Source of the DNA: Nanohaloarchaea archaeon SW_7_43_1
GTDB lineage: Archaea > Nanohalarchaeota > Nanosalinia > Nanosalinales > Nanosalinaceae
NCBI GenBank assembly: GCA_003009795.1
Contig: PXPE01000001.1
Span: 320,739-384,738 of the forward strand
Reading direction: 5' to 3'
DNA: 64,000 nucleotides
Shown: positions 1 to 64,000 of the stretch, one piece after another
How positions within the stretch are numbered: position 1 is the first letter of the stretch
How the letters are laid out: each line of letters opens with the position of its first letter
Notes under the pieces: generated by a model
What the model was told of the DNA's origin: nothing
What the model saw: the letters and a program-made list of their open reading frames with translations, nothing else
Databases searched by the model: none
Made by a program: the position numbers and the translations under genes

Positions 1-102
1 TGAAGCGTCTTCATATTCTCCTACCTTCATGTCTGATACTCCGTAAACTGTTATTCCGAGTATCAGCAGTGCTGCGCCGGCAATAATAAGTTGGTTTTCC
101 AT
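1..102 (-). CDS. hypothetical membrane protein, 5' fragment (continues past window start)
   Basis: Minus-strand ATG at 100-102 opens MENQLIIAGAALLILGITVYGVSDMKVGEYEDAS, which stays open to base 1. It has one hydrophobic helix. It is missing from the ORF track only because no stop lies inside the window. Confidence 0.3.
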   Translation of the reverse strand, partial: MENQLIIAGAALLILGITVYGVSDMKVGEYEDAS

Positions 103-144
103 AGAATGTTTTAGGTAGGTGAACTTTTAGAATTTTTTCCAAGT

Positions 145-564
145 TTAGATGTCGAGAACTGCTTCTAGCACCCAGCCTTCATCCTTCTCATATTCTACAT
201 TCATCTCATTATAGGTTGGGGCCTTGATGTCGAGAAAGCTATCATCCCTTTCAATTGAATCGGCCCAGATGGTTGCTTCGATCAGGTAAGATTCCTTTTC
301 TTCCTCAAATTCAAGTTTATCTGCCTGGCACACTGCCACCCCTTCCGTGTCCTGGAGAAATATCAGTTTGTTCAGAAAGTCGAAAAGTAGGGCCTCATGG
401 CTCTCTGACTCAACCTTTACTTCATGTCTGTATGCTCCGGCTTCAGGATCTGCGCCGACTATCTCTCCGAATGCCTTAACTGTCTCTGAAAACGCTTTCT
501 CCAATGTCTGTCCTTGCGCCCTGAACTTCTCATCGGCCGTATGTTCCAGTATCTTGTATGCCAT
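145..564 (-). CDS. archease (RtcB tRNA-ligase cofactor family)
   Basis: 139 aa. The N-terminus MAYKILEHTADEKFRAQG carries the archease EHTAD signature. Confidence 0.85.
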   Translation of the reverse strand: MAYKILEHTADEKFRAQGQTLEKAFSETVKAFGEIVGADPEAGAYRHEVKVESESHEALLFDFLNKLIFLQDTEGVAVCQADKLEFEEEKESYLIEATIWADSIERDDSFLDIKAPTYNEMNVEYEKDEGWVLEAVLDI

Positions 565-575
565 TTACTCTATTT

Positions 576-1166
576 CTAATCCTCTTCATATCTTTCTGTG
601 AACTCCTGCTTCAAAACCTTATCGACTAGCTGATTCTGTTCCTCTATTCCCAGTTCAGAGTTATCTATTATCAGGTCATAGATTTCCTTGTTGTCAGTAT
701 CTATATTGTAGTAGTCACTGTATCTTCTGGAGTCCTCTCTATCCCTTTTCTTCACTACTTGTGAGGCCTCATACCTATCGATGTCTTCTCTTTTCGCCAG
801 TCTCCCGGCTCTTTCCTCTAGACCTGCTGTAACTTTTGTCCGGAGATCGGAGTAGTCTCCCAAAGCATGGGAAGGGATTCGACCCTCAACCACACAGTCC
901 TGGCTCAAAGCTCTTTTAACCGTTCTTCGATCGATCTCTAGGTCAAGTTCTTTCTCTGCCTCCTCAGATAGTTCATGGTCTTCAAGCCCTCTTTCTTCTG
1001 CTACCTCGTAAAAAACATCGCTGGCCGAGAAATGTTTGAGGTCAAGCTTATCAGCTATGAATTCGGCCAGAGTTCCTTTGCCTGTTGCGGCCATTCCATC
1101 TATAGTAATGATTATATCGGAGTTTCTCTCTCTGTCTCCCTGGAAATCCTCGATATAGCTTCCCAT
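576..1166 (-). CDS. cmk: cytidylate kinase, archaeal type
   Basis: P-loop IIITIDGMAATGKGT and C-terminal IYDLIIDNS resemble archaeal CMP kinases. I start at the internal ATG 1164-1166 (MGSYIEDF). The 43 upstream codons of the 239-aa ORF are basic and Cys-rich, unlike the rest, and contain TATA-like AATAAAAT about 25 nt upstream of that ATG. Confidence 0.7.
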   Translation of the reverse strand: MGSYIEDFQGDRERNSDIIITIDGMAATGKGTLAEFIADKLDLKHFSASDVFYEVAEERGLEDHELSEEAEKELDLEIDRRTVKRALSQDCVVEGRIPSHALGDYSDLRTKVTAGLEERAGRLAKREDIDRYEASQVVKKRDREDSRRYSDYYNIDTDNKEIYDLIIDNSELGIEEQNQLVDKVLKQEFTERYEED

Positions 1167-1367
1167 AGAGACTGAATTACCGGTAGCTATTTTATTGGTT
1201 TTTATACATGAGTGGCATGAAGGCTTTCCGAAATATGATATAGGAGTTCTCGGCTCTTTACCTAACCAATACCTATCCGCTCCGAAACTTCGCACTCAGG
1301 TTCAGAACACTTCAGTATCTTGATATTTTCTCCTATATTTGTCAATTGAGACAAAAATTAATCCCAT

Positions 1368-1649
1368 TCATTCCTTTATGTCGCCTATTTTATCTTCAAA
1401 TTCATCGGCAATCTTCAGGACTTTTCTACCTCTTTCTGTTACTTCATATCCTACTTTTCTCCTCCCTGTTTCTGATCTGATAACTGTTTCTTCGAGCCCA
1501 TCCAGTGCAACTAGTTCCTTTAGCCGTTTTGTAACTGTTGCTGAGCTTAGTTTCTCTCCTTGTATTTCAATTTCAGTATAGTCATCGAATGATTTGGTCT
1601 CATCTTTTGTTTCTCTCAGTATTGCAATGGCGCCCTTTGGAAGAGTCAT
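1368..1649 (-). CDS. small winged-helix transcriptional regulator
   Basis: 93 aa. SATVTKRLKELVALDGLEE...GRRKVGYEVTERGRKV looks like a recognition helix plus wing. Divergent from the 1819 gene. Confidence 0.55.
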   Translation of the reverse strand: MTLPKGAIAILRETKDETKSFDDYTEIEIQGEKLSSATVTKRLKELVALDGLEETVIRSETGRRKVGYEVTERGRKVLKIADEFEDKIGDIKE

Positions 1650-1818
1650 AAGATCTTTATTGAGTTTAACTTGTTTAAGTTTTCAGTTTTCCTTTCTTTT
1701 ACTTTAATTTTCTAAAGTAGACTTTTTCTTGCTAAACAACTGTTTTAATCCACTAAAAAGTTTTATAGTTTGTTTAAAATGGTTTTGAGACATTTTGGTT
1801 CTTAATGAGGTGTAACAA

Positions 1819-2568
1819 TTGAATTCAAAGATTTTAGTTTCGCTTGTAGCTGCAGTACTTGTCTCAGGTAGTCTGGGATATATGGGAGGGCAGATGAATA
1901 AACAGCCAGAGATTGATAGTCAGGAAAACACTATTGCTTCCCAAGAAGACAGGATTAATTCTCTTGAACAACAGGTTTCAAACGTTGAAACTCAAAGAGA
2001 TGAAGCTCAGATAGAGTCGATGAATCCTGCAGATGATCTCAGAATAGGACTGAACAGTGACTTGAAAGAACACGTTGATTTAGGACTGGTCGCATTGAGA
2101 AATTCCTACGATGGCAATGAAGATACTCAGGCATCGGTTGCTCAACTCGATCAGAATAGTCAAGAACTTGCGGCTAAGGTTGGAAGTGTTTACGGTGATG
2201 AGGCAGAACAGCAATTTCTAGGACTCTGGAGAGACCACATCGGCTTCTTTGTCGATTACACAGAAGGTCTAAAGGCAGATAATCAGACAAAAATGGACAG
2301 AGCTGACCAGAACCTAGAAGGCTACGCTGAAAGCGCTGGAACATTCTTCAACGACGCTAACCCTAACATCCCGAGAGACGGAGTTGTAACTCTTGCAGAA
2401 GAGCACAAGACTTTGGTCATCGAATCCATGGATGCTTATGATAAAGGGAATTACGAAATGGCTTATCAGAAGCAGAGAGAAGCCAATAAGCAGGTTAGTA
2501 AGATAGCGGACGCACTAACAGCAGGAATTGTAGAACAGAACCCTGATGTTTTCCAGCCGGAAAACTAG
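1819..2568 (+). CDS. membrane-anchored hypothetical protein (N-terminal TM, coiled-coil, helical C-domain)
   Basis: TTG start lies 6 nt downstream of GAGGTG (1807-1812). Anchor SKILVSLVAAVLVSGSLGYMGG. No family recognised with confidence. Confidence 0.6.
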   Translation: MNSKILVSLVAAVLVSGSLGYMGGQMNKQPEIDSQENTIASQEDRINSLEQQVSNVETQRDEAQIESMNPADDLRIGLNSDLKEHVDLGLVALRNSYDGNEDTQASVAQLDQNSQELAAKVGSVYGDEAEQQFLGLWRDHIGFFVDYTEGLKADNQTKMDRADQNLEGYAESAGTFFNDANPNIPRDGVVTLAEEHKTLVIESMDAYDKGNYEMAYQKQREANKQVSKIADALTAGIVEQNPDVFQPEN

Positions 2569-2590
2569 AGGATTCCAACTCTTTCTTTTC

Positions 2591-3178
2591 TTATTTTTTC
2601 TTCAACAGACTTTCCATCTTTGATATATTGATGAATCTCGGTACATCTGATTTATAGTTCCGATAATTTTCTCCGTATTTTTCCTCTAACCACTTTTCCT
2701 CTGTGAATACCATCAGAAAAAGCCAGACTGCGGTTATTATGGCCAGCAATATAATTTCTGGTCTGGGAAGGAGAACTGTCAAACCTACAAGCATCAACAA
2801 GTTTCCCATTACTTGGGGATTTCTGGAAATCGAATATAATCCGGAATCAATTAGTTCATCGGTTAGACCGGAAGTGGTGTTCGCTCCCAGTTTTAAGATC
2901 GCAGCAAAGGTGATCAGTGTCCCGATTGTTCCTGTTAGAAGTCCGGCCAATATCTGCAGATTGAATTCTAGAAGGGGAAAGTTCAGGTTCATCAGTAGCA
3001 CCAGGCTTGAGACGTTGATCCCTGCTAAAATCCAGTAAGCTAACCAGCAAAAATTTCTCTCGCTTGGAGGCCAGAAACGGTAATTTTTCTTTAATGAAGA
3101 CAAAGCCATTAAAACTGCCAAAGTAATTGCTGCAGCAAAACCGGCCAAAAGTAAAATCTGCTCGATCATGAAACCCAA
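2591..3178 (-). CDS. isoprenylcysteine carboxyl / phospholipid methyltransferase-family membrane protein
   Basis: 195 aa, polytopic. GLYSISRNPQVMGNLLMLVG resembles the G-x-Y-x-x-x-R-(H/N)-P-x-Y-x-G motif of the ICMT/PEMT family. Confidence 0.55.
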   Translation of the reverse strand: MGFMIEQILLLAGFAAAITLAVLMALSSLKKNYRFWPPSERNFCWLAYWILAGINVSSLVLLMNLNFPLLEFNLQILAGLLTGTIGTLITFAAILKLGANTTSGLTDELIDSGLYSISRNPQVMGNLLMLVGLTVLLPRPEIILLAIITAVWLFLMVFTEEKWLEEKYGENYRNYKSDVPRFINISKMESLLKKK

Positions 3179-3211
3179 TTAGTTTATGTCCTTCAAAATA
3201 TACAGGTTGAA

Positions 3212-3300
3212 CGCCGGAGCTGGGATTTGAACCCAGGAGGGAGCAGATGTCCCACCGGTTCTCAAGACCGGCACCTTTAGCCAGACTCAGTCACTCCGGC
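3212..3300 (-). tRNA. tRNA-Ser (anticodon UGA), no encoded CCA
   Basis: The reverse complement folds by eye into a cloverleaf. Acceptor stem GCCGGAG/CTCCGGC, anticodon stem CCGGT/ACCGG with loop CTTGAGA (anticodon TGA), long variable arm GGGA-CATCTGC-TCCC, T arm CTGGG-TTCAAAT-CCCAG, discriminator G. Confidence 0.9.
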
Positions 3301-3418
3301 ACGAACCTCTGAGAGTTTGACCACCGCTAGTCCTTCGTAGAGGCGCTCTCTGAACTTTCTAAAAATACAATCCGGTAGAAACTTTAAATTAGAAGTGGAA
3401 AGAGAAAGGATGGAAGAT

Positions 3419-3733
3419 CTATTCTTCGAGTTCAATTTCGATGTCGACTCCTTCTGGAACGTGTACTCGCATTACTTGTCGAAGTGCTCTCTCGGAGTCC
3501 ATGATGTCGATAAGCCGTTTGTGTACATGCATTTCGTATCTCTCAATGGTTTCACTTCCTTCACCGTCCGGTGCTTTTCTTGTTGGTATTGTTAGCTGGT
3601 CTGTTGGTAGGGGTACAGGGCCTGAAAGTTCTGCATCGTATTCGTCCGCTATTTCTTCGATTTCATCGGACAGTTCATCTACCTTTTCTTGATTGGTACT
3701 TCTAAGTTTTACCCGCGCCTTTTGCATATCCAT
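3419..3733 (-). CDS. rps10: 30S ribosomal protein S10 (uS10)
   Basis: MDMQKARVKLRSTN...GPVPLPT...IPTRKAPDGEGSETIERYEMHVHKRLIDI is typical uS10. The second ATG at 3725-3727 is an alternative start. Confidence 0.92.
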   Translation of the reverse strand: MDMQKARVKLRSTNQEKVDELSDEIEEIADEYDAELSGPVPLPTDQLTIPTRKAPDGEGSETIERYEMHVHKRLIDIMDSERALRQVMRVHVPEGVDIEIELEE

Positions 3734-3751
3734 AACTTCTGAAGTTAATTC

Positions 3752-3758
3752 TTATAAA
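3752..3758 (-). promoter_or_regulatory. TATA-like box (TTTATAA on minus strand) upstream of rps10
   Basis: Lies 19-25 nt upstream of the rps10 ATG with no Shine-Dalgarno between, suggesting a leaderless transcript. Confidence 0.3.
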
Positions 3759-3777
3759 TGGTTTTAGCTGCTGATAG

Positions 3778-4209
3778 CTATTCCAGCTTTTCCAATTCTT
3801 TCGCCCTATCTGTTTTACCTATCTTCCTGTACGCCTTGATAATCCGGTCGATAGGCAGTAGGGGTACTCCATTTTCGATCTTTTCTATCTCGATTTCTTC
3901 CCATTCAACTAGAGGTTTCTGATCGTCCTCTTTGGTTCTGCTGTAGATGACTTCCACATCCTCTCCATTGATCCTGTACCTGTCTATCTGGGATACTCCT
4001 ATTTTTTCTGTTTCCACGAATTTCGGGTTAAATATTGTCCTGAACTCACACGCAGTATCTTCTTCCATCAACAGGTCAATGTCATCGGGTTCAACCTCAA
4101 CGCCTCTGAGAGCGGAGTCAATACTGCCGAAAGCAGCCCAGTCGCATTCCTCTGGCAGCATCGCAGCTATTTCTCGTAAAGTTTCTAACTTTTGAGGATC
4201 GATTGGCAT
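3778..4209 (-). CDS. minimal nucleotidyltransferase-fold protein (no adjacent partner)
   Basis: AAFGSIDSALRGVEVEPDDIDLLM fits the G-S...D-x-D pol-beta-type NTase signature. 143 aa. Confidence 0.5.
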   Translation of the reverse strand: MPIDPQKLETLREIAAMLPEECDWAAFGSIDSALRGVEVEPDDIDLLMEEDTACEFRTIFNPKFVETEKIGVSQIDRYRINGEDVEVIYSRTKEDDQKPLVEWEEIEIEKIENGVPLLPIDRIIKAYRKIGKTDRAKELEKLE

Positions 4210-4320
4210 GTAAAAAAGCTGTTTCAGCGATTTTTAAAGCATGAGAGAATATGATAGAGTGGGAACGACAGCTCGAAGATTAGACTCAGGGGTTTTTTGA
4301 GACACAGAAAAAAGGGTGAA

Positions 4321-4770
4321 TCAGATTTGCTGGTTCGTTTGACCTGGCTGGTTTCCTTCATCTACTACTACAGTTCCTCCAGCTAAGTCCCCTACTCTCT
4401 GATTCTCACTCGTTAGCAATATTGAAGTTGCACCTAATATGTATGCTTGTGGCAGAATGTCGATAATCCTCAATATGTTTCTAACCAATGAACCAAAATA
4501 TCCGCACTCAGAGCCGTCTTTCTTCATTACTTTGAGATTTAGGAACATTTTGGCCGGGGTTTGACCGTTTTTACCTTCAAAATAGATGAAGTATGTAATC
4601 ATACCTAATCCGACGAAAATTTGGAGAGCCCTAAAACCTAGATTCGTATTTGCTGCAGCAGATACTGCTTTGAGCATGATTATACCCGATAATCCGAACA
4701 GTATTCCTCCTAAGATGGAGTCAATTACTACGGCAATCCCTCTGTTTACTATTCCTGCCTTCTCTGTCAT
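4321..4770 (-). CDS. RDD-family membrane protein
   Basis: NRGIAVVIDSIL..., then TM helices, then GQTPAKMFLNLKVMKKDG...LVRNILRIID, matching the RDD-domain layout. Confidence 0.6.
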   Translation of the reverse strand: MTEKAGIVNRGIAVVIDSILGGILFGLSGIIMLKAVSAAANTNLGFRALQIFVGLGMITYFIYFEGKNGQTPAKMFLNLKVMKKDGSECGYFGSLVRNILRIIDILPQAYILGATSILLTSENQRVGDLAGGTVVVDEGNQPGQTNQQI

Positions 4771-4790
4771 TACAAAACAAATTCCGCCTC

Positions 4791-4806
4791 TTTTTTATAA
4801 TATTTA
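4791..4806 (-). promoter_or_regulatory. TATA-like box (AATATTATAAAAAA on minus strand) upstream of RDD gene
   Basis: Lies 21-36 nt upstream of the ATG at 4768-4770. Confidence 0.3.
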
Positions 4807-4953
4807 TGTTTTATGTTGGAGGTTATTGCTGTGTAATTTGCAGGGAAAAGTTAAGTGGTCAGAATACTGGTTTCTACTGTTACTGTCCTGTTCAGGGAGT
4901 AATTGTAGTGGAAATTTGGATAAGAAATAAAAGATCGGGGAAAGGCTTGCGCC

Positions 4954-6237
4954 TTACTGTTCATCGACAGATAGTGCCATTCCGGCTCCTACTGTCTGTC
5001 CCATGTCTCTGACTGCGAATCTTGAGAGCTGTGGGACGTCATCGTTCTCTTCGATGACGAGTGGCTGCTGTGGTGTGATTTCCACGATTGCTGCCTGTCC
5101 CTGTTTGATGTAGTCAGGGTCCTCTTCGATTGTTTCTCCTGTCTTCGGGTTCATCGTCTTTTTTAGGTCTGTGAATGTGCATGAGACCTGTGCTGTGTTG
5201 ACGTGGAATACAGGTGTGTAGCCTTCTGAAACTACGTTAGGGTGGTTCAGAACGATTACCTGTGCTTCGAAGCTGTCAACTACTGTTGGAGGATTGTCCG
5301 CGTGTCCTGCTACGTCTCCTTTCTTGACATCGTCTTCACCTACTCCTCTTGTGTTGTATCCAATGTTGTCTCCAGGGTGTGCCGCATCAACTTCTTCGTG
5401 ATGCATTTCGATTGTTTTGACTTCTCCACCTATATTCTGGTTAAGTCTTGTGGATGCCGGTTCGAATACTACATCGTCTCCCGGTGAGATGTCTCCTGTC
5501 TCCACTCTTCCGACAGTTACAGCACCGATTCCGGAAATAGAGTATACGTCTTGGATTGGGATCCTCATCGGCAGGTCTTCCGGTTTATCTGGTTCATCTA
5601 GGTCATCCAGCGCGTCAAGTAGTGTTGGTCCGTCGTACCATTCTAGGTTTTCAGATTCCTCGACTACGTCGTCTCCTTCGAATGCTGAGATAGGCACAAA
5701 GTTAATATCGCTCGGATCATAGCCTACGCCCTGAAGCATCTCGGAAACTTCCTCTTTGATGTCTTCGAAGTCTCCTTCCGCATAGTTAACAACGTCCATT
5801 TTGTTGACTGAGACAATCAGCTGGTCTATGCCCAGCGTTTTTGCAAGGTATGCGTGTTCTTTTGTCTGTGGCTGGATTCCGTCATCTGCAGCAACTGTAA
5901 GAACTCCTGCGTCTGCCTGTGATGCTCCTGTGATCATGTTTTTAATGAAGTCTCTGTGGCCTGGAGCGTCGATAATTGTGAAGTAGTAGTTCTCGGACGT
6001 GAAGTCTTTGTGAGCGAGGTCAATTGTAACTCCTCTTTCTCTTTCCTCTTCAATTGAGTCCATTGCGAATGCGAAGCCGAATGTTTCCTTGCCTTTTTCT
6101 TCTGCTGCCTCTTCTAGTTTTCGCATTTCTTCTTCTGGTAGGTTTTCTGTGTCCCACAGTAGTCGTCCAATTGAGGTTGACTTACCGTGGTCTACGTGAC
6201 CGATGAATACGAGATTAACGTGTGGTTTGTCTGCCAT
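4954..6237 (-). CDS. tuf: translation elongation factor EF-1 alpha (aEF-1A)
   Basis: GTPase motifs [17 protein letters not shown] and NKMD. 427 aa. AGGTGA lies 9 nt upstream of the ATG. Confidence 0.97.
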
Positions 6238-6320
6238 TGTTGAGTTTCACCTAATGTGTATATATCGGAATTAACCGGTTAAACTTTAAAAAGGAATTGT
6301 GGTGATAGGTATTGTAGTTT

Positions 6321-7463
6321 TCAGGCTCTTTTTTCTGCGTGTAGAGCTTTGATTCTGTTATCCAGCTTCTCGCTGAATTTATCCCAGCTGTATTTTCTGG
6401 AGTGTTTTCTAGCTTTGATTCCAATTTCTCTGACTTTTTCAGATTTGGAGGCCAGATATTCCATTTTTTCTGCAAAGGAGCCAGGATCCGGATCTACTAG
6501 GTAACCGGTTTCATCGTCTTTAATTGATTCTACAGGTCCGCCTTCATTAACCGATATTATAGGCTTGGAGTAGCTGGCGGCTTCTATCGGTATTATACCC
6601 CAGTCCTCTTTCTCTGCACAGAAAAGAACAGAGTAACAGTTTGCGTAAAGTTTATTCCATCTTCCATCCTGTACATCCTTCTCAATTCTTATTCTGTCTT
6701 CGTCACTTGCCATTTGTTCAAGTTTCTGTAGATATTCCTCTTCTTGAGCGGATCCTGCCAGTACAAGTTCGAATTCCTCGTCGAGATCTGCTTGTTTGAA
6801 CGCCTCTATGGCAATCTCATGTCTCTTGTAGCTTCTGAATCTGGTCGGGTATAAAAAGTATTTCTCACGACCTTCCGAATGGTTCTCCTCTATGTCCGCT
6901 CCAGGGTTGACGACTGTAAGATTTTCTTCATTTTCAAGCTCTTGGTCTAAAACTCTTTCTTTCGTGTTCTCGCTGTTGACAAATATGTGGTCGAAGTACC
7001 TCCAGGAAAACTTTTCAAGTTTGCCGAAGAACCATGTTGCTATTCCAAAAAATGGCTGTAGACCAGTAGGTAGATCGTTTCTGTAGGATTCTTTGAATTC
7101 CGGAAGGGCAGCTCTGAGCGGTGTATGACAGTATCCCATTGTTAGCTGGTCGTGGTTTCTCATGGTAAAGGGCGTTGAGACTCCTGAAGTTGAGAAGATA
7201 ATAGAATCGTATTCCTCAAAATCTAACTTGGTAAATGTACCGCCGAGGCTGAATTTCAGAAGTCTTGAAATGAATCCTCCTGCTTCTCCTTGCCAGGCGA
7301 CCTCCTTCACTTCTATATCTTTGAATCCTTCAAATGTATTTTCTTTATCGTAAAACGGGGTTAGAACGGTTACATTATTTTCCGACCTACTGGCGTATTC
7401 CAACACGACTTTTTCTGCCCCACCTTTCTCTTTAAGCCAGGGATGGAAAACCGCTATATTCAT
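6321..7463 (-). CDS. GT-B fold glycosyltransferase (GT4-like)
   Basis: C-terminal EKEDWGIIPIEAASYSKPIISVNEGGPVESI matches the GT4 E-x7-E donor-binding region. 380 aa. Confidence 0.8.
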   Translation of the reverse strand: MNIAVFHPWLKEKGGAEKVVLEYASRSENNVTVLTPFYDKENTFEGFKDIEVKEVAWQGEAGGFISRLLKFSLGGTFTKLDFEEYDSIIFSTSGVSTPFTMRNHDQLTMGYCHTPLRAALPEFKESYRNDLPTGLQPFFGIATWFFGKLEKFSWRYFDHIFVNSENTKERVLDQELENEENLTVVNPGADIEENHSEGREKYFLYPTRFRSYKRHEIAIEAFKQADLDEEFELVLAGSAQEEEYLQKLEQMASDEDRIRIEKDVQDGRWNKLYANCYSVLFCAEKEDWGIIPIEAASYSKPIISVNEGGPVESIKDDETGYLVDPDPGSFAEKMEYLASKSEKVREIGIKARKHSRKYSWDKFSEKLDNRIKALHAEKRA

Positions 7464-7551
7464 GATAATGTCTTATAGTTGAATTCTTTATAGATTAGTA
7501 TCAAAACCGGTTTTCGAAAGATTTTAATGTTTTAATAATAATTATTGGTTT

Positions 7552-7797
7552 ATGCCAGTTAGTACAGATCTACCTGATAAACTTAAGAAATTTGTTAACG
7601 ACGAAGTTGAAAAAGGAAGATATAACTCTAAGTCAGAACTGATCAGAGATGCTCTAAGATTGAAAATGATGAACAGGGAACTAGATACAGACGTGATCAA
7701 AGGGAAAACTGTTGAGAGACTGGAGAAAGCTCTGAAAGATGTTGAGGAAGCCAGAACTTATACACCGGAAGAAGTGAAAGAAAAGGTTTCAGAATGA
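7552..7797 (+). CDS. ribbon-helix-helix antitoxin, ParD-like
   Basis: PDKLKKFVNDEVEKGRYNSKSELIRDALRLKMM matches the ParD1/3/4-type GRY-x-S-x-SE-x-IR-x-ALRL core. 4-nt ATGA overlap with the next gene. Confidence 0.6.
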   Translation: MPVSTDLPDKLKKFVNDEVEKGRYNSKSELIRDALRLKMMNRELDTDVIKGKTVERLEKALKDVEEARTYTPEEVKEKVSE

Positions 7798-8123
7798 AAT
7801 ATGAATACTCAGAGGCCGCATTGAATTCATTAATGAATTTCTCTGAGAGAGAAGCTGAAAAAATCCAAGATTTAATCAATGAAGCTGCTGTTGAGGAATT
7901 CTACAACTATAATTCATATAGCTATATATACGATGACCACAGAAATCTGTGGGATAAATTAGATCTTAAACAAGAAAATCTAAATCATAGAGTATTTTTT
8001 ACAAAAATTAATAGTGTAGTTTTCATCTTAGATGTCTTTGACAGGGATAACATAGAATATGGAAAGGATCTTTACAGCAAACTGAGTGAGTTAGATGATG
8101 AGATAAGAAATAACAGGAGTTGA
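7794..8123 (+). CDS. putative RelE/ParE-like toxin partner
   Basis: 109 aa, translationally coupled to the RHH gene. HRVFFTKINSVVFILDVFDRD resembles the C-terminal beta-strands of RelE/ParE toxins. The match is weak. Confidence 0.4.
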   Translation: MKYEYSEAALNSLMNFSEREAEKIQDLINEAAVEEFYNYNSYSYIYDDHRNLWDKLDLKQENLNHRVFFTKINSVVFILDVFDRDNIEYGKDLYSKLSELDDEIRNNRS

Positions 8124-8204
8124 GGGAGTTTTATTCTCTTGGGAAAGAATATTTGGGGGAAAAAGGCTACAGGAATTGAATAAAAAGTAGGAGAAAAAAT
8201 TTAG

Positions 8205-10391
8205 TTAATCCTCTACTCTTGGCATCTCCTGTTTCATTCCTTTTCTTTCCCGGATCTCCATGATCTTTTCTTCTTGAAGGTTCATTGGTAGTGGGTCGAA
8301 GATGATCTCTACCAGGTTGAAGAATCCTTTTCCGTTGGTTGCTCCCTTCAATGCTGCTTCAAATCCGAACAGTTCTTCTACCGGGAGTTTGGATCTGATG
8401 ATTGATGAGTCTCCTTCCTCTTCCATGTTAATGACGTCTCCTCTCCGGTTGGAGACCTCTGTCATCGCATCTCCCATTGTTGAGCTTGGAGTATCGATTC
8501 TGAGGATCTGTTTTGGTTCGATCAGTCTTGGCTGTGCGTTTAGGAATCCTCTCTTCATTGCGTCCTTGGTTGCCGGAATCATCTGTGCAGGGCCTCTGTG
8601 GATTGCGTCTTCGTGTAGAGAGGCGTCGTGAAGTCTCACCATGAGACCTATTACTGGTTCGTTGGCTAACGGACCTTCATCACAGAACTCGTGGAAAGCA
8701 TCAACTAGGTACTCTTTGATCTCTCTGAGGTTCTTGATACCTCTTGAGTCATTGATGAACAGATTCTCCTCATACGCATCCATGATATTGTCGGCGTCGT
8801 CTTGGTCCATCCCTGCCTCTACAAGAGCATCTCTTACCTCTGTCTCGTCATCTGCTTTCCTTTTGATGTCTTCGTATTCTTCCTTGAGGAACTTCCTGAC
8901 CTCCTCAGGGATTGGTTCGACTGAGACTTCTAATTGGTTGTGTCGGTTAGGTGATTTACCTGTGAGATGATCTGATTCTTCGTCTATTCCTTCCCTGAAT
9001 ACAACGATTGGCTCTGAGACATCAATGTCAATTCCCTTTTCTTCGAGATGTCTCTCGACCTTTGCCTCGATATGGAGTTCTCCAAGCCCTGAAACAAGTG
9101 TTTCTCCTGTTTCCTCGTCGATGTCGACCTTGATTGTGTTGTCTTCTTTCGCCCGTTTTCTAAGTGTTTCAATAAGTTTTGGAAGATCTGATGTCCTCTT
9201 AGGCTCGATTGACTTCGTGACTACAGGTTCGAATACGTGTTCAATCTGCTCGAACGGCTGGATTTCTTCCTCTCCTTCGAGGATGAATGTTTCTCCTGTC
9301 GAGAAATCCGGTCCTGTGATTGCTGCAATGTTTCCACAAGGAACACTGTCTACGGTTAGCTTTCTTGGCCCGGAGTAAATTCCGACCTGTTGTGCTCTTT
9401 CGGTTTTCTGTGATCCGATTCCGTAGAGTTCATCTCCTTCATTCACTGTTCCCGAGAATAGTCTTGCCGTTGCTATTGTTCCTGCGTGTTCGTCGTCTTC
9501 AACATTTGTGACGACTCCGACCAGTTCTCCGTCTTGGTCGTGTTCTATCATATCGTCTCCAACTGCTGATTCCACATCTCCTGGCCAGACAGCCGGGATT
9601 CTCCATTCTGCGGATTCGTGAGGGTTGACTAAATGCTTTACAACCATGTCAAGACACACTTCTTCAATCGGTGCTTCTTCTGCTAGGCCTTCGTGGTCGC
9701 TTTCATCTACATAGTCAATGATATCCTGAAAGCTGATTCCTGTTTCCTGCATGTATGGGACTGAGATTGCCCAGTTCATAAGTGCGGATCCGAATGCTAC
9801 GGTTCCGTCGTTGACACTCATCTTCCATTTTTCAGCTGTTTCTTCATCAGCATATTTTCTGAGCGCGGTGTTTACTTCTCTTATGATTTTTGTGAATCTT
9901 TCCTGCATTTCTTCCGGTGTTAACTGCATCTCTTCTATCAGTCGGTCAACCTTGTTAATGAACAGGATGGGTTTAACTCCTTCTTGGAGTGCCTGTTTCA
10001 TGACAGTCTCTGTCTGAGGCATAACCCCATCAACCGCATCCACAAGCACTAGAACTCCGTCAACCGCTCTCATGGCACGGGTAACATCTCCTCCGAAGTC
10101 CACGTGGCCGGGTGTATCGATAAGATTAATCAGATAGTCGTCTCCATCAAATTCGTGTACCATTGAGATGTTCGCAGAGTAAATGGTAATACCTCTCTCA
10201 GCTTCCTGATCATCAAAATCCATGAAACGTTGGTCTCCTGCCAGCTTCTCCGATATCATTCCGGCTCTGGCGAGAAGGTTGTCTGTTAGAGTAGTTTTTC
10301 CGTGGTCGATGTGTGCTGCGATCGCGATGTTCCTGATGTGTTCAGGGTCTTCAATTACGCTTTTAATTGCATCAAGTTCTTTATCTGACAT
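8205..10391 (-). CDS. fusA: translation elongation factor EF-2 (aEF-2)
   Basis: AHIDHGKTT, DTPGHVDF and NKVDR, plus the diphthamide-site context HEDAIHRGPAQ. 728 aa. Confidence 0.97.
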   Translation of the reverse strand: MSDKELDAIKSVIEDPEHIRNIAIAAHIDHGKTTLTDNLLARAGMISEKLAGDQRFMDFDDQEAERGITIYSANISMVHEFDGDDYLINLIDTPGHVDFGGDVTRAMRAVDGVLVLVDAVDGVMPQTETVMKQALQEGVKPILFINKVDRLIEEMQLTPEEMQERFTKIIREVNTALRKYADEETAEKWKMSVNDGTVAFGSALMNWAISVPYMQETGISFQDIIDYVDESDHEGLAEEAPIEEVCLDMVVKHLVNPHESAEWRIPAVWPGDVESAVGDDMIEHDQDGELVGVVTNVEDDEHAGTIATARLFSGTVNEGDELYGIGSQKTERAQQVGIYSGPRKLTVDSVPCGNIAAITGPDFSTGETFILEGEEEIQPFEQIEHVFEPVVTKSIEPKRTSDLPKLIETLRKRAKEDNTIKVDIDEETGETLVSGLGELHIEAKVERHLEEKGIDIDVSEPIVVFREGIDEESDHLTGKSPNRHNQLEVSVEPIPEEVRKFLKEEYEDIKRKADDETEVRDALVEAGMDQDDADNIMDAYEENLFINDSRGIKNLREIKEYLVDAFHEFCDEGPLANEPVIGLMVRLHDASLHEDAIHRGPAQMIPATKDAMKRGFLNAQPRLIEPKQILRIDTPSSTMGDAMTEVSNRRGDVINMEEEGDSSIIRSKLPVEELFGFEAALKGATNGKGFFNLVEIIFDPLPMNLQEEKIMEIRERKGMKQEMPRVED

Positions 10392-10432
10392 TTTTGCTTT
10401 TACCTCAGTTTATACAGAAAAAAGAAGTTCCA

Positions 10433-10445
10433 AGATTTAAAAAAG
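10433..10445 (-). promoter_or_regulatory. TATA-like box (TTTTTTAAATC on minus strand) upstream of EF-2
   Basis: Lies 42-54 nt upstream of the ATG. GAGGTA Shine-Dalgarno at 10401-10406. Confidence 0.3.
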
Positions 10446-10504
10446 GAGTTAGGAGTATCATGCAAATAATGCCGGAAGAATATTTAGCCACCGGTTTTCC
10501 TCAT

Positions 10505-11023
10505 CTAAATATCAACTGCTTCCCCTAACTGTACAGAATCTAATGGTTCAAACCTTCTGTTAATGAAATCTTTCAAATCCCTGTCTGATAGCATTCTATT
10601 GCTGACTACATTATAATCCTCAAGAGCCTCTACAGTATCATCAACGTATTCCTCCACAGGTACATTATTACTTGCAGTGTTTTCCGGTTCGTAACCGGTT
10701 ACAATATAATGAGTTTCTCCGAAGTCAACCCATTTTTCCCGAAGTTCTCCATATTTTTGGAGAGCGTTGTTTATGTCTTTGGATCTTATCTCTGTAAGAG
10801 AGGCCCTATTCCATTCTGTATCAAATAAACTCTTCTCAGGATTATCTTCACGGTATACTTTCTCTGTCAGGTACATCAAGTTATGTAATGTCGGAACTCT
10901 TAGGCCTGTATCCTTGAGCAACTGTATTGATTCCTCGGAGACAAGATTTTCCATGTATCTTTCTATAGCCTGGTTTACTTCATCATTAGACTCTGGGTAG
11001 CCAAGAGGGTTATCAGATGTCAT
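10505..11023 (-). CDS. acidic hypothetical protein
   Basis: 172-aa ORF with composition like its neighbours. No motif recognised. Confidence 0.55.
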   Translation of the reverse strand: MTSDNPLGYPESNDEVNQAIERYMENLVSEESIQLLKDTGLRVPTLHNLMYLTEKVYREDNPEKSLFDTEWNRASLTEIRSKDINNALQKYGELREKWVDFGETHYIVTGYEPENTASNNVPVEEYVDDTVEALEDYNVVSNRMLSDRDLKDFINRRFEPLDSVQLGEAVDI

Positions 11024-11083
11024 GAATTTATCTGTAAGTTAAAGAATTATTAAGCTTCTGATACTGCGAAAAGAAAACTCATG

Positions 11084-11107
11084 AAATAAAAAAGATTTGC
11101 AATCTTT
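11084..11107 (-). terminator. AU-rich hairpin plus T-tract downstream of rps7
   Basis: On the minus strand AAAGATT-GCA-AATCTTT (7-bp stem, 11091-11107) is followed by TTTATTT and begins 8 nt after the rps7 stop. Confidence 0.35.
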
Positions 11108-11114
11108 GCTTCTG

Positions 11115-11741
11115 TTACCTTGCTCCTTCTGCTTCTCTTTCTCTTCTTTCCTTCTCTCTAACAGCTCTCGCATCATCGTTTCCGTTTGCGCAGAGAATGA
11201 TTTCGTTGGCAAGTGTTTCTGCAGCTGAGTCGGAGTCGTTTCTTCTCTTCTCGTAGGATCCCTGGATAATAAGTCTGAGAGCCAGATCAACTCTTCGCTG
11301 TGGTGCTACAATCACTGCTTTCCTTGCTCTCACTCCTCCCCTCTGGTATGTAACTACTTCTTCAGTCGGTGCAGAGTTCTCAATACCGTTTACAAGTACC
11401 TGTATCGGATTCTCACCTGTCTCTTCTTCAATTATATCGTATGTCTCATCAATTATGTTCCAGATCTTCTCTGAATTGCCTGTGTTGTGTCCGGAGTCGA
11501 TGTAGTGTTTGTTTCCTCTGTGACCGGCTACATACATTCGGTTAAGAAGTCTTTCTGTAATAGGTACATCTGCTTTGTAGAACTGTCTTTCCTCATGTCT
11601 TCCCCTGCTTCTTGGAGCAAGAATATTGTCCAGGCTGATATATCTTACCAGTCCGTCGTCTTCTATCTCTGCTTCTTCTGCATCCCATCTTCCCATGGTC
11701 AGAATCTTGTCGTCTACTTCGATCTTTGCTGCTGATGTCAT
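11115..11741 (-). CDS. rps7: 30S ribosomal protein S7 (uS7)
   Basis: 208 aa, immediately downstream of S12. Conserved uS7-like segments (GHRGNKHY..., AVIVAPQRRVDLALR) and a basic C-terminal tail. Confidence 0.93.
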   Translation of the reverse strand: MTSAAKIEVDDKILTMGRWDAEEAEIEDDGLVRYISLDNILAPRSRGRHEERQFYKADVPITERLLNRMYVAGHRGNKHYIDSGHNTGNSEKIWNIIDETYDIIEEETGENPIQVLVNGIENSAPTEEVVTYQRGGVRARKAVIVAPQRRVDLALRLIIQGSYEKRRNDSDSAAETLANEIILCANGNDDARAVREKERREREAEGAR

Positions 11742-11751
11742 TGTCCTATAA

Positions 11752-12174
11752 TCACCGTGTTGGTTTCTGCTGGTTTCCTCTGACCAGTTCGATGAGTGAC
11801 ACTCCGTTTACCTTTACCACTTGGTAGCGTACGGTTGGAATATCTCCTTTCGGACCTGCGTCTGCTCCACCGATGCCTTCGATGAGTACTTCATCGTGTT
11901 CATCGATGTGGTCGATTGCTCCGTCTCCAGGTACGAATGCGGTAAGCTGTTTTCCGTTTTTGATTAGCTGGACTCGCACACATTTTCTCAATGCTGAGTT
12001 AGGCTGTTTTGCTTCAATTATTCTTTTTTCCAGAACTATGCCTCTTCCCTGTGGTGAACCTTCCAGAGGATCAGATTTTTCCTTCAGGTTATTCATTCTT
12101 CTTTTGTAATCAATATCACTCCAGCGGTATTGCTGGCGTTTTTTTCTCATCTTTCTTGCGTTGTACAATCCCAT
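11752..12174 (-). CDS. rps12: 30S ribosomal protein S12 (uS12)
   Basis: [30 protein letters not shown] is the uS12 core. 140 aa. Confidence 0.95.
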
Positions 12175-12261
12175 ATCTAAACCGGTGAAGTTAAACTTTT
12201 TATAAGGAGTGACCTCCGTTTATTCTCCGTGTTAATCGAGTTTTAGTGACTAAAAATGAAT

Positions 12262-12609
12262 TTAGATGTAGAGATAGATTAGATATATTATGGTCGAGGG
12301 TATGAATATGTATAACACAAACTTGAGGTATCCTTTCCCGAATCCGGTATATTCTCGTGGATAATTTTCATTTGGTTCAAATTTAATTCCTTTCTCTACA
12401 CTTTCCTGATCCTCTTCGCCCTCAAAATTCTGTTCCAAGTTAAAGTCTTTTTCGGGATCGCCTTCAGGCATTAAACCAGTATAACCACATTCATTACATT
12501 TCCACTTGTTGGGGTTTCCACCCGAGAAATAGATTTCCGCTCTGTTAGATGTATCCGGCTCTACATCGGTTGAACCGCAGTTAGGACAGAACTTCACCTT
12601 TTGCCCCAT
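12262..12609 (-). CDS. zinc-ribbon protein with C-terminal TM helix
   Basis: Two Cys pairs, CPNCG...CNECG. C-terminal LKFVLYIFIPSTIIYLIYLYI. The ATG at 12607-12609 is preceded by AAGGTG 9-10 nt upstream, so the GTG at 12621 in the track is probably not the start. Confidence 0.6.
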   Translation of the reverse strand: MGQKVKFCPNCGSTDVEPDTSNRAEIYFSGGNPNKWKCNECGYTGLMPEGDPEKDFNLEQNFEGEEDQESVEKGIKFEPNENYPREYTGFGKGYLKFVLYIFIPSTIIYLIYLYI

Positions 12610-12910
12610 TGTATAACACACCTTTTTATATTCGAATTGTGAAAGGATCTGATTTTTTGACTCACTGTTTTGTACTCCTTTTTGAACTCTAGAACGGATT
12701 CGTAATCTGGGTTGCGACTGTAATTAACGCTGCCACGGCCATTATGCCTACAAAGGCGACTTTCGCAATGTTTTTCCCAGCATTAGCTTTAGCTCCTATA
12801 GCACTTGCTAACCGAGATTCCTTTTGTCCTGCCTTTTTATCTCCTGCTTCACTCGTTGATTATGGTATCAATTAAATTATCAGATGTAATTATTAAGCTC
12901 GATAATATAT

Positions 12911-14035
12911 CTAGAGTACAAATATTATGATAATTATTCCTGTGACTATCGCTGCTGCGTAAGCAACATAGTTTGTTGAGGATTTGTTATTACTTCTCAA
13001 CCCACTCTTCAATCTTGAAATTTGGTCCTCCTCTTTACTTAGTTCAGATTCTTCTTCATTTATCTCATTGTCAAGTCTTGAAGCCTCACGTCTTGAGTCT
13101 TGGACCATTCTTTCCAATATTTTTTTAGTTTGAGGATCTGTTTTTGATTCATCTGCTTTTGCTTCTTTTGAAATTCTTGCAAGCTGATTTTCTCTATTTT
13201 TGAGTACTTTCTCAACGTTTTCAGCTTTCAACAAATCGTCTTGCATTTCTTCTATTTCCTTGGATAGTTTTTTCTCCACATCCTCTGTTATTCTTTCGTC
13301 TTTCTTGAGCTTGTTATTCAGTTTCTGGAGTTTCATCGCTTCCTTCTGCCCTTTCTTTATTAATTCTTTGTCGTGAAGCTTTTCACCTGATTTTTCGATA
13401 TTTTGAATTAATCCTCCCTCCATCTTTGATTGAGCTTGTAAATTTTTCTCGAGTCTTTCCAGTTCATTATCTTCCTTTTCTAAAGTAGCTAAATCATTGA
13501 TTATATTTTCCATTTCTTCTATTGAATTCTGTTGGACTTCAGCAGCTTTATCTATGTCCTTGACATCTCTCTCGAATTGATTTAATTCTCTTTTACCGAT
13601 TCTTCCAGGATCTTTATTCAATAAATTCTCCATCTGTGAAAGATCCTCTCCCAAATCCATAGCTGCTCTACCCAGATGCTCCTCAGACCCAATGGAGTGT
13701 TCGATCAAATTTTGAATCTCCGATTCTATTTTTTCTTCAGACTTAAGTTCTTCGCCAATTTCAGCAAGATCCTGTTTTTCTGCGGCTTCCAAGTCACCGA
13801 TATCTTTTGCCACTTCTCTAAATTCTCGGTCATTTTCATCATCTAAAGCTGTTCCGAACTCCTCTTCAACTCTTTCTACCCCACTTTTCTCCTTTTTTCT
13901 TCTTTCAGCATAGTTCTTGTGAGTGTCTTTAGCTTGTTTTCCGAACTCAGATATTTCTCTCTCCAATGATCCACTTTTCTCTACATTGCTCTCAGCTTTA
14001 CTTATCTCTGACTCAGCTTCATCAGACTTACTCAT
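12911..14035 (-). CDS. Glu/Lys-rich coiled-coil protein, tail-anchored
   Basis: 374 aa, almost entirely heptad-like E/K/L sequence. Single hydrophobic segment YVAYAAAIVTGIIIIIFVL at the extreme C-terminus. Confidence 0.65.
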   Translation of the reverse strand: MSKSDEAESEISKAESNVEKSGSLEREISEFGKQAKDTHKNYAERRKKEKSGVERVEEEFGTALDDENDREFREVAKDIGDLEAAEKQDLAEIGEELKSEEKIESEIQNLIEHSIGSEEHLGRAAMDLGEDLSQMENLLNKDPGRIGKRELNQFERDVKDIDKAAEVQQNSIEEMENIINDLATLEKEDNELERLEKNLQAQSKMEGGLIQNIEKSGEKLHDKELIKKGQKEAMKLQKLNNKLKKDERITEDVEKKLSKEIEEMQDDLLKAENVEKVLKNRENQLARISKEAKADESKTDPQTKKILERMVQDSRREASRLDNEINEEESELSKEEDQISRLKSGLRSNNKSSTNYVAYAAAIVTGIIIIIFVL

Positions 14036-14171
14036 AATAGCTAATTGCTTTCTTTTTTTAAATCGTTTTTTCGGGTAGCGGCGATTTTTTGGATTTCATC
14101 GCCCAGAAAGAGTTCTCAGAATATGACAGTATAAATCTGGCTGAAGAGAAATTTGTGAAAGGATCAGTCTC

Positions 14172-14594
14172 TTACTCTACTGCGACATGGTCAACGTTAT
14201 GAGTTCTCTCAAGAATTTCCCGGATGGAGTCGATTTTGTCTCCGTTCTTTCCTACTACTCTTCCCTTGTTTTCGGAAGATACCGAGATTTCTACTTTTTT
14301 CTCTCCGTCTTCCTCTTCTATGTTTACTCCTCTGAGATCGGAGGGAACAAGGTTGTTGAGGAATTTGCCTAGGTTGTCACTGTATTCATATATTTTGACG
14401 TCTTTGCCCAGTTTGTTCTGGATCTTTTTGACTATCTTTCCGCCTTTTCCGATTGCCATCCCTGCTTTTCCATCTGGTACGACAAAGTATACTTCATCTT
14501 CTTTGTTTATGACATCTACTGCCTCGACTCCTGTTATGGATTCGAACATGTTCATGGTACGGATGTTTTCTGTGTCATATTTTACTGTTGCCAT
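14172..14594 (-). CDS. nusA: archaeal NusA-like protein (two KH domains)
   Basis: 140 aa. GxxG KH motifs GKGGKIVKKI and GKNGDKIDSI. Position directly after rpoA''. Confidence 0.85.
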   Translation of the reverse strand: MATVKYDTENIRTMNMFESITGVEAVDVINKEDEVYFVVPDGKAGMAIGKGGKIVKKIQNKLGKDVKIYEYSDNLGKFLNNLVPSDLRGVNIEEEDGEKKVEISVSSENKGRVVGKNGDKIDSIREILERTHNVDHVAVE

Positions 14595-14684
14595 ATTGTA
14601 CTCCTCCTAGAATTAGTTCTGTACTTAATCTGTGTATCAAAAGTATGGGAAAAAATTTTTATAAACCCCTTTCCTATCCGGGTT

Positions 14685-15806
14685 TTATTCGGCGTTAAAG
14701 CCGGGTTTTAGATCAACTGTGCCGGTTCCGGTTGGAACGGCCTGTCCGACTATAAGGTTTTCTATAGTTCCATCAAGTTTATCGGTCTCTCCCTTGAGTG
14801 ATGCCTGTGTCAAATGCTTCTTTGTCTCCTCGTATGCTGATCTTGCGAGAACTGAGTCCTTATTTCCAACAATTCCGTATCTCGTGGTTCCGTTGAGTTC
14901 TCCTTCCTTCGTCATCATGTCTGCGAGAAGCATAATGTGTCTGTCGTTTACTCCGATTCCCTGTTTTTCCAGCGTCTCGTTGATCTCTTCGACAATTCTC
15001 TGTCTCAGGGCTTCTATCCCTATTACTTTTTTGATCTCGTATAGGTGGTTGGAGATTGTTCTGTCCTGATCTACTTCCTCCATTTTAAGTGTTTTTCTAA
15101 GTGAGGTTCCTGCTGTCTGAAGTCTCCATTCTCCGTTTTCTTCACTGACTACTACTTGTTCAATTCCTTTGATTCCTTTGATTCTTGCTTCTTCTGCATC
15201 ATTCTTCAGATCTTTGAGATCTCGGAGATCGTAGTCGTCTTCAGTTGATTCAAGTACAATTTGGTTTTCTTCAACTGTCACCTTCGCTTTTTTAACTGAG
15301 TCCTTGATTCTTGATCTGATGTCTTCTCCGTCTACATCATAGTCATCTGTTAGGTCAGGGTTTAGTTCGTACTCTACTTTTAGACCCATGATATCCAGTG
15401 TATCTTTCTTGATTAGGTCTTCGAACTTGACCTCTCTCAGTTTTCTTGCTACCTTTTTTGCGTCTTCCTCATTACTATAATCTTCTGTGAGGTAGACGTC
15501 CATTGCAGGTGTTTTTGGATTTCTTCTTGCGTCAACGATCTCTTCAAGTCTTGGAAGTCCGGCTGTAAGTGAGACCGATGCGGCTCCTGCCGAGTGGTAT
15601 GTTTCCATGGTTAGCTGTGTTGCTGGTTCTCCAAGTGATTGTGCAGCTACTGCACCGATTGATTCACCTGGTTCGTACTGCATCTGTTTGTATCTTTCCT
15701 TCAGTGTTTCCTCTTGTTCATCCGTAAGATCTAGGTTCTGGTGTTTTTCAGGTAGTTTTTGTGCTCGTTTTTTCCATGATAGGTTGTCAGTCATTTTTGT
15801 GGTCAC
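14685..15806 (-). CDS. rpoA2: DNA-directed RNA polymerase subunit A'' (Rpo1C)
   Basis: 373 aa. EPGESIGAVAAQSLGEPATQLTMETYHSAG trigger-loop region. Follows A' with a 2-nt gap. Confidence 0.95.
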   Translation of the reverse strand: MTTKMTDNLSWKKRAQKLPEKHQNLDLTDEQEETLKERYKQMQYEPGESIGAVAAQSLGEPATQLTMETYHSAGAASVSLTAGLPRLEEIVDARRNPKTPAMDVYLTEDYSNEEDAKKVARKLREVKFEDLIKKDTLDIMGLKVEYELNPDLTDDYDVDGEDIRSRIKDSVKKAKVTVEENQIVLESTEDDYDLRDLKDLKNDAEEARIKGIKGIEQVVVSEENGEWRLQTAGTSLRKTLKMEEVDQDRTISNHLYEIKKVIGIEALRQRIVEEINETLEKQGIGVNDRHIMLLADMMTKEGELNGTTRYGIVGNKDSVLARSAYEETKKHLTQASLKGETDKLDGTIENLIVGQAVPTGTGTVDLKPGFNAE

Positions 15807-15808
15807 CT

Positions 15809-18286
15809 CTAGTTGGTCTCAATCTCCGTTGATATCATTCCTCTATCTGATTTCTGTGGGTCTACTCCGTCTTCTCCAGCCCTGAACTGGATTATGTCGT
15901 CTTGTGCGTTTCTTACTGTTTGATCCTCTTTCACTGTTAGTTCCTGAAGTGAGTTGGATAGTCTGCGGTACATGTATCCGGATGTTTTGGTTCTAAGTGA
16001 CTTGTCCATCAGTGCTTTTCTCTGTGCCATCTGGTGGAAGAAGATTTCCTGTGCGTCCATTCCTTCTAGGATGTTGGATGATACAAATCCTCTGGCCTTC
16101 GGACTTAATTCGTCTTTCTTGAAGTGGGATGTTGTTCTATCCTTATATCCTCGATTGATTCTCTGGTCTCTTACCGAGTTCTGTCCCATGAGTCCTGCCA
16201 TGGTTGTAACGTTTTCCATGGATCCTCTTGCACCTGAGTCAGCCATGGTGTATGCAGATGATTCCTCGTTGACATTTTCCCTTATTATCTCTCCAATGTC
16301 TGTGAAGACGTTGTTCAGGGTCTGTGTCATCCTGATCTCTCGTGTCTCGTCCAGTGTCTTTCCTGTAATAGGTTCCATTTCTTCCTCTCGGTAGTTCTCA
16401 ATCACGTCTTCAGCGTCTTCGACTGTTTGATCCACTAACTGATGGATATTTTCTGTTGCTTCGTCCGGTACCTCAAGATCTTCTACTGAAATTGAGAATC
16501 CTCTTCGGGTCAGGTATACTGCTCCTATTCTTGAGACCCGGTTAAGGAATTCCGTTACTTTTTCTGAACCGTACTCAATTTTGAGCTGCTGGATTATTTC
16601 TCCGCCATAGTCTCCGAGAGCTTCCTCATCCAGAATTCCCTCTACTAGTTCTCCGTCTTCTATTACTACGTTGTTTTCCTCGCCTTCATTGATTGTCAGT
16701 GAGATATCGTCCGGTATGAACAGTGAGACCAGTTCTCTGCCTGTAACTTTTTCCTTGCCTTCAGGAAGTGATTTTTCATGTTCTCCTGCCTCCGCAAGCA
16801 GGTTGAATGCTTTTTCCCGGGAGAGTTCCATGTCTTCCTGTGTTAGTAGGTATAGTCCTGATACATAGTCTTGAAGCATGCCTACGATCGGTCCTCCCAT
16901 CTTCGGTGATTTAACGTGTTCTTGAACTTTCAGCAGTTCTTCTGCCTCTGCTCTTGCTTCTTCTGTCTGTGGAATGTGGAGGTTCATCTCGTCTCCGTCG
17001 AAGTCTGCGTTGTATGGTGCGCAGTCGTTCGGGTTGATTCTGAATGTTCGGTATGGAAGTACCCGGACGTGGTGGGCCATGATTGACATTCTGTGAAGTG
17101 ACGGCTGTCGGTTGAATAGTGAGATATCGCCGTCCATGAGATGTCTTTCGAATTCCCAGCCTTCTCCGGTTTCAATTACTTCTTTGAGTTCTTCCTTATT
17201 CTCTTCCCCTACTCTTCGTCTTCTTCCGTCTGGCTGGAATACATAGTTTATTCCGGGATGTGTTTTTCTCCCGTTTTCTATCCATTCCTTGACTTGTTCA
17301 ATATTTTCTTCTGTTACTTTTTTCTTGACAGTGAGTTTCCTCGCTACCTGTTTCGGTACTCCGACCTCATTGATGCCGATGTTGGGATCAGGTGTAATCA
17401 CCGTACGGGCGGAGAAGTTGACTCTTTTTCCGATCAGGTTCTGCCTGAATCTTCCTTCCTTACCCTGTACTCTTTCGATTAAGGATTTGAGTGAACGGCC
17501 GCTCCTGTGTCTTGCTGGTGGAACCCCTGACATGTCGTTGTAGAAAAGTGTTGATACGTGGTACTGTAGTAGTTCATGGAGGTCATCGATAATGAAGTCC
17601 GGTGCCTCGATCTCTATGTTGTTCTGTAGCCGTTTATTGATTCTGATGACATCTACAAGTTTGTGTGTGATGTCGTCTTCCGATCTTTCTCCTGTCTCCA
17701 AGGTGATACTTGGTCTCATTGTTACCGGTGGAACAGGAAGATGTGTTATTATCAGGTCTTCCGGCCTTCCTCCCTCTACTCCTAGCTGTGCTGCGGCTTC
17801 ATCACTTATTTCCTCGAATCTTTCCTCTATGTCCTGTGGCTTGAGTTCTTCGTTGTCCTCATAGAATGAGTATGGCTTGTCAAGTTTGACATCCTTCATC
17901 TCCTCTCCGCATTCGGGACATTCGTTCATCATGTTCGATTTTCTGTATGATCTGTTTTCGTTTTTCATCGCGAGAGATGCGCATTCTGTACAGGTGAATC
18001 TGAGGAGGTTCTTGACTTTCTTGGCGTGTAGAACGTGGACGACCGGTCTGGAAAGTGTAATTTTGCCGAAGTGTCCTTTGCATTCTCTGATTCTGCCTCC
18101 ACATGTCTGGCAGGTCATTCCCGGATCGATTACTCCCAGCGCGGGATCCATTACTCCGTCTTCTACGGGGAAGCCGTCGGCGTCGTATACTTCTGCTTTG
18201 TCGATCTCCTTGACAGCCATTTTATCGATTTTTTCTGGGCTTACAATTCCAAAGTCAATTTTTTCGATCTTCTTTTTGTTGCTCAT
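15809..18286 (-). CDS. rpoA1: DNA-directed RNA polymerase subunit A' (Rpo1N)
   Basis: Zn motif CQTCGGRIRECKGHFG and catalytic YNADFDGDEMNLH. 825 aa. Confidence 0.97.
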   Translation of the reverse strand: MSNKKKIEKIDFGIVSPEKIDKMAVKEIDKAEVYDADGFPVEDGVMDPALGVIDPGMTCQTCGGRIRECKGHFGKITLSRPVVHVLHAKKVKNLLRFTCTECASLAMKNENRSYRKSNMMNECPECGEEMKDVKLDKPYSFYEDNEELKPQDIEERFEEISDEAAAQLGVEGGRPEDLIITHLPVPPVTMRPSITLETGERSEDDITHKLVDVIRINKRLQNNIEIEAPDFIIDDLHELLQYHVSTLFYNDMSGVPPARHRSGRSLKSLIERVQGKEGRFRQNLIGKRVNFSARTVITPDPNIGINEVGVPKQVARKLTVKKKVTEENIEQVKEWIENGRKTHPGINYVFQPDGRRRRVGEENKEELKEVIETGEGWEFERHLMDGDISLFNRQPSLHRMSIMAHHVRVLPYRTFRINPNDCAPYNADFDGDEMNLHIPQTEEARAEAEELLKVQEHVKSPKMGGPIVGMLQDYVSGLYLLTQEDMELSREKAFNLLAEAGEHEKSLPEGKEKVTGRELVSLFIPDDISLTINEGEENNVVIEDGELVEGILDEEALGDYGGEIIQQLKIEYGSEKVTEFLNRVSRIGAVYLTRRGFSISVEDLEVPDEATENIHQLVDQTVEDAEDVIENYREEEMEPITGKTLDETREIRMTQTLNNVFTDIGEIIRENVNEESSAYTMADSGARGSMENVTTMAGLMGQNSVRDQRINRGYKDRTTSHFKKDELSPKARGFVSSNILEGMDAQEIFFHQMAQRKALMDKSLRTKTSGYMYRRLSNSLQELTVKEDQTVRNAQDDIIQFRAGEDGVDPQKSDRGMISTEIETN

Positions 18287-18297
18287 ATCTGAACACC

Positions 18298-20100
18298 TCA
18301 GTTGTCTTCCTCAAGTTCGAGTTCTGTGTCTATCATCATGGATTTTAGTTCATTCATGAGGAGCAGGAATGCGTGTGGTACATCGGTTTTATCCATGTCT
18401 CCTGCGTCACAGTGTGGGCAGTAATCCCTGTTTTCTGCCTTGTCGTGTATTCCCATTTCTCCGCAGTTTTCACATATCATGATTTCTGTGGCGTCAGCTC
18501 CGAACCTTTCCTTGAGGAGTAGGGATGCTCCGTGTCCTACGAAGACGTCTTTTTCCATCTCTCCGAGTCTTAGTCCTCCTTCTTGAGATCTTCCTTCGGT
18601 CGGCTGTTTTGTTAGGAGTGTGACCGGGCCTCTTCCACGTGCATGGATTTTGTCTCCGACTTGGTGGTCGAGTTTGAGGTAGTATCCTGGTCCGATAAGG
18701 ATTTCTGCTTCCATTTCTTCTCCGGTTACTCCGTTATACATTTTTTCTTTCCCGCTTCTCTGGAATCCAAGTTTTTCGAGCTGATCTCTGAGTTCGTCTT
18801 TGTCTTCTGAGTGGAATGCTGTTCCGTCTACCGGTTCCCCTCTCATTGCTCCGACTTTTCCGCCTATGATTTCGATTAGCTGTGATACGGTCATACGGCT
18901 CGGGATTGCGTGTGTTGATAGTATCATGTCGGGTGTGATTCCCTGGTTTGTGAAAGGCATGTTTTCTTCCGGTACGATCATTCCTACTGTTCCTTTTTGT
19001 CCGTGTCTTGTTGCAAACTTGTCACCAAGCTCCGGGATTCTGTAGTTTCTGAGCTTCAGTTTGATGAGTTTGTCGCCCTCGCTTGTCTCGGAGACCATTA
19101 TGTTGTCTATTTTTCCTTCTTCTCCGTGTCTTACGGTGAGACTTGTTTCTCTTCTGTCTGCCAGTCCCATCTTTACCTCGTTTCCGCCTCCGGATCCAAG
19201 GAATTTTGGTGGTGAGGTTTTTCCTACAAGTACGTCGTCTGATTCTACTTTTGTTTCCGGATTTACGATTCCGTCTTGATCGAGGTGTGCATAGTCTTCT
19301 TCGCTTCTGTATCCTCTGACATCTTTGTCAGGTGTTCCGATTTTATCTTTTTGTCCTCCCCAGAATCTCTGGGCCTCTGTTTTGTATGTTCTTGCGTATG
19401 TGCTTCTTCCTATACCTCTTTCTATGGACGCTTTGTTCATGATTACAGCGTCTTCAATGTTGTATCCGTCGAAGGATGCGAGAGCTACAATCATGTTCTG
19501 ACCTATTGGATGGTTCTCTAGAAGTGTATCATATGTCTGTGTCTCGACAATCGGCTGTTGTGGATAGGTCATTACGTTTGAGTTTGTGTCAAACCTTTGA
19601 GGATACTCTCGTGAGTACATTCCAATTCCCTGACCGGACATTTTTGCTCCGAAGTTTACTCTGTCTCCTCTGTTGTGCTGTGGGAAGACTGTCAGCGAAG
19701 CTGATAGTCCGTGTGTAATGGCGGGATCTATCTCCATGTGAGTATGCTCTTCTGTTACCTCTTCTTCATCCATTGCCACATATGTGTTTTCTTCTTCCTC
19801 TGCGTCTATGTGCTCAATTGCTCCTTCTTCTTCAAGATCTCCAAGCGTGATCTCTCCTGATTCCAGTTTTTCTCTCTGTTCGTCATCCATCTGAGGTTCT
19901 CCATCCTCAACTATAATTACAGGTCTTTGAACCCTTCCGGAATCAGTGTTGATCCTGAGCTCGTCCTTATCGTCTGCGTAGTATACTGATACCTGTTTGT
20001 CGATATCTCCTGATCTCCTTTTTTCTATTAGAGATTCCTTTAACTCTTCAGGTCCGTCAATTTCATCGATTATTTCTCCGTCCAGAAATACATTAGTCAT
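18298..20100 (-). CDS. rpoB1: DNA-directed RNA polymerase subunit B' (C-terminal part of split Rpo2)
   Basis: GDKFATRHGQKGTVG and C-terminal Zn ribbon CENCG...CPHC. AGGTGA lies upstream. Confidence 0.97.
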   Translation of the reverse strand: MTNVFLDGEIIDEIDGPEELKESLIEKRRSGDIDKQVSVYYADDKDELRINTDSGRVQRPVIIVEDGEPQMDDEQREKLESGEITLGDLEEEGAIEHIDAEEEENTYVAMDEEEVTEEHTHMEIDPAITHGLSASLTVFPQHNRGDRVNFGAKMSGQGIGMYSREYPQRFDTNSNVMTYPQQPIVETQTYDTLLENHPIGQNMIVALASFDGYNIEDAVIMNKASIERGIGRSTYARTYKTEAQRFWGGQKDKIGTPDKDVRGYRSEEDYAHLDQDGIVNPETKVESDDVLVGKTSPPKFLGSGGGNEVKMGLADRRETSLTVRHGEEGKIDNIMVSETSEGDKLIKLKLRNYRIPELGDKFATRHGQKGTVGMIVPEENMPFTNQGITPDMILSTHAIPSRMTVSQLIEIIGGKVGAMRGEPVDGTAFHSEDKDELRDQLEKLGFQRSGKEKMYNGVTGEEMEAEILIGPGYYLKLDHQVGDKIHARGRGPVTLLTKQPTEGRSQEGGLRLGEMEKDVFVGHGASLLLKERFGADATEIMICENCGEMGIHDKAENRDYCPHCDAGDMDKTDVPHAFLLLMNELKSMMIDTELELEEDN

Positions 20101-20182
20101 TAATTGATCACCTTTTGAGTTTTTCTCTGTTTTTCTGTAGTTTCTCTGAAGTTCATAGTATATATTTTAGCTGCCATTCTGA

Positions 20183-21640
20183 TTACCTTGCGTCGATTCC
20201 TTCTTCCTCAAGTTTTGCTTTTATCGAGTTTTTCTCCATACTGTTCATTCCTGTTGAGACGTTCGCTGACATAGCTAGGTGTGTTCTAAGTCCGATGTTC
20301 ATACCTTCAGGGGTTTTAATCGGACAGATTCTTCCCCACTGTGTTGGATGTAAATCTCGGGCTTCAAAGTGCTGTCTGTCCGAGCTGAGCGGTGAGACAA
20401 CGTTTCTCAGATGTGATAGTGTTTTGATTCTGTTTCCTCTGTCAAGTCTCTGACAGATTCCTGTTCTTCCTCCAACCCAGTTTCCTGTTGCCATTGCTCC
20501 CATGATCTGTTTCGATAAAGTGTCCGCGACGATTGTTGACTGGAGTGAAGGCAGTCGTCCTCTTTTTGCGGATTTCCTGAAGTTGTATTTCATCCTTGCA
20601 AGCAGACCCCATTTACCGAGGAATACTGATCTAAACTGCATTTCCAGAAGTCCGCCGGCAAGATTCAGTCTCTTGTTTGCGTAGTGATCCATGTCATCTT
20701 CTCTAATATCTCCTTTCCCTAATGCAATTGTATTTCTAATCAGGTTGGCCAGAAAAACTGCTTTCTCCTCCCTAACGTCCGATTCCTGCCCTAGATGCGG
20801 TAGAAGGTACTCATCAAGGATTGAGTCAACTCTTTCCTCAACATCTGAAGTAATTCCTGCTTGATTGGCTACATATTCGTATGCCTCTTCCTGATTTGAA
20901 GCACCGGTCTCGTATAGATTTAGATAGACATCGGAAGCATAATCCTCGCCTATCTCTTCTACTATTTCCTTGTCGGTCTCGTATCCCAGCGCCCTGATAA
21001 GTGAGACTGCTGGAGTGTTTTTAACGTTCGCAAATGATATTTCTACAATATCATCTTCTCTCACAAGCTGATGTCTCTGTACATATCCTGAGCTTTCCGA
21101 GTTGATCCTACAGGTCTGTTCCCCATCGTCTTCCTGGTAGATAGGTTTGTTATTAACCATCTCCTCCATGCAGATCAATGTCTTCTCTGATCCGTTGATG
21201 ACGAAGTAGCCGCCGGAATCTTCAGGGTCTTCTCCATGTTCTCTTTTCTCTTCTTCATCCCAATCAGAGGACCAGCAGAGATCGCTTCCAACCATTACCG
21301 GGATCTCTCCAATTGTAACTTCCTCTGAATCCTGCTGAACTCCTTCGAAGATTGGCGTCATTGTAACTTTGATCTCTGAGGAGTATGTTAGATCCCTCAT
21401 CCTTGCCTCTTTAGGTGTAATCTCTCTTACAGAACCGTCTGCTTCGTTAATTTTGGGTCTCTTGATATCGACATCTACTATTTTTATGACAAGCTCTTCG
21501 CCATCCGGTAGCTCTGGCTTGATCTCCCCTACTTCGTTTAGGATTGCTTGTACTCTTTCCTCAACGAAGCGGTTATATGAATCTATCTGGTGTTTTACTA
21601 TGTTGCGGTCGATTAGCTGGTTTAGGAATTCTTTCTGCAT
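20183..21640 (-). CDS. rpoB2: DNA-directed RNA polymerase subunit B'' (N-terminal part of split Rpo2)
   Basis: 485 aa. Conserved N-terminal Rpo2 blocks (HQIDSYNRFV, PVMVGSDLC, FVINGSEK). AGGTGAT Shine-Dalgarno. Confidence 0.95.
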   Translation of the reverse strand: MQKEFLNQLIDRNIVKHQIDSYNRFVEERVQAILNEVGEIKPELPDGEELVIKIVDVDIKRPKINEADGSVREITPKEARMRDLTYSSEIKVTMTPIFEGVQQDSEEVTIGEIPVMVGSDLCWSSDWDEEEKREHGEDPEDSGGYFVINGSEKTLICMEEMVNNKPIYQEDDGEQTCRINSESSGYVQRHQLVREDDIVEISFANVKNTPAVSLIRALGYETDKEIVEEIGEDYASDVYLNLYETGASNQEEAYEYVANQAGITSDVEERVDSILDEYLLPHLGQESDVREEKAVFLANLIRNTIALGKGDIREDDMDHYANKRLNLAGGLLEMQFRSVFLGKWGLLARMKYNFRKSAKRGRLPSLQSTIVADTLSKQIMGAMATGNWVGGRTGICQRLDRGNRIKTLSHLRNVVSPLSSDRQHFEARDLHPTQWGRICPIKTPEGMNIGLRTHLAMSANVSTGMNSMEKNSIKAKLEEEGIDAR

Positions 21641-21647
21641 AATTAAA

Positions 21648-21884
21648 TCACCTTTCGATAACTGTCCTATAATAGGTCGTTTTCCCTGCGGTAGGGCTTT
21701 CTCTCCGTATTTCGATTACGTCGCCAACTCCGATATCCATCTGTTTTAAAGCGGCATCTGTCCGCTCTATCTTCGGCAAATTATCTTTTTCTGCGTCGTA
21801 CTTTTCTAGAACCTCTTCTACTTCGTCTTCATCGAGTTTGCGGTGTTCGGGAACTGCTTCGTGATCGGTTACGTCAATGGCCAT
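21648..21884 (-). CDS. rpoH: DNA-directed RNA polymerase subunit H (Rpo5)
   Basis: 78 aa. HEAVPEHRKLDEDEVEEVLEKY...LPKI...GDVIEIRRESPTAG. First gene of the RNAP block. Confidence 0.9.
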   Translation of the reverse strand: MAIDVTDHEAVPEHRKLDEDEVEEVLEKYDAEKDNLPKIERTDAALKQMDIGVGDVIEIRRESPTAGKTTYYRTVIER

Positions 21885-21950
21885 GTTTTATAATCCTCGC
21901 TGGGGAATCCGTTAGGTTTGAGAAGTTACATCAAAAAAGCGTTCAAGTAA

Positions 21951-21960
21951 ATTTTAAATA
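21951..21960 (-). promoter_or_regulatory. TATA-like box (TATTTAAAAT on minus strand) upstream of rpoH
   Basis: The only strong A/T box in the 137-nt gap between the radC-like stop and the rpoH start. Confidence 0.3.
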
Positions 21961-22021
21961 GGTAGTCCGGTTGTCCCGAAAGGTACTTAATAGGCTTTTG
22001 GTTCCGGCGTGTTTTTACCTT

Positions 22022-22687
22022 TCAGAACTTAACACTGGAATCCGATCTCATACTTTCGATGGTATTTCCGACTATTACATGATCCAGAATTTCAACACCC
22101 AGGTTTCTTCCCAAATCCACTATTCTCTCCGTCGTTTCAACATCTTTTTCTGTCGCCGATGCTTTCCCCGAGGGATGGTTGTGTGCGATTATTACCGCAG
22201 CTCCATTCTCCTGAAGTGATTTTCGGAAAATCTTTCTGGGAGAAAAGCTGGCGGAAGCCACCTCTCCGTCGAACTCAACCTCTCTCAGTAACTTGTTTCC
22301 GGACGATAGAATGAACACTCTAACAAGCTCAGACTCCATGTACATCATGTCCTGAACCCGCGACTCTACATCTGAAAGACTAGAAATCTCTTCTTTCTCC
22401 TCATTCTGCATTCTTCTCGATAATTCCCCAAGAGCTTTCAATTGACCTGATTTAACCCGGGAAACGCCTTCGAACTTCTGCAGATCTTCCAAAGTCCTAT
22501 TAGCAAGTCCGGAAAGAGTATGAGAACTGAGAATTTCTCCGCTCAGCTCTTTCACATTTTTCCCTGAAGTTCCCGTTCTTAAGATTAAAGAAAGTAGTTC
22601 TACGTCTGTCATTGCTGAAGCGCTGTTTTGATCCAGTTTTTCTCGAGGTCGCTCACTTTCAGGCAGGTCTTTAATTCTATAATCCAT
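22022..22687 (-). CDS. radC: RadC-like JAB-domain protein
   Basis: N-terminal LPESERPREKL, then HhH-like TDVELLSLILRTGTSGKNV, then JAB motif IIAHNHPSGKASATEKD. I start at ATG 22685-22687 because ATAATTAAAAAT lies 25-35 nt upstream, inside the longer GTG-initiated ORF. Confidence 0.8.
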   Translation of the reverse strand: MDYRIKDLPESERPREKLDQNSASAMTDVELLSLILRTGTSGKNVKELSGEILSSHTLSGLANRTLEDLQKFEGVSRVKSGQLKALGELSRRMQNEEKEEISSLSDVESRVQDMMYMESELVRVFILSSGNKLLREVEFDGEVASASFSPRKIFRKSLQENGAAVIIAHNHPSGKASATEKDVETTERIVDLGRNLGVEILDHVIVGNTIESMRSDSSVKF

Positions 22688-22767
22688 ATTTCTGGTTCTA
22701 AACTGCTGATTTTTAATTATCCTGGTTGCTGTCACTGGTTTAACTCTTTACATGCACAAGCCTCTAC

Positions 22768-23550
22768 ATGGAGAAAATTATCAAAAATCCCTCGTTTTCG
22801 AAAGCTTCAGAAATCCTTTCCGAGTACTTGAGAAGAAACTTTACGGTTCAGGTATCCGGTCTCTGCTCGGTCAATTACCAGGGCAGAGCCAAGTCGAAGC
22901 TAGATAGAGGTGAAAGACTGGTTATCAAGAAACAGGATTCGGCTTTGCTTGTGCATGGACCAGAGAATTACCAGCCTAAGAACTGGCAGCCTAAGGTTGA
23001 TGAATGGGAGGTTGAAGCTCAAGAGGATGAGCTTCTTCTGAAAGCCCGAAGGAAGAATCCGGACGAGATAGTGGAAGTAAGATTTGAGGATCTGGAGTTT
23101 TTGATAGTTACGCAACTTGTAGATTCTTCAGATCTCAAGATCAGAGGTCATGAAATTGATATCCATGAGTCGATTGAGGAGGATCCTAAGATTGTTGAGA
23201 AAGAGCTGAAGGTTGTGGAACGGGAAAAAGAGACTCCAGCCGGTTTCATAGACGTTTTCGGCCGTGACTCGGAAGGCAATTATGTCGTTATAGAAGTAAA
23301 GCGTAACCCTGACTACAACACTGTTCTCCAGTTGCAAAGGTATGTGGATGAGATTGAGGATGAGTTCTCCTTAGACGTTAGAGGGATACTGGTTGCACCG
23401 AAGATGACTGATAAAGTTCTTGACTATCTTAAGGAGCGAGGCCTGGAGTTTGTTGGGGTCGAAATGGAGGATGTGATCGCGTCATATGAGACAATAGATA
23501 ATTCACAGAAGGGCTTGAGCGATTTTAATCCTGATTATGAAGTTGATTAA
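22768..23550 (+). CDS. nucS: endonuclease NucS (EndoMS) family
   Basis: 260 aa. C-terminal nuclease core GFIDVFGRDSEGNYVVIEVKR...QLQRYV. Confidence 0.85.
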   Translation: MEKIIKNPSFSKASEILSEYLRRNFTVQVSGLCSVNYQGRAKSKLDRGERLVIKKQDSALLVHGPENYQPKNWQPKVDEWEVEAQEDELLLKARRKNPDEIVEVRFEDLEFLIVTQLVDSSDLKIRGHEIDIHESIEEDPKIVEKELKVVEREKETPAGFIDVFGRDSEGNYVVIEVKRNPDYNTVLQLQRYVDEIEDEFSLDVRGILVAPKMTDKVLDYLKERGLEFVGVEMEDVIASYETIDNSQKGLSDFNPDYEVD

Positions 23551-23864
23551 ATCTTTTCCTGATAAAACTCCATTATCTGGTTTACCTTCTCTTCAATATT
23601 TCCGAAGCAGATTAGATCGACTTCTGTACTTTCCCACTCATTACTGTATGCGTGGGCGTTGATCTGATATTTACCGGATTCTGATGCGAAGATGGCTTCT
23701 CTACCTTTGTCGTGATCCTCAATCTGGTACGGGAACTTATATTCGATAACTGTATCCAGGTCTATTAGAGAATTATATACTTCGTCAATTGATTTTTCGG
23801 TCTTCCAAGAGGCTGTGTTGAAACCAGGATTGCGTCTTCTTTCCTCTTTCCGGTGTCTTATCAC
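23547..23864 (-). CDS. hypothetical protein
   Basis: 105-aa ORF convergent with nucS (4-nt overlap of the 3' ends). No motif recognised. Confidence 0.45.
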   Translation of the reverse strand: MIRHRKEERRRNPGFNTASWKTEKSIDEVYNSLIDLDTVIEYKFPYQIEDHDKGREAIFASESGKYQINAHAYSNEWESTEVDLICFGNIEEKVNQIMEFYQEKI

Positions 23865-24111
23865 GAGAAAATAAAATGGGGAGAAAATGTTAAATCAGAA
23901 ATCTTTCTGGACCCTCTATTTCAGTTTTGTCCAAGTTCAGTTAATAGTTTGATCGTCTGCTTTGCGTTCGTACAGTTATTGTTTTCCATTTGAATTCATT
24001 CTTATTACTATCTTTCCTTTCACTTCAACCGCTTTCCAAAGCCTTTCTTAATTTCCACTGTGATAGTTCTTAGTCAACTGTCAAAAAGTTTCCGAACGGT
24101 TTTCCCTGTTT

Positions 24112-26070
24112 ATGTGTAGCATATCTGGAGCTGAGGAAGAAAAGCTGGTTGAAAGACTGATTCAATGTACGGAACACAGAGGCGACAGCCCTAGCTTAGA
24201 AAAGGTAGAGGATCTCTGTCTGGGCCACGTGCTTCACTCTATCGTTGGTGAAGTCAGCCAGCCGTTAGGAAATGAGGGATTGATTTCAGCTAACTGCGAG
24301 ATCTACAACTGGAAAGAGCTAAGAGAGAAATACGGGCTTGAAGCCGAAAATGATGCGGAGCTTCTGCTAAAAATGCTTGATAGAGAAGGTTTGGATGCGC
24401 TCCAGGAACTTGATGGCATCTATGCTTTCGCCTACCTGAAAGATCAAGAACTGGTCATTGCCAGAGACGTGACCGGAGTTAATCCTGTCTGGTACTCCAA
24501 AGAGCCTTTTGTATTCTGCTCGGAGAAACAGGCGCTGGAAAAAAATGAGATAGAATGCCGGGAGCTGCATCCGAGAAGAATACTGAAATATAATATTGAA
24601 ACCAGTGAGATCAGCTTCAAAAACAGGGAGTTCTTCGAGATAGATGTCGGAGAGAGGAAGAGTATAGATGAACGTGCCGAGGAAATAAAGGAGCTCTTCC
24701 TGAAATCAGTGGAGAAGAGAGTTCCTGAGGAAGAGGATGTAGCACTTTTATTCTCTGGGGGAGTTGACTCTACGATGGTTGCAGCTGCTCTCCAGGAACT
24801 TGGTATTGGTTTCACCGCTTACACTGCAGGGATCCAGTACGGAAACATTGATGCACCTAGAGATGTTAAGTGGGCAGAAGAAATCGCTGACGAAATGGAT
24901 ATAGACCTTGAAGTTCATGAATCGAATCTGGAGGAGGTTGAGGAAAGCCTGAGAGAGATTACCGAATGGATTTCTTCCAGCTCTACGGTGAAAAACGGGG
25001 TGGCTCTGCCCTTTCATCTATCCCTACAACAGACAGATGAGAAAGTAGTGATGTCAGGTCTCGGGTCGGAGCAACTTTACGCAGGTTATCATAGACAGCA
25101 AGGCTATTTGAACAAAGAATGTCTGTCCGGTTTGAGAGGTATTTTCGAGCGTGATCTGTACCGTGATAATGTCATCAGTTTCAGGAATGGCTGTGAGCTT
25201 CGAGTGCCTTTCCTTGATCACAGTCTAATTGAACATGCACTTACAGTACCTGAAGATTACAAGGTCAATGAGGAATACAGGAAACTTGTGCTGAGGAATG
25301 CAGCGGAGAAACTTGGAGTTCCTGAAAAAGTTGTCTGGAGAAATAAAACTGCGGCACAGTACGGCAGTAACTTCGATAAGGCGATCAATCGGCTTGCCAA
25401 GAATAACAGTTTTGACCTTAAGCAGAAGTATCTGAACTCGCTGAGAGATAAATCTAACAACAGATTGGTTGCACTGACTTCAGGAGGTAAAGACTCCAAT
25501 GCAGCACTTTATCGAATGAAACGTAGGAACAATGATATCAGCTGTCTGCTTACTTTGAGAAGTGAGAACAAAGATAGTTACATGTTCGACTCGAAGAAAA
25601 AGAGGAAAGACCTAGAATGGCAGTCAGAGCAGCTTGATACACCTCTTATCATTCAGGAGACAAAGGGTCAAAAAGAAGAAGAGCTGGAGGATCTGAAGAA
25701 AGGACTGGAAAGAGCTATCAATGAGTATAATGTTGAAGTTGTCGTCGCTGGCGCTCTGGCATCGACATATCAGCGTGACAGAGTGGAGAAGATTGCTGAG
25801 GAGCTTGGTCTGAAGGTCTTTGCACCGCTTTGGCAGGAGTATCAGGAGAATTACATGAAGTGGCTGGTGAGGGAAGGATTCCAGGTGGAGATAACTGATG
25901 TTGCGGCACGAGGGCTGGAGAAATCTTGGGAGGGGAAGGTTTTGGATCAGGAATCCGTAGATAAACTAATAGAGCTTTCCCAGGAGTACGGTTTCAATCC
26001 AGCTGGAGAAGGCGGAGAGTACGAGACGAAAGTAGTGGGATTTCCCAGCTCTATGTTTTCAGATAAGTAA
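24112..26070 (+). CDS. fusion protein: class-II glutamine amidotransferase + asparagine-synthetase-type PP-loop domain + Dph6-like (diphthine-ammonia ligase family) PP-loop domain
   Basis: MCSISG (Cys2), EHRGDSP, NCEIYNW, ARDVTGVNPVWY; LLFSGGVDST...SGLGSEQLYAGYHR; then LTSGGKDSN, GALASTYQRDRVEKIAEELGLKVFAPLW and EGGEYET. All in one uninterrupted 652-codon frame. Confidence 0.8.
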   Translation: MCSISGAEEEKLVERLIQCTEHRGDSPSLEKVEDLCLGHVLHSIVGEVSQPLGNEGLISANCEIYNWKELREKYGLEAENDAELLLKMLDREGLDALQELDGIYAFAYLKDQELVIARDVTGVNPVWYSKEPFVFCSEKQALEKNEIECRELHPRRILKYNIETSEISFKNREFFEIDVGERKSIDERAEEIKELFLKSVEKRVPEEEDVALLFSGGVDSTMVAAALQELGIGFTAYTAGIQYGNIDAPRDVKWAEEIADEMDIDLEVHESNLEEVEESLREITEWISSSSTVKNGVALPFHLSLQQTDEKVVMSGLGSEQLYAGYHRQQGYLNKECLSGLRGIFERDLYRDNVISFRNGCELRVPFLDHSLIEHALTVPEDYKVNEEYRKLVLRNAAEKLGVPEKVVWRNKTAAQYGSNFDKAINRLAKNNSFDLKQKYLNSLRDKSNNRLVALTSGGKDSNAALYRMKRRNNDISCLLTLRSENKDSYMFDSKKKRKDLEWQSEQLDTPLIIQETKGQKEEELEDLKKGLERAINEYNVEVVVAGALASTYQRDRVEKIAEELGLKVFAPLWQEYQENYMKWLVREGFQVEITDVAARGLEKSWEGKVLDQESVDKLIELSQEYGFNPAGEGGEYETKVVGFPSSMFSDK

Positions 26071-26541
26071 CGCAGCCAGGAAAATTATCAGTGTTAGACC
26101 TGTCAGGAATCCCTGGATGATAGCCGATCCCAGTACAGAGATCGCTGTGTAGGCTGCTGCTTTAAGACTTTTCTTCGATTCTCCTGTTATAAGGTATTCT
26201 CTTGCCAGCACAACTCCTGTAACTCCGGCAATCATTCCAACCGGTCCGGCCACAAAGAAGAATACAAGTCCGGCGATCGCCGCCATCTGAACGGTTTTAT
26301 TCGAGGCACCACCAGCTTTTGAACCTATCGCACCGGCAAACAGATCAAACAGAAGCGCTGTTAAAGCAGTTAGGTAGAGCAAAACAACTACAACTATACT
26401 CGGCTGTGTGAAACCTGTGTTCCACCAGTACAAAGTCACTCCGATAATTGAGAGCAGAGCACCTGGAACGAGTGGAGCAAAACTCCCTATTACACCTGCG
26501 ACAAGAAGCAAAACTGAAAGACCAAGTATCAGATCCACCAT
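26059..26541 (-). CDS. DUF456-like small polytopic membrane protein
   Basis: 160 aa with four hydrophobic helices. N-terminal GVIGSFAPLVPGALL resembles the DUF456 signature. Confidence 0.55.
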   Translation of the reverse strand: MVDLILGLSVLLLVAGVIGSFAPLVPGALLSIIGVTLYWWNTGFTQPSIVVVVLLYLTALTALLFDLFAGAIGSKAGGASNKTVQMAAIAGLVFFFVAGPVGMIAGVTGVVLAREYLITGESKKSLKAAAYTAISVLGSAIIQGFLTGLTLIIFLAALLI

Positions 26542-26545
26542 CTAT

Positions 26546-27418
26546 TCATCCTCCGACTTCCAGGTATTTGTCAAGAGTTTTCATTTTATCTATCTGAAGA
26601 CCCAGGTTTTTTACGGCGTTTTCTTCAGTAATATTGTCTGTCCTCAGGGAGTAATACTGGTCAATGCCAAAAGGAGAGAAAGGAATTCTTTCGGAAATTG
26701 TCATTGCCAGCTTAAATATTGGCATCGGTAAACCCAGAGCTTTCAGGCTTCTTCTCTTGCTTTTCTCGATTTTTACCGCTATCTCGCCGAGGCTCAGTCT
26801 CTCAGATCCACCGACTTCAAATTTTTCTCCGGAATATTCATCTTCTAGAGAATTTTCTATCAGAGTCACAACTTCCTTGACATAGATTGGCTGGAACTTG
26901 GTGCTTTTTCCAGGTAAAACTGTGAGATATGGAGTCGTCAGACTGGAAAGAAACTCAAGAAACTGTCCGCCATTCCCGAACATTGTTGAAGGTTTCATTA
27001 TCCTCCAGTCAAGGTTCGAGTTCTCAACATATTTCTCGGCCTCTCCTTTGGTTCTCAGGTACTCTGTATCTGCGTTCTCATCAGCGCCTAGAGCGCTCAT
27101 ATGGAAAAATTTCTCTACTTCATCTTCCTGGGCCTGATTTACAACATTTCTTGTTCCTTCAAAATGTATTTTACTATAAGGTATAGGAGGTTTTTTCAGT
27201 GGAGAGAGTGCTACAAGATGAATTACGCATTCATAATCTGAGAAATCCAGAACTTCCTTGTCTGTTACATCGATTCTCTCTCGTTCAACTTCTTCAGGCA
27301 GTTCGAGTGTTGCTTCTTCCGGGCTCAGGCTTCCGACAGTAACTTCGTGGTTCTCTACCAGTTTTCTGGTTAGATGTGATCCGACGAAACCTGTTCCACC
27401 TGTTATGAAAATCCTCAT
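26546..27418 (-). CDS. NAD(P)-dependent epimerase/dehydratase-family (extended SDR) protein
   Basis: Rossmann motif MRIFITGGTGFVGSHL. 290 aa. Confidence 0.8.
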   Translation of the reverse strand: MRIFITGGTGFVGSHLTRKLVENHEVTVGSLSPEEATLELPEEVERERIDVTDKEVLDFSDYECVIHLVALSPLKKPPIPYSKIHFEGTRNVVNQAQEDEVEKFFHMSALGADENADTEYLRTKGEAEKYVENSNLDWRIMKPSTMFGNGGQFLEFLSSLTTPYLTVLPGKSTKFQPIYVKEVVTLIENSLEDEYSGEKFEVGGSERLSLGEIAVKIEKSKRRSLKALGLPMPIFKLAMTISERIPFSPFGIDQYYSLRTDNITEENAVKNLGLQIDKMKTLDKYLEVGG

Positions 27419-27490
27419 GAAATAATTTTCTCAGACACAAGTTTAACTCCCACCGCTTTCTTCTTAAGAATTCATATCAAAACAAGATGT

Positions 27491-27802
27491 ATGCCGACTG
27501 ATATTGATTCTAATAAACTGGATGATATTAAGAACTCTGATGAAACCTGGGTAATAGATTTCTGGGCGGACTGGTGTCAGCCCTGCAAGAAACTGGCTCC
27601 AATCTATGAAGATGTCTCAGAGGAGATTGATGATGTCAACTTTGGAAAGGTTGATATGGAAGAGCACCAGGAACTGGGAACTTCAATGGGTGTGAGAGCA
27701 TTACCGACAATGATTATAATGAAAGGTGATGAAGAGGTAGCACGGACATCAGGAATGAAAAAGAAAGAGGAACTGAAAGGCTGGATCCAGGAAAACAGCT
27801 AG
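27491..27802 (+). CDS. trx: thioredoxin
   Basis: 103 aa. Active site WADWCQPCK and cis-Pro context RALPTMI. Confidence 0.85.
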   Translation: MPTDIDSNKLDDIKNSDETWVIDFWADWCQPCKKLAPIYEDVSEEIDDVNFGKVDMEEHQELGTSMGVRALPTMIIMKGDEEVARTSGMKKKEELKGWIQENS

Positions 27803-28296
27803 AGATGGTCCGTCCAGTCTACTCTGCCATAGCCGGTTTCATCGTTTCTTAATTTTTCCTTTATCCTTTGAACAGTCTCGATTAATTCTCGATCTGTAGT
27901 ATCTATCTCAATGATATTTTGCTGTATTCCAACTGCTTCAGTGAGAATGACGTCAAGCATTTCGGACTCTATGTTTTCGTTTATCTTTTCCTGTGAATAA
28001 TCCCGTTTTTGGAGTCTTCTCTCAAGCTCTTCGGGATCACATCTTAGGACTACGCAGTAATCTGCCAGGAAATGATGGGCTAGATGGCCTTCAATTATAG
28101 TATCCTGATCGTCCTCAATCTCTTCCTCTAGTTTTTTCCTCATCTCGGTTACGTCAACATTGAACTCTTTGTCTCCCTGCTTTCCGATCCCGTGTTTTTT
28201 CACAAATTCGGTTAGATCCAGTATTTCGAACCCCTCAAGCTCTCGGGCCACACTAGTTTTACCGGTTCCCGGAGTTCCTGTAAGTGCTACTATCAT
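27799..28296 (-). CDS. Fap7/AK6-type adenylate kinase (ribosome-biogenesis NTPase)
   Basis: MIVALTGTPGTGKTSVAREL, EGHLAHH and VVLRCDPEELERRLQKRDYSQEKINENIESE match the archaeal AK6 family. Its stop overlaps the trx stop within the palindrome CTAG. Confidence 0.8.
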   Translation of the reverse strand: MIVALTGTPGTGKTSVARELEGFEILDLTEFVKKHGIGKQGDKEFNVDVTEMRKKLEEEIEDDQDTIIEGHLAHHFLADYCVVLRCDPEELERRLQKRDYSQEKINENIESEMLDVILTEAVGIQQNIIEIDTTDRELIETVQRIKEKLRNDETGYGRVDWTDHL

Positions 28297-28715
28297 TTGT
28301 CTAATCTTTCGAGTATCTGTTCTGTGTTGATGGTTTCAATTTCTGTATCAGCCATATCAGAATCTTCGGTTATCATGGTGTAAATACCATGATTTCTTGC
28401 TGTAGCTATATGCATACTGTCTCTCGGATCTGTTTTGTTCTCTTCCATGATTTGAAGCGATTTTGTCCCTGTTTCTGCATCAGTTGATAGGATTTCCAGA
28501 TTTTCCATCATAAGAAGTTTCCTACCTGTTTTGATGGCTGTTTCCCTATTAATTTCCTTTTGGACTATCCATATTATCTCATCTAGAGTCAGAACTGAAG
28601 TAGCTCCGTTTATTTTTCCTTCTTCAATCTTTCTTATTAAATCTCTAGCTCTTCTTCCCGGATCTTCCTCTGTCACTGAATAAATAAAAATATTTGAATC
28701 GAGGTAGTATTTCAC
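28293..28715 (-). CDS. vapC: PIN-domain toxin VapC
   Basis: 140 aa. N-terminal YYLDSNIFIY acidic PIN residue, with later conserved D/E. 4-nt overlaps with both the upstream and downstream genes. Confidence 0.8.
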   Translation of the reverse strand: MKYYLDSNIFIYSVTEEDPGRRARDLIRKIEEGKINGATSVLTLDEIIWIVQKEINRETAIKTGRKLLMMENLEILSTDAETGTKSLQIMEENKTDPRDSMHIATARNHGIYTMITEDSDMADTEIETINTEQILERLDK

Positions 28716-28957
28716 GTTTTCAGCCTGCTTTCCATTTGTTCTTTCCGGTAGTCTTTAACGCTTTTATCGAGTTTTCCAATTTTTTCTGAAGTTTCTTTGG
28801 CCCAGTCACTGAACGATTCGTTCTTCTTCTCTAGGACTACCTTACCGTCATCTTCTGAGAAATAAACTTCGGTGTTCGGTAAAATCCCTAGTTGATCCCT
28901 AAGATCTTTAGGTAAAGTTACTTGTCCTCTATCCCCGACCTTCCTCTTAAGTTTCAT
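28712..28957 (-). CDS. vapB: AbrB/SpoVT-fold antitoxin VapB
   Basis: GDRGQVTLPKDLRDQLGI is a SpoVT-AbrB swapped-hairpin motif. 81 aa, upstream of and overlapping vapC. Confidence 0.75.
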   Translation of the reverse strand: MKLKRKVGDRGQVTLPKDLRDQLGILPNTEVYFSEDDGKVVLEKKNESFSDWAKETSEKIGKLDKSVKDYRKEQMESRLKT

Positions 28958-29076
28958 ACATATCCCACGATATGAATATTTCGTATTTAAGATTTAAATT
29001 TCTTTCTATTGTAGTATTCCGTCAGTTCAAAGAAAGAATAAAAGATTGGCAGAGCCAGTGTTTGATGTGATAAAGA

Positions 29077-30033
29077 ATGACTGAAATTGATGTCTGGACA
29101 GAAAAATACCGGCCCGATACTCTGAATGAGGTAGTTGGGCAGGAGAAAATAGTTGACAGATTAACCTCTTTCGTGGAGGAAGATTCAATTCCTCACCTCA
29201 TGTTTGCAGGACCGGCCGGGACCGGTAAAACAACCTCAGCTATGTCCCTGGCGAAGGATCTCTACGGAGATTCATGGAGACAGAACTTCATGGAAACAAA
29301 TGCCTCCGATGAGAGAGGTATCAATGTTGTCAGAGAGAGAATCAAGGATTTTGCTCGGACAAAGCCGGTCAACGCCGATTATAAGATAATATTCCTGGAC
29401 GAAGCAGACGCGCTTACACAGGACGCTCAGCAGGCACTGAGAAGGACAATGGAACAGTTCTCTGACAACTGTCGATTTATACTTTCATGCAATTACTCCT
29501 CGAAGATAATCGATCCAATTCAGTCACGTTGTGCCGTGTTCAGGTTCAACCGTCTGGATGATGAAGATGTTGAGAAATATATTATGAGGATAGCTGAAAA
29601 TGAAGGATTCAAGATCTCCCGTGAGGCGATTGATGCGGTTCTCAGAGTTTCCGGTGGAGATCTGAGAAGGGTTACTAATGTTTTACAGACAGCCTCCATG
29701 ACTGAAGATGAGATAGAGGAAGAGGATATTTACGGCGCCTCTGCTTCTTTGAAACCGGGTGAGACAGAGGATATACTTGAGAAAGCTCTTGAAGGCGACT
29801 TTATTGAGGCCCGTGAACACCTGGCTGATATCATGATTGAAAGAGGGCTTGATGGACAGGATGTAATCAACGCAATCCACAGAGAAGTCATGGATCTAGA
29901 AGTCTCGGATCGGGCGAAACTGGAGATCATCGAACATCTCGGAGAGTTCGAGTTCCGGATTGCCGAAGGCGGAACCTCTGATATCCAGATAGAAGCACTT
30001 TTAGCTAAAATAGCAGATCTGGAAGAAAAATGA
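29077..30033 (+). CDS. rfcS: replication factor C small subunit
   Basis: WTEKYRP, GPAGTGKTT, FLDEADALT, ILSCNYSSKII and SRC. 318 aa, no intein. Confidence 0.95.
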   Translation: MTEIDVWTEKYRPDTLNEVVGQEKIVDRLTSFVEEDSIPHLMFAGPAGTGKTTSAMSLAKDLYGDSWRQNFMETNASDERGINVVRERIKDFARTKPVNADYKIIFLDEADALTQDAQQALRRTMEQFSDNCRFILSCNYSSKIIDPIQSRCAVFRFNRLDDEDVEKYIMRIAENEGFKISREAIDAVLRVSGGDLRRVTNVLQTASMTEDEIEEEDIYGASASLKPGETEDILEKALEGDFIEAREHLADIMIERGLDGQDVINAIHREVMDLEVSDRAKLEIIEHLGEFEFRIAEGGTSDIQIEALLAKIADLEEK

Positions 30034-30111
30034 TGACGGTTAACACGAAACAAAACCTCGAACAGAGAGCTATTCTGAAGAGTTCTCTCACAACTAACCT
30101 TGTGAAGTTTG

Positions 30112-31302
30112 ATGTGGGTAAAAAAATATAGGCCGGATTCCCTGTCGGATTACAGGGGTGCAACCAGCGAGAAAGAAGAGCTGAAGGAATGGGCTGAGAA
30201 CTGGGAGACGGGAGATAAACCAGTTTTACTTCACGGCCCGCCTGGAACCGGTAAGACTTCTCTTGTTGAAGCTCTCGGTAATGATCTCGGATATGAGATG
30301 CTTGAGACCAATGCCTCCGATGCTAGAACTAAGAGTAAGTTGAAAACCGAACTGAAGCAGGCAACCCAGCAGAAATCATTTTTCGGCGGCAAAAAGCTGA
30401 TCTTGGTAGATGAAGTAGATGGTATGTCTTCTACAGATAGAGGCGGAACCAAAGAATTAGGGCGAATACTTGAAGAGACAAAGTTTCCCTTGGTTATGAC
30501 TGCTAATGATGCCTATGATTCAAAGATTAGATCCCTCAGAAACAAATCGAAGGTCATAGAGATCGGGAAAGTACATACGAACTCGATTAACGCCCATCTA
30601 AAGCAAATCTTGGAACAGGAAGGTATTGAATACGAGAAGAAGGCTGTTAAAAAGATTGCCCGACAAGCTAATGGCCAGATGAGATCGGCTATAAATGATC
30701 TTCAAACGGTAGCCTCAGGAAAACAAGAACTTACTGAGGATGATCTTGATGCAGTCGGAATAAGAGATGCGGAGAAAGGTGTTTTTGATGCCCTTAAGAT
30801 GATATTCAAGACTGATAGTGCGGAGACAGCTACCAATGCAACTGATAACCTTGATGAGGATCCGGATACGTTTCTTCAATGGGTTAGAGAGAATATTCCA
30901 CGGGAATATACCGGATCTAGTGATACAGCTGAAGCCTATGACTGGATTTCGAGAGCCGATCTATTCAATGGCAGGATCAGGAGACGGATGAACTGGAAAC
31001 TGCTGAAGTATGTCTATGCCTTCTCTACTATAGGAGTGGCTTTGAGCAAAGAGGAGCGTTATCAGGGATGGACGAAGTACCAGTATCCTTCAAAAATTAG
31101 GCAGATGGGGTCGTCTCGAGCCTCTCGAAACAAATTAGAGGAGATATCGAAGAAACTAGGTGAGAAGCTTCATATCTCGCTTAACGAGTCCAAATCGATG
31201 ATGCCATTTGTAGCTGTGCTTCTTGAACATGATGAGAAAAAGTTTGCGGAGCAGTTAGAACTGGATGAGGATGAGATCCAGTTTATCCAGGAATTTAGAT
31301 AG
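30112..31302 (+). CDS. rfcL: replication factor C large subunit
   Basis: MWVKKYRP, GPPGTGKTS and LVDEVDG. The ATG at 30112 is preferred over the TTG at 30109. Confidence 0.9.
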   Translation: MWVKKYRPDSLSDYRGATSEKEELKEWAENWETGDKPVLLHGPPGTGKTSLVEALGNDLGYEMLETNASDARTKSKLKTELKQATQQKSFFGGKKLILVDEVDGMSSTDRGGTKELGRILEETKFPLVMTANDAYDSKIRSLRNKSKVIEIGKVHTNSINAHLKQILEQEGIEYEKKAVKKIARQANGQMRSAINDLQTVASGKQELTEDDLDAVGIRDAEKGVFDALKMIFKTDSAETATNATDNLDEDPDTFLQWVRENIPREYTGSSDTAEAYDWISRADLFNGRIRRRMNWKLLKYVYAFSTIGVALSKEERYQGWTKYQYPSKIRQMGSSRASRNKLEEISKKLGEKLHISLNESKSMMPFVAVLLEHDEKKFAEQLELDEDEIQFIQEFR

Positions 31303-31360
31303 ATATTGATCATGAAGAATCGAGGCAATTTCCAGACTAACTAGAGTCTTCCTTATTTTT

Positions 31361-31693
31361 TCAGTACTTTGATTTGGTTTGTGAACAGTTTAAGTTGACT
31401 TCAGTATTTGAGCTGACAAGTGTTATGTTGAAACAGGACTGGCCCTGTAATTTTTCTGTAGTTGTCTGATATCCTGTTATGGATGAGACCATGTCAATGA
31501 AATTTTGTACTTCTCGGGTATCGCTGTGATCAACTTTTTCTGCAGAGTTCTTTATCATTTCTACTGTGCCTCGGGCGCCATCGCTTTCAAAGCTTCTTTC
31601 TTCGACCTCTGATATTGTGGAAGCTGCTGATATTACTATAAATCCGATAACTATTGAAGATATCAGCATGAACTGTCCCTTCATTAGTTCCAC
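31361..31693 (-). CDS. small pilin-like protein (class III signal, Gln at +1)
   Basis: MELMKGQFMLISSIVIGFIVISAAS: a short basic n-region, KG/Q, then a hydrophobic helix. Last gene of the pilus operon. Confidence 0.6.
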   Translation of the reverse strand: MELMKGQFMLISSIVIGFIVISAASTISEVEERSFESDGARGTVEMIKNSAEKVDHSDTREVQNFIDMVSSITGYQTTTEKLQGQSCFNITLVSSNTEVNLNCSQTKSKY

Positions 31694-33486
31694 CTCATAG
31701 AAATTTTGTAAGGTATAAATACATCTTCCTTCACAGCACCCACTGATTCTGTTGATGTAACGGATCTTGCCTGCTCCCCGAACTGTGCAGAATCTTCTGA
31801 GAGCCAGTGAATCAGAGCTGAAATCATCCTTTTTTCATCTTGATTGTACTTGTCTTTATAACCTATTCTCGCCAGTTTTCTTCCCTCAAATCCTTCGAAA
31901 CTGGTTCTGTAGTTAATATTCTCAATATTGCTGTTTCCTGTATAGACGAAAGTAGATTTGTTACCATATCTTATAGCGGTTTTGCTTGGGAAATATACGC
32001 TGTATACCTTATTTTTGATGGTTACTGATTCGCCGTTGAGATATGGGCCTTCGCCCTTGTCTCCAAAGTTGTTGTTACGATCGAAGTCTATATTTAATGC
32101 TCTAACATTGTTCTGACAGAACTGTTTATCCTCTCCCAGTTTAGTATTTATGACCTCGTATTCTACAGTGTTATCGTCTTCATAGTTTTCGAACTCAAAG
32201 GTTCCCTTTGTAAGGTTTCTATCGGTTTCTCCATCTTCCACACAGGCAGTAGAAGGATAGCTGTCAACATTGGAAGGATCTACGTTTTTCATTGAGGAAT
32301 TAGTCGAGTTCCAGTTGTTTATTCGGTAACTGCCTTCTTCAGTAGATAATATTGACTCCGATTTCTTGAAGTCTTGATCTTTCGAAGAAGTAACATTACC
32401 ACTCGGAGTTAGATTAATTTTTCCAATATCCCCTTCTCTGCCTTTGAAATACGTTTCAACTTCATTAGCTGCGGGATTATCTCCGTAACTACCTCCTACA
32501 GAGTCTCCAGGGTTTCCCCGATAACCTGTTTTATGCGGAAGTTCAACCCACTTAAGCCCTGTGTCGTTGATGAAACTTCCTCCTCCATAAAAATCAGTTT
32601 TCTCCAGATCCATCATCAAAAGTACAGATCCCGCCGACATGAAATCCTTTATTTTCTTAGGGTTACCATTCAATATACCGTTTTCTATAGTCTCCCTGTC
32701 TCTGAAAACCAGAATATCGTAAGATCCGAGGTCTTCTCTATCAGCTGCCAGTGTATCAACTACTACTCCTGTATCCATCCCGTTTACCCTGCTTTCGAGT
32801 TCTGGCCGTAAACTGATTACCTGAGTTGAATTGAAGAGTTCAAGTTTCTTATCGGTGTCGCTGTATATTTCGTTAATATCCCAGTAGTCTCCTCCTGTTC
32901 CGTCTCCCCAGTAGATGAACTCGTCCTTGTAGTATGGTCCTTCTGATGAGGAAAACTGGCATCTGGTTTTGTTGTCAACCCATACCGTGTCATAGCCTTT
33001 TGTTCCTCCGGAGGTACTGGGATCTGTATCTAACACGTAGATGTATGCACCGGATTTTGGATTTTCCGTTCTCAGTGTTTCGTCTTTAGAGTCTAGTTCC
33101 CCCAGGTCGTCGTTTTGATAGCATTGATCACCTAGGTTCTGAACCGTATCCAGGGATGCATTAAATCTGTTATTCTCTAGAATGTTGAAACCGACTACTT
33201 GTTCAGTTAAAGGAATGTTCTCAATTGAACCTGAGAGCTTTATTCCTCCTCTAGAAAAGGTTTCCGCAGCTGTGACCAGGGAGCCTGTCTCTCCCTCTTT
33301 TATGAAATTAGTGGTGTCCCCTGATTCTTCCAGTGTATACATTATATCTTGGGCAGAAATCTCTTTTTGGAAATTATTCCAGTCGGTTGCTGGGTCGGAG
33401 GGCACGTTTCCTGCGATGAAACCAAACATTATCAGCATTGAGGCCATCACTTCAATAATATAGCCAACCCCCTTTCTATTCACCAT
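31684..33486 (-). CDS. large pilin-like protein (class III-like signal + ~570-aa extracellular region)
   Basis: MVNRKGVGYIIEVMASMLIMFGFIAG N-terminus. Asn/Asp/Gly-rich remainder with many N-x-S/T sequons. Confidence 0.6.
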   Translation of the reverse strand: MVNRKGVGYIIEVMASMLIMFGFIAGNVPSDPATDWNNFQKEISAQDIMYTLEESGDTTNFIKEGETGSLVTAAETFSRGGIKLSGSIENIPLTEQVVGFNILENNRFNASLDTVQNLGDQCYQNDDLGELDSKDETLRTENPKSGAYIYVLDTDPSTSGGTKGYDTVWVDNKTRCQFSSSEGPYYKDEFIYWGDGTGGDYWDINEIYSDTDKKLELFNSTQVISLRPELESRVNGMDTGVVVDTLAADREDLGSYDILVFRDRETIENGILNGNPKKIKDFMSAGSVLLMMDLEKTDFYGGGSFINDTGLKWVELPHKTGYRGNPGDSVGGSYGDNPAANEVETYFKGREGDIGKINLTPSGNVTSSKDQDFKKSESILSTEEGSYRINNWNSTNSSMKNVDPSNVDSYPSTACVEDGETDRNLTKGTFEFENYEDDNTVEYEVINTKLGEDKQFCQNNVRALNIDFDRNNNFGDKGEGPYLNGESVTIKNKVYSVYFPSKTAIRYGNKSTFVYTGNSNIENINYRTSFEGFEGRKLARIGYKDKYNQDEKRMISALIHWLSEDSAQFGEQARSVTSTESVGAVKEDVFIPYKISMRWN

Positions 33487-34352
33487 GCTGTCACCTCAAT
33501 TCTCACAGGTTCTCCCTCAAGAATTGCGAAACGATCAAAAGTTGTAACCTGTGTATCCGTATTGACTGTCGGCCCAAAATCCTTGATTTTTCTTCTGAAG
33601 ATAACCAGTGAACCCCTATCGTTTCGCCGATTTTGGAAACTTTCCACATAGAAATCGTTTTCATTAATTTTATCTCCTGGTTTGTATGGCTCATCTGAGT
33701 TCGAATTACTAAAGTCCCAATCACCTTGCTGTACGTAAAGCGAGTCGTATACTCCTTCTTGAGAGGTTACTAGCATATTGTAGGTTAAGCCATTCAGATC
33801 TACTGATCCGTAATGGACACTGTTATCTGCGGTGGCGTATGGATCAGTGTCTGGATCGGTAATTTCTGGTTCAGTAATATTAGGATTTGACGGTGGCTGG
33901 GTTTTTTGGAAGGAATAATTGGTTTGAACTGTTGGAAGCCAGACAAATTTGAACCTGTACTGGTTTTCTACCTGGGTCTTGTTTTTGAATTCGGAATAAT
34001 TGAGGCCGGTATTGCCGCCTACTGTAACGGTTTGAAGCTCATCGAGCTTTGATCTTTCTATCACGTGGTAATCGGAAGCTATGCCTATTGCTTCAATGTT
34101 TTTTAGTGTCGATGAGTTTTCTTCCCAGTTATTTCCACCGTCTCCGAAACTATGTCTACCTTTTTCGTTAATTAACTGTTCTGTCAGTGTCTTTGCCTCC
34201 AGATATAGGTCCATGTTCTCTGCGCTGGAACTGTATTGTGGAAGAACGTTGCTTGAGGTGATAAGACCTGCCATAGCTATCAGGAACAGACCTGCTGCTG
34301 CTAAAAACTCTATATTTATCTGTCCTTTGGAAGTCTTTTCCTGTTTTCTCAT
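33480..34352 (-). CDS. pilin-like protein with DUF361-type QxSxEF-like signal
   Basis: MRKQEKTSKGQINIEFLAAAGLFLIAMAGLI matches the euryarchaeal Epd-type prepilin pattern (KG/Q-I-x-I-E-F). Confidence 0.7.
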   Translation of the reverse strand: MRKQEKTSKGQINIEFLAAAGLFLIAMAGLITSSNVLPQYSSSAENMDLYLEAKTLTEQLINEKGRHSFGDGGNNWEENSSTLKNIEAIGIASDYHVIERSKLDELQTVTVGGNTGLNYSEFKNKTQVENQYRFKFVWLPTVQTNYSFQKTQPPSNPNITEPEITDPDTDPYATADNSVHYGSVDLNGLTYNMLVTSQEGVYDSLYVQQGDWDFSNSNSDEPYKPGDKINENDFYVESFQNRRNDRGSLVIFRRKIKDFGPTVNTDTQVTTFDRFAILEGEPVRIEVTAW

Positions 34353-34353
34353 T

Positions 34354-35385
34354 TTAGACCCCTGCTAATCCAACCATGTACATAAATACTAGAAATGCGA
34401 TCGGAAGCATAACCATTGCGTGTTTTATGCCTGCTGCCGGGCTTCCTTCACCAATCTGTCCGGCTACTGCTCCGGTACACATACCTTGTATCATAAGCAT
34501 AGCGAATAATAAGCCCTTATAATATGCCATCTGACCATACTTGTAGTTTTCCGAAAATTCGCTTCCAAGCCCTTCTTGAGAGGCCTTATCCGGTATGAAT
34601 CCAAATATCTCTGAAATAGTACAGATCGGTTTCGCATAAATTATATCACCGCTGCAGTAATTTGTGATCCCTTCACCGTCACCTCCCATGAAATCTACGT
34701 TCTGGAGAGCTCCTTCTCCTGGTTCACCCAGCCCTAAAAGTTGACCAAGCATCAAGTAAATTCCGACCGTAATCCCAACGAAAAGAAAGAATATAACATA
34801 CATGATAAGGATTTGTTGTTTAGTCTGAGCATTCTTCTTCTGTATAACCTCTTTCAAGTTAGCGGAGTCCTCCGCTATTGATTCAATGGTTCTAGTTATA
34901 TCTCCTCCGCTACGGAATCCTTGAAGTAGAATTGAGATCGATTCCTGTATAACTGTTGATCCGCTCATTCTTTCCGAGAATCGCTCCATTACTTTTGGGA
35001 AAGGTATCCCCCAGGTAAGCTCATTATGTATTTTTTCAGTTTCGGAGTTCAGTCTGCCATAATCGGTTTCTCTGGCGGATTCAAATGCCTGGATTATGGT
35101 CATTCCCCCTCTCTTTGATTCTGCTAAGTCTTTAAGGAAGGAAGGAAACCGATCCTCTATCTCCCTGATAGCTCGGTTCCGTAGAAACGATACGAGGCCG
35201 TATGGAAGCAAACCTATGATAAGACCTAGAATAAGGATAGAACCTCCTGTCTGCGCTGCTCCTGTCATATAGGCTGCTATACCTGCTATTATCAGTAAAG
35301 CTCCGATTACTGCGGATCCAAGTATTATTTTTTCAGGCTTCGATCTACCTGATTTCAGTTCATCCTCAACGAAGAAATCGAACAC
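34354..35385 (-). CDS. type IV pilus platform protein, T2SSF domain (TadC/EpdK-like)
   Basis: 343 aa. TM pair, then a cytoplasmic helical domain (FPSFLKDLAESKRGGMTIIQAFESA), then C-terminal TMs. Adjacent to a second T2SSF gene and the ATPase. Confidence 0.8.
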   Translation of the reverse strand: MFDFFVEDELKSGRSKPEKIILGSAVIGALLIIAGIAAYMTGAAQTGGSILILGLIIGLLPYGLVSFLRNRAIREIEDRFPSFLKDLAESKRGGMTIIQAFESARETDYGRLNSETEKIHNELTWGIPFPKVMERFSERMSGSTVIQESISILLQGFRSGGDITRTIESIAEDSANLKEVIQKKNAQTKQQILIMYVIFFLFVGITVGIYLMLGQLLGLGEPGEGALQNVDFMGGDGEGITNYCSGDIIYAKPICTISEIFGFIPDKASQEGLGSEFSENYKYGQMAYYKGLLFAMLMIQGMCTGAVAGQIGEGSPAAGIKHAMVMLPIAFLVFMYMVGLAGV

Positions 35386-35391
35386 CGGTTA

Positions 35392-36264
35392 TCACCTTAT
35401 ACCTCCTGGAGCCATTCCTCTTACCATAAGGATGAACATACCTGAGACCAGTGGTAGACCTACAAACATTGCTAGAATCTGTATCAGTACGATAAACTCT
35501 CCGGACATACTTGTAAAGCTGCTCATAACGGCGCTCATGGATGTGAAAACTATTGATCCGACAATTACTACTGTAATATACATTTCAACTAATAGAGATA
35601 ACTGTTCTGAGAACGATTCAATTCTTCTCTGGTAATCTTTCATCAGGGTCTGTGATCTTTCCTGCAGGAATGATTTCATGGAGCCTCCAGAGGTCATTGC
35701 GTGGTTCATACCCCACATCAGGTCCTTGAAGTTCTCACTTGGTGTTCTCTCCGCCGCCCTCTGCAATGCCCTGCTCATATCCATTCCAAATGTTTCAACA
35801 TCTTTGCTGATTTTTGCAGCTTCCTTAGATACTTCTCCATACTGTTTTACTTCCGCCATGTTCCGGAATACTTCTGACATAGAAGTACCTGTACCGGCCA
35901 ATGTTGCCATATACATGGTGGCAAAAGGAAGGCTGTCACGGATTTTTGATGCTCTCTGCCTGATAACTATCGATGGGTAAAGATAGGTGGTAACTAATAC
36001 CATAGTCGGTAGAACTATCGAAAGTGTGATTCCCAGAATAAATCCTGAAAGCCCCATCATCAATGAAAGCACCGTACACAGGATAAAGAGGCTTCCTACA
36101 AAAACTGCCGCAGCTGTAAACATCATCATAGCAATATACTCAGGTAAAGAAGCAGGGATATCGGCCTTAGACAGTTGTGGTCTTAAATCCTTAAAGTAAT
36201 CAACAAACTCAAGGGCATAAACCCCGAACTGATCGTAGCAGAAACTTGCGTATTTCTCCAGCAT
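35392..36264 (-). CDS. type IV pilus platform protein, T2SSF domain (TadB/EpdJ-like)
   Basis: 290 aa. SLPFATMYMATLAGTGTSMSEVFRNMA plus flanking TM helices, as in FlaJ/TadB-type proteins. 1-nt overlap with the ATPase gene. Confidence 0.8.
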   Translation of the reverse strand: MLEKYASFCYDQFGVYALEFVDYFKDLRPQLSKADIPASLPEYIAMMMFTAAAVFVGSLFILCTVLSLMMGLSGFILGITLSIVLPTMVLVTTYLYPSIVIRQRASKIRDSLPFATMYMATLAGTGTSMSEVFRNMAEVKQYGEVSKEAAKISKDVETFGMDMSRALQRAAERTPSENFKDLMWGMNHAMTSGGSMKSFLQERSQTLMKDYQRRIESFSEQLSLLVEMYITVVIVGSIVFTSMSAVMSSFTSMSGEFIVLIQILAMFVGLPLVSGMFILMVRGMAPGGIR

Positions 36265-37967
36265 TAGCTTTCTATCTCAACACTGTTTTCAGTAGAGTTC
36301 AGGGTTTTGTCCATATCCCTCAGTACCGACTGCGGATCGGAATAATACCTTGATATAATATCTCCTACATCCCGGTAATGTTTTGTCCCCTCATCCTGCA
36401 TATGTTGTAGTACGTGTTGTCTTTTTTTCAGCTCGTTCTTAATCTGTTCATCATCTCCTCCTGTCTGATCGACTATATCTTTCAACAGAATTGAATTGTT
36501 CACAACCTCATAGTTATCTGATTGAGAGTCCCACCCGAAAACCTTGTTGGCATCTATACCTGTCCTCTTATTGTATCCTTCTACCTCGTAGATACCTGTA
36601 ATCCTTCTGATGTATTTATCGCCTCTCCTGATTCTTTTGATCAGCATGATGGCGTCTAAGGTCTCTATGAGGGATGGTGAGAGATTGATTGGGTTGGTTG
36701 TCAGTCTATCCATAAGCATCTCAAGTGAGTCGGCGTGGATTGTTGAGAGCCCTGTGTGTCCCGTTGCCATTTGCTGGAATAGAATATATGCTTCTTCTCC
36801 TCGGACCTCTCCGACGATAATGTATTCAGGTCTTTGACGCAGGGATTCTTTCAATAGGTCGTCCATTGAAACTTTTCCTCCCTCTTCTACTGAACTTCCG
36901 AAGCCGGATCTTGCGACTTCAGGTACCCAGTGGTCGTGTGGCAGCCGGAGCTCAGGTGTATCTTCGATGGATACGATCTTTTTGTCGGGCCGGATGAAAA
37001 GCGATAAAGCGTTTAACTGGGATGTTTTGCCGGCTCCTGTGGTACCACATACAAGTACTGATTTCTCGTGTTCAATTACAGTCCAAAGATAACTCATCAT
37101 CTGTGCGTTCTCTGTTTCAAAGTCCATCATGTGGATAGGTGTCAATGGGTCCTCTGTGAACCTTCTGATCGTAAAGTTAGATCCTTTACGGGCAATATCT
37201 GTCGCAAGTGTTGCCTGAACTCTTGATCCGTCGGGCAGCGATCCATCAAGAAGTGGAGAGGAGACTGATATAGATCGTCCGCATCTCTGCGATAGTTTCA
37301 TAACAAAGCTGTCAAGTTCTTCGGTATCATCCCATACTACATCGGTTTTAAGCGATCCGAACTTTGGGTTTCTGTGGTATGCATAAACCGGTATACCTGA
37401 TCCGTCACAGGAAATGTCCTCAATTTCTTTATCATTCATCAAAGGCTGTAGTTTTCCAAGCCCTGCGAAATCTCTTTTTGCATAGTACCTGATTACTTGT
37501 CTTTGATTGGTTTCCAAGCTGATGTTGTATTTATCTGTTATATGGTTAATTTTCTCCTCAAGGTATTCTTCAGCTTCTTCAGTCTCTAAGTCGGTGAAGT
37601 TTACATCGAAGCTTCTCTCTAGAATCATTTTTATTCTATCTAGAGCCTTCTCAGTCTCTGGTTTTAGCTCCGGTTCTATAACCCTATAGATTAACTCGCC
37701 TTCTCTCTCATTCCAGGTGATGTAGGCCCATGCGTATACGAGTTCTCCTTCGTCCGGGTCTTGTGGCATTAAGGGATATACGACTTCTGTATCCGTTAGA
37801 CCATCGTCTTCGTCCTGTTCTTCCAGCTCTGAGGAATCAAACTCTCCGGGGGGAGGTACTTGGACTCCTTCAGGGTTTTTTTCTACTTCTTCCTCATCTT
37901 CCTCATATAGTTCAGGGTGTTTAACCCTTCTCAGTTTCTCTGAAAGACTCATGAAATTGTATGACAT
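36264..37967 (-). CDS. type IV filament assembly ATPase (FlaI/PilB/TadA superfamily)
   Basis: Walker A GTTGAGKTS, Asp/Walker B region PEYIIVGEVRGEEA, His box ATGHTGLSTIHA. Acidic ~60-aa N-terminal extension. Confidence 0.92.
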   Translation of the reverse strand: MSYNFMSLSEKLRRVKHPELYEEDEEEVEKNPEGVQVPPPGEFDSSELEEQDEDDGLTDTEVVYPLMPQDPDEGELVYAWAYITWNEREGELIYRVIEPELKPETEKALDRIKMILERSFDVNFTDLETEEAEEYLEEKINHITDKYNISLETNQRQVIRYYAKRDFAGLGKLQPLMNDKEIEDISCDGSGIPVYAYHRNPKFGSLKTDVVWDDTEELDSFVMKLSQRCGRSISVSSPLLDGSLPDGSRVQATLATDIARKGSNFTIRRFTEDPLTPIHMMDFETENAQMMSYLWTVIEHEKSVLVCGTTGAGKTSQLNALSLFIRPDKKIVSIEDTPELRLPHDHWVPEVARSGFGSSVEEGGKVSMDDLLKESLRQRPEYIIVGEVRGEEAYILFQQMATGHTGLSTIHADSLEMLMDRLTTNPINLSPSLIETLDAIMLIKRIRRGDKYIRRITGIYEVEGYNKRTGIDANKVFGWDSQSDNYEVVNNSILLKDIVDQTGGDDEQIKNELKKRQHVLQHMQDEGTKHYRDVGDIISRYYSDPQSVLRDMDKTLNSTENSVEIES

Positions 37968-38362
37968 TATCTAGCCCTCAAACTGTACTGGTTACCGGTT
38001 TTGTATAATGTTACTGTTCCTCCCTCTACTGAACCCTGTAAATCATATTCATTGAAATTGTGGAGTGTGGTGATGTATTGTTTTTGTGCTGTTACTAGTT
38101 TAATTTCCTCTCCGAGGATCAAGTTATAGTTCACACCGCCAACATCTTCTGGTATTTTCAATTCAACTTTTCCTTCGTCTGTTCCTTTCATTGTGTAGAC
38201 AGCTGATTTTATTTTATACTGTATTGTTTCGACATCTTTTTTCTCTGTAGAATCTTTTACCTGGTCCTGATAATCTCCAAATATGCTTATAGTTCCGGTG
38301 GCCAATGTGAGCCCCATGGCAACTACCAAAACGCTTTCCACGGCTAGGTACTGTCCTTTCAA
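37967..38362 (-). CDS. pilin-like protein (class III signal, Gln at +1)
   Basis: MKGQYLAVESVLVVAMGLTLATG. 131 aa. Confidence 0.65.
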   Translation of the reverse strand: MKGQYLAVESVLVVAMGLTLATGTISIFGDYQDQVKDSTEKKDVETIQYKIKSAVYTMKGTDEGKVELKIPEDVGGVNYNLILGEEIKLVTAQKQYITTLHNFNEYDLQGSVEGGTVTLYKTGNQYSLRAR

Positions 38363-38366
38363 ACTA

Positions 38367-39035
38367 TCACCTGAAACCTAATACGAGCTCTGTATTTTCT
38401 CTCGGAACTTTCTCCTGGTTTGGAAGCTCTACGCCTTGGTCACCTCTCTCCCACGCTGTTCCCTGATTCGAAATAAATATTGTAGTACTACCTGAACTGG
38501 ATGTCTGTCCTCCTGCTGTTAGATTGATTCTTGACAATTCTCTTCCTGAAGGAGTATCTGCAAGCATGTTTCTAAATTCAACTCTATACGTAACCAGTGA
38601 TTCTTCATCGGCACTTATTGATCTGACAAGTACTGCTCCAGGTAGATCGTCGTTACTTCTCGCATACGCACCGCTTCCAACTGAAAGATTCTGTAAAGAA
38701 TTCCCTTTCAACAATGTCCAGGTATCAACAGGATAAGGAGAACTACTTCCTCTTTTACGGATATCTATATAGTTTTGCTCTTCATTAATTCTGACCCTGG
38801 TATCGGAGCTTGAACTCTCGAATAAATCTATTTCTGCGGATGTACCTTCTCCGCCCTGACTTACCTCAACTATTTGGTTGTATAATCCTAAAACATTTTG
38901 CTCAGTTCTATCAAGTTCTGCTTGACTCTGTTGTTTTTCTAGGAGAGGAACTCCCCACGTATAGGAAGTTGCCACAGTGCCTACTACCACACTAGTTATG
39001 AGTACGGCCGTAACCGCCTGCGCCTGACCTTTCAT
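38367..39035 (-). CDS. pilin-like protein (class III signal, Gln at +1)
   Basis: MKGQAQAVTAVLITSVVVGTVATSYTW. 222 aa. Confidence 0.65.
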   Translation of the reverse strand: MKGQAQAVTAVLITSVVVGTVATSYTWGVPLLEKQQSQAELDRTEQNVLGLYNQIVEVSQGGEGTSAEIDLFESSSSDTRVRINEEQNYIDIRKRGSSSPYPVDTWTLLKGNSLQNLSVGSGAYARSNDDLPGAVLVRSISADEESLVTYRVEFRNMLADTPSGRELSRINLTAGGQTSSSGSTTIFISNQGTAWERGDQGVELPNQEKVPRENTELVLGFR

Positions 39036-39057
39036 AAATTAATAATCAGTTGTCTGG

Positions 39058-39065
39058 AATATAAA
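39058..39065 (-). promoter_or_regulatory. TATA-like box (TTTATATT on minus strand) upstream of 38367..39035
   Basis: Lies 23-30 nt upstream of the ATG at 39033-39035 and directly after the T-tract at 39071-39095. Confidence 0.3.
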
Positions 39066-39070
39066 GTATC

Positions 39071-39095
39071 GGGAAGAAAAAAGAAAAGAAAAACC
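39071..39095 (-). terminator. oligo-T/pyrimidine tract downstream of the 177-aa pilin gene
   Basis: Minus strand reads GGTTTTTCTTTTCTTTTTTCTTCCC, starting 12 nt after the stop at 39107-39109. Archaeal RNAP terminates at T-runs. Confidence 0.35.
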
Positions 39096-39106
39096 AAATG
39101 TATTGA

Positions 39107-39640
39107 TTAACAGGTGTTAGTACTGCCTGTTTGCGGATTACACATGTAGCTGTAATCCTCTGAATCTATCTGCTGGTAATCAATAACGACCCTAATCTCC
39201 TGTGTCGCATTCGGGAAGTTAACGCCTGTATCGCATGTCCTTTCGGCTCCTGGGTTGAATGGTTCTGCTTGATCTGTTCCTTTGAGACAGCCGTCAGCTT
39301 TGCTTGAATTCCATTCCTGGTTAATCCTGAAAAGCGTATCTCTCTGCAGAGGTTCTTGCTCATTTCCAGGCTGGTAACGCATAGCTGTTTCGTTGGGTAG
39401 GTCAACTGTCCTTTCCCCGACATTTCTGTAAGTCAATGTGATGGTATTGCTTGTACTATTCTCGTAAGCAGACTCAATATTGATATCAGTCTGTTGAGCC
39501 TGTTGTCTTGAGTTTAATTGATCTACTTGGCTTTGATCGCTTATTATGTTTTGATAAAGTCCCCATGCTGATGCCACTGCGCCTACTGTTATCAATAGAA
39601 GTAGGACAACTGCAATGACAGGTGTTATTCCTTTTCTCAT
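39107..39640 (-). CDS. archaeal type IV pilin (DUF1628-like N-terminus), candidate major pilin
   Basis: MRKGITPVIAVVLLLLITVGAVASAW resembles the haloarchaeal PilA/archaellin-type class III signal. It has its own A/T box upstream and a T-tract downstream. Confidence 0.72.
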   Translation of the reverse strand: MRKGITPVIAVVLLLLITVGAVASAWGLYQNIISDQSQVDQLNSRQQAQQTDINIESAYENSTSNTITLTYRNVGERTVDLPNETAMRYQPGNEQEPLQRDTLFRINQEWNSSKADGCLKGTDQAEPFNPGAERTCDTGVNFPNATQEIRVVIDYQQIDSEDYSYMCNPQTGSTNTC

Positions 39641-39676
39641 GATATAAATACAATTGAACTTCCTGTTTAAATAACT

Positions 39677-40180
39677 TTAATAACAGGTGTTGTCCCCTGT
39701 GTTGTAACACGGAAATGAAATAGATGTTTTGGAGGGACCTTCAAAATTGATATTTGTTTGATTTCCTTCATCCGGGAATTCTTTGGTTGTATTTACAGGT
39801 ATTGATTCTCTCGGATTAAGAACGATTGAACCGGATTTCGAGTTCACGAACTCCCAACTTCTACTATCTCCGTTTACAGGTCTACCATCTACATACAGAT
39901 TAAGTGTCTTTACTCCGTCTGCGTTCTGTAGTTGAAGTGAAATTGCTCCGCTGTTCCTAAGAGCCATCAGTATGTATCCATCAGATCCATTGTATGCATT
40001 ATCGCGACTTAATTCAGCTTTAGATTCTTCAGATTGTTTGTCAATCTTATCTTTAACATTTTCCCGGGTTTGACTCGTAATTTCGTCTATAAAGGTCCAT
40101 GCAGAAGTAGCTGCTGCCACACTGATTAATATTAGAAGAACTGCTCCTATAACTTGGCTTACACCTTTACTGCTCATCAT
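39677..40180 (-). CDS. archaeal type IV pilin (DUF1628-like N-terminus)
   Basis: MMSSKGVSQVIGAVLLILISVAAATSAW. The track starts at TTG 40192, but ATG-ATG at 40175-40180 gives a typical short signal. Confidence 0.68.
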   Translation of the reverse strand: MMSSKGVSQVIGAVLLILISVAAATSAWTFIDEITSQTRENVKDKIDKQSEESKAELSRDNAYNGSDGYILMALRNSGAISLQLQNADGVKTLNLYVDGRPVNGDSRSWEFVNSKSGSIVLNPRESIPVNTTKEFPDEGNQTNINFEGPSKTSISFPCYNTGDNTCY

Positions 40181-40925
40181 CCATCTTGTCAAACTTTTCT
40201 TTCAGTTTTCTCATTCTATCTGAGTTCTGGTTTCCTCCACCGGAATTCCTGTTTCCTGAGCTTCTACCTCCTTGTTTACGTGCTGAACCCTCAGCCTGGT
40301 TTCTGCGGTTCGAATTTCCCGAGCCACCTCTGTTCACGTTTAAACCTTGGTTGCCGGATCCACCAGTTCTAGAACGGTTTCCGCCTCTCTGACCGCTTTG
40401 TTGTGAGTTATTTCTGCCTAGCTTGTTCTTTGAAAGTGTATTGTCTTTGCTCTGAGCGGTATAAGATCTCTTAATGCTTTTGTTTAGATCCTGAAGATTG
40501 TCAACTACTTGCCTGTTTGAGTTCCTGATATCATCTGCTACTTCCTGCATTTCATTTCCAACCGCATCAGCTATTCTGGAGTGAACATCGTTTATGACCT
40601 CACCCTCTAGATCTGCCTCAGATGCCTCTTCTAGAAGATCCATGAACGAGTTCATGTTGTCAATCACATTGTCCATCTTGTGGGTCAAATCCTCTACTGA
40701 GTTCTTCAGTTCATGGGTAGACTCGGTCATATCATTGACGATTTTCTGGTTAGACTTCATTATATCAAGAACATCTCTGATAAGTTTGTCATCTGCCGAA
40801 CCTGCGGTTCCTTTTGTCTCGATTTCGTCAATTCTTCTCTCCAGTTTTCTGATGGGGCCTACCGGAACTACCTCGTAGTCCTCTCCGGCATCTCCACCGC
40901 CTAACTCTACCTCTTCTTTGGACAT
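40167..40925 (-). CDS. coiled-coil protein with Arg/Gly/Asn/Ser-rich basic tail
   Basis: 252 aa. Acidic helical N-terminal two-thirds, then SQQSGQRGGNRSRTGGSGNQGLNVNRGGSGNSNRRNQAEGSARKQGGRSSGNRNSGGGNQNS. First gene of the pilus operon. Confidence 0.6.
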   Translation of the reverse strand: MSKEEVELGGGDAGEDYEVVPVGPIRKLERRIDEIETKGTAGSADDKLIRDVLDIMKSNQKIVNDMTESTHELKNSVEDLTHKMDNVIDNMNSFMDLLEEASEADLEGEVINDVHSRIADAVGNEMQEVADDIRNSNRQVVDNLQDLNKSIKRSYTAQSKDNTLSKNKLGRNNSQQSGQRGGNRSRTGGSGNQGLNVNRGGSGNSNRRNQAEGSARKQGGRSSGNRNSGGGNQNSDRMRKLKEKFDKMDDEQ

Positions 40926-40958
40926 AGTAATATTACCTAGTCAACATTTGTCGAAATC

Positions 40959-40970
40959 GGATTATAAAGG
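40959..40970 (-). promoter_or_regulatory. TATA-like box (CCTTTATAATCC on minus strand) upstream of the pilus operon
   Basis: Lies 34-45 nt upstream of the ATG at 40923-40925, after the pyrimidine-rich tract that follows the thermosome gene. Confidence 0.3.
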
Positions 40971-41021
40971 TAATTAATCTGGCTTAGAAGAAAGAAAGAG
41001 AAAGAACGAGATATGGATTGT

Positions 41022-42686
41022 TTACATCATTCCTCCCATTCCACCGCCAGGCATTCCGCCTGGAGCTCCTCCGGGTCCGCCCGGTGGGCCTCCTGCTTCA
41101 TCTCCGCTTCCTGATGCTGAGATAACATCGTCGATTCTGAGAATCATCTCTGCTGCTTCTGAAGCGCTTGATACTGCCTGTGTCTTGGTCTGCTGTGGTT
41201 CTACTACTCCTTCGTCAAACAGTTTCTGTGATTCACCTGATGTTACATTAATTCCGGCCCAGACTTCGCCTTCGTCATGTTTGTTTCTGAGATCGACAAG
41301 TGTATCGATCGGGTCGAATCCTGCGTTCTCGGATAGGGTTCTTGGGACGATCTCTAGGGCGTCTGCGAATGCGTTTATTGCGAGCTGTTCTCTGCCTCCA
41401 ACTGAGTCTGCATAGTCTCGTATTTCTTGTGCGAGTTCGACTTCGGTTGCGCCTCCTCCGCCGACTACTCTTCCGTTTCGTAGAGCTGAGGATACACCTC
41501 CTATTGCGTCTTCCATTGCTCTTTCGATTTCATCTACCACATGTTCTGTTCCTCCTCTGATCAGGATTGAGACTGATTTGGCTTCCGGGCAGTCCTGGAC
41601 AAATGTCATGGCTGATCCACCGATCCTTCTCTGTTCGACGGCCCCGGCTTCTCCTAGATCCGAGTTTTCTATCTCTGTGATTGATGTTACGATGTTTGCG
41701 TTTGTTGCCTTGGCGAGTTTGTCCATGTCACCTGAGGAAACCCTTCTGACCGCATAGATTCCTTTCTTCGCAAGGTAATGCTGTGCGATGTCGTCTATTC
41801 CTTTCTGGCATAGAACGACGTTTGCTCCGGCTTCATCGATTGCTTCTACCATTTCCTTGAGCTGTTCTTCTTCCTGTTCTACGAAGTTTTTCATCTGGTT
41901 TGGGTCGGAGATCGAGATTTCTGCATCGGTTTCAGTTTCCTTGACTTCGATCGCAGAGTCTAGAAGTGCGATATTTGTATCTTCTACTGTGTCAGGCATA
42001 CCGCCGTGGACTTTCTCTTTGTCGAGAATTACTCCTTTTACAAGCTCTGTGTCTTCTACTGATCCTCCTTCGTTTTTCTCTACCTTGATCATGTCCCGGT
42101 CGATTGCGAAACCTGACTCTGTCTGTTCTGCGACTCCTTCAACTGCATCGACTGCGATTGTTGCGAGATAGTCTCGGGCTGTCTCAGCTGATTTTCCTGT
42201 CATTGCTGTCATCGCCACCCTTTCAAGTACTTTACTGTCGTCAAGGTCGACTTCCTCACCTATATTGTCTAGTACCTGAACAGATTTTTCTCGGGCTAGC
42301 CTGTATCCTTTGGTTATCACTGTTGGATGGATTTCCTGGTCTAAAAGGTCCTCGCTTTGTTTAAGTAGTTCTCCTGCAAGCACTACTGCGGTCGTTGTTC
42401 CGTCGCCGACTTCTTCTTCCTGTGTCTGTGCGACTTCGACCATCATCTTGGCTGCGGGATGGTCTAGATCCATTTCTTCTAGTATTGTTACGCCGTCGTT
42501 TGTTACTACTAGGTCTCCTATGGAATCGACCATCATCTTGTCCATTCCTTTTGGGCCTAGTGTTGTTCTTACGGCTTTTGATACTGATTTACATGCAGAA
42601 ATATTGTTTTCCTGTGCGTCTTCTCCGGTTGTTCGTTCAGCGTCTTCCGACATGATGAAGACAGGCTGTCCTCCAAGTCCTGGCAT
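41022..42686 (-). CDS. ths: thermosome subunit (group II chaperonin)
   Basis: [23 protein letters not shown] and a C-terminal [23 protein letters not shown] tail. 554 aa. Confidence 0.97.
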
Positions 42687-42718
42687 TGTTATGATTCACC
42701 TATTTTTGTTGATGTGTG

Positions 42719-42733
42719 TAAAAATATTAAAAG
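42719..42733 (-). promoter_or_regulatory. TATA-like box (CTTTTAATATTTTTA on minus strand) upstream of thermosome
   Basis: Lies 33-47 nt upstream of the ATG. AGGTGA Shine-Dalgarno at 42696-42701. Confidence 0.3.
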
Positions 42734-42767
42734 ATGACCGAAACGTACAGCCAGATTAGGTTCTCCG

Positions 42768-43166
42768 TCATTCTTTGTTTCTGTATTCTTCTATCTGCTC
42801 TACAAACTCTAAAAGGTCGTTAAGATCTTCATCAATTATTTTTTGGAGTTCTTCTTCATCAACTTCCATATACCTATGGACCACAAGGTTTCTGAATTTC
42901 GCCATCTGTTTGAGCCTTTCCACGAGTTGTTTCTCTATTACGTTATTTTTTCCCAGAGTCTGGAAATAATCGCTATAAGATTCTTCTCGGCCCCATCCGT
43001 TCCTTGAAATTATTTGACTTGAGATATCTATGGAAGCTTCGACTGCCTCTTGAAGTGTATGTTTCAAGCCTTGGAAATGGTAGAAATCATCTTGATTGAC
43101 TTTTTCGTCTTTGAGTTTCCTGATACTCTCCTCAATTAGATCCATTCGTTCATTTATTGAACTCAC
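42768..43166 (-). CDS. hepT: HEPN-domain toxin HepT (DUF86)
   Basis: R-x4-H motif in AKFRNLVVHRYMEVD. 132 aa. 4-nt overlap with the upstream NTase gene. Confidence 0.85.
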   Translation of the reverse strand: MSSINERMDLIEESIRKLKDEKVNQDDFYHFQGLKHTLQEAVEASIDISSQIISRNGWGREESYSDYFQTLGKNNVIEKQLVERLKQMAKFRNLVVHRYMEVDEEELQKIIDEDLNDLLEFVEQIEEYRNKE

Positions 43167-43567
43167 GATTTCAAACCCTCCAGCCTCTCAGATCTTGAAT
43201 TATAGTATCTTTGGATGTAAGGTTTCATGTCGAGGTACTTTCTCATCACAGACTCCTCAAATTTGCATCTCTTATCTCTCTTCAACTCGAATACCAACTC
43301 ACCGGTTTTGACAACTTCTTTCTTGAATACTATATCATCGACATTTAGCGGTCTTAAATCTATTTCCTTATCGAAACAGGGTTCTAAGGCTTCTTCTAGA
43401 TCTACGACCTGTTCCAATCCTTCATAGTCTTCAAACAGCACTCCAATATCTAAGTCACTCTTCTCATCACTTTCTCCCTTCGCGAAGGAGCCGTACAGAT
43501 AAACGGCTACAATATCCCTGCCCTGGAATAGGTCTTTTCGATTCTTTATTTTCTGCTTTACTTTCAT
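43163..43567 (-). CDS. mntA: minimal nucleotidyltransferase antitoxin MntA
   Basis: VYLYGSFAKGESDEKSDLDIGVLF (the G-S...D-x-D motif). 134 aa. Confidence 0.85.
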   Translation of the reverse strand: MKVKQKIKNRKDLFQGRDIVAVYLYGSFAKGESDEKSDLDIGVLFEDYEGLEQVVDLEEALEPCFDKEIDLRPLNVDDIVFKKEVVKTGELVFELKRDKRCKFEESVMRKYLDMKPYIQRYYNSRSERLEGLKS

Positions 43568-43631
43568 ATTAGAGAATTAGTGGGTCAAATCAGTTAAAAC
43601 TATCGAACAATCGGTGGGATTGGGTTATTTT

Positions 43632-45479
43632 TCAGACTTCTTTTTTGAGTTCTTCTTCAAGTATTTTCGAGACAGTTCCGCCGTCAGCTTCAACTCTTCC
43701 CATTACCAGTCCCATCAGTGCTCCCTGGGCTCTCATTCCTTGTTCCTCGATCATTTCCTCTTTTTCATTAATAACATTCTGGACTACTTCCCGGATTTCT
43801 TCTTCGCTAGTCTTGGATTCTGCTACTTTTTCGATCGCCTCTTCTGGAGGCATGTGAACCATTTTCTCAAGAACTTTCTCAATGTCGCCTTTGGCAATTA
43901 AACCGTCTTCAAGTGCTTCAAATAGAGACTTGAAGTGTTCCTCAGCCAGTTTTTCCACTTTTACTCCTTCCGATTCGAGCCGGGAGTAGGTGTTTGTCAG
44001 AGTGTTTGCAGCAAGTTTTGGATTAAATTTCTGCTTCAGCTCCTCAAATATCAGCAGTTTTTTGGAGTGTACGATCTGTGATGCTAGTTCATCTCCTATT
44101 TCCTCCGAGTACTTTTTTTCTCTTTCTTCTAGAGTATCTGGTAGATTATTTCCAACCTCTTTGATTCTTTTATCTGATATCTGGATCGGCGGTATATCGG
44201 TTTCAGGGTACATCCTTGCGGCTCCGGGCAGCGGACGGGAGTAGCTAGTGGTAAAATCCTGTTCCGCGCTTCTCGTTTCTTCAGGTACTTCTTGTTCGTA
44301 CAGCATTTCTGCTCTTCTTTTCACTTCCTGAGCTGCTTTCTTCGCCTTCTGTTCTTCCGCTGCAATTATCGCTATTACATCTTCTTGCTCTTTATCAAAT
44401 ATATCCGCAAGTTCTTCAAACTCTTCCTCCAGTCCGTATCCACCGATATCTTCATCTGTATGAATTATCCCTCTCGGACCCTGGTTTCTCGCGTAATCGA
44501 CAAGTTCCTTTGCCAGATATCTTTCTCTGGAAATCTTTTCTTTCATCTTCCCGGTCATTTTCGGCAGTTTCAGTGCGTAGACTGCGCCATCATTCTCTAG
44601 AACTGTTGAGACCATTTCATTATCTGTTCCCTCAAATACGTAGGTTACGTTGTCGCCTACTACTTCAGAATCTGAGTTCAGGTTCTCACCTAGTTCAACA
44701 AGGTTCTTCTGTCTCTCAACTTCAAGTTCAATCAGTTTGTCGATATTTCTGACATCTTGGAATCCCTTGATCTCGACTCTTGCACCCTCTTCAATTGAAA
44801 CGTTGACGTCCTGCCTTATCGTTCCAAGCCCTCTTCTGGCTTTTCCGGTTGAGCGAAGAAGCATACCGATTTTCTCAGCGACTTCTCGGGCGTGTTCCGG
44901 ATTCTTAACTGAGGCATCTGTTCCGACCTCAATTAGCGGTATTCCCAGCCTGTTAAGGTCGTATACTGCTTTTTCCTGTGTTCTCTCATGTATTCCGGCG
45001 GATTCCTCCTCCAGCTCAATATCTTCGATTGATACTGTTCCGGATTCTGTTTCCAGTTCTCCGTCCAGTCCTATCATGGCGGTTCTCTGGAATCCTGAAG
45101 TGTTGGAGCCGTCGATCACCATTTTACGCATAACCTGTATCTCTGCCGGGATCTTCGCATCTATCATCCTTGTGAATGTCAGCGCTGTTTCGAGTGCTTC
45201 CTCATCCATTTCATGTGGTGGTTCTTCGTCAATTTCGACAAGACAGTTGTTTCTCTTGTAGTAATTGTAGACAAACTTTCTATCCTTCATTTCCTCGACT
45301 TCTGCTGCATGGTCTTTTCCACCGGATTCTCCTTTTACAGCCCTCAGGTATCTCTTTACCTGTGAGTCCGCTGCCTCGTCTTCAAGATCGATTGGACAGT
45401 CACAGAACAGTTTGGTCTCAGTTGATAGCTGCTGATGAATTTCTATTCCGCACTTAAAGCCGAGTTCTTTGTAATTCAT
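43632..45479 (-). CDS. gatE: Glu-tRNA(Gln) amidotransferase subunit E
   Basis: 615 aa. N-terminus GFKCGIEIHQQL...LFCDCP and the GatB/E-type kinase core are typical of archaeal GatE. gatD is nearby. Confidence 0.95.
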   Translation of the reverse strand: MNYKELGFKCGIEIHQQLSTETKLFCDCPIDLEDEAADSQVKRYLRAVKGESGGKDHAAEVEEMKDRKFVYNYYKRNNCLVEIDEEPPHEMDEEALETALTFTRMIDAKIPAEIQVMRKMVIDGSNTSGFQRTAMIGLDGELETESGTVSIEDIELEEESAGIHERTQEKAVYDLNRLGIPLIEVGTDASVKNPEHAREVAEKIGMLLRSTGKARRGLGTIRQDVNVSIEEGARVEIKGFQDVRNIDKLIELEVERQKNLVELGENLNSDSEVVGDNVTYVFEGTDNEMVSTVLENDGAVYALKLPKMTGKMKEKISRERYLAKELVDYARNQGPRGIIHTDEDIGGYGLEEEFEELADIFDKEQEDVIAIIAAEEQKAKKAAQEVKRRAEMLYEQEVPEETRSAEQDFTTSYSRPLPGAARMYPETDIPPIQISDKRIKEVGNNLPDTLEEREKKYSEEIGDELASQIVHSKKLLIFEELKQKFNPKLAANTLTNTYSRLESEGVKVEKLAEEHFKSLFEALEDGLIAKGDIEKVLEKMVHMPPEEAIEKVAESKTSEEEIREVVQNVINEKEEMIEEQGMRAQGALMGLVMGRVEADGGTVSKILEEELKKEV

Positions 45480-45793
45480 TTTTCTAGGAATTCGTCTGCC
45501 AGTTCAATTAGATCTTCTCTATCGGTTTTTCTCTTGTTGAAGATTTTTAGTTCAAGTCTATGATCAGCTACTTCGCTGTATGCACTGACTTTTGTTTCTT
45601 CTCTGTAGAATTCATTTACCTTTACGATACCGTGGTATCGGGAGTCGATGGCTGATTCTATATCCTTTAGCTCAACTGTCTCTAATTCTGTGTTTTCCGC
45701 TGCGTAATCGAAAAATTCCTTAGCGGTATCTGAATCTTCGAATTCTATGCCGTATTCGGTCGGTTCATGCCTGTTTTTCTGATTAGATGCCAA
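45476..45793 (-). CDS. acidic hypothetical protein
   Basis: 105-aa ORF that overlaps gatE by 4 nt and the upstream kinase gene by 11 nt. No motif recognised. Confidence 0.5.
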   Translation of the reverse strand: MASNQKNRHEPTEYGIEFEDSDTAKEFFDYAAENTELETVELKDIESAIDSRYHGIVKVNEFYREETKVSAYSEVADHRLELKIFNKRKTDREDLIELADEFLEK

Positions 45794-46289
45794 TATGTTT
45801 CACCTTTTCTTCTAATTCCTCCAATGTTCCTTCATTTTTAATTAGATGATCGCTCAGTGCCATCATGTTTCCGATTCCGTTTCCTAGTTCCCGCCAGTCC
45901 CGTTCCTCGAATTTCTGGCCTTCTACATCTTCCTTTCTCTGCCGTTTTTCCCGTCTCTGTCTCCGAGTCTTGCGGCTGCTCCATACTGCTATTATATTTA
46001 TTTCTTCACCGGTCTCTTGTTCAAATCTCTCTTTTTCTTCCCAACCTCTCATCCCGGTTATCATAATTTTTTCGTTTTCATATATTATTTCCTCAAGATA
46101 GGGAACGGATAGTTGAGCGATCGCATTCATTCCGTGTTTGTCTCTCATTGAGTTGACAAATTCTCCCTCATTTCCAGGTTCTATACCTCTTTTTCCCATT
46201 TCTATCCTTACTACTTCACCCATGTCAAGAACAGTGTATCCTTTTTCTTCCATTAAATCGGCTACCGTTGTTTTACCTGATAGAGGCAT
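45783..46289 (-). CDS. P-loop nucleotide kinase (UPF0200 / dephospho-CoA-kinase-like); true start probably upstream at a non-canonical codon
   Basis: MPLSGKTTVADLMEEKGY. The in-frame upstream codons read PIPKILGVTG, which completes the Walker A GxxxxGKT (see finding at 46287-46340). Confidence 0.6.
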   Translation of the reverse strand: MPLSGKTTVADLMEEKGYTVLDMGEVVRIEMGKRGIEPGNEGEFVNSMRDKHGMNAIAQLSVPYLEEIIYENEKIMITGMRGWEEKERFEQETGEEINIIAVWSSRKTRRQRREKRQRKEDVEGQKFEERDWRELGNGIGNMMALSDHLIKNEGTLEELEEKVKHIGI

Positions 46290-46300
46290 TCCTGTTACTC

Positions 46301-46588
46301 CTAGGATCTTAGGAATTGGAAAACACCTTTTTTCTCCTTTCTTTTCTCATTTTTTATTCTATCTTTCACCATGTTTTTCGCCACCTGGTACTCTGTGAAA
46401 TCCTCTATATCTTCTACATTAACACCGGCTAGGTTAATTATTCTTTCCGGGTTGTCAAGTTCCATACCGTTGTCGTATCCCTCGCATAAGGCGAACTCTC
46501 TGAGTATGTTTCTCAGTCTTTGCTTGTTCCCGTTTTCGAGGAATTTCTTGGCTTTCCTATCAAATTCGTCTAGGCTGTGTTCACTCAT
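46301..46588 (-). CDS. hypothetical protein
   Basis: The ORF 46301..46621 overlaps the gatD 3' end. The internal ATG (MSEHSLDEF, 46586-46588) reduces the overlap to 8 nt. No motif recognised. Confidence 0.45.
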   Translation of the reverse strand: MSEHSLDEFDRKAKKFLENGNKQRLRNILREFALCEGYDNGMELDNPERIINLAGVNVEDIEDFTEYQVAKNMVKDRIKNEKRKEKKGVFQFLRS

Positions 46589-47918
46589 TGTAGATCGATC
46601 GTTTCTGTGTCTCCCCTGCAATATTGCTCTTGAAAACTTGTTTTGCTTCTTCTAGGTCTTCCCCTTGACCTAGAGACCACATCAGCTTTACGTAAGCCAG
46701 TTCCGGATGCATATCTTTTGCCTCAATTACTCCGGTTTCTTTGATCTTCAAACCGGCATCGTACACGTTCATGTTGGTTCTACCGTATATACATTCTGAA
46801 GACATTACTACAACTGCGTTTTCAGTTATCTCTTCCACTTTTTCGAGTATTTCTTCGTGATGTTCTGTCTTACTGTCGAATGAGTTTACAGGCATGTGTC
46901 CCAGTCCTGTACCCTCAATTATAACGCCGTTATATCCTTTTTTCTTTATCCAATTTAGTTCCTCTGGTTTCATCCCCGGTCTTACTTTAATATATCCTAT
47001 CTGAGTATCAAGATCGAATTTCGGTTCATATTCCTCGTTGTTCTCTGTTTTGTTTTCTATTTCTACCGTGTCTTCTCGGTAGTCTACTAACCCTATTCTT
47101 TGTGCGTTGACTGTCTCAAATGCATCTCTTCTTGAGGTATGCATCTTTCTTATCTTATTTGCTGGCATTAGACTGCATAAATCGTCATCTACGGTGGAAT
47201 GCATGCATACACTGATTCCTTCGAAATCTGTATCTTTCAAGAACTTTGCGGCTGAGTAAAGGTTTTGAGCGGCATCGCTGCTTGGCCTGTCAGATGACCT
47301 CTGAGAACCTACCAGTATCACTCCTGTATCAATTCCCTTCAGCATAAGCGAGAGGGCTTGACCGGTATACTGCATTGTATCCGTTCCATGACCGATGATT
47401 ATGCCATCGTACTCATCTTTCTCCTCGTCTATTTTTCTGGCTATCTCCTGCCAGTGTTCCGGTTCCATGTCTTCGGAGAGCATCTGGGCTATAACTTTTG
47501 AGTGCAGGTTACAGATTTCTCCAAGCTCTGGATACATCTCTAAGAGCGCTTCTGGATCAAAAGCAGGTTTTACCCCTCCTTCCTCGTATGAGACTCTAGA
47601 GGCTATAGTTCCTCCAGTGTGGAGAATCAGTATATCTGGCCTATCTTTTGAGTGTTCTATCTCTGTTTGGTTGCTATCTTCTGTTTCTTTTTTCTCTATA
47701 AGTTCTATTTGGTCTGTTTTTACACCTATATTGTAGCCGCTGTCAAGTTTGATTATAACTGATTCCGGGTCACCATTTTCTGGTTTAGGCATAAGTCTGC
47801 CTGTGTTGTTACCGGCTTTGATCTCATCGCCCGGCTCTATATCCTTTTTTTCCAATGTTTGCCGGATTTGTTCAGAATACATAGTAGAAAGTGGTCGGGT
47901 TGAAATCTTAATAATCAA
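46581..47918 (-). CDS. gatD: Glu-tRNA(Gln) amidotransferase subunit D
   Basis: Asparaginase-type motifs ILHTGGTIASRV and GHGTDTM. The N-terminal start is ambiguous: TTG at 47918 or ATG at 47882. Confidence 0.93.
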   Translation of the reverse strand: MIIKISTRPLSTMYSEQIRQTLEKKDIEPGDEIKAGNNTGRLMPKPENGDPESVIIKLDSGYNIGVKTDQIELIEKKETEDSNQTEIEHSKDRPDILILHTGGTIASRVSYEEGGVKPAFDPEALLEMYPELGEICNLHSKVIAQMLSEDMEPEHWQEIARKIDEEKDEYDGIIIGHGTDTMQYTGQALSLMLKGIDTGVILVGSQRSSDRPSSDAAQNLYSAAKFLKDTDFEGISVCMHSTVDDDLCSLMPANKIRKMHTSRRDAFETVNAQRIGLVDYREDTVEIENKTENNEEYEPKFDLDTQIGYIKVRPGMKPEELNWIKKKGYNGVIIEGTGLGHMPVNSFDSKTEHHEEILEKVEEITENAVVVMSSECIYGRTNMNVYDAGLKIKETGVIEAKDMHPELAYVKLMWSLGQGEDLEEAKQVFKSNIAGETQKRSIYNE

Positions 47919-47944
47919 TTGGAAATACAGGCTTCAAATATCGC

Positions 47945-48664
47945 TTATTGTCGGTAGTTCTGTACATCAACCTGTATGAAGTCAGCTCCTGTTGGAAGCC
48001 TGAAGAAGATATCGTAAGTAAATAGGTTGCTATCGATTGTTGCCTGGACCTCTCCCGTTCCTATGAAATCGCCGGTGTTTGCGGTTGTATAACCGGTGCC
48101 GTTGCTTGTTGATTTTTTATCGTTTAATTCGATTGAGAGGTTTGCATTAAGTTTTCTGTTCTCATCCTTGAACTCGTAGAGGGTAAGTAGCTCTGAAGTG
48201 TTTATACTTTCAGGGTTTGATTCGTTACCTATTTTCTTGATGCATGCTTTGATATGTTCGTTTTCCATCATATAACAATTTGTCCCGCCTACAGTTGTTT
48301 CACTGACGTTGACGTCTGCAGAAGAGCTTAAAAGCACGTTTCCTTCTCCGGCTGTGGTTTGTGGTGATATTACATCTGCATTTGTCTCCAGCTCATATAT
48401 CAGTGTTTTTGTATCATTGTCAAAGTATATTTCTCCTTTATCAAATTCCCCGCTAACCGTTCTTGTAGATCCTTCTCCCTCTGTTACAACTGTTTGAACG
48501 TTAGAATCTAGTTCCTGCATAAAGCTTTGGGCCTGTCTCACTGAGGCGGCATCCTGCATGTTCTCCAAAGCTGGTACTCCCGCAGTCAATGCAACTGATA
48601 TGGCTGATACCGTTACACCAATGTATATAGCGGAGGTTGCTACCTGGGAAACGCCTTTAGACAT
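47945..48664 (-). CDS. pilin-like protein (class III signal), candidate major subunit of second cluster
   Basis: MSKGVSQVATSAIYIGVTVSAISVALTAG. An A/T box (AATATTTAAGCC on the minus strand, 48683-48694) lies about 20-30 nt upstream. Confidence 0.68.
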   Translation of the reverse strand: MSKGVSQVATSAIYIGVTVSAISVALTAGVPALENMQDAASVRQAQSFMQELDSNVQTVVTEGEGSTRTVSGEFDKGEIYFDNDTKTLIYELETNADVISPQTTAGEGNVLLSSSADVNVSETTVGGTNCYMMENEHIKACIKKIGNESNPESINTSELLTLYEFKDENRKLNANLSIELNDKKSTSNGTGYTTANTGDFIGTGEVQATIDSNLFTYDIFFRLPTGADFIQVDVQNYRQ

Positions 48665-48694
48665 AATTGTTTGTTGTTAATTCCGGCTTAAATA

Positions 48695-49249
48695 TTATCG
48701 GAGGATGTAATTACTCCAGCTCTCATACTCCGTACTTACTTTTACATGCCCCAAAAGCAGTGGGCTGGTGGTATTAAAACTGTCTGAAACATTCAGTTTC
48801 TCGGCCTCAAATCTGAATTCTTCTCGATCCTCGGATACAGATATTTCTTCATATTGGAGAGGTTCCAGAGTCTTATTAGTCCATGAACCATTGTAAAAGT
48901 TGTAAGATGTATCTTGATCCCTGTAATTGATTAGAACAGCGGTCTCCTTTTCGGGCAAAACAGTTAACTGGAATGCCGAGTAATCGATGCCTTTGGATGA
49001 AGATGTAGAGTTCACAAAACTGTTGAAACTGTAAAGCTCATTTCTTACATTTCCTGAGCTATAGTTTTCCGCCACTGCCTGATCGACTACCTTTGATTGC
49101 TGTTCTAAAGCCCCTTCAAAGTAAAACTGTGTGCTTACACCTCTTTCTACCAGGAAGACCTGCTGTATCGATATAAATGTGAGGATCAATAGGGAACCAA
49201 ATATCACAGCTGCAATAATGAAAACCTGTCCTTTAGATTTCATTTCCAC
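48695..49249 (-). CDS. pilin-like protein (class III signal, Gln at +1)
   Basis: MEMKSKGQVFIIAAVIFGSLLILTF. 184 aa. Confidence 0.65.
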   Translation of the reverse strand: MEMKSKGQVFIIAAVIFGSLLILTFISIQQVFLVERGVSTQFYFEGALEQQSKVVDQAVAENYSSGNVRNELYSFNSFVNSTSSSKGIDYSAFQLTVLPEKETAVLINYRDQDTSYNFYNGSWTNKTLEPLQYEEISVSEDREEFRFEAEKLNVSDSFNTTSPLLLGHVKVSTEYESWSNYILR

Positions 49250-49812
49250 ATAATCACCTGGACTTCTCTTTGTGCTCCGTCTACTAGGTTTCGGGAGATA
49301 ACAGAATCTGCTTCCGGAACAGTTCCCTTGCTGTACTGTTTCTGTACCTCAAAGGTGAGATAAGGAGCTCCGGTGAAGTTGAGGTACCCAGATCTTCGGG
49401 AGAGGACTACCTCATTGTAACCCTCGCTGCTTGAGCTGAAGACATCTTCACCTCTATAATTCACGTCGAAGCTATTGGTTGAATGAACCCAGAGAATCAG
49501 TTTCTTGTATCCTTGATCCAGTTCGTATTCCTGTTCGCTGTTAATCTTCTGTCTAGTTCTATTTATTTTGTTTATTCTAGCTGTGGAGTTGTAGTTTTTC
49601 GGCGTGTAAGGTTCTATGTTCTCCGTTATCTCGTTTGTAGAATTTCCTAGTTGATCTCTGTCCTGGAGTGAAAGCATGCCTTGTTCAACCGGTTCGAAAC
49701 TTGGTTCAGGCTCTGATACCGTATTCGGTATGACAAAAATTGATACTGAAAGAATTAATGATGAAGCTATCACTGCTTCAAGAGTGTACACAAAACCTTT
49801 TCTCATCGCCAA
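49240..49812 (-). CDS. pilin-like protein (class III signal)
   Basis: MAMRKGFVYTLEAVIASSLILSVSIFVI. 190 aa. 10-nt overlaps on both sides. Confidence 0.65.
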   Translation of the reverse strand: MAMRKGFVYTLEAVIASSLILSVSIFVIPNTVSEPEPSFEPVEQGMLSLQDRDQLGNSTNEITENIEPYTPKNYNSTARINKINRTRQKINSEQEYELDQGYKKLILWVHSTNSFDVNYRGEDVFSSSSEGYNEVVLSRRSGYLNFTGAPYLTFEVQKQYSKGTVPEADSVISRNLVDGAQREVQVIMWK

Positions 49813-52088
49813 ACCACCACTTTGTTCTGAATCGGCTCCAAGCCCCCCGTACGGTTTATTATAAGTGATTCAGTGTCTCTCACAAAAGTGTCTGTAAAAG
49901 GTATATTGTTACCTGCATTCAGAAGGCTTAGATTATTAGCCGGATCAATAAATACTTTTGAGCTTTGGACTTCCCAGCTTTTCGATGCATTCTCCGAGGT
50001 TCCATTGAAACCTAATTCTAACTGCTCTGAATCTCTAACGCCAATACTGTAGTTTTTAAGTCCTTCCTGGACAACCAGGTTCTGCCGGCCAAGTTGGTTC
50101 CCGAATTCGTTATAGGCATTGATTTGTGCTGATAAAGCGGTTTCATCAGGTACTGAAGCATTGATCTCCAGTTCGGTCCAGTTTTTCTCATCGTTATCTC
50201 CAAATCGGTTGCTGGTATAGTTTCCTTCGAACTTTCCGTTTTTACCTTTGAAGTAAAGATCTTCGACATCAGAGTTGGATAGGCTGCGGTTGTATATCCG
50301 GATTTCATCAAGTTTTCCATCATAGTGTGTCTCGTTATCGGCTTCGGCTCCTAACGCTATAGAGTTGGTATTTGTTGAAGGGGAACCGGTATCATCAGTG
50401 TCTGAAGCTCTTCTTTCACCATTCACGTAGATATACCTATTGTTGTTAGAATCATCAAATACCGCGGTTAAATGGTACCAGTTACCGACATTGATCAGAT
50501 CTGAGGTATCAAGACTGACGGTATCCATTCCCCTCACAAAAAACCTTAATCTGCCCTGACCAGGATCACCGTAAGATAATGCCCAGCCGTTACCGCCTGA
50601 ATCTTTTTCCACCAATCTCTGACCGGAGGAAGGCCTTGAATCAGGATTAATCCATAAAGATAACGAAAAATCACCGGTCTGAATATTATCTGATATACCT
50701 GTATCAACATAATCATCGGTGCCATCAAAGTCAAATGATTGAGTACTGAAAGTACCGTTAACTCCTCTATTTACTCCGTTTTCAGGTATTCCATCATTTC
50801 CTTCACCGGAATAATCAATGACATTACCGGATTCTCTGTCCATCCGCCAGTATCCTACCAAGCCTTTGGTTAGGTCAATGCCTGCTGATCCATCTCTGTA
50901 TCCGATTCCCAAAGTACCTGAATTGTTTTTCCTATCTGCTGAAGTCCCGGTATAACTTCCTTTATTCCAGTCTCCTTGGTTTGATATGTACTGTTGAATG
51001 GTTCTGAATTTCTGTTTGGCGGCTTCTGCGAAACCGAATGTTATATTGTATCCTTGGTTTCCGAGCTCCAGTTTTTTCTCAAGTTCCTGCTGTCCAATAG
51101 TGTTTAGTTCCCTGATATTTTCCCTGGTTGCACCTCTTATTTTTTCTGATACACCGAAATAGATTTCGCCTTCTTTGTACGTTTTAGCTCTTTTCCATCC
51201 TTCAACATAATCTGAGTTATGAAGCATAATCCTAAGCCTGTCAGTCTCTATTTCTGCCTTCACCACATCAGATCCATCAGATTTCGTGACGTTGGCGTCT
51301 AGATCTCCGATAAAGCTTATTCCGTAATTGGATGCAACTGTGAACCCTTTTGTCTGGTTTGATTTAGATACCTGACCTTCTAGAGGCGTGGTTGAGTTAT
51401 CGTTCTCCCAGTAAAGGGTTGAAAGGTTTTTGAGATAGAAGGTTGTGGTCTGAGTATCTTCTACAATTATCTCCGGTGTTTCCTCATAAACTGTCAGGTT
51501 ACCGTCGAAGGTTGAAGCCGAGATCGTCTTTTTTTCAGTACTGTAGTCTGTATACTGGAAGGTTGCATTATCGTTTAGTAACTCATTCCCTTCTATCTGT
51601 AAAGAGGTAAGTCCGGGGTTTTCAGGATTTACTGTTATCAAACTGTTTGAGATATCCCCATTGGTTGAAATATTGGTCGTACTTGTGTTATCTAGAATGC
51701 TTTCTTCGTAGTGACTCATTTCATAGGTTGAGTTACTGCCTTCAATTACAGCTTTCACGTTTTTCCCGCTTACGTTGATGTTTGAGGTTGTATTCATCGA
51801 CCCTGAGTTTTTCGCAGTCGAGCCATGGAAAATATGGGGTTGGTTGACAGGTATATCATACTCCAGTTCTACAGGTGTTCTCACGTAGAGATTGGTTTTA
51901 CGGCCTTCGATATAGGTTTCTTCCTCTAGGTTTGAGGAAATCTCTGCAAGCTTGTTCTGGATTCCCGATGAGTCTAGTACCTGTAGTTCAGGCTGTGAGA
52001 TTATTATTACCGCTGAAAGGGTTGTAATCAGGAAAAGGGATAAGCCGATAGTCCAATCAATGTTTATTGCCTGACCTACGGATTTCAT
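49803..52088 (-). CDS. large pilin-like protein with LamG (concanavalin-A-like lectin) domain
   Basis: N-terminus MKSVGQAINIDWTIGLSLFLITTLSAVIII. The central region GLVGYWRMDRESGNVIDYSGEGNDG...FDFDGTDDYVDTG...FSLSLWINPD...GNWYHLTAVFD...YIYVNGE...GKLDEIRIYNRSLS is a clear Laminin_G_3 pattern. Dense N-x-S/T sequons. Confidence 0.8.
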   Translation of the reverse strand: MKSVGQAINIDWTIGLSLFLITTLSAVIIISQPELQVLDSSGIQNKLAEISSNLEEETYIEGRKTNLYVRTPVELEYDIPVNQPHIFHGSTAKNSGSMNTTSNINVSGKNVKAVIEGSNSTYEMSHYEESILDNTSTTNISTNGDISNSLITVNPENPGLTSLQIEGNELLNDNATFQYTDYSTEKKTISASTFDGNLTVYEETPEIIVEDTQTTTFYLKNLSTLYWENDNSTTPLEGQVSKSNQTKGFTVASNYGISFIGDLDANVTKSDGSDVVKAEIETDRLRIMLHNSDYVEGWKRAKTYKEGEIYFGVSEKIRGATRENIRELNTIGQQELEKKLELGNQGYNITFGFAEAAKQKFRTIQQYISNQGDWNKGSYTGTSADRKNNSGTLGIGYRDGSAGIDLTKGLVGYWRMDRESGNVIDYSGEGNDGIPENGVNRGVNGTFSTQSFDFDGTDDYVDTGISDNIQTGDFSLSLWINPDSRPSSGQRLVEKDSGGNGWALSYGDPGQGRLRFFVRGMDTVSLDTSDLINVGNWYHLTAVFDDSNNNRYIYVNGERRASDTDDTGSPSTNTNSIALGAEADNETHYDGKLDEIRIYNRSLSNSDVEDLYFKGKNGKFEGNYTSNRFGDNDEKNWTELEINASVPDETALSAQINAYNEFGNQLGRQNLVVQEGLKNYSIGVRDSEQLELGFNGTSENASKSWEVQSSKVFIDPANNLSLLNAGNNIPFTDTFVRDTESLIINRTGGLEPIQNKVVVWR

Positions 52089-53014
52089 CAGTATATACCT
52101 ACTGAGTTTTCTCCTTCTTTGGTTATTTCAAAGTCATATCTTCCAGGTCTATATGATATATTGGAATCTAGATCTATTTCCGGATCGTAGATTACTCTTA
52201 CCTCCCGGATTTCAGGTAAAACGTATGCGAAGCTTGGTTTGATCTGTTCGAGGAACTCGTTTTGTTTGATCAGTTCTTTCCGGTTCTGGATTTTGTTGCG
52301 GTCTCCTTCGGTTAATGGTATAATGAAATCAGAAGATGCAGAATCAGACTTCATTACATACACGTTTTCCTCATCAATCCTTCTTGAGGCTGAAGACATT
52401 TCATCTGATACGATTCCGGAAGCTAATTCATCTCCCTCTGCGACCATGGCAGGGTAATCAGCTGAATCAAAACTTTGTTCACCTTCAACTTCCTCATTAT
52501 CAAAGTAGACATCATCGTTTGAAGTAAGATTGAACTCTATCTCCAAGGTGATGTTTTCAGGTTCAGCATAACTTCCACAGACAAGTCTGTTGAACAAACT
52601 TGGTCCTCCCACATGAGCGTTATCCAGTCCTGATACGGAGAAAAGCTCTGTTTCGTTAGCTAGACATGTTTCGCCTATTAAGGTGGTTCTTGTACTCATT
52701 TCGCTGGTACAGACATTTAACCGGTATCCTCCGAATGTGGAGAAATGTGCGTTATCTTCTCTACTGCTTAAATGGAAACCTGTTGTACCGGTACATCTTT
52801 CTTTTTGTATGTCTACATCTGAGATGCCTTCAATACAGAGGTTATTATCGTAATAACCGGGTTCTGCTGGATGACTGTATCGTTTATTGGGATCTGAGAT
52901 GGATATCAACGGTTCTTCCCGTGGTTCACATTGATCTCTGAACTCAGTTTCTATCTGTCCGGATACTGATGATACAAGAAGTATGCAAATAAGGGACAGG
53001 AATGTTTTTCTCAT
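52088..53014 (-). CDS. secreted Cys-rich protein (Sec-type signal)
   Basis: MRKTFLSLICILLVSSVSGQ signal. Eight Cys in the mature part and a duplicated DNAH...LN/LVC element. First gene of the operon. Confidence 0.6.
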   Translation of the reverse strand: MRKTFLSLICILLVSSVSGQIETEFRDQCEPREEPLISISDPNKRYSHPAEPGYYDNNLCIEGISDVDIQKERCTGTTGFHLSSREDNAHFSTFGGYRLNVCTSEMSTRTTLIGETCLANETELFSVSGLDNAHVGGPSLFNRLVCGSYAEPENITLEIEFNLTSNDDVYFDNEEVEGEQSFDSADYPAMVAEGDELASGIVSDEMSSASRRIDEENVYVMKSDSASSDFIIPLTEGDRNKIQNRKELIKQNEFLEQIKPSFAYVLPEIREVRVIYDPEIDLDSNISYRPGRYDFEITKEGENSVGIY

Positions 53015-53036
53015 TAATGATTTTTTAGCCGTTGCT

Positions 53037-53060
53037 GATTATTAAACCTGATTTTTAAAC
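53037..53060. promoter_or_regulatory. back-to-back TATA-like boxes in a 59-bp divergent intergenic region
   Basis: TTTAATAAT on the minus strand (53037-53045) lies 23-31 nt from the ATG at 53012-53014. ATTTTTAAAC on the plus strand (53051-53060) lies 23-32 nt upstream of the second ATG (53083) of the 53074 gene. Confidence 0.3.
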
Positions 53061-53073
53061 TCGCTACTACAAT

Positions 53074-53703
53074 ATGTTAAGTATGCCTGATACGTTTGGA
53101 GCCGGAGATATGAAAGAAAGTTTTGATAAAAAATCGTTTAGTTTTCTAGTTTCCGGACTGATTCTAGGTTCGGTTGTGGTATTTTTATCATTGAATGCTG
53201 GTACTGTAGGCAGCGAAGAGGCGGCTCAAGACCTGGTATCGACTTTAGAGCAGAGTTCAGGTCAGGATCTCGAGGTTGTGAATGTTGAGGAAAGCAATGG
53301 TTTGTACAAGGTTGAGGTAAAAGACGGTAATAACCAACTTTCCACATATTATATGACGAGAGATGGAGAGATGATAGCTCAGGATACAGCTATGACTAAC
53401 TTTCCTGAGTTCAGACAACAAGTCTCCGCACAGACAAACTTTTCCTCTTGTCTAGAGGATGAAGGTGTCGTAATGTTCGGGAACCGGTCTCAAAGATCAA
53501 CTGCCACTCAGATCCAGATTCTGGGAGGTCTGAACATGGTGTCAGGGATTTATGCTGATGTCAATAATGAGCAGATTCTGAATCAGGCTCAACAGATTGG
53601 AATACAGAGAATACCGGCTTTTGCAACAAATGAGTCTGCTGTACAGGGAGTACAGACAGTACCGCAGCTGGAGGAGTTTTCAGGCTGTGAATACAACGGT
53701 TAG
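53074..53703 (+). CDS. membrane-anchored protein with probable thioredoxin-like fold lacking the CxxC site
   Basis: TM anchor FSFLVSGLILGSVVVFLSL. The C-terminal FSSCLEDEGVVMFGNRSQRS...IGIQRIPAFATNESAVQGVQTVPQLEEFSGC parallels F-x-x-C-L...YGA-x-WCPHC...GI-x-x-x-PT...G-x-Q-x-x-x-x-L...GC domains recalled from memory. Confidence 0.45.
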   Translation: MLSMPDTFGAGDMKESFDKKSFSFLVSGLILGSVVVFLSLNAGTVGSEEAAQDLVSTLEQSSGQDLEVVNVEESNGLYKVEVKDGNNQLSTYYMTRDGEMIAQDTAMTNFPEFRQQVSAQTNFSSCLEDEGVVMFGNRSQRSTATQIQILGGLNMVSGIYADVNNEQILNQAQQIGIQRIPAFATNESAVQGVQTVPQLEEFSGCEYNG

Positions 53704-53708
53704 GGAAA

Positions 53709-54152
53709 ATGGAGGAGAAAAAAGAAAAACTGCAGGATCTCAGAAAGGATCTGGACCGGAAATTAGATTCAGGTGTAGAAAATTTGCTGGTCTACGGTGT
53801 TATTGGTTTTGCGGCAGTATTTGCCACAGCTTTTCTCTATTCAAGTCCTCCAGAAGTTTCTCAAGGTGAAGATGGGAGAAATGTTATTACAGAGGGAGAG
53901 ACTATAGATGTAACTGTGGGCAGTGAAGGAGTTGAACCCTTTAGACCGGTAATATCGCCGGAAGACGGAATCAATTTTACCAACAACGCAGATCACCAGC
54001 TTGAATTTGAGTTTGATAGACATGTTGATTCTTTCTCACTTCGGTCCGGAGAAAGCCGGGTCGTGGATACGAATATGACAGTTTATTATGACGTAACTGC
54101 ATCGGTACAGGAGGAGTTCCGAACTATTTCAGCAGGTATTTCAGTTCAGTGA
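53709..54152 (+). CDS. membrane-anchored small beta-sandwich (cupredoxin-like?) protein
   Basis: TM anchor LLVYGVIGFAAVFATAFLY. FRPVISPEDGINFTNNADHQLEFEF...LRSGESRVV resembles a cupredoxin-type layout but shows no obvious Cu ligand set. 5-nt gap from the previous gene. Confidence 0.4.
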   Translation: MEEKKEKLQDLRKDLDRKLDSGVENLLVYGVIGFAAVFATAFLYSSPPEVSQGEDGRNVITEGETIDVTVGSEGVEPFRPVISPEDGINFTNNADHQLEFEFDRHVDSFSLRSGESRVVDTNMTVYYDVTASVQEEFRTISAGISVQ

Positions 54153-54175
54153 TTCTTTCTAGGAATCCAAACCAG

Positions 54176-54183
54176 TTTAAATA
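54176..54183 (+). promoter_or_regulatory. TATA-like box TTTAAATA upstream of the 615-aa surface-protein gene
   Basis: Lies 33-40 nt upstream of the GTG start at 54216. Confidence 0.3.
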
Positions 54184-54215
54184 AGGCCTGAAAAATAGGT
54201 ATCAAGGTAATCTGT

Positions 54216-56063
54216 GTGGAAAATCTAAAAATAATCTTAGCGATATTTTTGTCATTGTTTCTAGTGGCCAATGTTGGCGCACAGGACCCAAGACATCCGT
54301 TAAGTCAGATATATCCGATAGATACTGATCTGGGTATGGAGGCCCAAGATATTAGGAATGTCTCACAGCTCCAGTTGAATGATGGTATAGGAGATAAAGG
54401 GCTTTTGCTTGAAGGATACAATATTTCAGGTGAGGGAGAGTCACAGAAGATTATTCTTGATTATCAAAACGATGAATGGGATATTCAGAACTCAAATGTA
54501 AACATGAACGGGAACAACATAACAAATATTGATACCCTTCTGTTCGAGACCGGTATGAAAATCAACGGCTCAATTAATACCTCAGGCGGAAACGTCAACC
54601 TGGATAACGGTTCTATAACAAATGTATATTCGATTGATGGCGGAGGCGACCCAATAAACTTTTTCGACCCGATTGATATGAATGGAAATCATCTTGAGGA
54701 TTCGAATGGGAACCTGGAGATTCGGGGCAAGGTCTATCTTCCTACCGGAGCCCTTGTTATGGGAGGAAATCCTATTCAAAATCCGGGTAACGTGGACGGC
54801 GTTGATATAGGTAAACCTGGTGACGGAATTGGTGTAACGGATTCACGATATGAGATAGTAGAGGATGCGATCGGAGACTCGGAGCTGAACAACTCAGAAG
54901 AATTTACCGCTGACGGACTTGTTCTTACATCCAATCTCAATATGACAGGTAATGATATAGAGACCGGTGGCGGGGATATGGCTGTGATAGATACTGCGAA
55001 CGAACAAGATATAATAAGACTAAAGGAAGGTGGAGATATCCAGATTCCGAGTGGCGATGTTGATATTGGAAATCCTTCTAATACTGGGAAAGCATTGGAT
55101 GTGGGAGGCGGCATCAACGTAGAAGAAAACATAGATCTGAACGGCAATGACATCAATTCATCAGGAACCGGCTTGAAAATAACCTCAGATACCAGCAATA
55201 ATTATCTAGCATTCACGGATGTTGGTCAATCAGAGGATCTACTTAGGGTAAATAATGGAGATGGTGACGGAGTCTCAGTACTTAATGAGAATCTTAATCT
55301 GAATGAAAACAACATAGAGAATGTAGATGGATTACGGGACGGTTCTGGAGCCAATACCATCAAGTTCGACGGAAATAACAATGTGAGTATACCAAATGGC
55401 AATGTTGATATTGGAAATCCTTCTAATACAGGAAAAACGTTGGATGTTGGTGGTGGAGCCAATTTCGACGATGTTGTTGATATGAATCAAAACAGTATTG
55501 AGACGGTAGACAGCCTTGAAGGTACTTCCGGAAGCTCTCTTGAACTATCGGTTTCAGGTAATGGCGGATCGGAACTTGTACTGGATAGTTCTGGTGATGT
55601 CCAGGTTCAAAACGGTGATCTTGACTTAAGAGGAAACTCGGTTACAGACGGAACTTCAAGTAACATAGTGAGTATTGGTGATGGAGTTGATGACAGTGTT
55701 GTCATAGATGGAGATGTCGGGTTTGGTGGAGACCTTGACTTGGCTAGTAGTTCAATCAAAAACTATTATGATTCGGCGTGTCCGTCCGGAAAGACCATAG
55801 CAAATATAGAAGATGATGGCAGCTTCCAATGTGTAGATGTATCGGAAGAAGTTTCTGATGTCTATGTTAACAGATCCGGGGATACAATGACGGGTGATCT
55901 CAACATGTTGGGTAATCAAGTGAATAATGTATCTAGGCTTGGCGTGGGAACAGCCGATCCTCAGGAAAACCTTGATGTTGATGGAACCGCATCTGTCGAA
56001 AACTCGGGAACGCGTATGGAAGTCGACTCCTCTGGTGATGTGGTGGTGACATTAGGGCCATGA
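54216..56063 (+). CDS. secreted repeat protein, tail-fibre-like adhesin candidate
   Basis: Sec signal ENLKIILAIFLSLFLVANVGAQ. Duplicated IP(S/N)G(D/N)VDIGNPSNTGK(A/T)LDVGGG element, and the phage-fibre-like SGDTMTGDLNMLGNQVNNV near the C-terminus. G/N/D/S-rich. Confidence 0.8.
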   Translation: MENLKIILAIFLSLFLVANVGAQDPRHPLSQIYPIDTDLGMEAQDIRNVSQLQLNDGIGDKGLLLEGYNISGEGESQKIILDYQNDEWDIQNSNVNMNGNNITNIDTLLFETGMKINGSINTSGGNVNLDNGSITNVYSIDGGGDPINFFDPIDMNGNHLEDSNGNLEIRGKVYLPTGALVMGGNPIQNPGNVDGVDIGKPGDGIGVTDSRYEIVEDAIGDSELNNSEEFTADGLVLTSNLNMTGNDIETGGGDMAVIDTANEQDIIRLKEGGDIQIPSGDVDIGNPSNTGKALDVGGGINVEENIDLNGNDINSSGTGLKITSDTSNNYLAFTDVGQSEDLLRVNNGDGDGVSVLNENLNLNENNIENVDGLRDGSGANTIKFDGNNNVSIPNGNVDIGNPSNTGKTLDVGGGANFDDVVDMNQNSIETVDSLEGTSGSSLELSVSGNGGSELVLDSSGDVQVQNGDLDLRGNSVTDGTSSNIVSIGDGVDDSVVIDGDVGFGGDLDLASSSIKNYYDSACPSGKTIANIEDDGSFQCVDVSEEVSDVYVNRSGDTMTGDLNMLGNQVNNVSRLGVGTADPQENLDVDGTASVENSGTRMEVDSSGDVVVTLGP

Positions 56064-56290
56064 ATGATTACCAAGATAAGAGAATATCCTATACATCGCA
56101 CGCCAAACAAAGGATTAGAGAGAGATTTATCTCCAGGAAAGACGTTGAGAAAGGAATTTTGAACCGTAAATGGAAAGAGGCCTACGGAGATAAACAGAAG
56201 GTGATCCAAGCAATCAATGGAAAAGAAATAGAGATAATTTTAAAACCTGAAGATGATAAAATTCTGGTTATAACAGTTTATTGGAGGTAA
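56060..56290 (+). CDS. DUF4258-family putative toxin
   Basis: 76 aa. ISYTSHAKQRIRERFISRKDVEKGI matches the DUF4258 H-A-x-x-R-x-x-x-R-x-I core. ATGA overlap with the upstream gene. Confidence 0.7.
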   Translation: MNDYQDKRISYTSHAKQRIRERFISRKDVEKGILNRKWKEAYGDKQKVIQAINGKEIEIILKPEDDKILVITVYWR

Positions 56291-56296
56291 GGTAAA

Positions 56297-56509
56297 ATGG
56301 ATTTAAGTTTTGACTCTGAGGCTGATGCGGTCTACATTCGATTTTCAGACCGTGACATCAAAGACAGCAACAAAATAGATGAAAGGACAATCGTTGATGT
56401 CGATGAGGATCAAGAAATTGTAGGAATAGAGGTTCTAGAAGCATCAGAAAGATTCAATGAAATATCCAGCCTGAATGTAGATTTCGAGCCAGAGGAAATG
56501 AAAGCTTAA
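56297..56509 (+). CDS. DUF2283-family putative antitoxin
   Basis: 70 aa. MDLSFDSEADAVYIRFSD...IVGIEVLEAS is the DUF2283 pattern. The stop lies 2 nt before the next start. Confidence 0.75.
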   Translation: MDLSFDSEADAVYIRFSDRDIKDSNKIDERTIVDVDEDQEIVGIEVLEASERFNEISSLNVDFEPEEMKA

Positions 56510-56511
56510 AA

Positions 56512-59500
56512 ATGAAATATTCGAGAGCATTACCGCTTTTAGCAATTCTTCTAATCTCTACAACTCCTTTAGGAGCCGCAAACGATTATATTATACAGGA
56601 TAGTGGTGAGAATCCTTTGTTCGCTGTGAATGAATCAGGGGAAAAACAGGTCTATAACGGTGAACTGGATTTGAACGGGAATAATGTAACTTCGGTAGGA
56701 GGACTTGAGTTAGGTTGGGAGAATCTTACTGATTATCCATCAGGTTGTGGTTCGAATGAAGCGGTCAGGGTGATCGGTGATACCATTGGCTGTACGTCTT
56801 TGAATCCGGGAGGAACTGTAGAGACCGGTGGTGGATCGAAAGGCCAGGTTGCTTACTTTATTGATTCGGAAAATATTACAGGAAGCGATAACTTTTACTG
56901 GAATAACTCTGAGATCGAACTAGGTATTGGAACCAACACTCCTTCCGCAGCGTTAGATGTAAACGGTGATGTAAAGATAAATGATGGTCTGGATATGGCC
57001 TCATCAGATATTACAGGAATTAATGATCTTGGAGGTACAGGTATAGTTGATAACAACCAGTTATCTGATGGAGCGGTTACTTCTAGTAAAATAGGTGGTC
57101 AGGAAGTAACTTCAAACAAGTTAAATACCGGTGTAGCTGGAACAGGGCTTTCAGGTGGAGGCGGTTCTTCTTTATCGGTTAATACTGATACAGGCCTAAC
57201 CACGAGCGGAGACAGTGTTTTGATTAATACAGCGGTTGTTCCCCGGAAAGGAGAAGATGAGACAATTACAGCTTCACAGTGGGTATACGAAAACGATGTC
57301 CAGGTTCAGGGTAACCTAGATGTTTGGGGCAATATAACTAATACAGATGTAGAGAACCTGAACATTAACGGTTCATTATTACCGCCTTCAGGTTACTCTG
57401 ATACATTTGATATAGGTTCTCCTTCCCGAAGATGGAAAACAGGATACTTCCAGGATATGGAACTCGGTAACAACGTGATTGATAATTCGGAGCTGGCAAA
57501 TACTGGTTTCTCAACGGATACTAACTCAGGTATAGACTCTGGTTCTGTTAATCTAGGTGGGGAACTAACAATTAATCACTCAGATACCTCCTCAGTGAGC
57601 GATAGCGATACTACGAATTCGGACGGCCAGGTTCTACAGGACCTTACGTTTGATGGTTTCGGGCATGTACAGACTCAATCAACTAAAGACTTGGATAACC
57701 GGTACTACACCGAGGCAGAGAGTGATGAAAACTTTGTGGATGAAAGCGGGGATACAATGACCGGAACATTGAATCTAAACCAGGGAGGAACAAACCTTGC
57801 TTTGAAACCAGGTTCCACAGATCACAGCTATATGGAGTTTTATGCTGACTCCGATAATCCAGGAACAAGATCAGGTTGGATAGGTTATGGATCCGGTGGC
57901 TCAGATCAGTTACGGATAAAGAACCAGATGGGAGGTAATCTTATACTTGACCCTGGCACAGATGAGGTAAGTGTTGCAGGTAATCTAAAAATGAATTCTA
58001 ATTCGATTAATGGTTTCTTCGGAGGTAACTGTCAGTCCGATGAAGTTGTAAAAAAAGTTAACAGCGACGGAACGTATAACTGTCAATCTATTACAGGAGC
58101 ATCTGATGATACTTACGTCAACGAAGGCGGAGATACGATGACCGGTAACCTCAATATGAGCGGTGACAACATCCAGAACGTAGGAACAATAAATGCATCA
58201 CAGCTGGAGAAAAACGGTAACACAGTCACCAGTCTATTCCTTGATATTTCAGGTGATGCAATGAGCGGCCAGATCAACATGCAAGGTAACCCTGTAACGA
58301 ATGTAGAAACCATCGATATGAACCAATCAGGCCAGATACAGACAGACAGTACAAACGCAGTAAGTATTGACAGCAACCAGAACGTAGAAATTTCGAACGG
58401 CGATCTAAATCTTGGGGATAACCAGCTTACCAATGTCGGAGGAACAGACTGTGACGCTGATGAAACATTACTAGGTGACGGCAGCTGTGGTACAACCGGC
58501 GGTAACCTCTCTGAGACTTTGAAAGCAGGGAATGAGGCTGGTAACACCGATATAAACCTTACCGGCCAGCAGATACTTGATACAACTGGCTCAGTAACAC
58601 TCGGAGGAGGAAACGTCGACATACCTGACGGAGAATTGGATGTAGGCAGCCCATCGAATACTGGAAGCGTGTTGGATGTAGGTGGAGACCTTAGAACTGA
58701 GGGAGCAATGAGAATTGATAACCCTGGAGCAAACGACTTCCTAACCGTTAGCGGAAGTAACATAGACCCACATACTCTTCGTTTTGATGATCGTTCCTTC
58801 CGGATTTACAGTGGCGACAACGCGGAGGCAGGTTTACGGATAGATAACGAGACAGCTAATATTGATACCTCCGGAAACAATTTGACCGATACCCAGAAAG
58901 GGAATGTCACCATCGGTCAGGATCTTAAGGTGTACGGAGACATTTGGGCGCCCGGAACAGGAGGAAGTGGCGGAAGCGGAGGAAGTGGAGAAACCGAAAA
59001 CCTATCAGAAACCCTGACCGCAGGGAATGTAGCTAACCGAACCATAGAATTTGGAGAAGATACGAACGTCGAGATAGGTAGAAATACTGCAACAAATGAA
59101 GAAAGCCTCGCAATCGGTAAAGGTGCACAGGCTGACGGTACGGATGCAGTTGGTTATCCTGGTAATGAGACTGCTGTAGGTACCGATGCAGCTGCAACCG
59201 GAACCCGGAGCTCTGCGTTTGGTGCCTCTGCAGAGGCCACTGGCATTGGCTCGACGGCGATTGGAGAGGGTGCAAGTGCCACTTCTACCCGGCAGACGAC
59301 AGCGATTGGAGGTGATTCAAGCGCCACCGCCAGCTTTGCAACGGCGATTGGATATTTTGCAGATGCCTCTGGCTATCAGGCGACTGCGACTGGAGAACAA
59401 TCAGAGGCCTCTGCTCTTGATGCAACAGCAACTGGATACGTTGCAGATGCTACCGCTCAGGAATCAACGACGACCGGAGCCTATGCAGAGGCTACTGCAT

Positions 59501-60936
59501 TTGGTGCAACGGCGACTGGACACAATGCAGATGCCTCTGCCAATAGTTCGACAGCGACCGGATCTGAAGCAGTTGCTTCGGGCAAGGGTAGTATAGCATT
59601 GGGCGGTGACCTTCAAAACGGCGACATCACTGGTGCGGAAGCCGAAAAAGAAGCATCGGTGGCAATCGGACCGAATGCTGTAGCACCTAACAGCTACGAG
59701 GCAACATTCGGTAATCTGGACGGCCAAGAACTGGACGTGAACATCACCGGTAACCTTACCGTTCATGGCGATGACTTTATTGAGCCGGGCCCGAATACAA
59801 ATATAGAGATAGGCAGAAATACTGAGACGAATAACGAGTCACTGGCGATCGGAAAAGGTGCCTTGGCAAACGGTTCCGATGATGGGTTTGGTAACTTCGG
59901 TAATGAGACTGCTGTAGGTACCGGTGCTGTTGCTACCGGAGTCATAAGCTCAGCATTCGGCGCCTCGGCTGAGGCCACTGGCCAGTCTGCTATAGCTACT
60001 GGGAGTTATACTGTGGCCTCTGACAGTGAGGCGACAGCTACTGGTTACTTTGTAAATGCAACTGCAATTCGTGCCACGGCGACTGGAAGCCGTGCAGACG
60101 CTACTGCCCGGCGCGCAACGGCGACTGGAGCTTTTGCAGAGGCCTCTGGTAGTGATGCGATAGCTACTGGAAGCCAGGCAGAGGCAACCATCAGTAATTC
60201 GATAGCGACTGGAAATCAAGCAAGGGCCAGTGCCTATGGCGCGACAGCGACTGGATACTATGCAGATGCCGCAGGGCAAGGCAGCGTGGCATTAGGCTCA
60301 GATCTTGGCGGCGATCCTTTTATCGGTGCAAATGCTTCTCAAAGAGCGTCTATTGCGATTGGGCCGGATGCCGTTGCAAGCAAACCAGGTTCTGTTGCTA
60401 TAGGCAACGGCTCGAAAGCCGAACATGATGATACAGTTACATTAGGTGATAGAGATGGAACAGCTTACGATCTGAGGGTTACCGGAAATATTTACACGGA
60501 TGGTGGAGACCTAGCGGAGTTCTATCAGAGTCCGCAGGACCTTGAAGCAGCGGAGGTTGTAAAGATCTCGGAAGAACGGGATAACAGGGCGGTTAGAACA
60601 GATGAGAAGTTTGAGGAGAAGGTCTTCGGCGTAGTCTCTTCGGATCCAGGTCAGATCATGAACACAGAGGAAGAGGAGGAAGGGCATGCGATAGCACTGG
60701 AAGGTAAAGTACCTGTCAAGCTGAAAGAAGGAGTATCTGTAGATAGAGGAGACCGTATAGCTCCAAGTAAAGTAGAAGGAAAAGCAACTACGTGTAAGGT
60801 TATTGACCCTGAGGAAAACAAGGAGATGGATTTACGGGAAATAATCAGCCACAATCAGAAATGCGAGTCATCAACCGTTGGAAGATCACTTGAAAAAGCA
60901 GAAGACACTGATGAAGTACTGGTGAAACTTGAATGA
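56512..60936 (+). CDS. giant secreted repeat protein: tail-fibre-like N-terminal two-thirds, two YadA-head-like (Hep_Hag-type) repeat modules, globular C-terminal domain
   Basis: Sec signal MKYSRALPLLAILLISTTPLGAA. Motifs ESGDTMTGTLNLNQGG, EGGDTMTGNLNMSGDNIQNV and ISGDAMSGQINMQGNPVTNV. Heptad-like AxG repeats such as TAIGEGASATSTRQTTAIGGDSSATASFATAIGYFADASGYQATATG. 1474 aa. Confidence 0.85.
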   Translation: MKYSRALPLLAILLISTTPLGAANDYIIQDSGENPLFAVNESGEKQVYNGELDLNGNNVTSVGGLELGWENLTDYPSGCGSNEAVRVIGDTIGCTSLNPGGTVETGGGSKGQVAYFIDSENITGSDNFYWNNSEIELGIGTNTPSAALDVNGDVKINDGLDMASSDITGINDLGGTGIVDNNQLSDGAVTSSKIGGQEVTSNKLNTGVAGTGLSGGGGSSLSVNTDTGLTTSGDSVLINTAVVPRKGEDETITASQWVYENDVQVQGNLDVWGNITNTDVENLNINGSLLPPSGYSDTFDIGSPSRRWKTGYFQDMELGNNVIDNSELANTGFSTDTNSGIDSGSVNLGGELTINHSDTSSVSDSDTTNSDGQVLQDLTFDGFGHVQTQSTKDLDNRYYTEAESDENFVDESGDTMTGTLNLNQGGTNLALKPGSTDHSYMEFYADSDNPGTRSGWIGYGSGGSDQLRIKNQMGGNLILDPGTDEVSVAGNLKMNSNSINGFFGGNCQSDEVVKKVNSDGTYNCQSITGASDDTYVNEGGDTMTGNLNMSGDNIQNVGTINASQLEKNGNTVTSLFLDISGDAMSGQINMQGNPVTNVETIDMNQSGQIQTDSTNAVSIDSNQNVEISNGDLNLGDNQLTNVGGTDCDADETLLGDGSCGTTGGNLSETLKAGNEAGNTDINLTGQQILDTTGSVTLGGGNVDIPDGELDVGSPSNTGSVLDVGGDLRTEGAMRIDNPGANDFLTVSGSNIDPHTLRFDDRSFRIYSGDNAEAGLRIDNETANIDTSGNNLTDTQKGNVTIGQDLKVYGDIWAPGTGGSGGSGGSGETENLSETLTAGNVANRTIEFGEDTNVEIGRNTATNEESLAIGKGAQADGTDAVGYPGNETAVGTDAAATGTRSSAFGASAEATGIGSTAIGEGASATSTRQTTAIGGDSSATASFATAIGYFADASGYQATATGEQSEASALDATATGYVADATAQESTTTGAYAEATAFGATATGHNADASANSSTATGSEAVASGKGSIALGGDLQNGDITGAEAEKEASVAIGPNAVAPNSYEATFGNLDGQELDVNITGNLTVHGDDFIEPGPNTNIEIGRNTETNNESLAIGKGALANGSDDGFGNFGNETAVGTGAVATGVISSAFGASAEATGQSAIATGSYTVASDSEATATGYFVNATAIRATATGSRADATARRATATGAFAEASGSDAIATGSQAEATISNSIATGNQARASAYGATATGYYADAAGQGSVALGSDLGGDPFIGANASQRASIAIGPDAVASKPGSVAIGNGSKAEHDDTVTLGDRDGTAYDLRVTGNIYTDGGDLAEFYQSPQDLEAAEVVKISEERDNRAVRTDEKFEEKVFGVVSSDPGQIMNTEEEEEGHAIALEGKVPVKLKEGVSVDRGDRIAPSKVEGKATTCKVIDPEENKEMDLREIISHNQKCESSTVGRSLEKAEDTDEVLVKLE
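59059..60490 (+). repeat. two tandem ~0.7-kb diverged coding modules inside the 1474-aa gene (approximately 59059-59760 and 59794-60490)
   Basis: Both begin (D/P)TN(V/I)EIGRNT(A/E)TN(E/N)ESLAIGKGA...GNETAVGT...SSAFGASAEATG and end ...S(V/I)AIGP(N/D)AVA.... Shared DNA strings include ggtaatgagactgctgtaggtacc at about 59160 and 59898. Confidence 0.7.
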
Positions 60937-62216
60937 GTCAAGACACCGAATACATAGAGATCAAAAGACATGAACTGGAGGAGAAGGTAGAGGAAAGAGT
61001 CAGAGAGAAAGTTGAGGAAAAAGAATCCGCCGACAACAAACAGAAAATAGACACAGCATTGTCAAGAAGAGAACTGCTGAAGCTATCAGGACTAGGCATA
61101 GGAGCACTAAGCCTCTCCACACTAACCTCTGGCTGGAGTGTTGTTCAGCCTGAATCCGATGGTGTGAGTGAGGTTGATGTTTTTAGCGTGAATGGTCATC
61201 GTTTATGGGTCCAGGATAGTGCGCCCTCCGGCCCAGAAGTGAGTGATTTATGGTATTCGACCTCTGAAGCCGGTAGTCAAGGATGGGTTTATATTGGCAA
61301 CAATAGTGTGGTGGGAGATGTTGCTGTAGGCCCGAGTGGTGATTATGTTTATAGTGGTGACTGGTATAATGGAGTACATCGGATTGATGTTTCGAATCCA
61401 AGTATTGATGAGTGGGTTTATGAGGGTCATTCTAACTCTGTATACGGTGTTGCTGCAGGCCCTAACGGTGATTATGTGTACAGTGGTTCTAGGGATGAGG
61501 AGGTTCATCGGATTGATGTGTCGAATCCTAGTCAGCCCGACTGGGTGTATACCGAGCATTCTGACAGGGTTGCGAGTGTTGCTGCGGGCTTGAATGGCGA
61601 TTTTGTGTATAGCGGTTCTTGGGATTATGATTTGCATAAAATTGATGTGTCAGATCCCCCTCAAACAGACTGGGTTTATGATGGCCATTCTGACTCTGTG
61701 ACAGATGTTGCTGTCGGTCCTGATAATGAATATGTTTACACTAGTTCTTGGGATGAGGAGGTTCATCGGATTGATGTGTCGAATCCTAGTTCAGCAGACT
61801 GGATTTACACCGATAATACTGGCCAAGTGTACTGTGTTGCTACAGGTCCGAATGGTAATTTTGTGTATAGTGGTTCTTATGGTGAAGTGCATCAGATAAA
61901 TGTTGATGGTAGTCAGGGCTGGGTGTATACGGGTTATTCTAAGAATGTCTATGATGTTGCTGCAGGTCCAAATGGTGATTATATATATGTCGTCGCAAGG
62001 CAGGATGAGGAGGTTCATCGGATTGATGTGTCGAATCCTAGTCAGCCCGACTGGGTGTATACCGAGCATTCTGACAGGGTTGCGAGTGTTGCTGCGGGCC
62101 AGAATGGTAACTATGTGTACAGTGGTGACTATGATTATAAGGTTCATCAGATCAGTAATATTAGGGAGGGTTCCATAGTTTACTGGGATGGCAGTAACTG
62201 GGAGGGTTACCAATGA
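60933..62216 (+). CDS. Tat-signal seven-bladed WD40-like beta-propeller protein, paralog 1
   Basis: The acidic ~44-aa N-region is followed by SRRELLKLSGLGIGALSL (twin-arginine motif plus h-region). Seven ~42-aa repeats W(V/I)Y.GHS..V..VA.GPNGDYVYSGS.DEEVH(R/Q)I.VS. ATGA overlap with the giant gene. GGTGA lies 7 nt upstream. Confidence 0.8.
   Translation: MSQDTEYIEIKRHELEEKVEERVREKVEEKESADNKQKIDTALSRRELLKLSGLGIGALSLSTLTSGWSVVQPESDGVSEVDVFSVNGHRLWVQDSAPSGPEVSDLWYSTSEAGSQGWVYIGNNSVVGDVAVGPSGDYVYSGDWYNGVHRIDVSNPSIDEWVYEGHSNSVYGVAAGPNGDYVYSGSRDEEVHRIDVSNPSQPDWVYTEHSDRVASVAAGLNGDFVYSGSWDYDLHKIDVSDPPQTDWVYDGHSDSVTDVAVGPDNEYVYTSSWDEEVHRIDVSNPSSADWIYTDNTGQVYCVATGPNGNFVYSGSYGEVHQINVDGSQGWVYTGYSKNVYDVAAGPNGDYIYVVARQDEEVHRIDVSNPSQPDWVYTEHSDRVASVAAGQNGNYVYSGDYDYKVHQISNIREGSIVYWDGSNWEGYQ
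61493..61589 (+). repeat. 97-bp perfect direct repeat, copy A (copy B at 62003-62099)
   Basis: Base-by-base comparison shows the copies are identical, with mismatches immediately outside both ends. The 510-bp offset equals four blades in frame. Confidence 0.9.
62003..62099 (+). repeat. 97-bp perfect direct repeat, copy B
   Basis: Identical to 61493-61589. Encodes DEEVHRIDVSNPSQPDWVYTEHSDRVASVAAG. Confidence 0.9.
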
Positions 62217-62267
62217 GGACAGTTCAAAAAGTATGTTGTACAGGAGTAGGTCTGAGGTGATAAAACA

Positions 62268-63563
62268 GTGGGTGATACCGATGATGAGATTGTAAGGATT
62301 AAGGAGTCAGCGCTCAACGATTTGATTGAGGAAAAAGCCAAGGAAAGGCTTCAGAATCGAAACGATGATACTAAAGATACTGCAACGAAAGGCTTCCACT
62401 CTATCTCTAGGAGACAGTTTCTCAAGTATACAGGTCTAGGGATTTCCGGAATCACTCTACCGTCTCTGGTTTCTGCTCAGAGTATTATCCAACCTCAAGA
62501 AGATGGTGTGAGTGAGATTGATGCTTTTAGTGTGAATGGTCATCGTTTATGGGTTCAAAGTGATGAGCCTTCCGGTCCGGATCCTAATGATTTGTGGTAT
62601 TTGACCGAGAACAACAGTGTTCAGGGCTGGGTTTACACCGGTCATTCTGAAATTGTGGCTGTTGTTGCCGTTGGTCCGAATGGTGATTATGTGTATAGCG
62701 GCAGTTATGATGAGGAGGTTCATCAGATTAGTGTTAGTGATGGTAGTGGGGGCTGGGTTTATACCGGTCATTCTGGGGAAGTTTATGGTGTTGCTGCGGG
62801 TGTCAACGGTGAATATGTGTACAGTGGCGGTGGTTATACTGATGAGGAGGTTCATCAGATTAGTGTTAGTGATGGTAGTGGGGGCTGGGTTTATACCGGT
62901 CATTCTGACGATGTAAGGGATGTTGCTGTTGGTCCGAATGGTGATTATGTGTATAGCGGCAGTTATGATGAGGAGGTTCATCAGATCAATGTTAGTGATG
63001 GTAGTCAGGGCTGGACTTATTCGGGTCATTCTAGCTCTTCTCTGAGTGTTGCTGCGGGTCCTAACAGTGATTATGTGTATAGTGGTTTTGGATTTAGTGA
63101 AAATGAGGTGCATCAGATTAGTGTTAGTGATGGTAGTCAGGGCTGGACTTATTCGAGCAATACTGGCCCTGTGCGTGGTGTTGCTGCGGGTGTCAACGGT
63201 GATTATGTGTACAGTGCCGCTGATGAGGAGGTTCATCAGATCAATGTTAGTGATGGTAGTCAGGGCTGGACTTATTCGAGAAATTCCGTTTTTGATTTGG
63301 AAGATGTTGCTGTGGGCCCCAACGGCAATTATGTATATTGTTGTTCTTCGGACGATAATGATGTCCATCAGATTAGTGTTAGTGATGGTAGTGGGGGCTG
63401 GGTTTATACCGGTCATTCTACCAGTGTGGAAGATATTGCTGTGGGCACTAACGGTGATTATGTGTATAGTGGTTCTCAGAACAGTGAAAATGAGGTGCAT
63501 CAGATCAGTAGCATTAACGAGGGTTCTATGGTTTATTGGGATGGCAGTAATTGGAGGGGTTAA
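62268..63563 (+). CDS. Tat-signal seven-bladed WD40-like beta-propeller protein, paralog 2
   Basis: GTG start lies 8 nt after GAGGTGA (62253-62259). SRRQFLKYTGLGISGITL. Seven repeats GW(V/T)Y(T/S)GHS..V..VA.GPNGDYVYSGS.DEEVHQI.VSDGS. Confidence 0.8.
   Translation: MGDTDDEIVRIKESALNDLIEEKAKERLQNRNDDTKDTATKGFHSISRRQFLKYTGLGISGITLPSLVSAQSIIQPQEDGVSEIDAFSVNGHRLWVQSDEPSGPDPNDLWYLTENNSVQGWVYTGHSEIVAVVAVGPNGDYVYSGSYDEEVHQISVSDGSGGWVYTGHSGEVYGVAAGVNGEYVYSGGGYTDEEVHQISVSDGSGGWVYTGHSDDVRDVAVGPNGDYVYSGSYDEEVHQINVSDGSQGWTYSGHSSSSLSVAAGPNSDYVYSGFGFSENEVHQISVSDGSQGWTYSSNTGPVRGVAAGVNGDYVYSAADEEVHQINVSDGSQGWTYSRNSVFDLEDVAVGPNGNYVYCCSSDDNDVHQISVSDGSGGWVYTGHSTSVEDIAVGTNGDYVYSGSQNSENEVHQISSINEGSMVYWDGSNWRG
62670..62728 (+). 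repeat. 59-bp perfect direct repeat (second copy 62928-62986)
   Basis: Identical strings gttggtccgaatggtgattatgtgtatagcggcagttatgatgaggaggttcatcagat. The 258-bp offset equals two blades in frame. Confidence 0.9.
62708..62775 (+). repeat. 68-bp perfect direct repeat (second copy 62840-62907; a shorter third copy lies near 63366-63419)
   Basis: Identical strings tgatgaggaggttcatcagattagtgttagtgatggtagtgggggctgggtttataccggtcattctg. The 132-bp offset equals one blade in frame. Confidence 0.9.
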
Positions 63564-64000
63564 TGATGAGCGATAAAGAAAATGATTTTATAGGAGTCGA
63601 GAGATCGGAGGTGGAAGACCTTGTTGATGAAAAAATTGAGGATGTAGCGGAATCCGATTACCAAGAGAATGAGGAAAACAAGTCCTGGAACCTGATGTCC
63701 CGTAGAAAGTTTTTGAAGTCAACCGGTTTAGGCGCAGGTCTTCTAGGTGTTTCCTCCCTGGTTTCTGGATACAGTATTGTGCAGCCTCAAGAAAATGGAG
63801 AGAGTGATATTGATGCTTTCAGTGTGAACGGTCATCGTTTATGGGTTCAAGGTGGCTCTCCTTCTGGTCCAAGTGCGAATGATCTATGGTATTCGACCGA
63901 GAACAACGGCGTTCAGGGCTGGACTTATTCTGGTCATTCCGACACCGTGTATGATGTTGTTGCGGGCCCGAATGGCAATTACGTGTATAGTGGTTCTGGC
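63563..64000 (+). CDS. Tat-signal WD40-like beta-propeller protein, paralog 3 (5' part; continues past window end)
   Basis: ATGATG at 63563-63568, just after GGAGGGG, opens MMSDKENDFIGVERSEVEDLVDEKIED...SRRKFLKSTGLGAGLLGVSSL...FSVNGHRLWVQ...GWTYSGHSDTVYDVVAGPNGNYVYSGSG, which stays open to base 64000. Not in the ORF track because there is no stop in the window. Confidence 0.78.
   Translation, partial: MMSDKENDFIGVERSEVEDLVDEKIEDVAESDYQENEENKSWNLMSRRKFLKSTGLGAGLLGVSSLVSGYSIVQPQENGESDIDAFSVNGHRLWVQGGSPSGPSANDLWYSTENNGVQGWTYSGHSDTVYDVVAGPNGNYVYSGSG

Follow-up and report, generated by a model that had tools for sequence, protein, structure and literature searches.

A variable fibre and propeller core in a probable surface island of Nanohaloarchaea archaeon SW_7_43_1

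Do the seven genes that lie on one strand at the end of the stretch of DNA analysed here (64,000 nucleotides of Nanohaloarchaea archaeon SW_7_43_1, hereafter the window) form a single system dedicated to contact with another cell, as an earlier note had suggested? The explanation that we consider probable is different: the region would be the variable core of a nanohaloarchaeal chromosomal surface island with phage-tail-fibre-like adhesins, composed of two modules and a selfish insertion.

The ORF calls agreed with seven genes on one strand from 54216 to the window end, and the junctions were as claimed: ATGA overlap at 56060-56063, 6 nt, 2 nt, ATGA overlap at 60933-60936, 51 nt and a shared A at 63563. 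The features of the region are the following.

47945-53014, minus strand: divergent operon of five genes (239, 184, 190, 761 and 308 aa)
53074-53703, plus strand: 209-aa protein with N-terminal hydrophobic segment, conserved first gene of the fibre strand
53709-54152, plus strand: 147-aa protein with N-terminal hydrophobic segment
54176-54183, plus strand: TTTAAATA box, candidate archaeal TATA element, 33 nt upstream of the fibre 1 GTG
54216-56063, plus strand: fibre 1 ORF, 615 aa, GTG start
56060-56290, plus strand: 76-aa ORF, DUF4258
56297-56509, plus strand: 70-aa ORF, DUF2283
56512-60936, plus strand: 1474-aa ORF (PSG98917.1)
56512-58656, plus strand: residues 1-715 of the 1474-aa protein, Sec-type signal and conserved fibre 2 core
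58960-58989, plus strand: GGSGGSGGSG linker, residues 817-826, at the fibre 2/fibre 3 junction
58984-60507, plus strand: two tandem YadA-head-like blocks, residues 825-1332, 48% identical to each other
60508-60936, plus strand: probable phi29 gp12-type (Peptidase_G2-like) intramolecular chaperone, residues 1333-1474
60933-62216, plus strand: propeller 1 ORF, 427 aa
62268-63563, plus strand: propeller 2 ORF, 431 aa
63563-64000, plus strand: propeller 3, frame open to the window end, 146 of 432 residues

The A/T box reported at 54176-54183 reads TTTAAATA. A second one, TTTTTAAAC, is located at 53052-53060 ahead of the 209-aa gene on this strand, and transcription may therefore begin upstream of fibre 1. 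The 615-aa protein is rich in Gly (14%), Asn (12%) and Asp (11.5%), as described before, and both motifs quoted as shared by the fibres were recovered by regular expression, the first twice in the 615-aa protein (residues 277 and 392) and once in the 1474-aa protein (residue 704), and the second at 554 and 580. No retention signal was found in the fibres.

BRC29_02175 of Nanohaloarchaea archaeon SW_7_43_1 matched the 615-aa protein at 100% identity. Nineteen fibre 1 homologs were obtained, every named one being nanohaloarchaeal, and in their alignments (A5, A6) a Sec-type signal precedes a conserved N-terminal domain of ~100 aa, the repeats in the middle vary, and the C-terminus is again conserved. 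The last ~130 aa are highly conserved, with two Cys and the motif SGDTMTGDLNM, whose GDTMTG region is common to an annotated phage tail fibre (L016). The structure prediction of the fibre 1 monomer failed (pLDDT 37.7), and a fibre fold of fibre 1 and of the fibre 2 core is thus putative.

Scattered, generic surface glycoproteins had been named as the finding that would speak against a contact system; fibre 1, fibre 2 and the divergent pilin-like/LamG operon were instead syntenic in five other nanohaloarchaeal lineages. This module A consists of the pilin-like/LamG operon, the 209-aa and 147-aa proteins, fibre 1, fibre 2 and a membrane protein of ~390 aa, with synteny in L001 (the cultivated Ca. 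Nanohalobium constans), L002-L005, L006/L011, L007 and L017. Module A, to which fibre 1 and the first half of the 1474-aa protein belong, is conserved across Nanohaloarchaeota, and the chromosomal position of the island, beside gatD/gatE, is constant across lineages. Pilin-like (class III type) N-termini are present in four of the five products of the divergent operon and a LamG domain in the 761-aa product (Pfam matches DUF7289 4e-6, DUF7288 5e-3, Laminin_G_3 2.5e-33), and the orthologs keep their order in L003, L006, L007 and L017. The 209-aa protein was 90%, 44% and 40% identical to its counterparts in L006 (206 aa), L003 (203 aa) and L007 (201 aa), respectively. The 147-aa protein was 66% identical to a 154-aa protein of L006; its paralogs are scattered in related loci, with weaker copies in L001, L003, L007 and L011. 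The conserved ~390-aa membrane-protein gene is missing from the SW_7_43_1 locus.

LamG lectin-like and pilin-like genes have been proposed as host-attachment factors by two culture-based studies (PMC7443923, PMC10266531), and in Ca. Nanohalococcus occultus LamG proteins had been reported to share an operon with a TAA-like and a pyocin-knob protein (PMC10266531). The statement that no characterised archaeal system has this composition stands as to characterisation; similar nanohaloarchaeal LamG/adhesin operons are, however, already on record, and we infer the function of the present one.

Pfam confirmed the DUF4258/DUF2283 pair between the fibre genes. The 76-aa protein is basic (DUF4258, 1.2e-11; putative toxin), and Asp and Glu make up 31% of the 70-aa protein (DUF2283, 9.5e-16; putative antitoxin). 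No such pair separates the two fibre genes in L001, L003, L006/L011 or L007, and none was present in the related loci of the five other nanohaloarchaeal lineages. The neighbourhood is rich in TA cassettes belonging to several other families, a distribution that mobile insertions would be expected to give. The pair is probably a mobile TA cassette inserted between two overlapping genes, a hitch-hiker that would have no part in adhesion.

The second large gene appears as a hybrid. Residues 1-635 of the 1474-aa protein were 73% identical to residues 1-624 of the 1105-aa fibre 2 of the sister lineage L011, and the protein was 53% identical to fibre 2 of Ca. Nanohalobium constans as far as residue 713. 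Residues 825-1474 were 63% identical to residues 875-1597 of the third L011 fibre, P0035, and the ~190 residues between the two parts matched neither L011 fibre. The comparison shows that the sequence of the 1474-aa gene combines fibre 2 with a module-B fibre, which are separate genes in the sister lineage. In P0017 an NLS..L motif comes after a comparable Gly/Ser junction, and both P0017 and P0036 are chimeras in which a fibre 1 N-terminal domain is joined to a C-terminus of the 1474-aa type. Beyond the linker, the first YadA-head-like block ends in YEATFGNLDGQELDVNITGNLTVHG and the second in the related, more divergent TVTLGDRDGTAYDLRVTGNIYTDG; the 1474-aa protein matched YadA_head in Pfam (2.6e-25) and BpaC 7o23 (3.7e-13). 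The YadA-like label does not extend to a trimeric autotransporter, since the protein has neither anchor nor stalk and archaea, to our knowledge, have no outer membrane.

The hybrid and the missing ~390-aa gene might be an assembly artefact, a false join between similar fibre modules. The source is a MAG, the fibres have repeated modules in common, no independent contig spans the junction, and repeat collapse does occur in this region, since propeller 2 is four repeats shorter in L008, a near-identical metagenome contig. We nevertheless regard a false join as unlikely: the frame is open for 4.4 kb, the join coincides with a Gly/Ser linker of the kind that separates modules naturally in P0017, other lineages have independent chimeras built in the same way (P0017, P0036), and the two parts diverge unequally from L011 (73% vs 63%) on either side of ~190 residues that match neither, a pattern not expected from a false join within identical repeats.

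The likeness to phage fibres is real and reaches further than first described, as the last 142 residues of the 1474-aa protein are probably a divergent intramolecular chaperone of the phi29 gp12 type, a membership indicated by homologs, fold and motif. Alone, this domain had no match in Pfam and no sequence match in the PDB. A profile search collected 14,772 relatives; five of 38 sampled matched PF11962 (Peptidase_G2; best E 2.9e-9), and relatives were also located inside giant proteins of other small-genome organisms. By tblastn, a PA5oct virion protein (1e-5) and Campylobacter phage tail fibres (0.01) were matched at their C-termini. The AF2 model (pLDDT 88.7) retrieved 3suc (E 2.8e-4) and 3gqh_A (2.6e-3) from the PDB with Foldseek, and matches in BFVD to 1.9e-13, including a 'Preneck appendage protein' (TM 0.65/0.65); capsid decoration proteins of similar fold were also picked. 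In the D-x-A-E motif of the family, D and E are invariant and A is invariant or nearly so. The motif of the 1474-aa protein sits where phi29 gp12 is cleaved and the profile alignment places D1333 on residue 1 of the released gp12 fragment; self-cleavage is predicted before D1333 of GGDLAEF.

The three propellers carry twin-arginine signals and seven repeats of ~43 aa, as claimed (WD40 Pfam matches 3e-28 and 2e-23), and their S-R-R-x-(F/L)-L-K signals are the only ones among the ORFs of the window. Propeller 1 combines a charged N-terminal extension of ~45 aa with the Tat motif SRRELLK and the seven ~43-aa repeats, and its start lies within the 1474-aa stop region (ATGA), an overlap kept by the L011 ortholog. 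Propeller 2 (SRRQFLK, seven repeats) was 65% identical to a 428-aa protein of L011, and propeller 3 (SRRKFLK) matched TIGR01409 (Tat signal). The suggestion that the array may be longer was not borne out: L008, with 100% amino-acid identity over the partial propeller 3, contains this gene complete (432 aa, 1049-2347), and the array ends at three propellers. L008 also carries the module-B downstream genes of the window's own strain. Module B consists of a YadA-head fibre, three Tat propellers, a ~100-aa protein and tatA-tatC, and was found in one sister lineage only, L011, with a 1597-aa fibre, ATGA-overlapped propellers of 435, 428 and 511 aa, a 101-aa protein, TatA (confirmed by Pfam) and TatC. 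L011 shares order and overlap with the window, which upholds the proposed fibre-propeller link. In L013, a tailed-virus contig with terminase and portal genes, a tail fibre is likewise followed directly by a propeller, 36-38% identical to those of the window, and P0023 is a fusion of a propeller with a YadA-like piece (49% identity to residues 1017-1098 of the 1474-aa protein).

That all seven genes, TA pair and soluble propellers included, are one dedicated, co-transcribed and undescribed cell-contact system fits the tight or overlapping junctions, the one strong A/T box upstream and the fibre-propeller linkage in L011, L013 and P0023. We consider it decidedly improbable. The TA pair is missing from all five related lineages and is set among cassettes of other families, propellers are absent from four more distant syntenic loci (L001, L003, L007 and the visible part of L017), and the gene order is not that of a fixed unit, having arisen from fusion of two fibre genes and loss of the ~390-aa gene; a comparable operon had, moreover, been noted (PMC10266531).

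A decayed provirus or tailocin-like element, with fibre and propeller genes as leftover virion genes, would account for the phage-fibre features (C-terminal domain and GDTMTG motif), for the propeller match to phrog_8401, for the gene order shared with L013 and for the TA cassettes, common in mobile DNA. Such an origin is very improbable, since the window region, L008 and L011 have no capsid, terminase, portal, tube, sheath, baseplate or integrase gene, the island is fixed beside gatD/gatE, and the fibres bear Sec and the propellers Tat signals, neither of which virion proteins need.

Returning to the surface island, its cluster is probably used to hold a host cell, a role that we infer only from the episymbiotic lifestyle of cultivated nanohaloarchaea (PMC7443923, PMC10266531). 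The fibres would leave the cell unfolded via Sec; outside, the C-terminal chaperone domain would nucleate the folding of beta-rich shaft and YadA-type head blocks into a trimer and then cut itself off before D1333, exposing the distal tip. The conserved N-terminal domain of fibre 1 may anchor the assembly to its own cell; the distal parts, which vary and are possibly reshuffled between paralogs at Gly/Ser linkers, may bind the haloarchaeal host surface. Hypervariable distal parts and module swaps are typical of receptor-binding proteins under diversifying pressure.

The same proteins might be ordinary envelope or S-layer-associated glycoproteins for structure, protection or nutrient capture, without partner recognition, their phage likeness reflecting a common trimeric-beta construction. 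N-glycosylation sequons number 12 in one fibre and 28 in the other, domains like the chaperone are very widespread, and P0021, probably haloarchaeal, has the same propeller family with a Tat signal, so this family is not symbiont-specific. Still, this is rather unlikely, given that the distal parts are hypervariable between conserved ends, that modules were swapped repeatedly and that the fibres adjoin the LamG lectin-like and pilin-like genes proposed for host attachment (PMC7443923, PMC10266531).

In the surface island, the propellers would fold in the salty cytoplasm, exit through the neighbouring TatA/TatC and act as binding or assembly partners of the fibre, by comparison with the tailed virus in which a propeller follows the tail fibre; an uncleaved Tat signal could serve as their membrane anchor. 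The ~100-aa protein resembles its viral counterpart weakly (BLASTP E 0.002, hhalign probability 11%).

The seven genes from 54216 to the end of the window belong to a predicted DPANN host-attachment island made of phage-fibre-like parts. Their map in the earlier note agreed exactly with the ORF calls, and all the gene junctions claimed there were found when read in the sequence. The genes lie on one strand:

54216-56063: fibre 1, 615 aa, GTG start (ORF map)
56060-56290: DUF4258 protein, 76 aa (Pfam 1.2e-11)
56297-56509: DUF2283 protein, 70 aa (Pfam 9.5e-16)
56512-60936: YadA-head hybrid fibre, 1474 aa (YadA_head 2.6e-25)
60933-62216: propeller 1, 427 aa (WD40)
62268-63563: propeller 2, 431 aa (WD40)
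63563 to beyond the window end: propeller 3, open frame (NCBIfam Tat-signal model)

The 615-aa protein is 100% identical to BRC29_02175 of SW_7_43_1, whose GenBank start lies 16 codons 3' of the GTG at 54216 (window 54216-54263), giving a product of 599 aa deprived of most of the signal peptide; the GTG is favoured as the start because orthologs conserve this signal peptide. The 1474-aa protein is PSG98917.1 (BRC29_02190). Neither large protein has a hydrophobic helix at its C-terminal end, as the earlier note had stated. The A/T box claimed at 54176-54183 is present and reads TTTAAATA, and a second one, at 53052-53060, belongs to the 209- and 147-aa genes just upstream on the same strand. Both boxes are candidate promoters, and since the 209- and 147-aa genes carry their own A/T box, the transcription unit may begin at 53052-53060.

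The surrounding DNA from five other lineages was compared by BLAST, and the layout of a first set of genes (module A) was recovered in these five lineages. On one strand it consists of a pilin-like/LamG operon (window genes of 239, 184, 190, 761 and 308 aa) with matches to DUF7289, DUF7288 and Laminin_G_3 in Pfam and N-termini of class III type. On the opposite strand it comprises a protein of ~205 aa, often one of ~150 aa, fibre 1, fibre 2 overlapping fibre 1, and after fibre 2 a ~390-aa protein with hydrophobic segments at both ends, W..(V/I)D...G.Y.S repeats and a weak SBBP propeller-repeat match. The last gene follows fibre 2 in four lineages:

14755-15951 in Ca. Nanohalobium constans (locus L001): ~390-aa protein
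15530-16690 in a further lineage (L003): ~390-aa protein
14616-15797 in the sister lineage (L006): ~390-aa protein
16630-17823 in a further lineage (L007): ~390-aa protein

This gene, whose product is a candidate membrane platform for the fibres, is absent from the entire window. In most lineages the island is located beside gatD and gatE.

Only 19 homologs of fibre 1 could be detected, and every named one is nanohaloarchaeal, including that of Ca. Nanohalobium constans; its profile search of genome contigs, a collection apparently without SW_7_43_1, gave SW_4_43_9 as the only match. Fibre 1 orthologs are conserved at the ends and variable in the middle, and fibre 2 orthologs have the first ~715 residues in common and are wholly different beyond. 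Both repeat motifs quoted in the earlier note were matched literally in the two large proteins, with GDTMTG.L at residue 554 of the 615-aa protein and at residues 413, 540 and 580 of the 1474-aa protein. The likeness to phage tail fibres claimed from this motif was also confirmed, as the region aligns to an annotated phage tail fibre (locus L016; pairwise E 2e-7; PHROG tail fibre 4e-12), and phrog_19602 (tail fibre) matches the C-terminus of the 1474-aa protein at 5e-4. Fibre 1, the fibre 2 core and the C-terminal domain gave no match in a relaxed Pfam search, fibre 1 and the fibre 2 core gave only chance-level matches in profile and sequence searches of the PDB, and the scan of viral contigs with fibre 1 brought up no more than a phage fibre of bacterial type that shares the generic GDTMTG motif. 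Among the relatives of the fibre 1 N-terminal domain (P0012, P0014, P0015 and P0016) some end in (M)CIG(D/N)(R/Q)C instead of ...VVVTLG, and P0012 consists of six GDTMTG-containing repeats with a Cys pair in each.

The sister lineage (L006/L011), whose fibre 1 is 81% identical to that of the window, shows a longer arrangement. In L011 the order is fibre 1 (616 aa), fibre 2 (1105 aa), a 393-aa protein, two toxin-antitoxin (TA) pairs, a 265-aa protein and a third fibre (1597 aa, with YadA-head repeats), followed by propellers of 435, 428 and 511 aa, a 101-aa protein, tatA and tatC. Residues 1-635 of the 1474-aa protein of the window are 73% identical to L011 fibre 2, and the match to Ca. N. constans fibre 2 extends up to residue 713; residues 825-1474 share 63% identity with the C-terminal portion of the third fibre of L011, and a GGSGGSGGSG linker occupies residues 817-826. 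The simplest reading of these alignments is that the 1474-aa gene is a recombinant of two fibre genes and that the 393-aa and 265-aa genes, together with the TA pairs, were lost in the same event. The hybrid could instead be a false join in the metagenome assembly: the fusion-junction peptide had no match in metagenome contigs, so no independent contig covers the junction, but natural chimeras of the same kind exist. These are P0017 (600 aa) and P0036 (1130 aa), both formed by the fibre 1 N-terminal domain and the same type of C-terminus, P0036 being the sole fibre at that position in another lineage (L017). The putative recombinant is the reading adopted below.

Residues ~846-1333 of the hybrid contain two tandem head-repeat blocks, with 48% mutual identity, which match the heads of BpaC and YadA (YadA_head PF05658, 2.6e-25, 88.6 bits against a cut-off of 25; BpaC 7o23, 3.7e-13); the NCBIfam model auto_Ata matched at 1e-13, with 49.5 bits against a cut-off of 2500. 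The YadA likeness proposed in the earlier note thus stood for the head repeats and did not extend further, since no YadA_anchor or YadA_stalk match was obtained for the 1474-aa protein in Pfam and archaea of the nanohaloarchaeal kind are not known to possess an outer membrane. Identity as a trimeric autotransporter adhesin (TAA) was rejected for the same reasons, the head architecture being common to TAAs: the protein shares two YadA-head repeat blocks with YadA, BpaC and Ata, but it has no anchor barrel, coiled-coil stalk or outer membrane. In place of these, a chaperone domain of phage type probably drives its trimerisation, and its repeats suggest a protein working like an adhesin head without being a TAA.

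The domain in question forms the C-terminal 142-165 residues in the 1474-aa protein as well as in its close homologs, and the match in phages PA5oct and CP21 is C-terminal too. The last ~165 residues alone gave no Pfam match (residues 1300-1474, even at E 5) and no PDB sequence match; the C-terminal 175 residues retrieved nothing in a word-index search, nor did a 5-sequence profile against the PDB. Its assignment to the gp12-type chaperones is based on the following evidence: a motif of the orthologs, tblastn against phage genomes, the Pfam matches of its relatives, the predicted fold and the alignment of D1333. An invariant G-(G/A)-D-(L/V)-A-E is common to five orthologs, followed by GVVS.DP and PVK. 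The tblastn matches lay at the very C-terminal ends of a virion protein from PA5oct (1e-5) and of tail fibres from Campylobacter phages (0.01); one of these fibres has a sub-threshold Peptidase_G2 match in the same stretch. An exhaustive profile search yielded 14,772 domain relatives; from a sample of 38, five matched Peptidase_G2 PF11962 (best E 2.9e-9) and five carried YadA_head. The D, A and E of the motif are invariant or nearly so, and D1333 and E1336 (GGDLAEF) are invariant in sets of 28 and 38 diverse homologs.

The AlphaFold2 model of the domain (28-sequence alignment) had a pLDDT of 88.7 and a pTM of 0.81. Foldseek matched it to 3suc, the pre-mature phi29 gp12 (E 2.8e-4, TMq 0.55), to 3gqh_A, a C-terminal fragment of gp12 (E 2.6e-3, TM 0.51/0.54), and also to capsid decoration proteins of related fold. 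Against the BFVD viral models the top E was 1.9e-13 with TM 0.60-0.67, including Campylobacter tail fibres, and two 'preneck appendage protein' models were among the top matches (TM 0.65/0.65, E 1e-11 to 1e-9). The structure search with the C-terminal domain therefore supported its resemblance to gp12. The AlphaFold2 monomer model of fibre 1, from an alignment of 12 sequences, reached a pLDDT of 37.7. In a PDB search with the 28-sequence profile, D1333 fell on residue 1 of the released gp12 fragment 3gqh_A (DFAEYFES) and on S|DFAE of 6qz9_A, with marginal E values of 0.016-0.035. The Asp and Glu of this D-x-x-E motif are catalytic in phi29 gp12. The domain appears to be a divergent relative of the gp12-type (Peptidase_G2) intramolecular chaperones, not a scored Pfam member, and self-cleavage is predicted before D1333.

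As in phi29 gp12 and in other tail fibres and spikes ended by a chaperone, a C-terminal domain of ~140-165 residues terminates a long beta-rich protein; the D-x-A-E aligns to the S|DFAE cleavage site of gp12, the predicted fold is similar and homologs reach the Pfam model. Unlike gp12, the 1474-aa protein is cell-encoded, carries a Sec signal and has no virion to dock on; its shaft is of YadA-type head repeats versus a pectate-lyase-like beta-helix, its domain is below every Pfam threshold, and its cleavage is a prediction only. Close relatives of the domain are nanohaloarchaeal, including one in Ca. Nanohalococcus occultus, and among the more distant ones are a Paceibacteria protein and giant proteins encoded on ~1-Mb contigs. 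In many very large proteins (1,000-5,800 aa; P0051-P0182), of which some are on such contigs and one is named as Paceibacteria, the match covers only the first ~100 residues of the domain and is internal, not terminal; organisms with small genomes may thus employ the chaperone-like domain in a second way, away from the C-terminus.

The third fibre, the propellers, a ~100-aa protein and tatA-tatC constitute a second set of genes (module B), found from the third fibre onward only in the window strain and in the L006/L011 lineage. Pfam WD40 matched at 3e-28 and 2e-23 (97 and 82 bits against a cut-off of 27), and seven W-x-Y-anchored repeats spaced by 40-47 aa were counted in all three propellers. 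The seven blades reported before, with repeats of ~43 aa, were thus recovered in each, and by repeat profile and count the proteins are putative seven-bladed WD40/PQQ-like propellers. In total 14 propeller homologs were detected. Conservation across nanohaloarchaea, which the earlier note proposed to test, held for module A and failed for the propellers, which are absent from the four more distant loci. The propeller query found nothing in genome contigs (the collection apparently lacking SW_7_43_1), the propeller profile nothing in metagenome contigs, and neither this profile nor P0022, a propeller of a tailed virus (see below), retrieved anything from viral contigs. Exact look-ups of the propellers, the 427-aa protein and the NCBI form of fibre 1 gave no record.

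The near-identical metagenome contig L008, in essence of the window's own strain (92-96% DNA identity to the window, 100% protein identity across the partial third propeller), extends beyond the window. There the third propeller is 432 aa long and the array ends, so that the longer array considered in the earlier note was not observed; it is followed by a 104-aa acidic protein, several unrelated TA pairs, tatA and tatC. TatA was recognised by PF02416 at 2e-13 (L008) and 1e-14. The translocase genes are thus downstream of the array in both loci, just after the only three genes with Tat signals seen:

19446-20058 in L011: tatA and tatC
5948-6839 in L008: tatA and tatC

The twin-arginine signals (SRRELLK, SRRQFLK and SRRKFLK, each followed by ~20 uncharged residues) were confirmed in all three propeller ORFs, a crude scan finding none elsewhere in the 64 kb, and TIGR01409 matched the third propeller with 21 bits against a cut-off of 16.7. 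Salt-in halophiles (Halobacteria) export many folded proteins via Tat. The propellers resemble Tat-exported haloarchaeal proteins in the canonical S-R-R-x-F-L-K plus hydrophobic stretch and in having tatA/tatC nearby, but the Tat signals of the window are confined to three paralogs beside the translocase genes and are preceded by a charged extension. This extension, of ~45 residues before the RR motif (window 60933-61070, 62268-62420 and 63563-63700), is conserved in the L011 orthologs and is much longer than a usual Tat n-region. It may be a cytoplasmic handle, or the Tat signal may be an uncleaved membrane anchor. Propeller 2 has three repeats (260 aa) in L008 (267-1049) versus seven in the window (62268-63563), and the third propeller of L011 (17436-18971) has nine repeats with an exact internal duplication; such differences in repeat number may be either real variation or assembly collapse and expansion.

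The DUF4258 and DUF2283 families proposed for the two small proteins between the fibres were both matched in Pfam. The proteins are of opposite charge (24% Lys+Arg versus 31% Asp+Glu), and their genes are separated by 6 nt. In comparative-genomic surveys the pairing of these families is regarded as a TA system, and the two form a putative type II TA pair. Its place as a part of the surface system was not sustained, the pair being absent from all related loci, and the best-supported account is that of a putative selfish insertion. Unrelated TA pairs crowd the DNA of the fibre genes (L008 2846-9386; L011 7222-9060; L017 13451-14181), with the families DUF433/DUF5615, VapBC, RHH/PIN, MazE/PIN and nucleotidyltransferase/HepT, and the pair of the window is one more of this type.

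Three independent lines, drawn from gene order and sequence comparison, point to a link between fibre and propeller. Firstly, the fibre-then-propeller order and the ATGA overlap are kept between the window and L011, with 52-65% protein identity. Secondly, P0022, 36-38% identical to the window propellers, is encoded directly after the tail-fibre gene of a metagenomic tailed-virus contig (L013) carrying small and large terminase, portal and tail fibre (phrog_5073, 2e-36). Thirdly, P0023, which carries the LSETLTA.N.AN motif and is encoded beside a phage-type integrase, joins an N-terminal propeller of the window family to a C-terminal piece sharing 49% identity with residues 1017-1098 of the 1474-aa protein. 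The propeller family is present many times in Salicola phage SCTP-2, and P0021, a very acidic member with a Tat signal and CARDB-like repeats, looks haloarchaeal. A fibre gene followed by an abutting propeller gene is thus common to the island and to viral modules (L013; phrog_8401; SCTP-2), but the virus encodes a single propeller, which lacks a signal peptide, and its collagen-like fibre shows no sequence relationship to those of the island.

A haloarchaeal host for L013, suggested by its 66.7% GC, was not adopted, as its portal has no halovirus relatives and its propeller also matches a phage of Salicola, a bacterium. Homology between the ~100-aa downstream protein and a viral 116-aa protein is doubtful and was likewise not adopted (BLASTP E 0.002, but hhalign probability 11%). 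A provirus was rejected, as no head, tail or integrase gene was found in the window, L008 or L011. Membership of the fibres in a virion is not indicated either, given their Sec signals, their conserved chromosomal position and the lack of virion genes nearby.

According to their signals, the fibres would take the Sec route; outside the cell, the C-terminal chaperone would assist their folding and trimerisation and would then be lost by cleavage. The conserved N-terminal domain of fibre 1, which single-fibre chimeras keep, would be the cell-proximal part, and the variable distal parts would bind the host surface; conserved ends together with variable distal modules suggest which part binds the cell and which the host. 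The propellers would fold inside, exit via the adjacent Tat system and act with the fibre, being either released or held by the uncleaved signal. In this account the analysis establishes composition, synteny, domain identity and the hybrid architecture; the export routes are predictions from the signals, and trimerisation, cleavage, host binding and the role of the propellers are inferred. We consider this whole account, with the TA pair as a selfish element, fairly probable. A further reading, which we regard as rather unlikely, is that nanohaloarchaea domesticated a tailed-virus receptor-binding module (self-cleaving-chaperone fibre plus propeller) to catch hosts, exporting the fibres by Sec and the pre-folded propellers by a Tat translocase that stays beside its cargo, and retuning specificity by module swaps between paralogs. 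If true, the symbiont, itself a cell, would attach to other cells by means of a virus's adsorption apparatus, with swaps as in phages.

La Cono et al. 2020 (PMC7443923) proposed that LamG lectin-like proteins belong to the system by which nanohaloarchaea, Ca. Nanohalobium constans among them, attach to specific hosts, and an operon of Ca. Nanohalococcus occultus has three LamG genes, a 1,693-aa TAA-like protein and a 1,386-aa R-type pyocin knob protein (Reva et al. 2023, PMC10266531). This description makes the kind of island already known, and in this respect the claim of an undescribed system did not hold. The islands of N. constans and N. occultus, from the same phylum, likewise combine LamG lectin-like proteins with large adhesin- or phage-fibre-like proteins; the window island is directly syntenic with the N. 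constans locus (L001), and one N. occultus protein has the same C-terminal domain. In contrast, both papers give domain matches only, with no fibre 1/fibre 2/~390-aa triad, chaperone domain, fusions or Tat-propeller module. Full-text literature searches found no report of the triad, a gp12-type chaperone domain, fibre module swapping, a Tat-propeller-tatAC module or the viral fibre-propeller parallel. Overall, the observation behind the earlier note was confirmed and its interpretation was supported in part.

Candidates for host recognition and holding by DPANN archaea have so far come mostly as lists, made up of LamG, PKD and giant 'SPEARE' proteins; the locus supplies precise, testable parts to a field short of them. 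Experiments are possible because cultivated strains have these parts: Ca. Nanohalobium constans LC1Nh the conserved fibre pair, with its fibre 2 homolog at CP040089 356013-359072, and Ca. Nanohalococcus occultus the C-terminal domain (WP_414836479.1). The predicted cleavage site before D1333 (GGDLAEF) is a checkable feature of the fibre. The link in sequence and gene order to viral tail-fibre modules suggests an adhesion toolkit common to hypersaline symbionts and viruses. Additionally, in at least one lineage of nanohaloarchaea the genes tatA and tatC adjoin those of evident substrates, whereas Reva et al. 2023 judged Tat probably inactive in the cultivated strains, which have the TatC gene alone (PMC10266531). 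The lone TatC of that study, SVXNc_0793, is located a few genes from the LamG/adhesin operon SVXNc_0798-0813.

A tRNA-Ser(TGA) at 3211-3301, on the minus strand, was the sole RNA gene found in window 1-64000. The G+C content is 0.50 at window 58001-60000 versus ~0.42 elsewhere, and since this rise coincides with the Ala/Gly-rich YadA-like blocks it is attributed to coding composition, not to foreign DNA.
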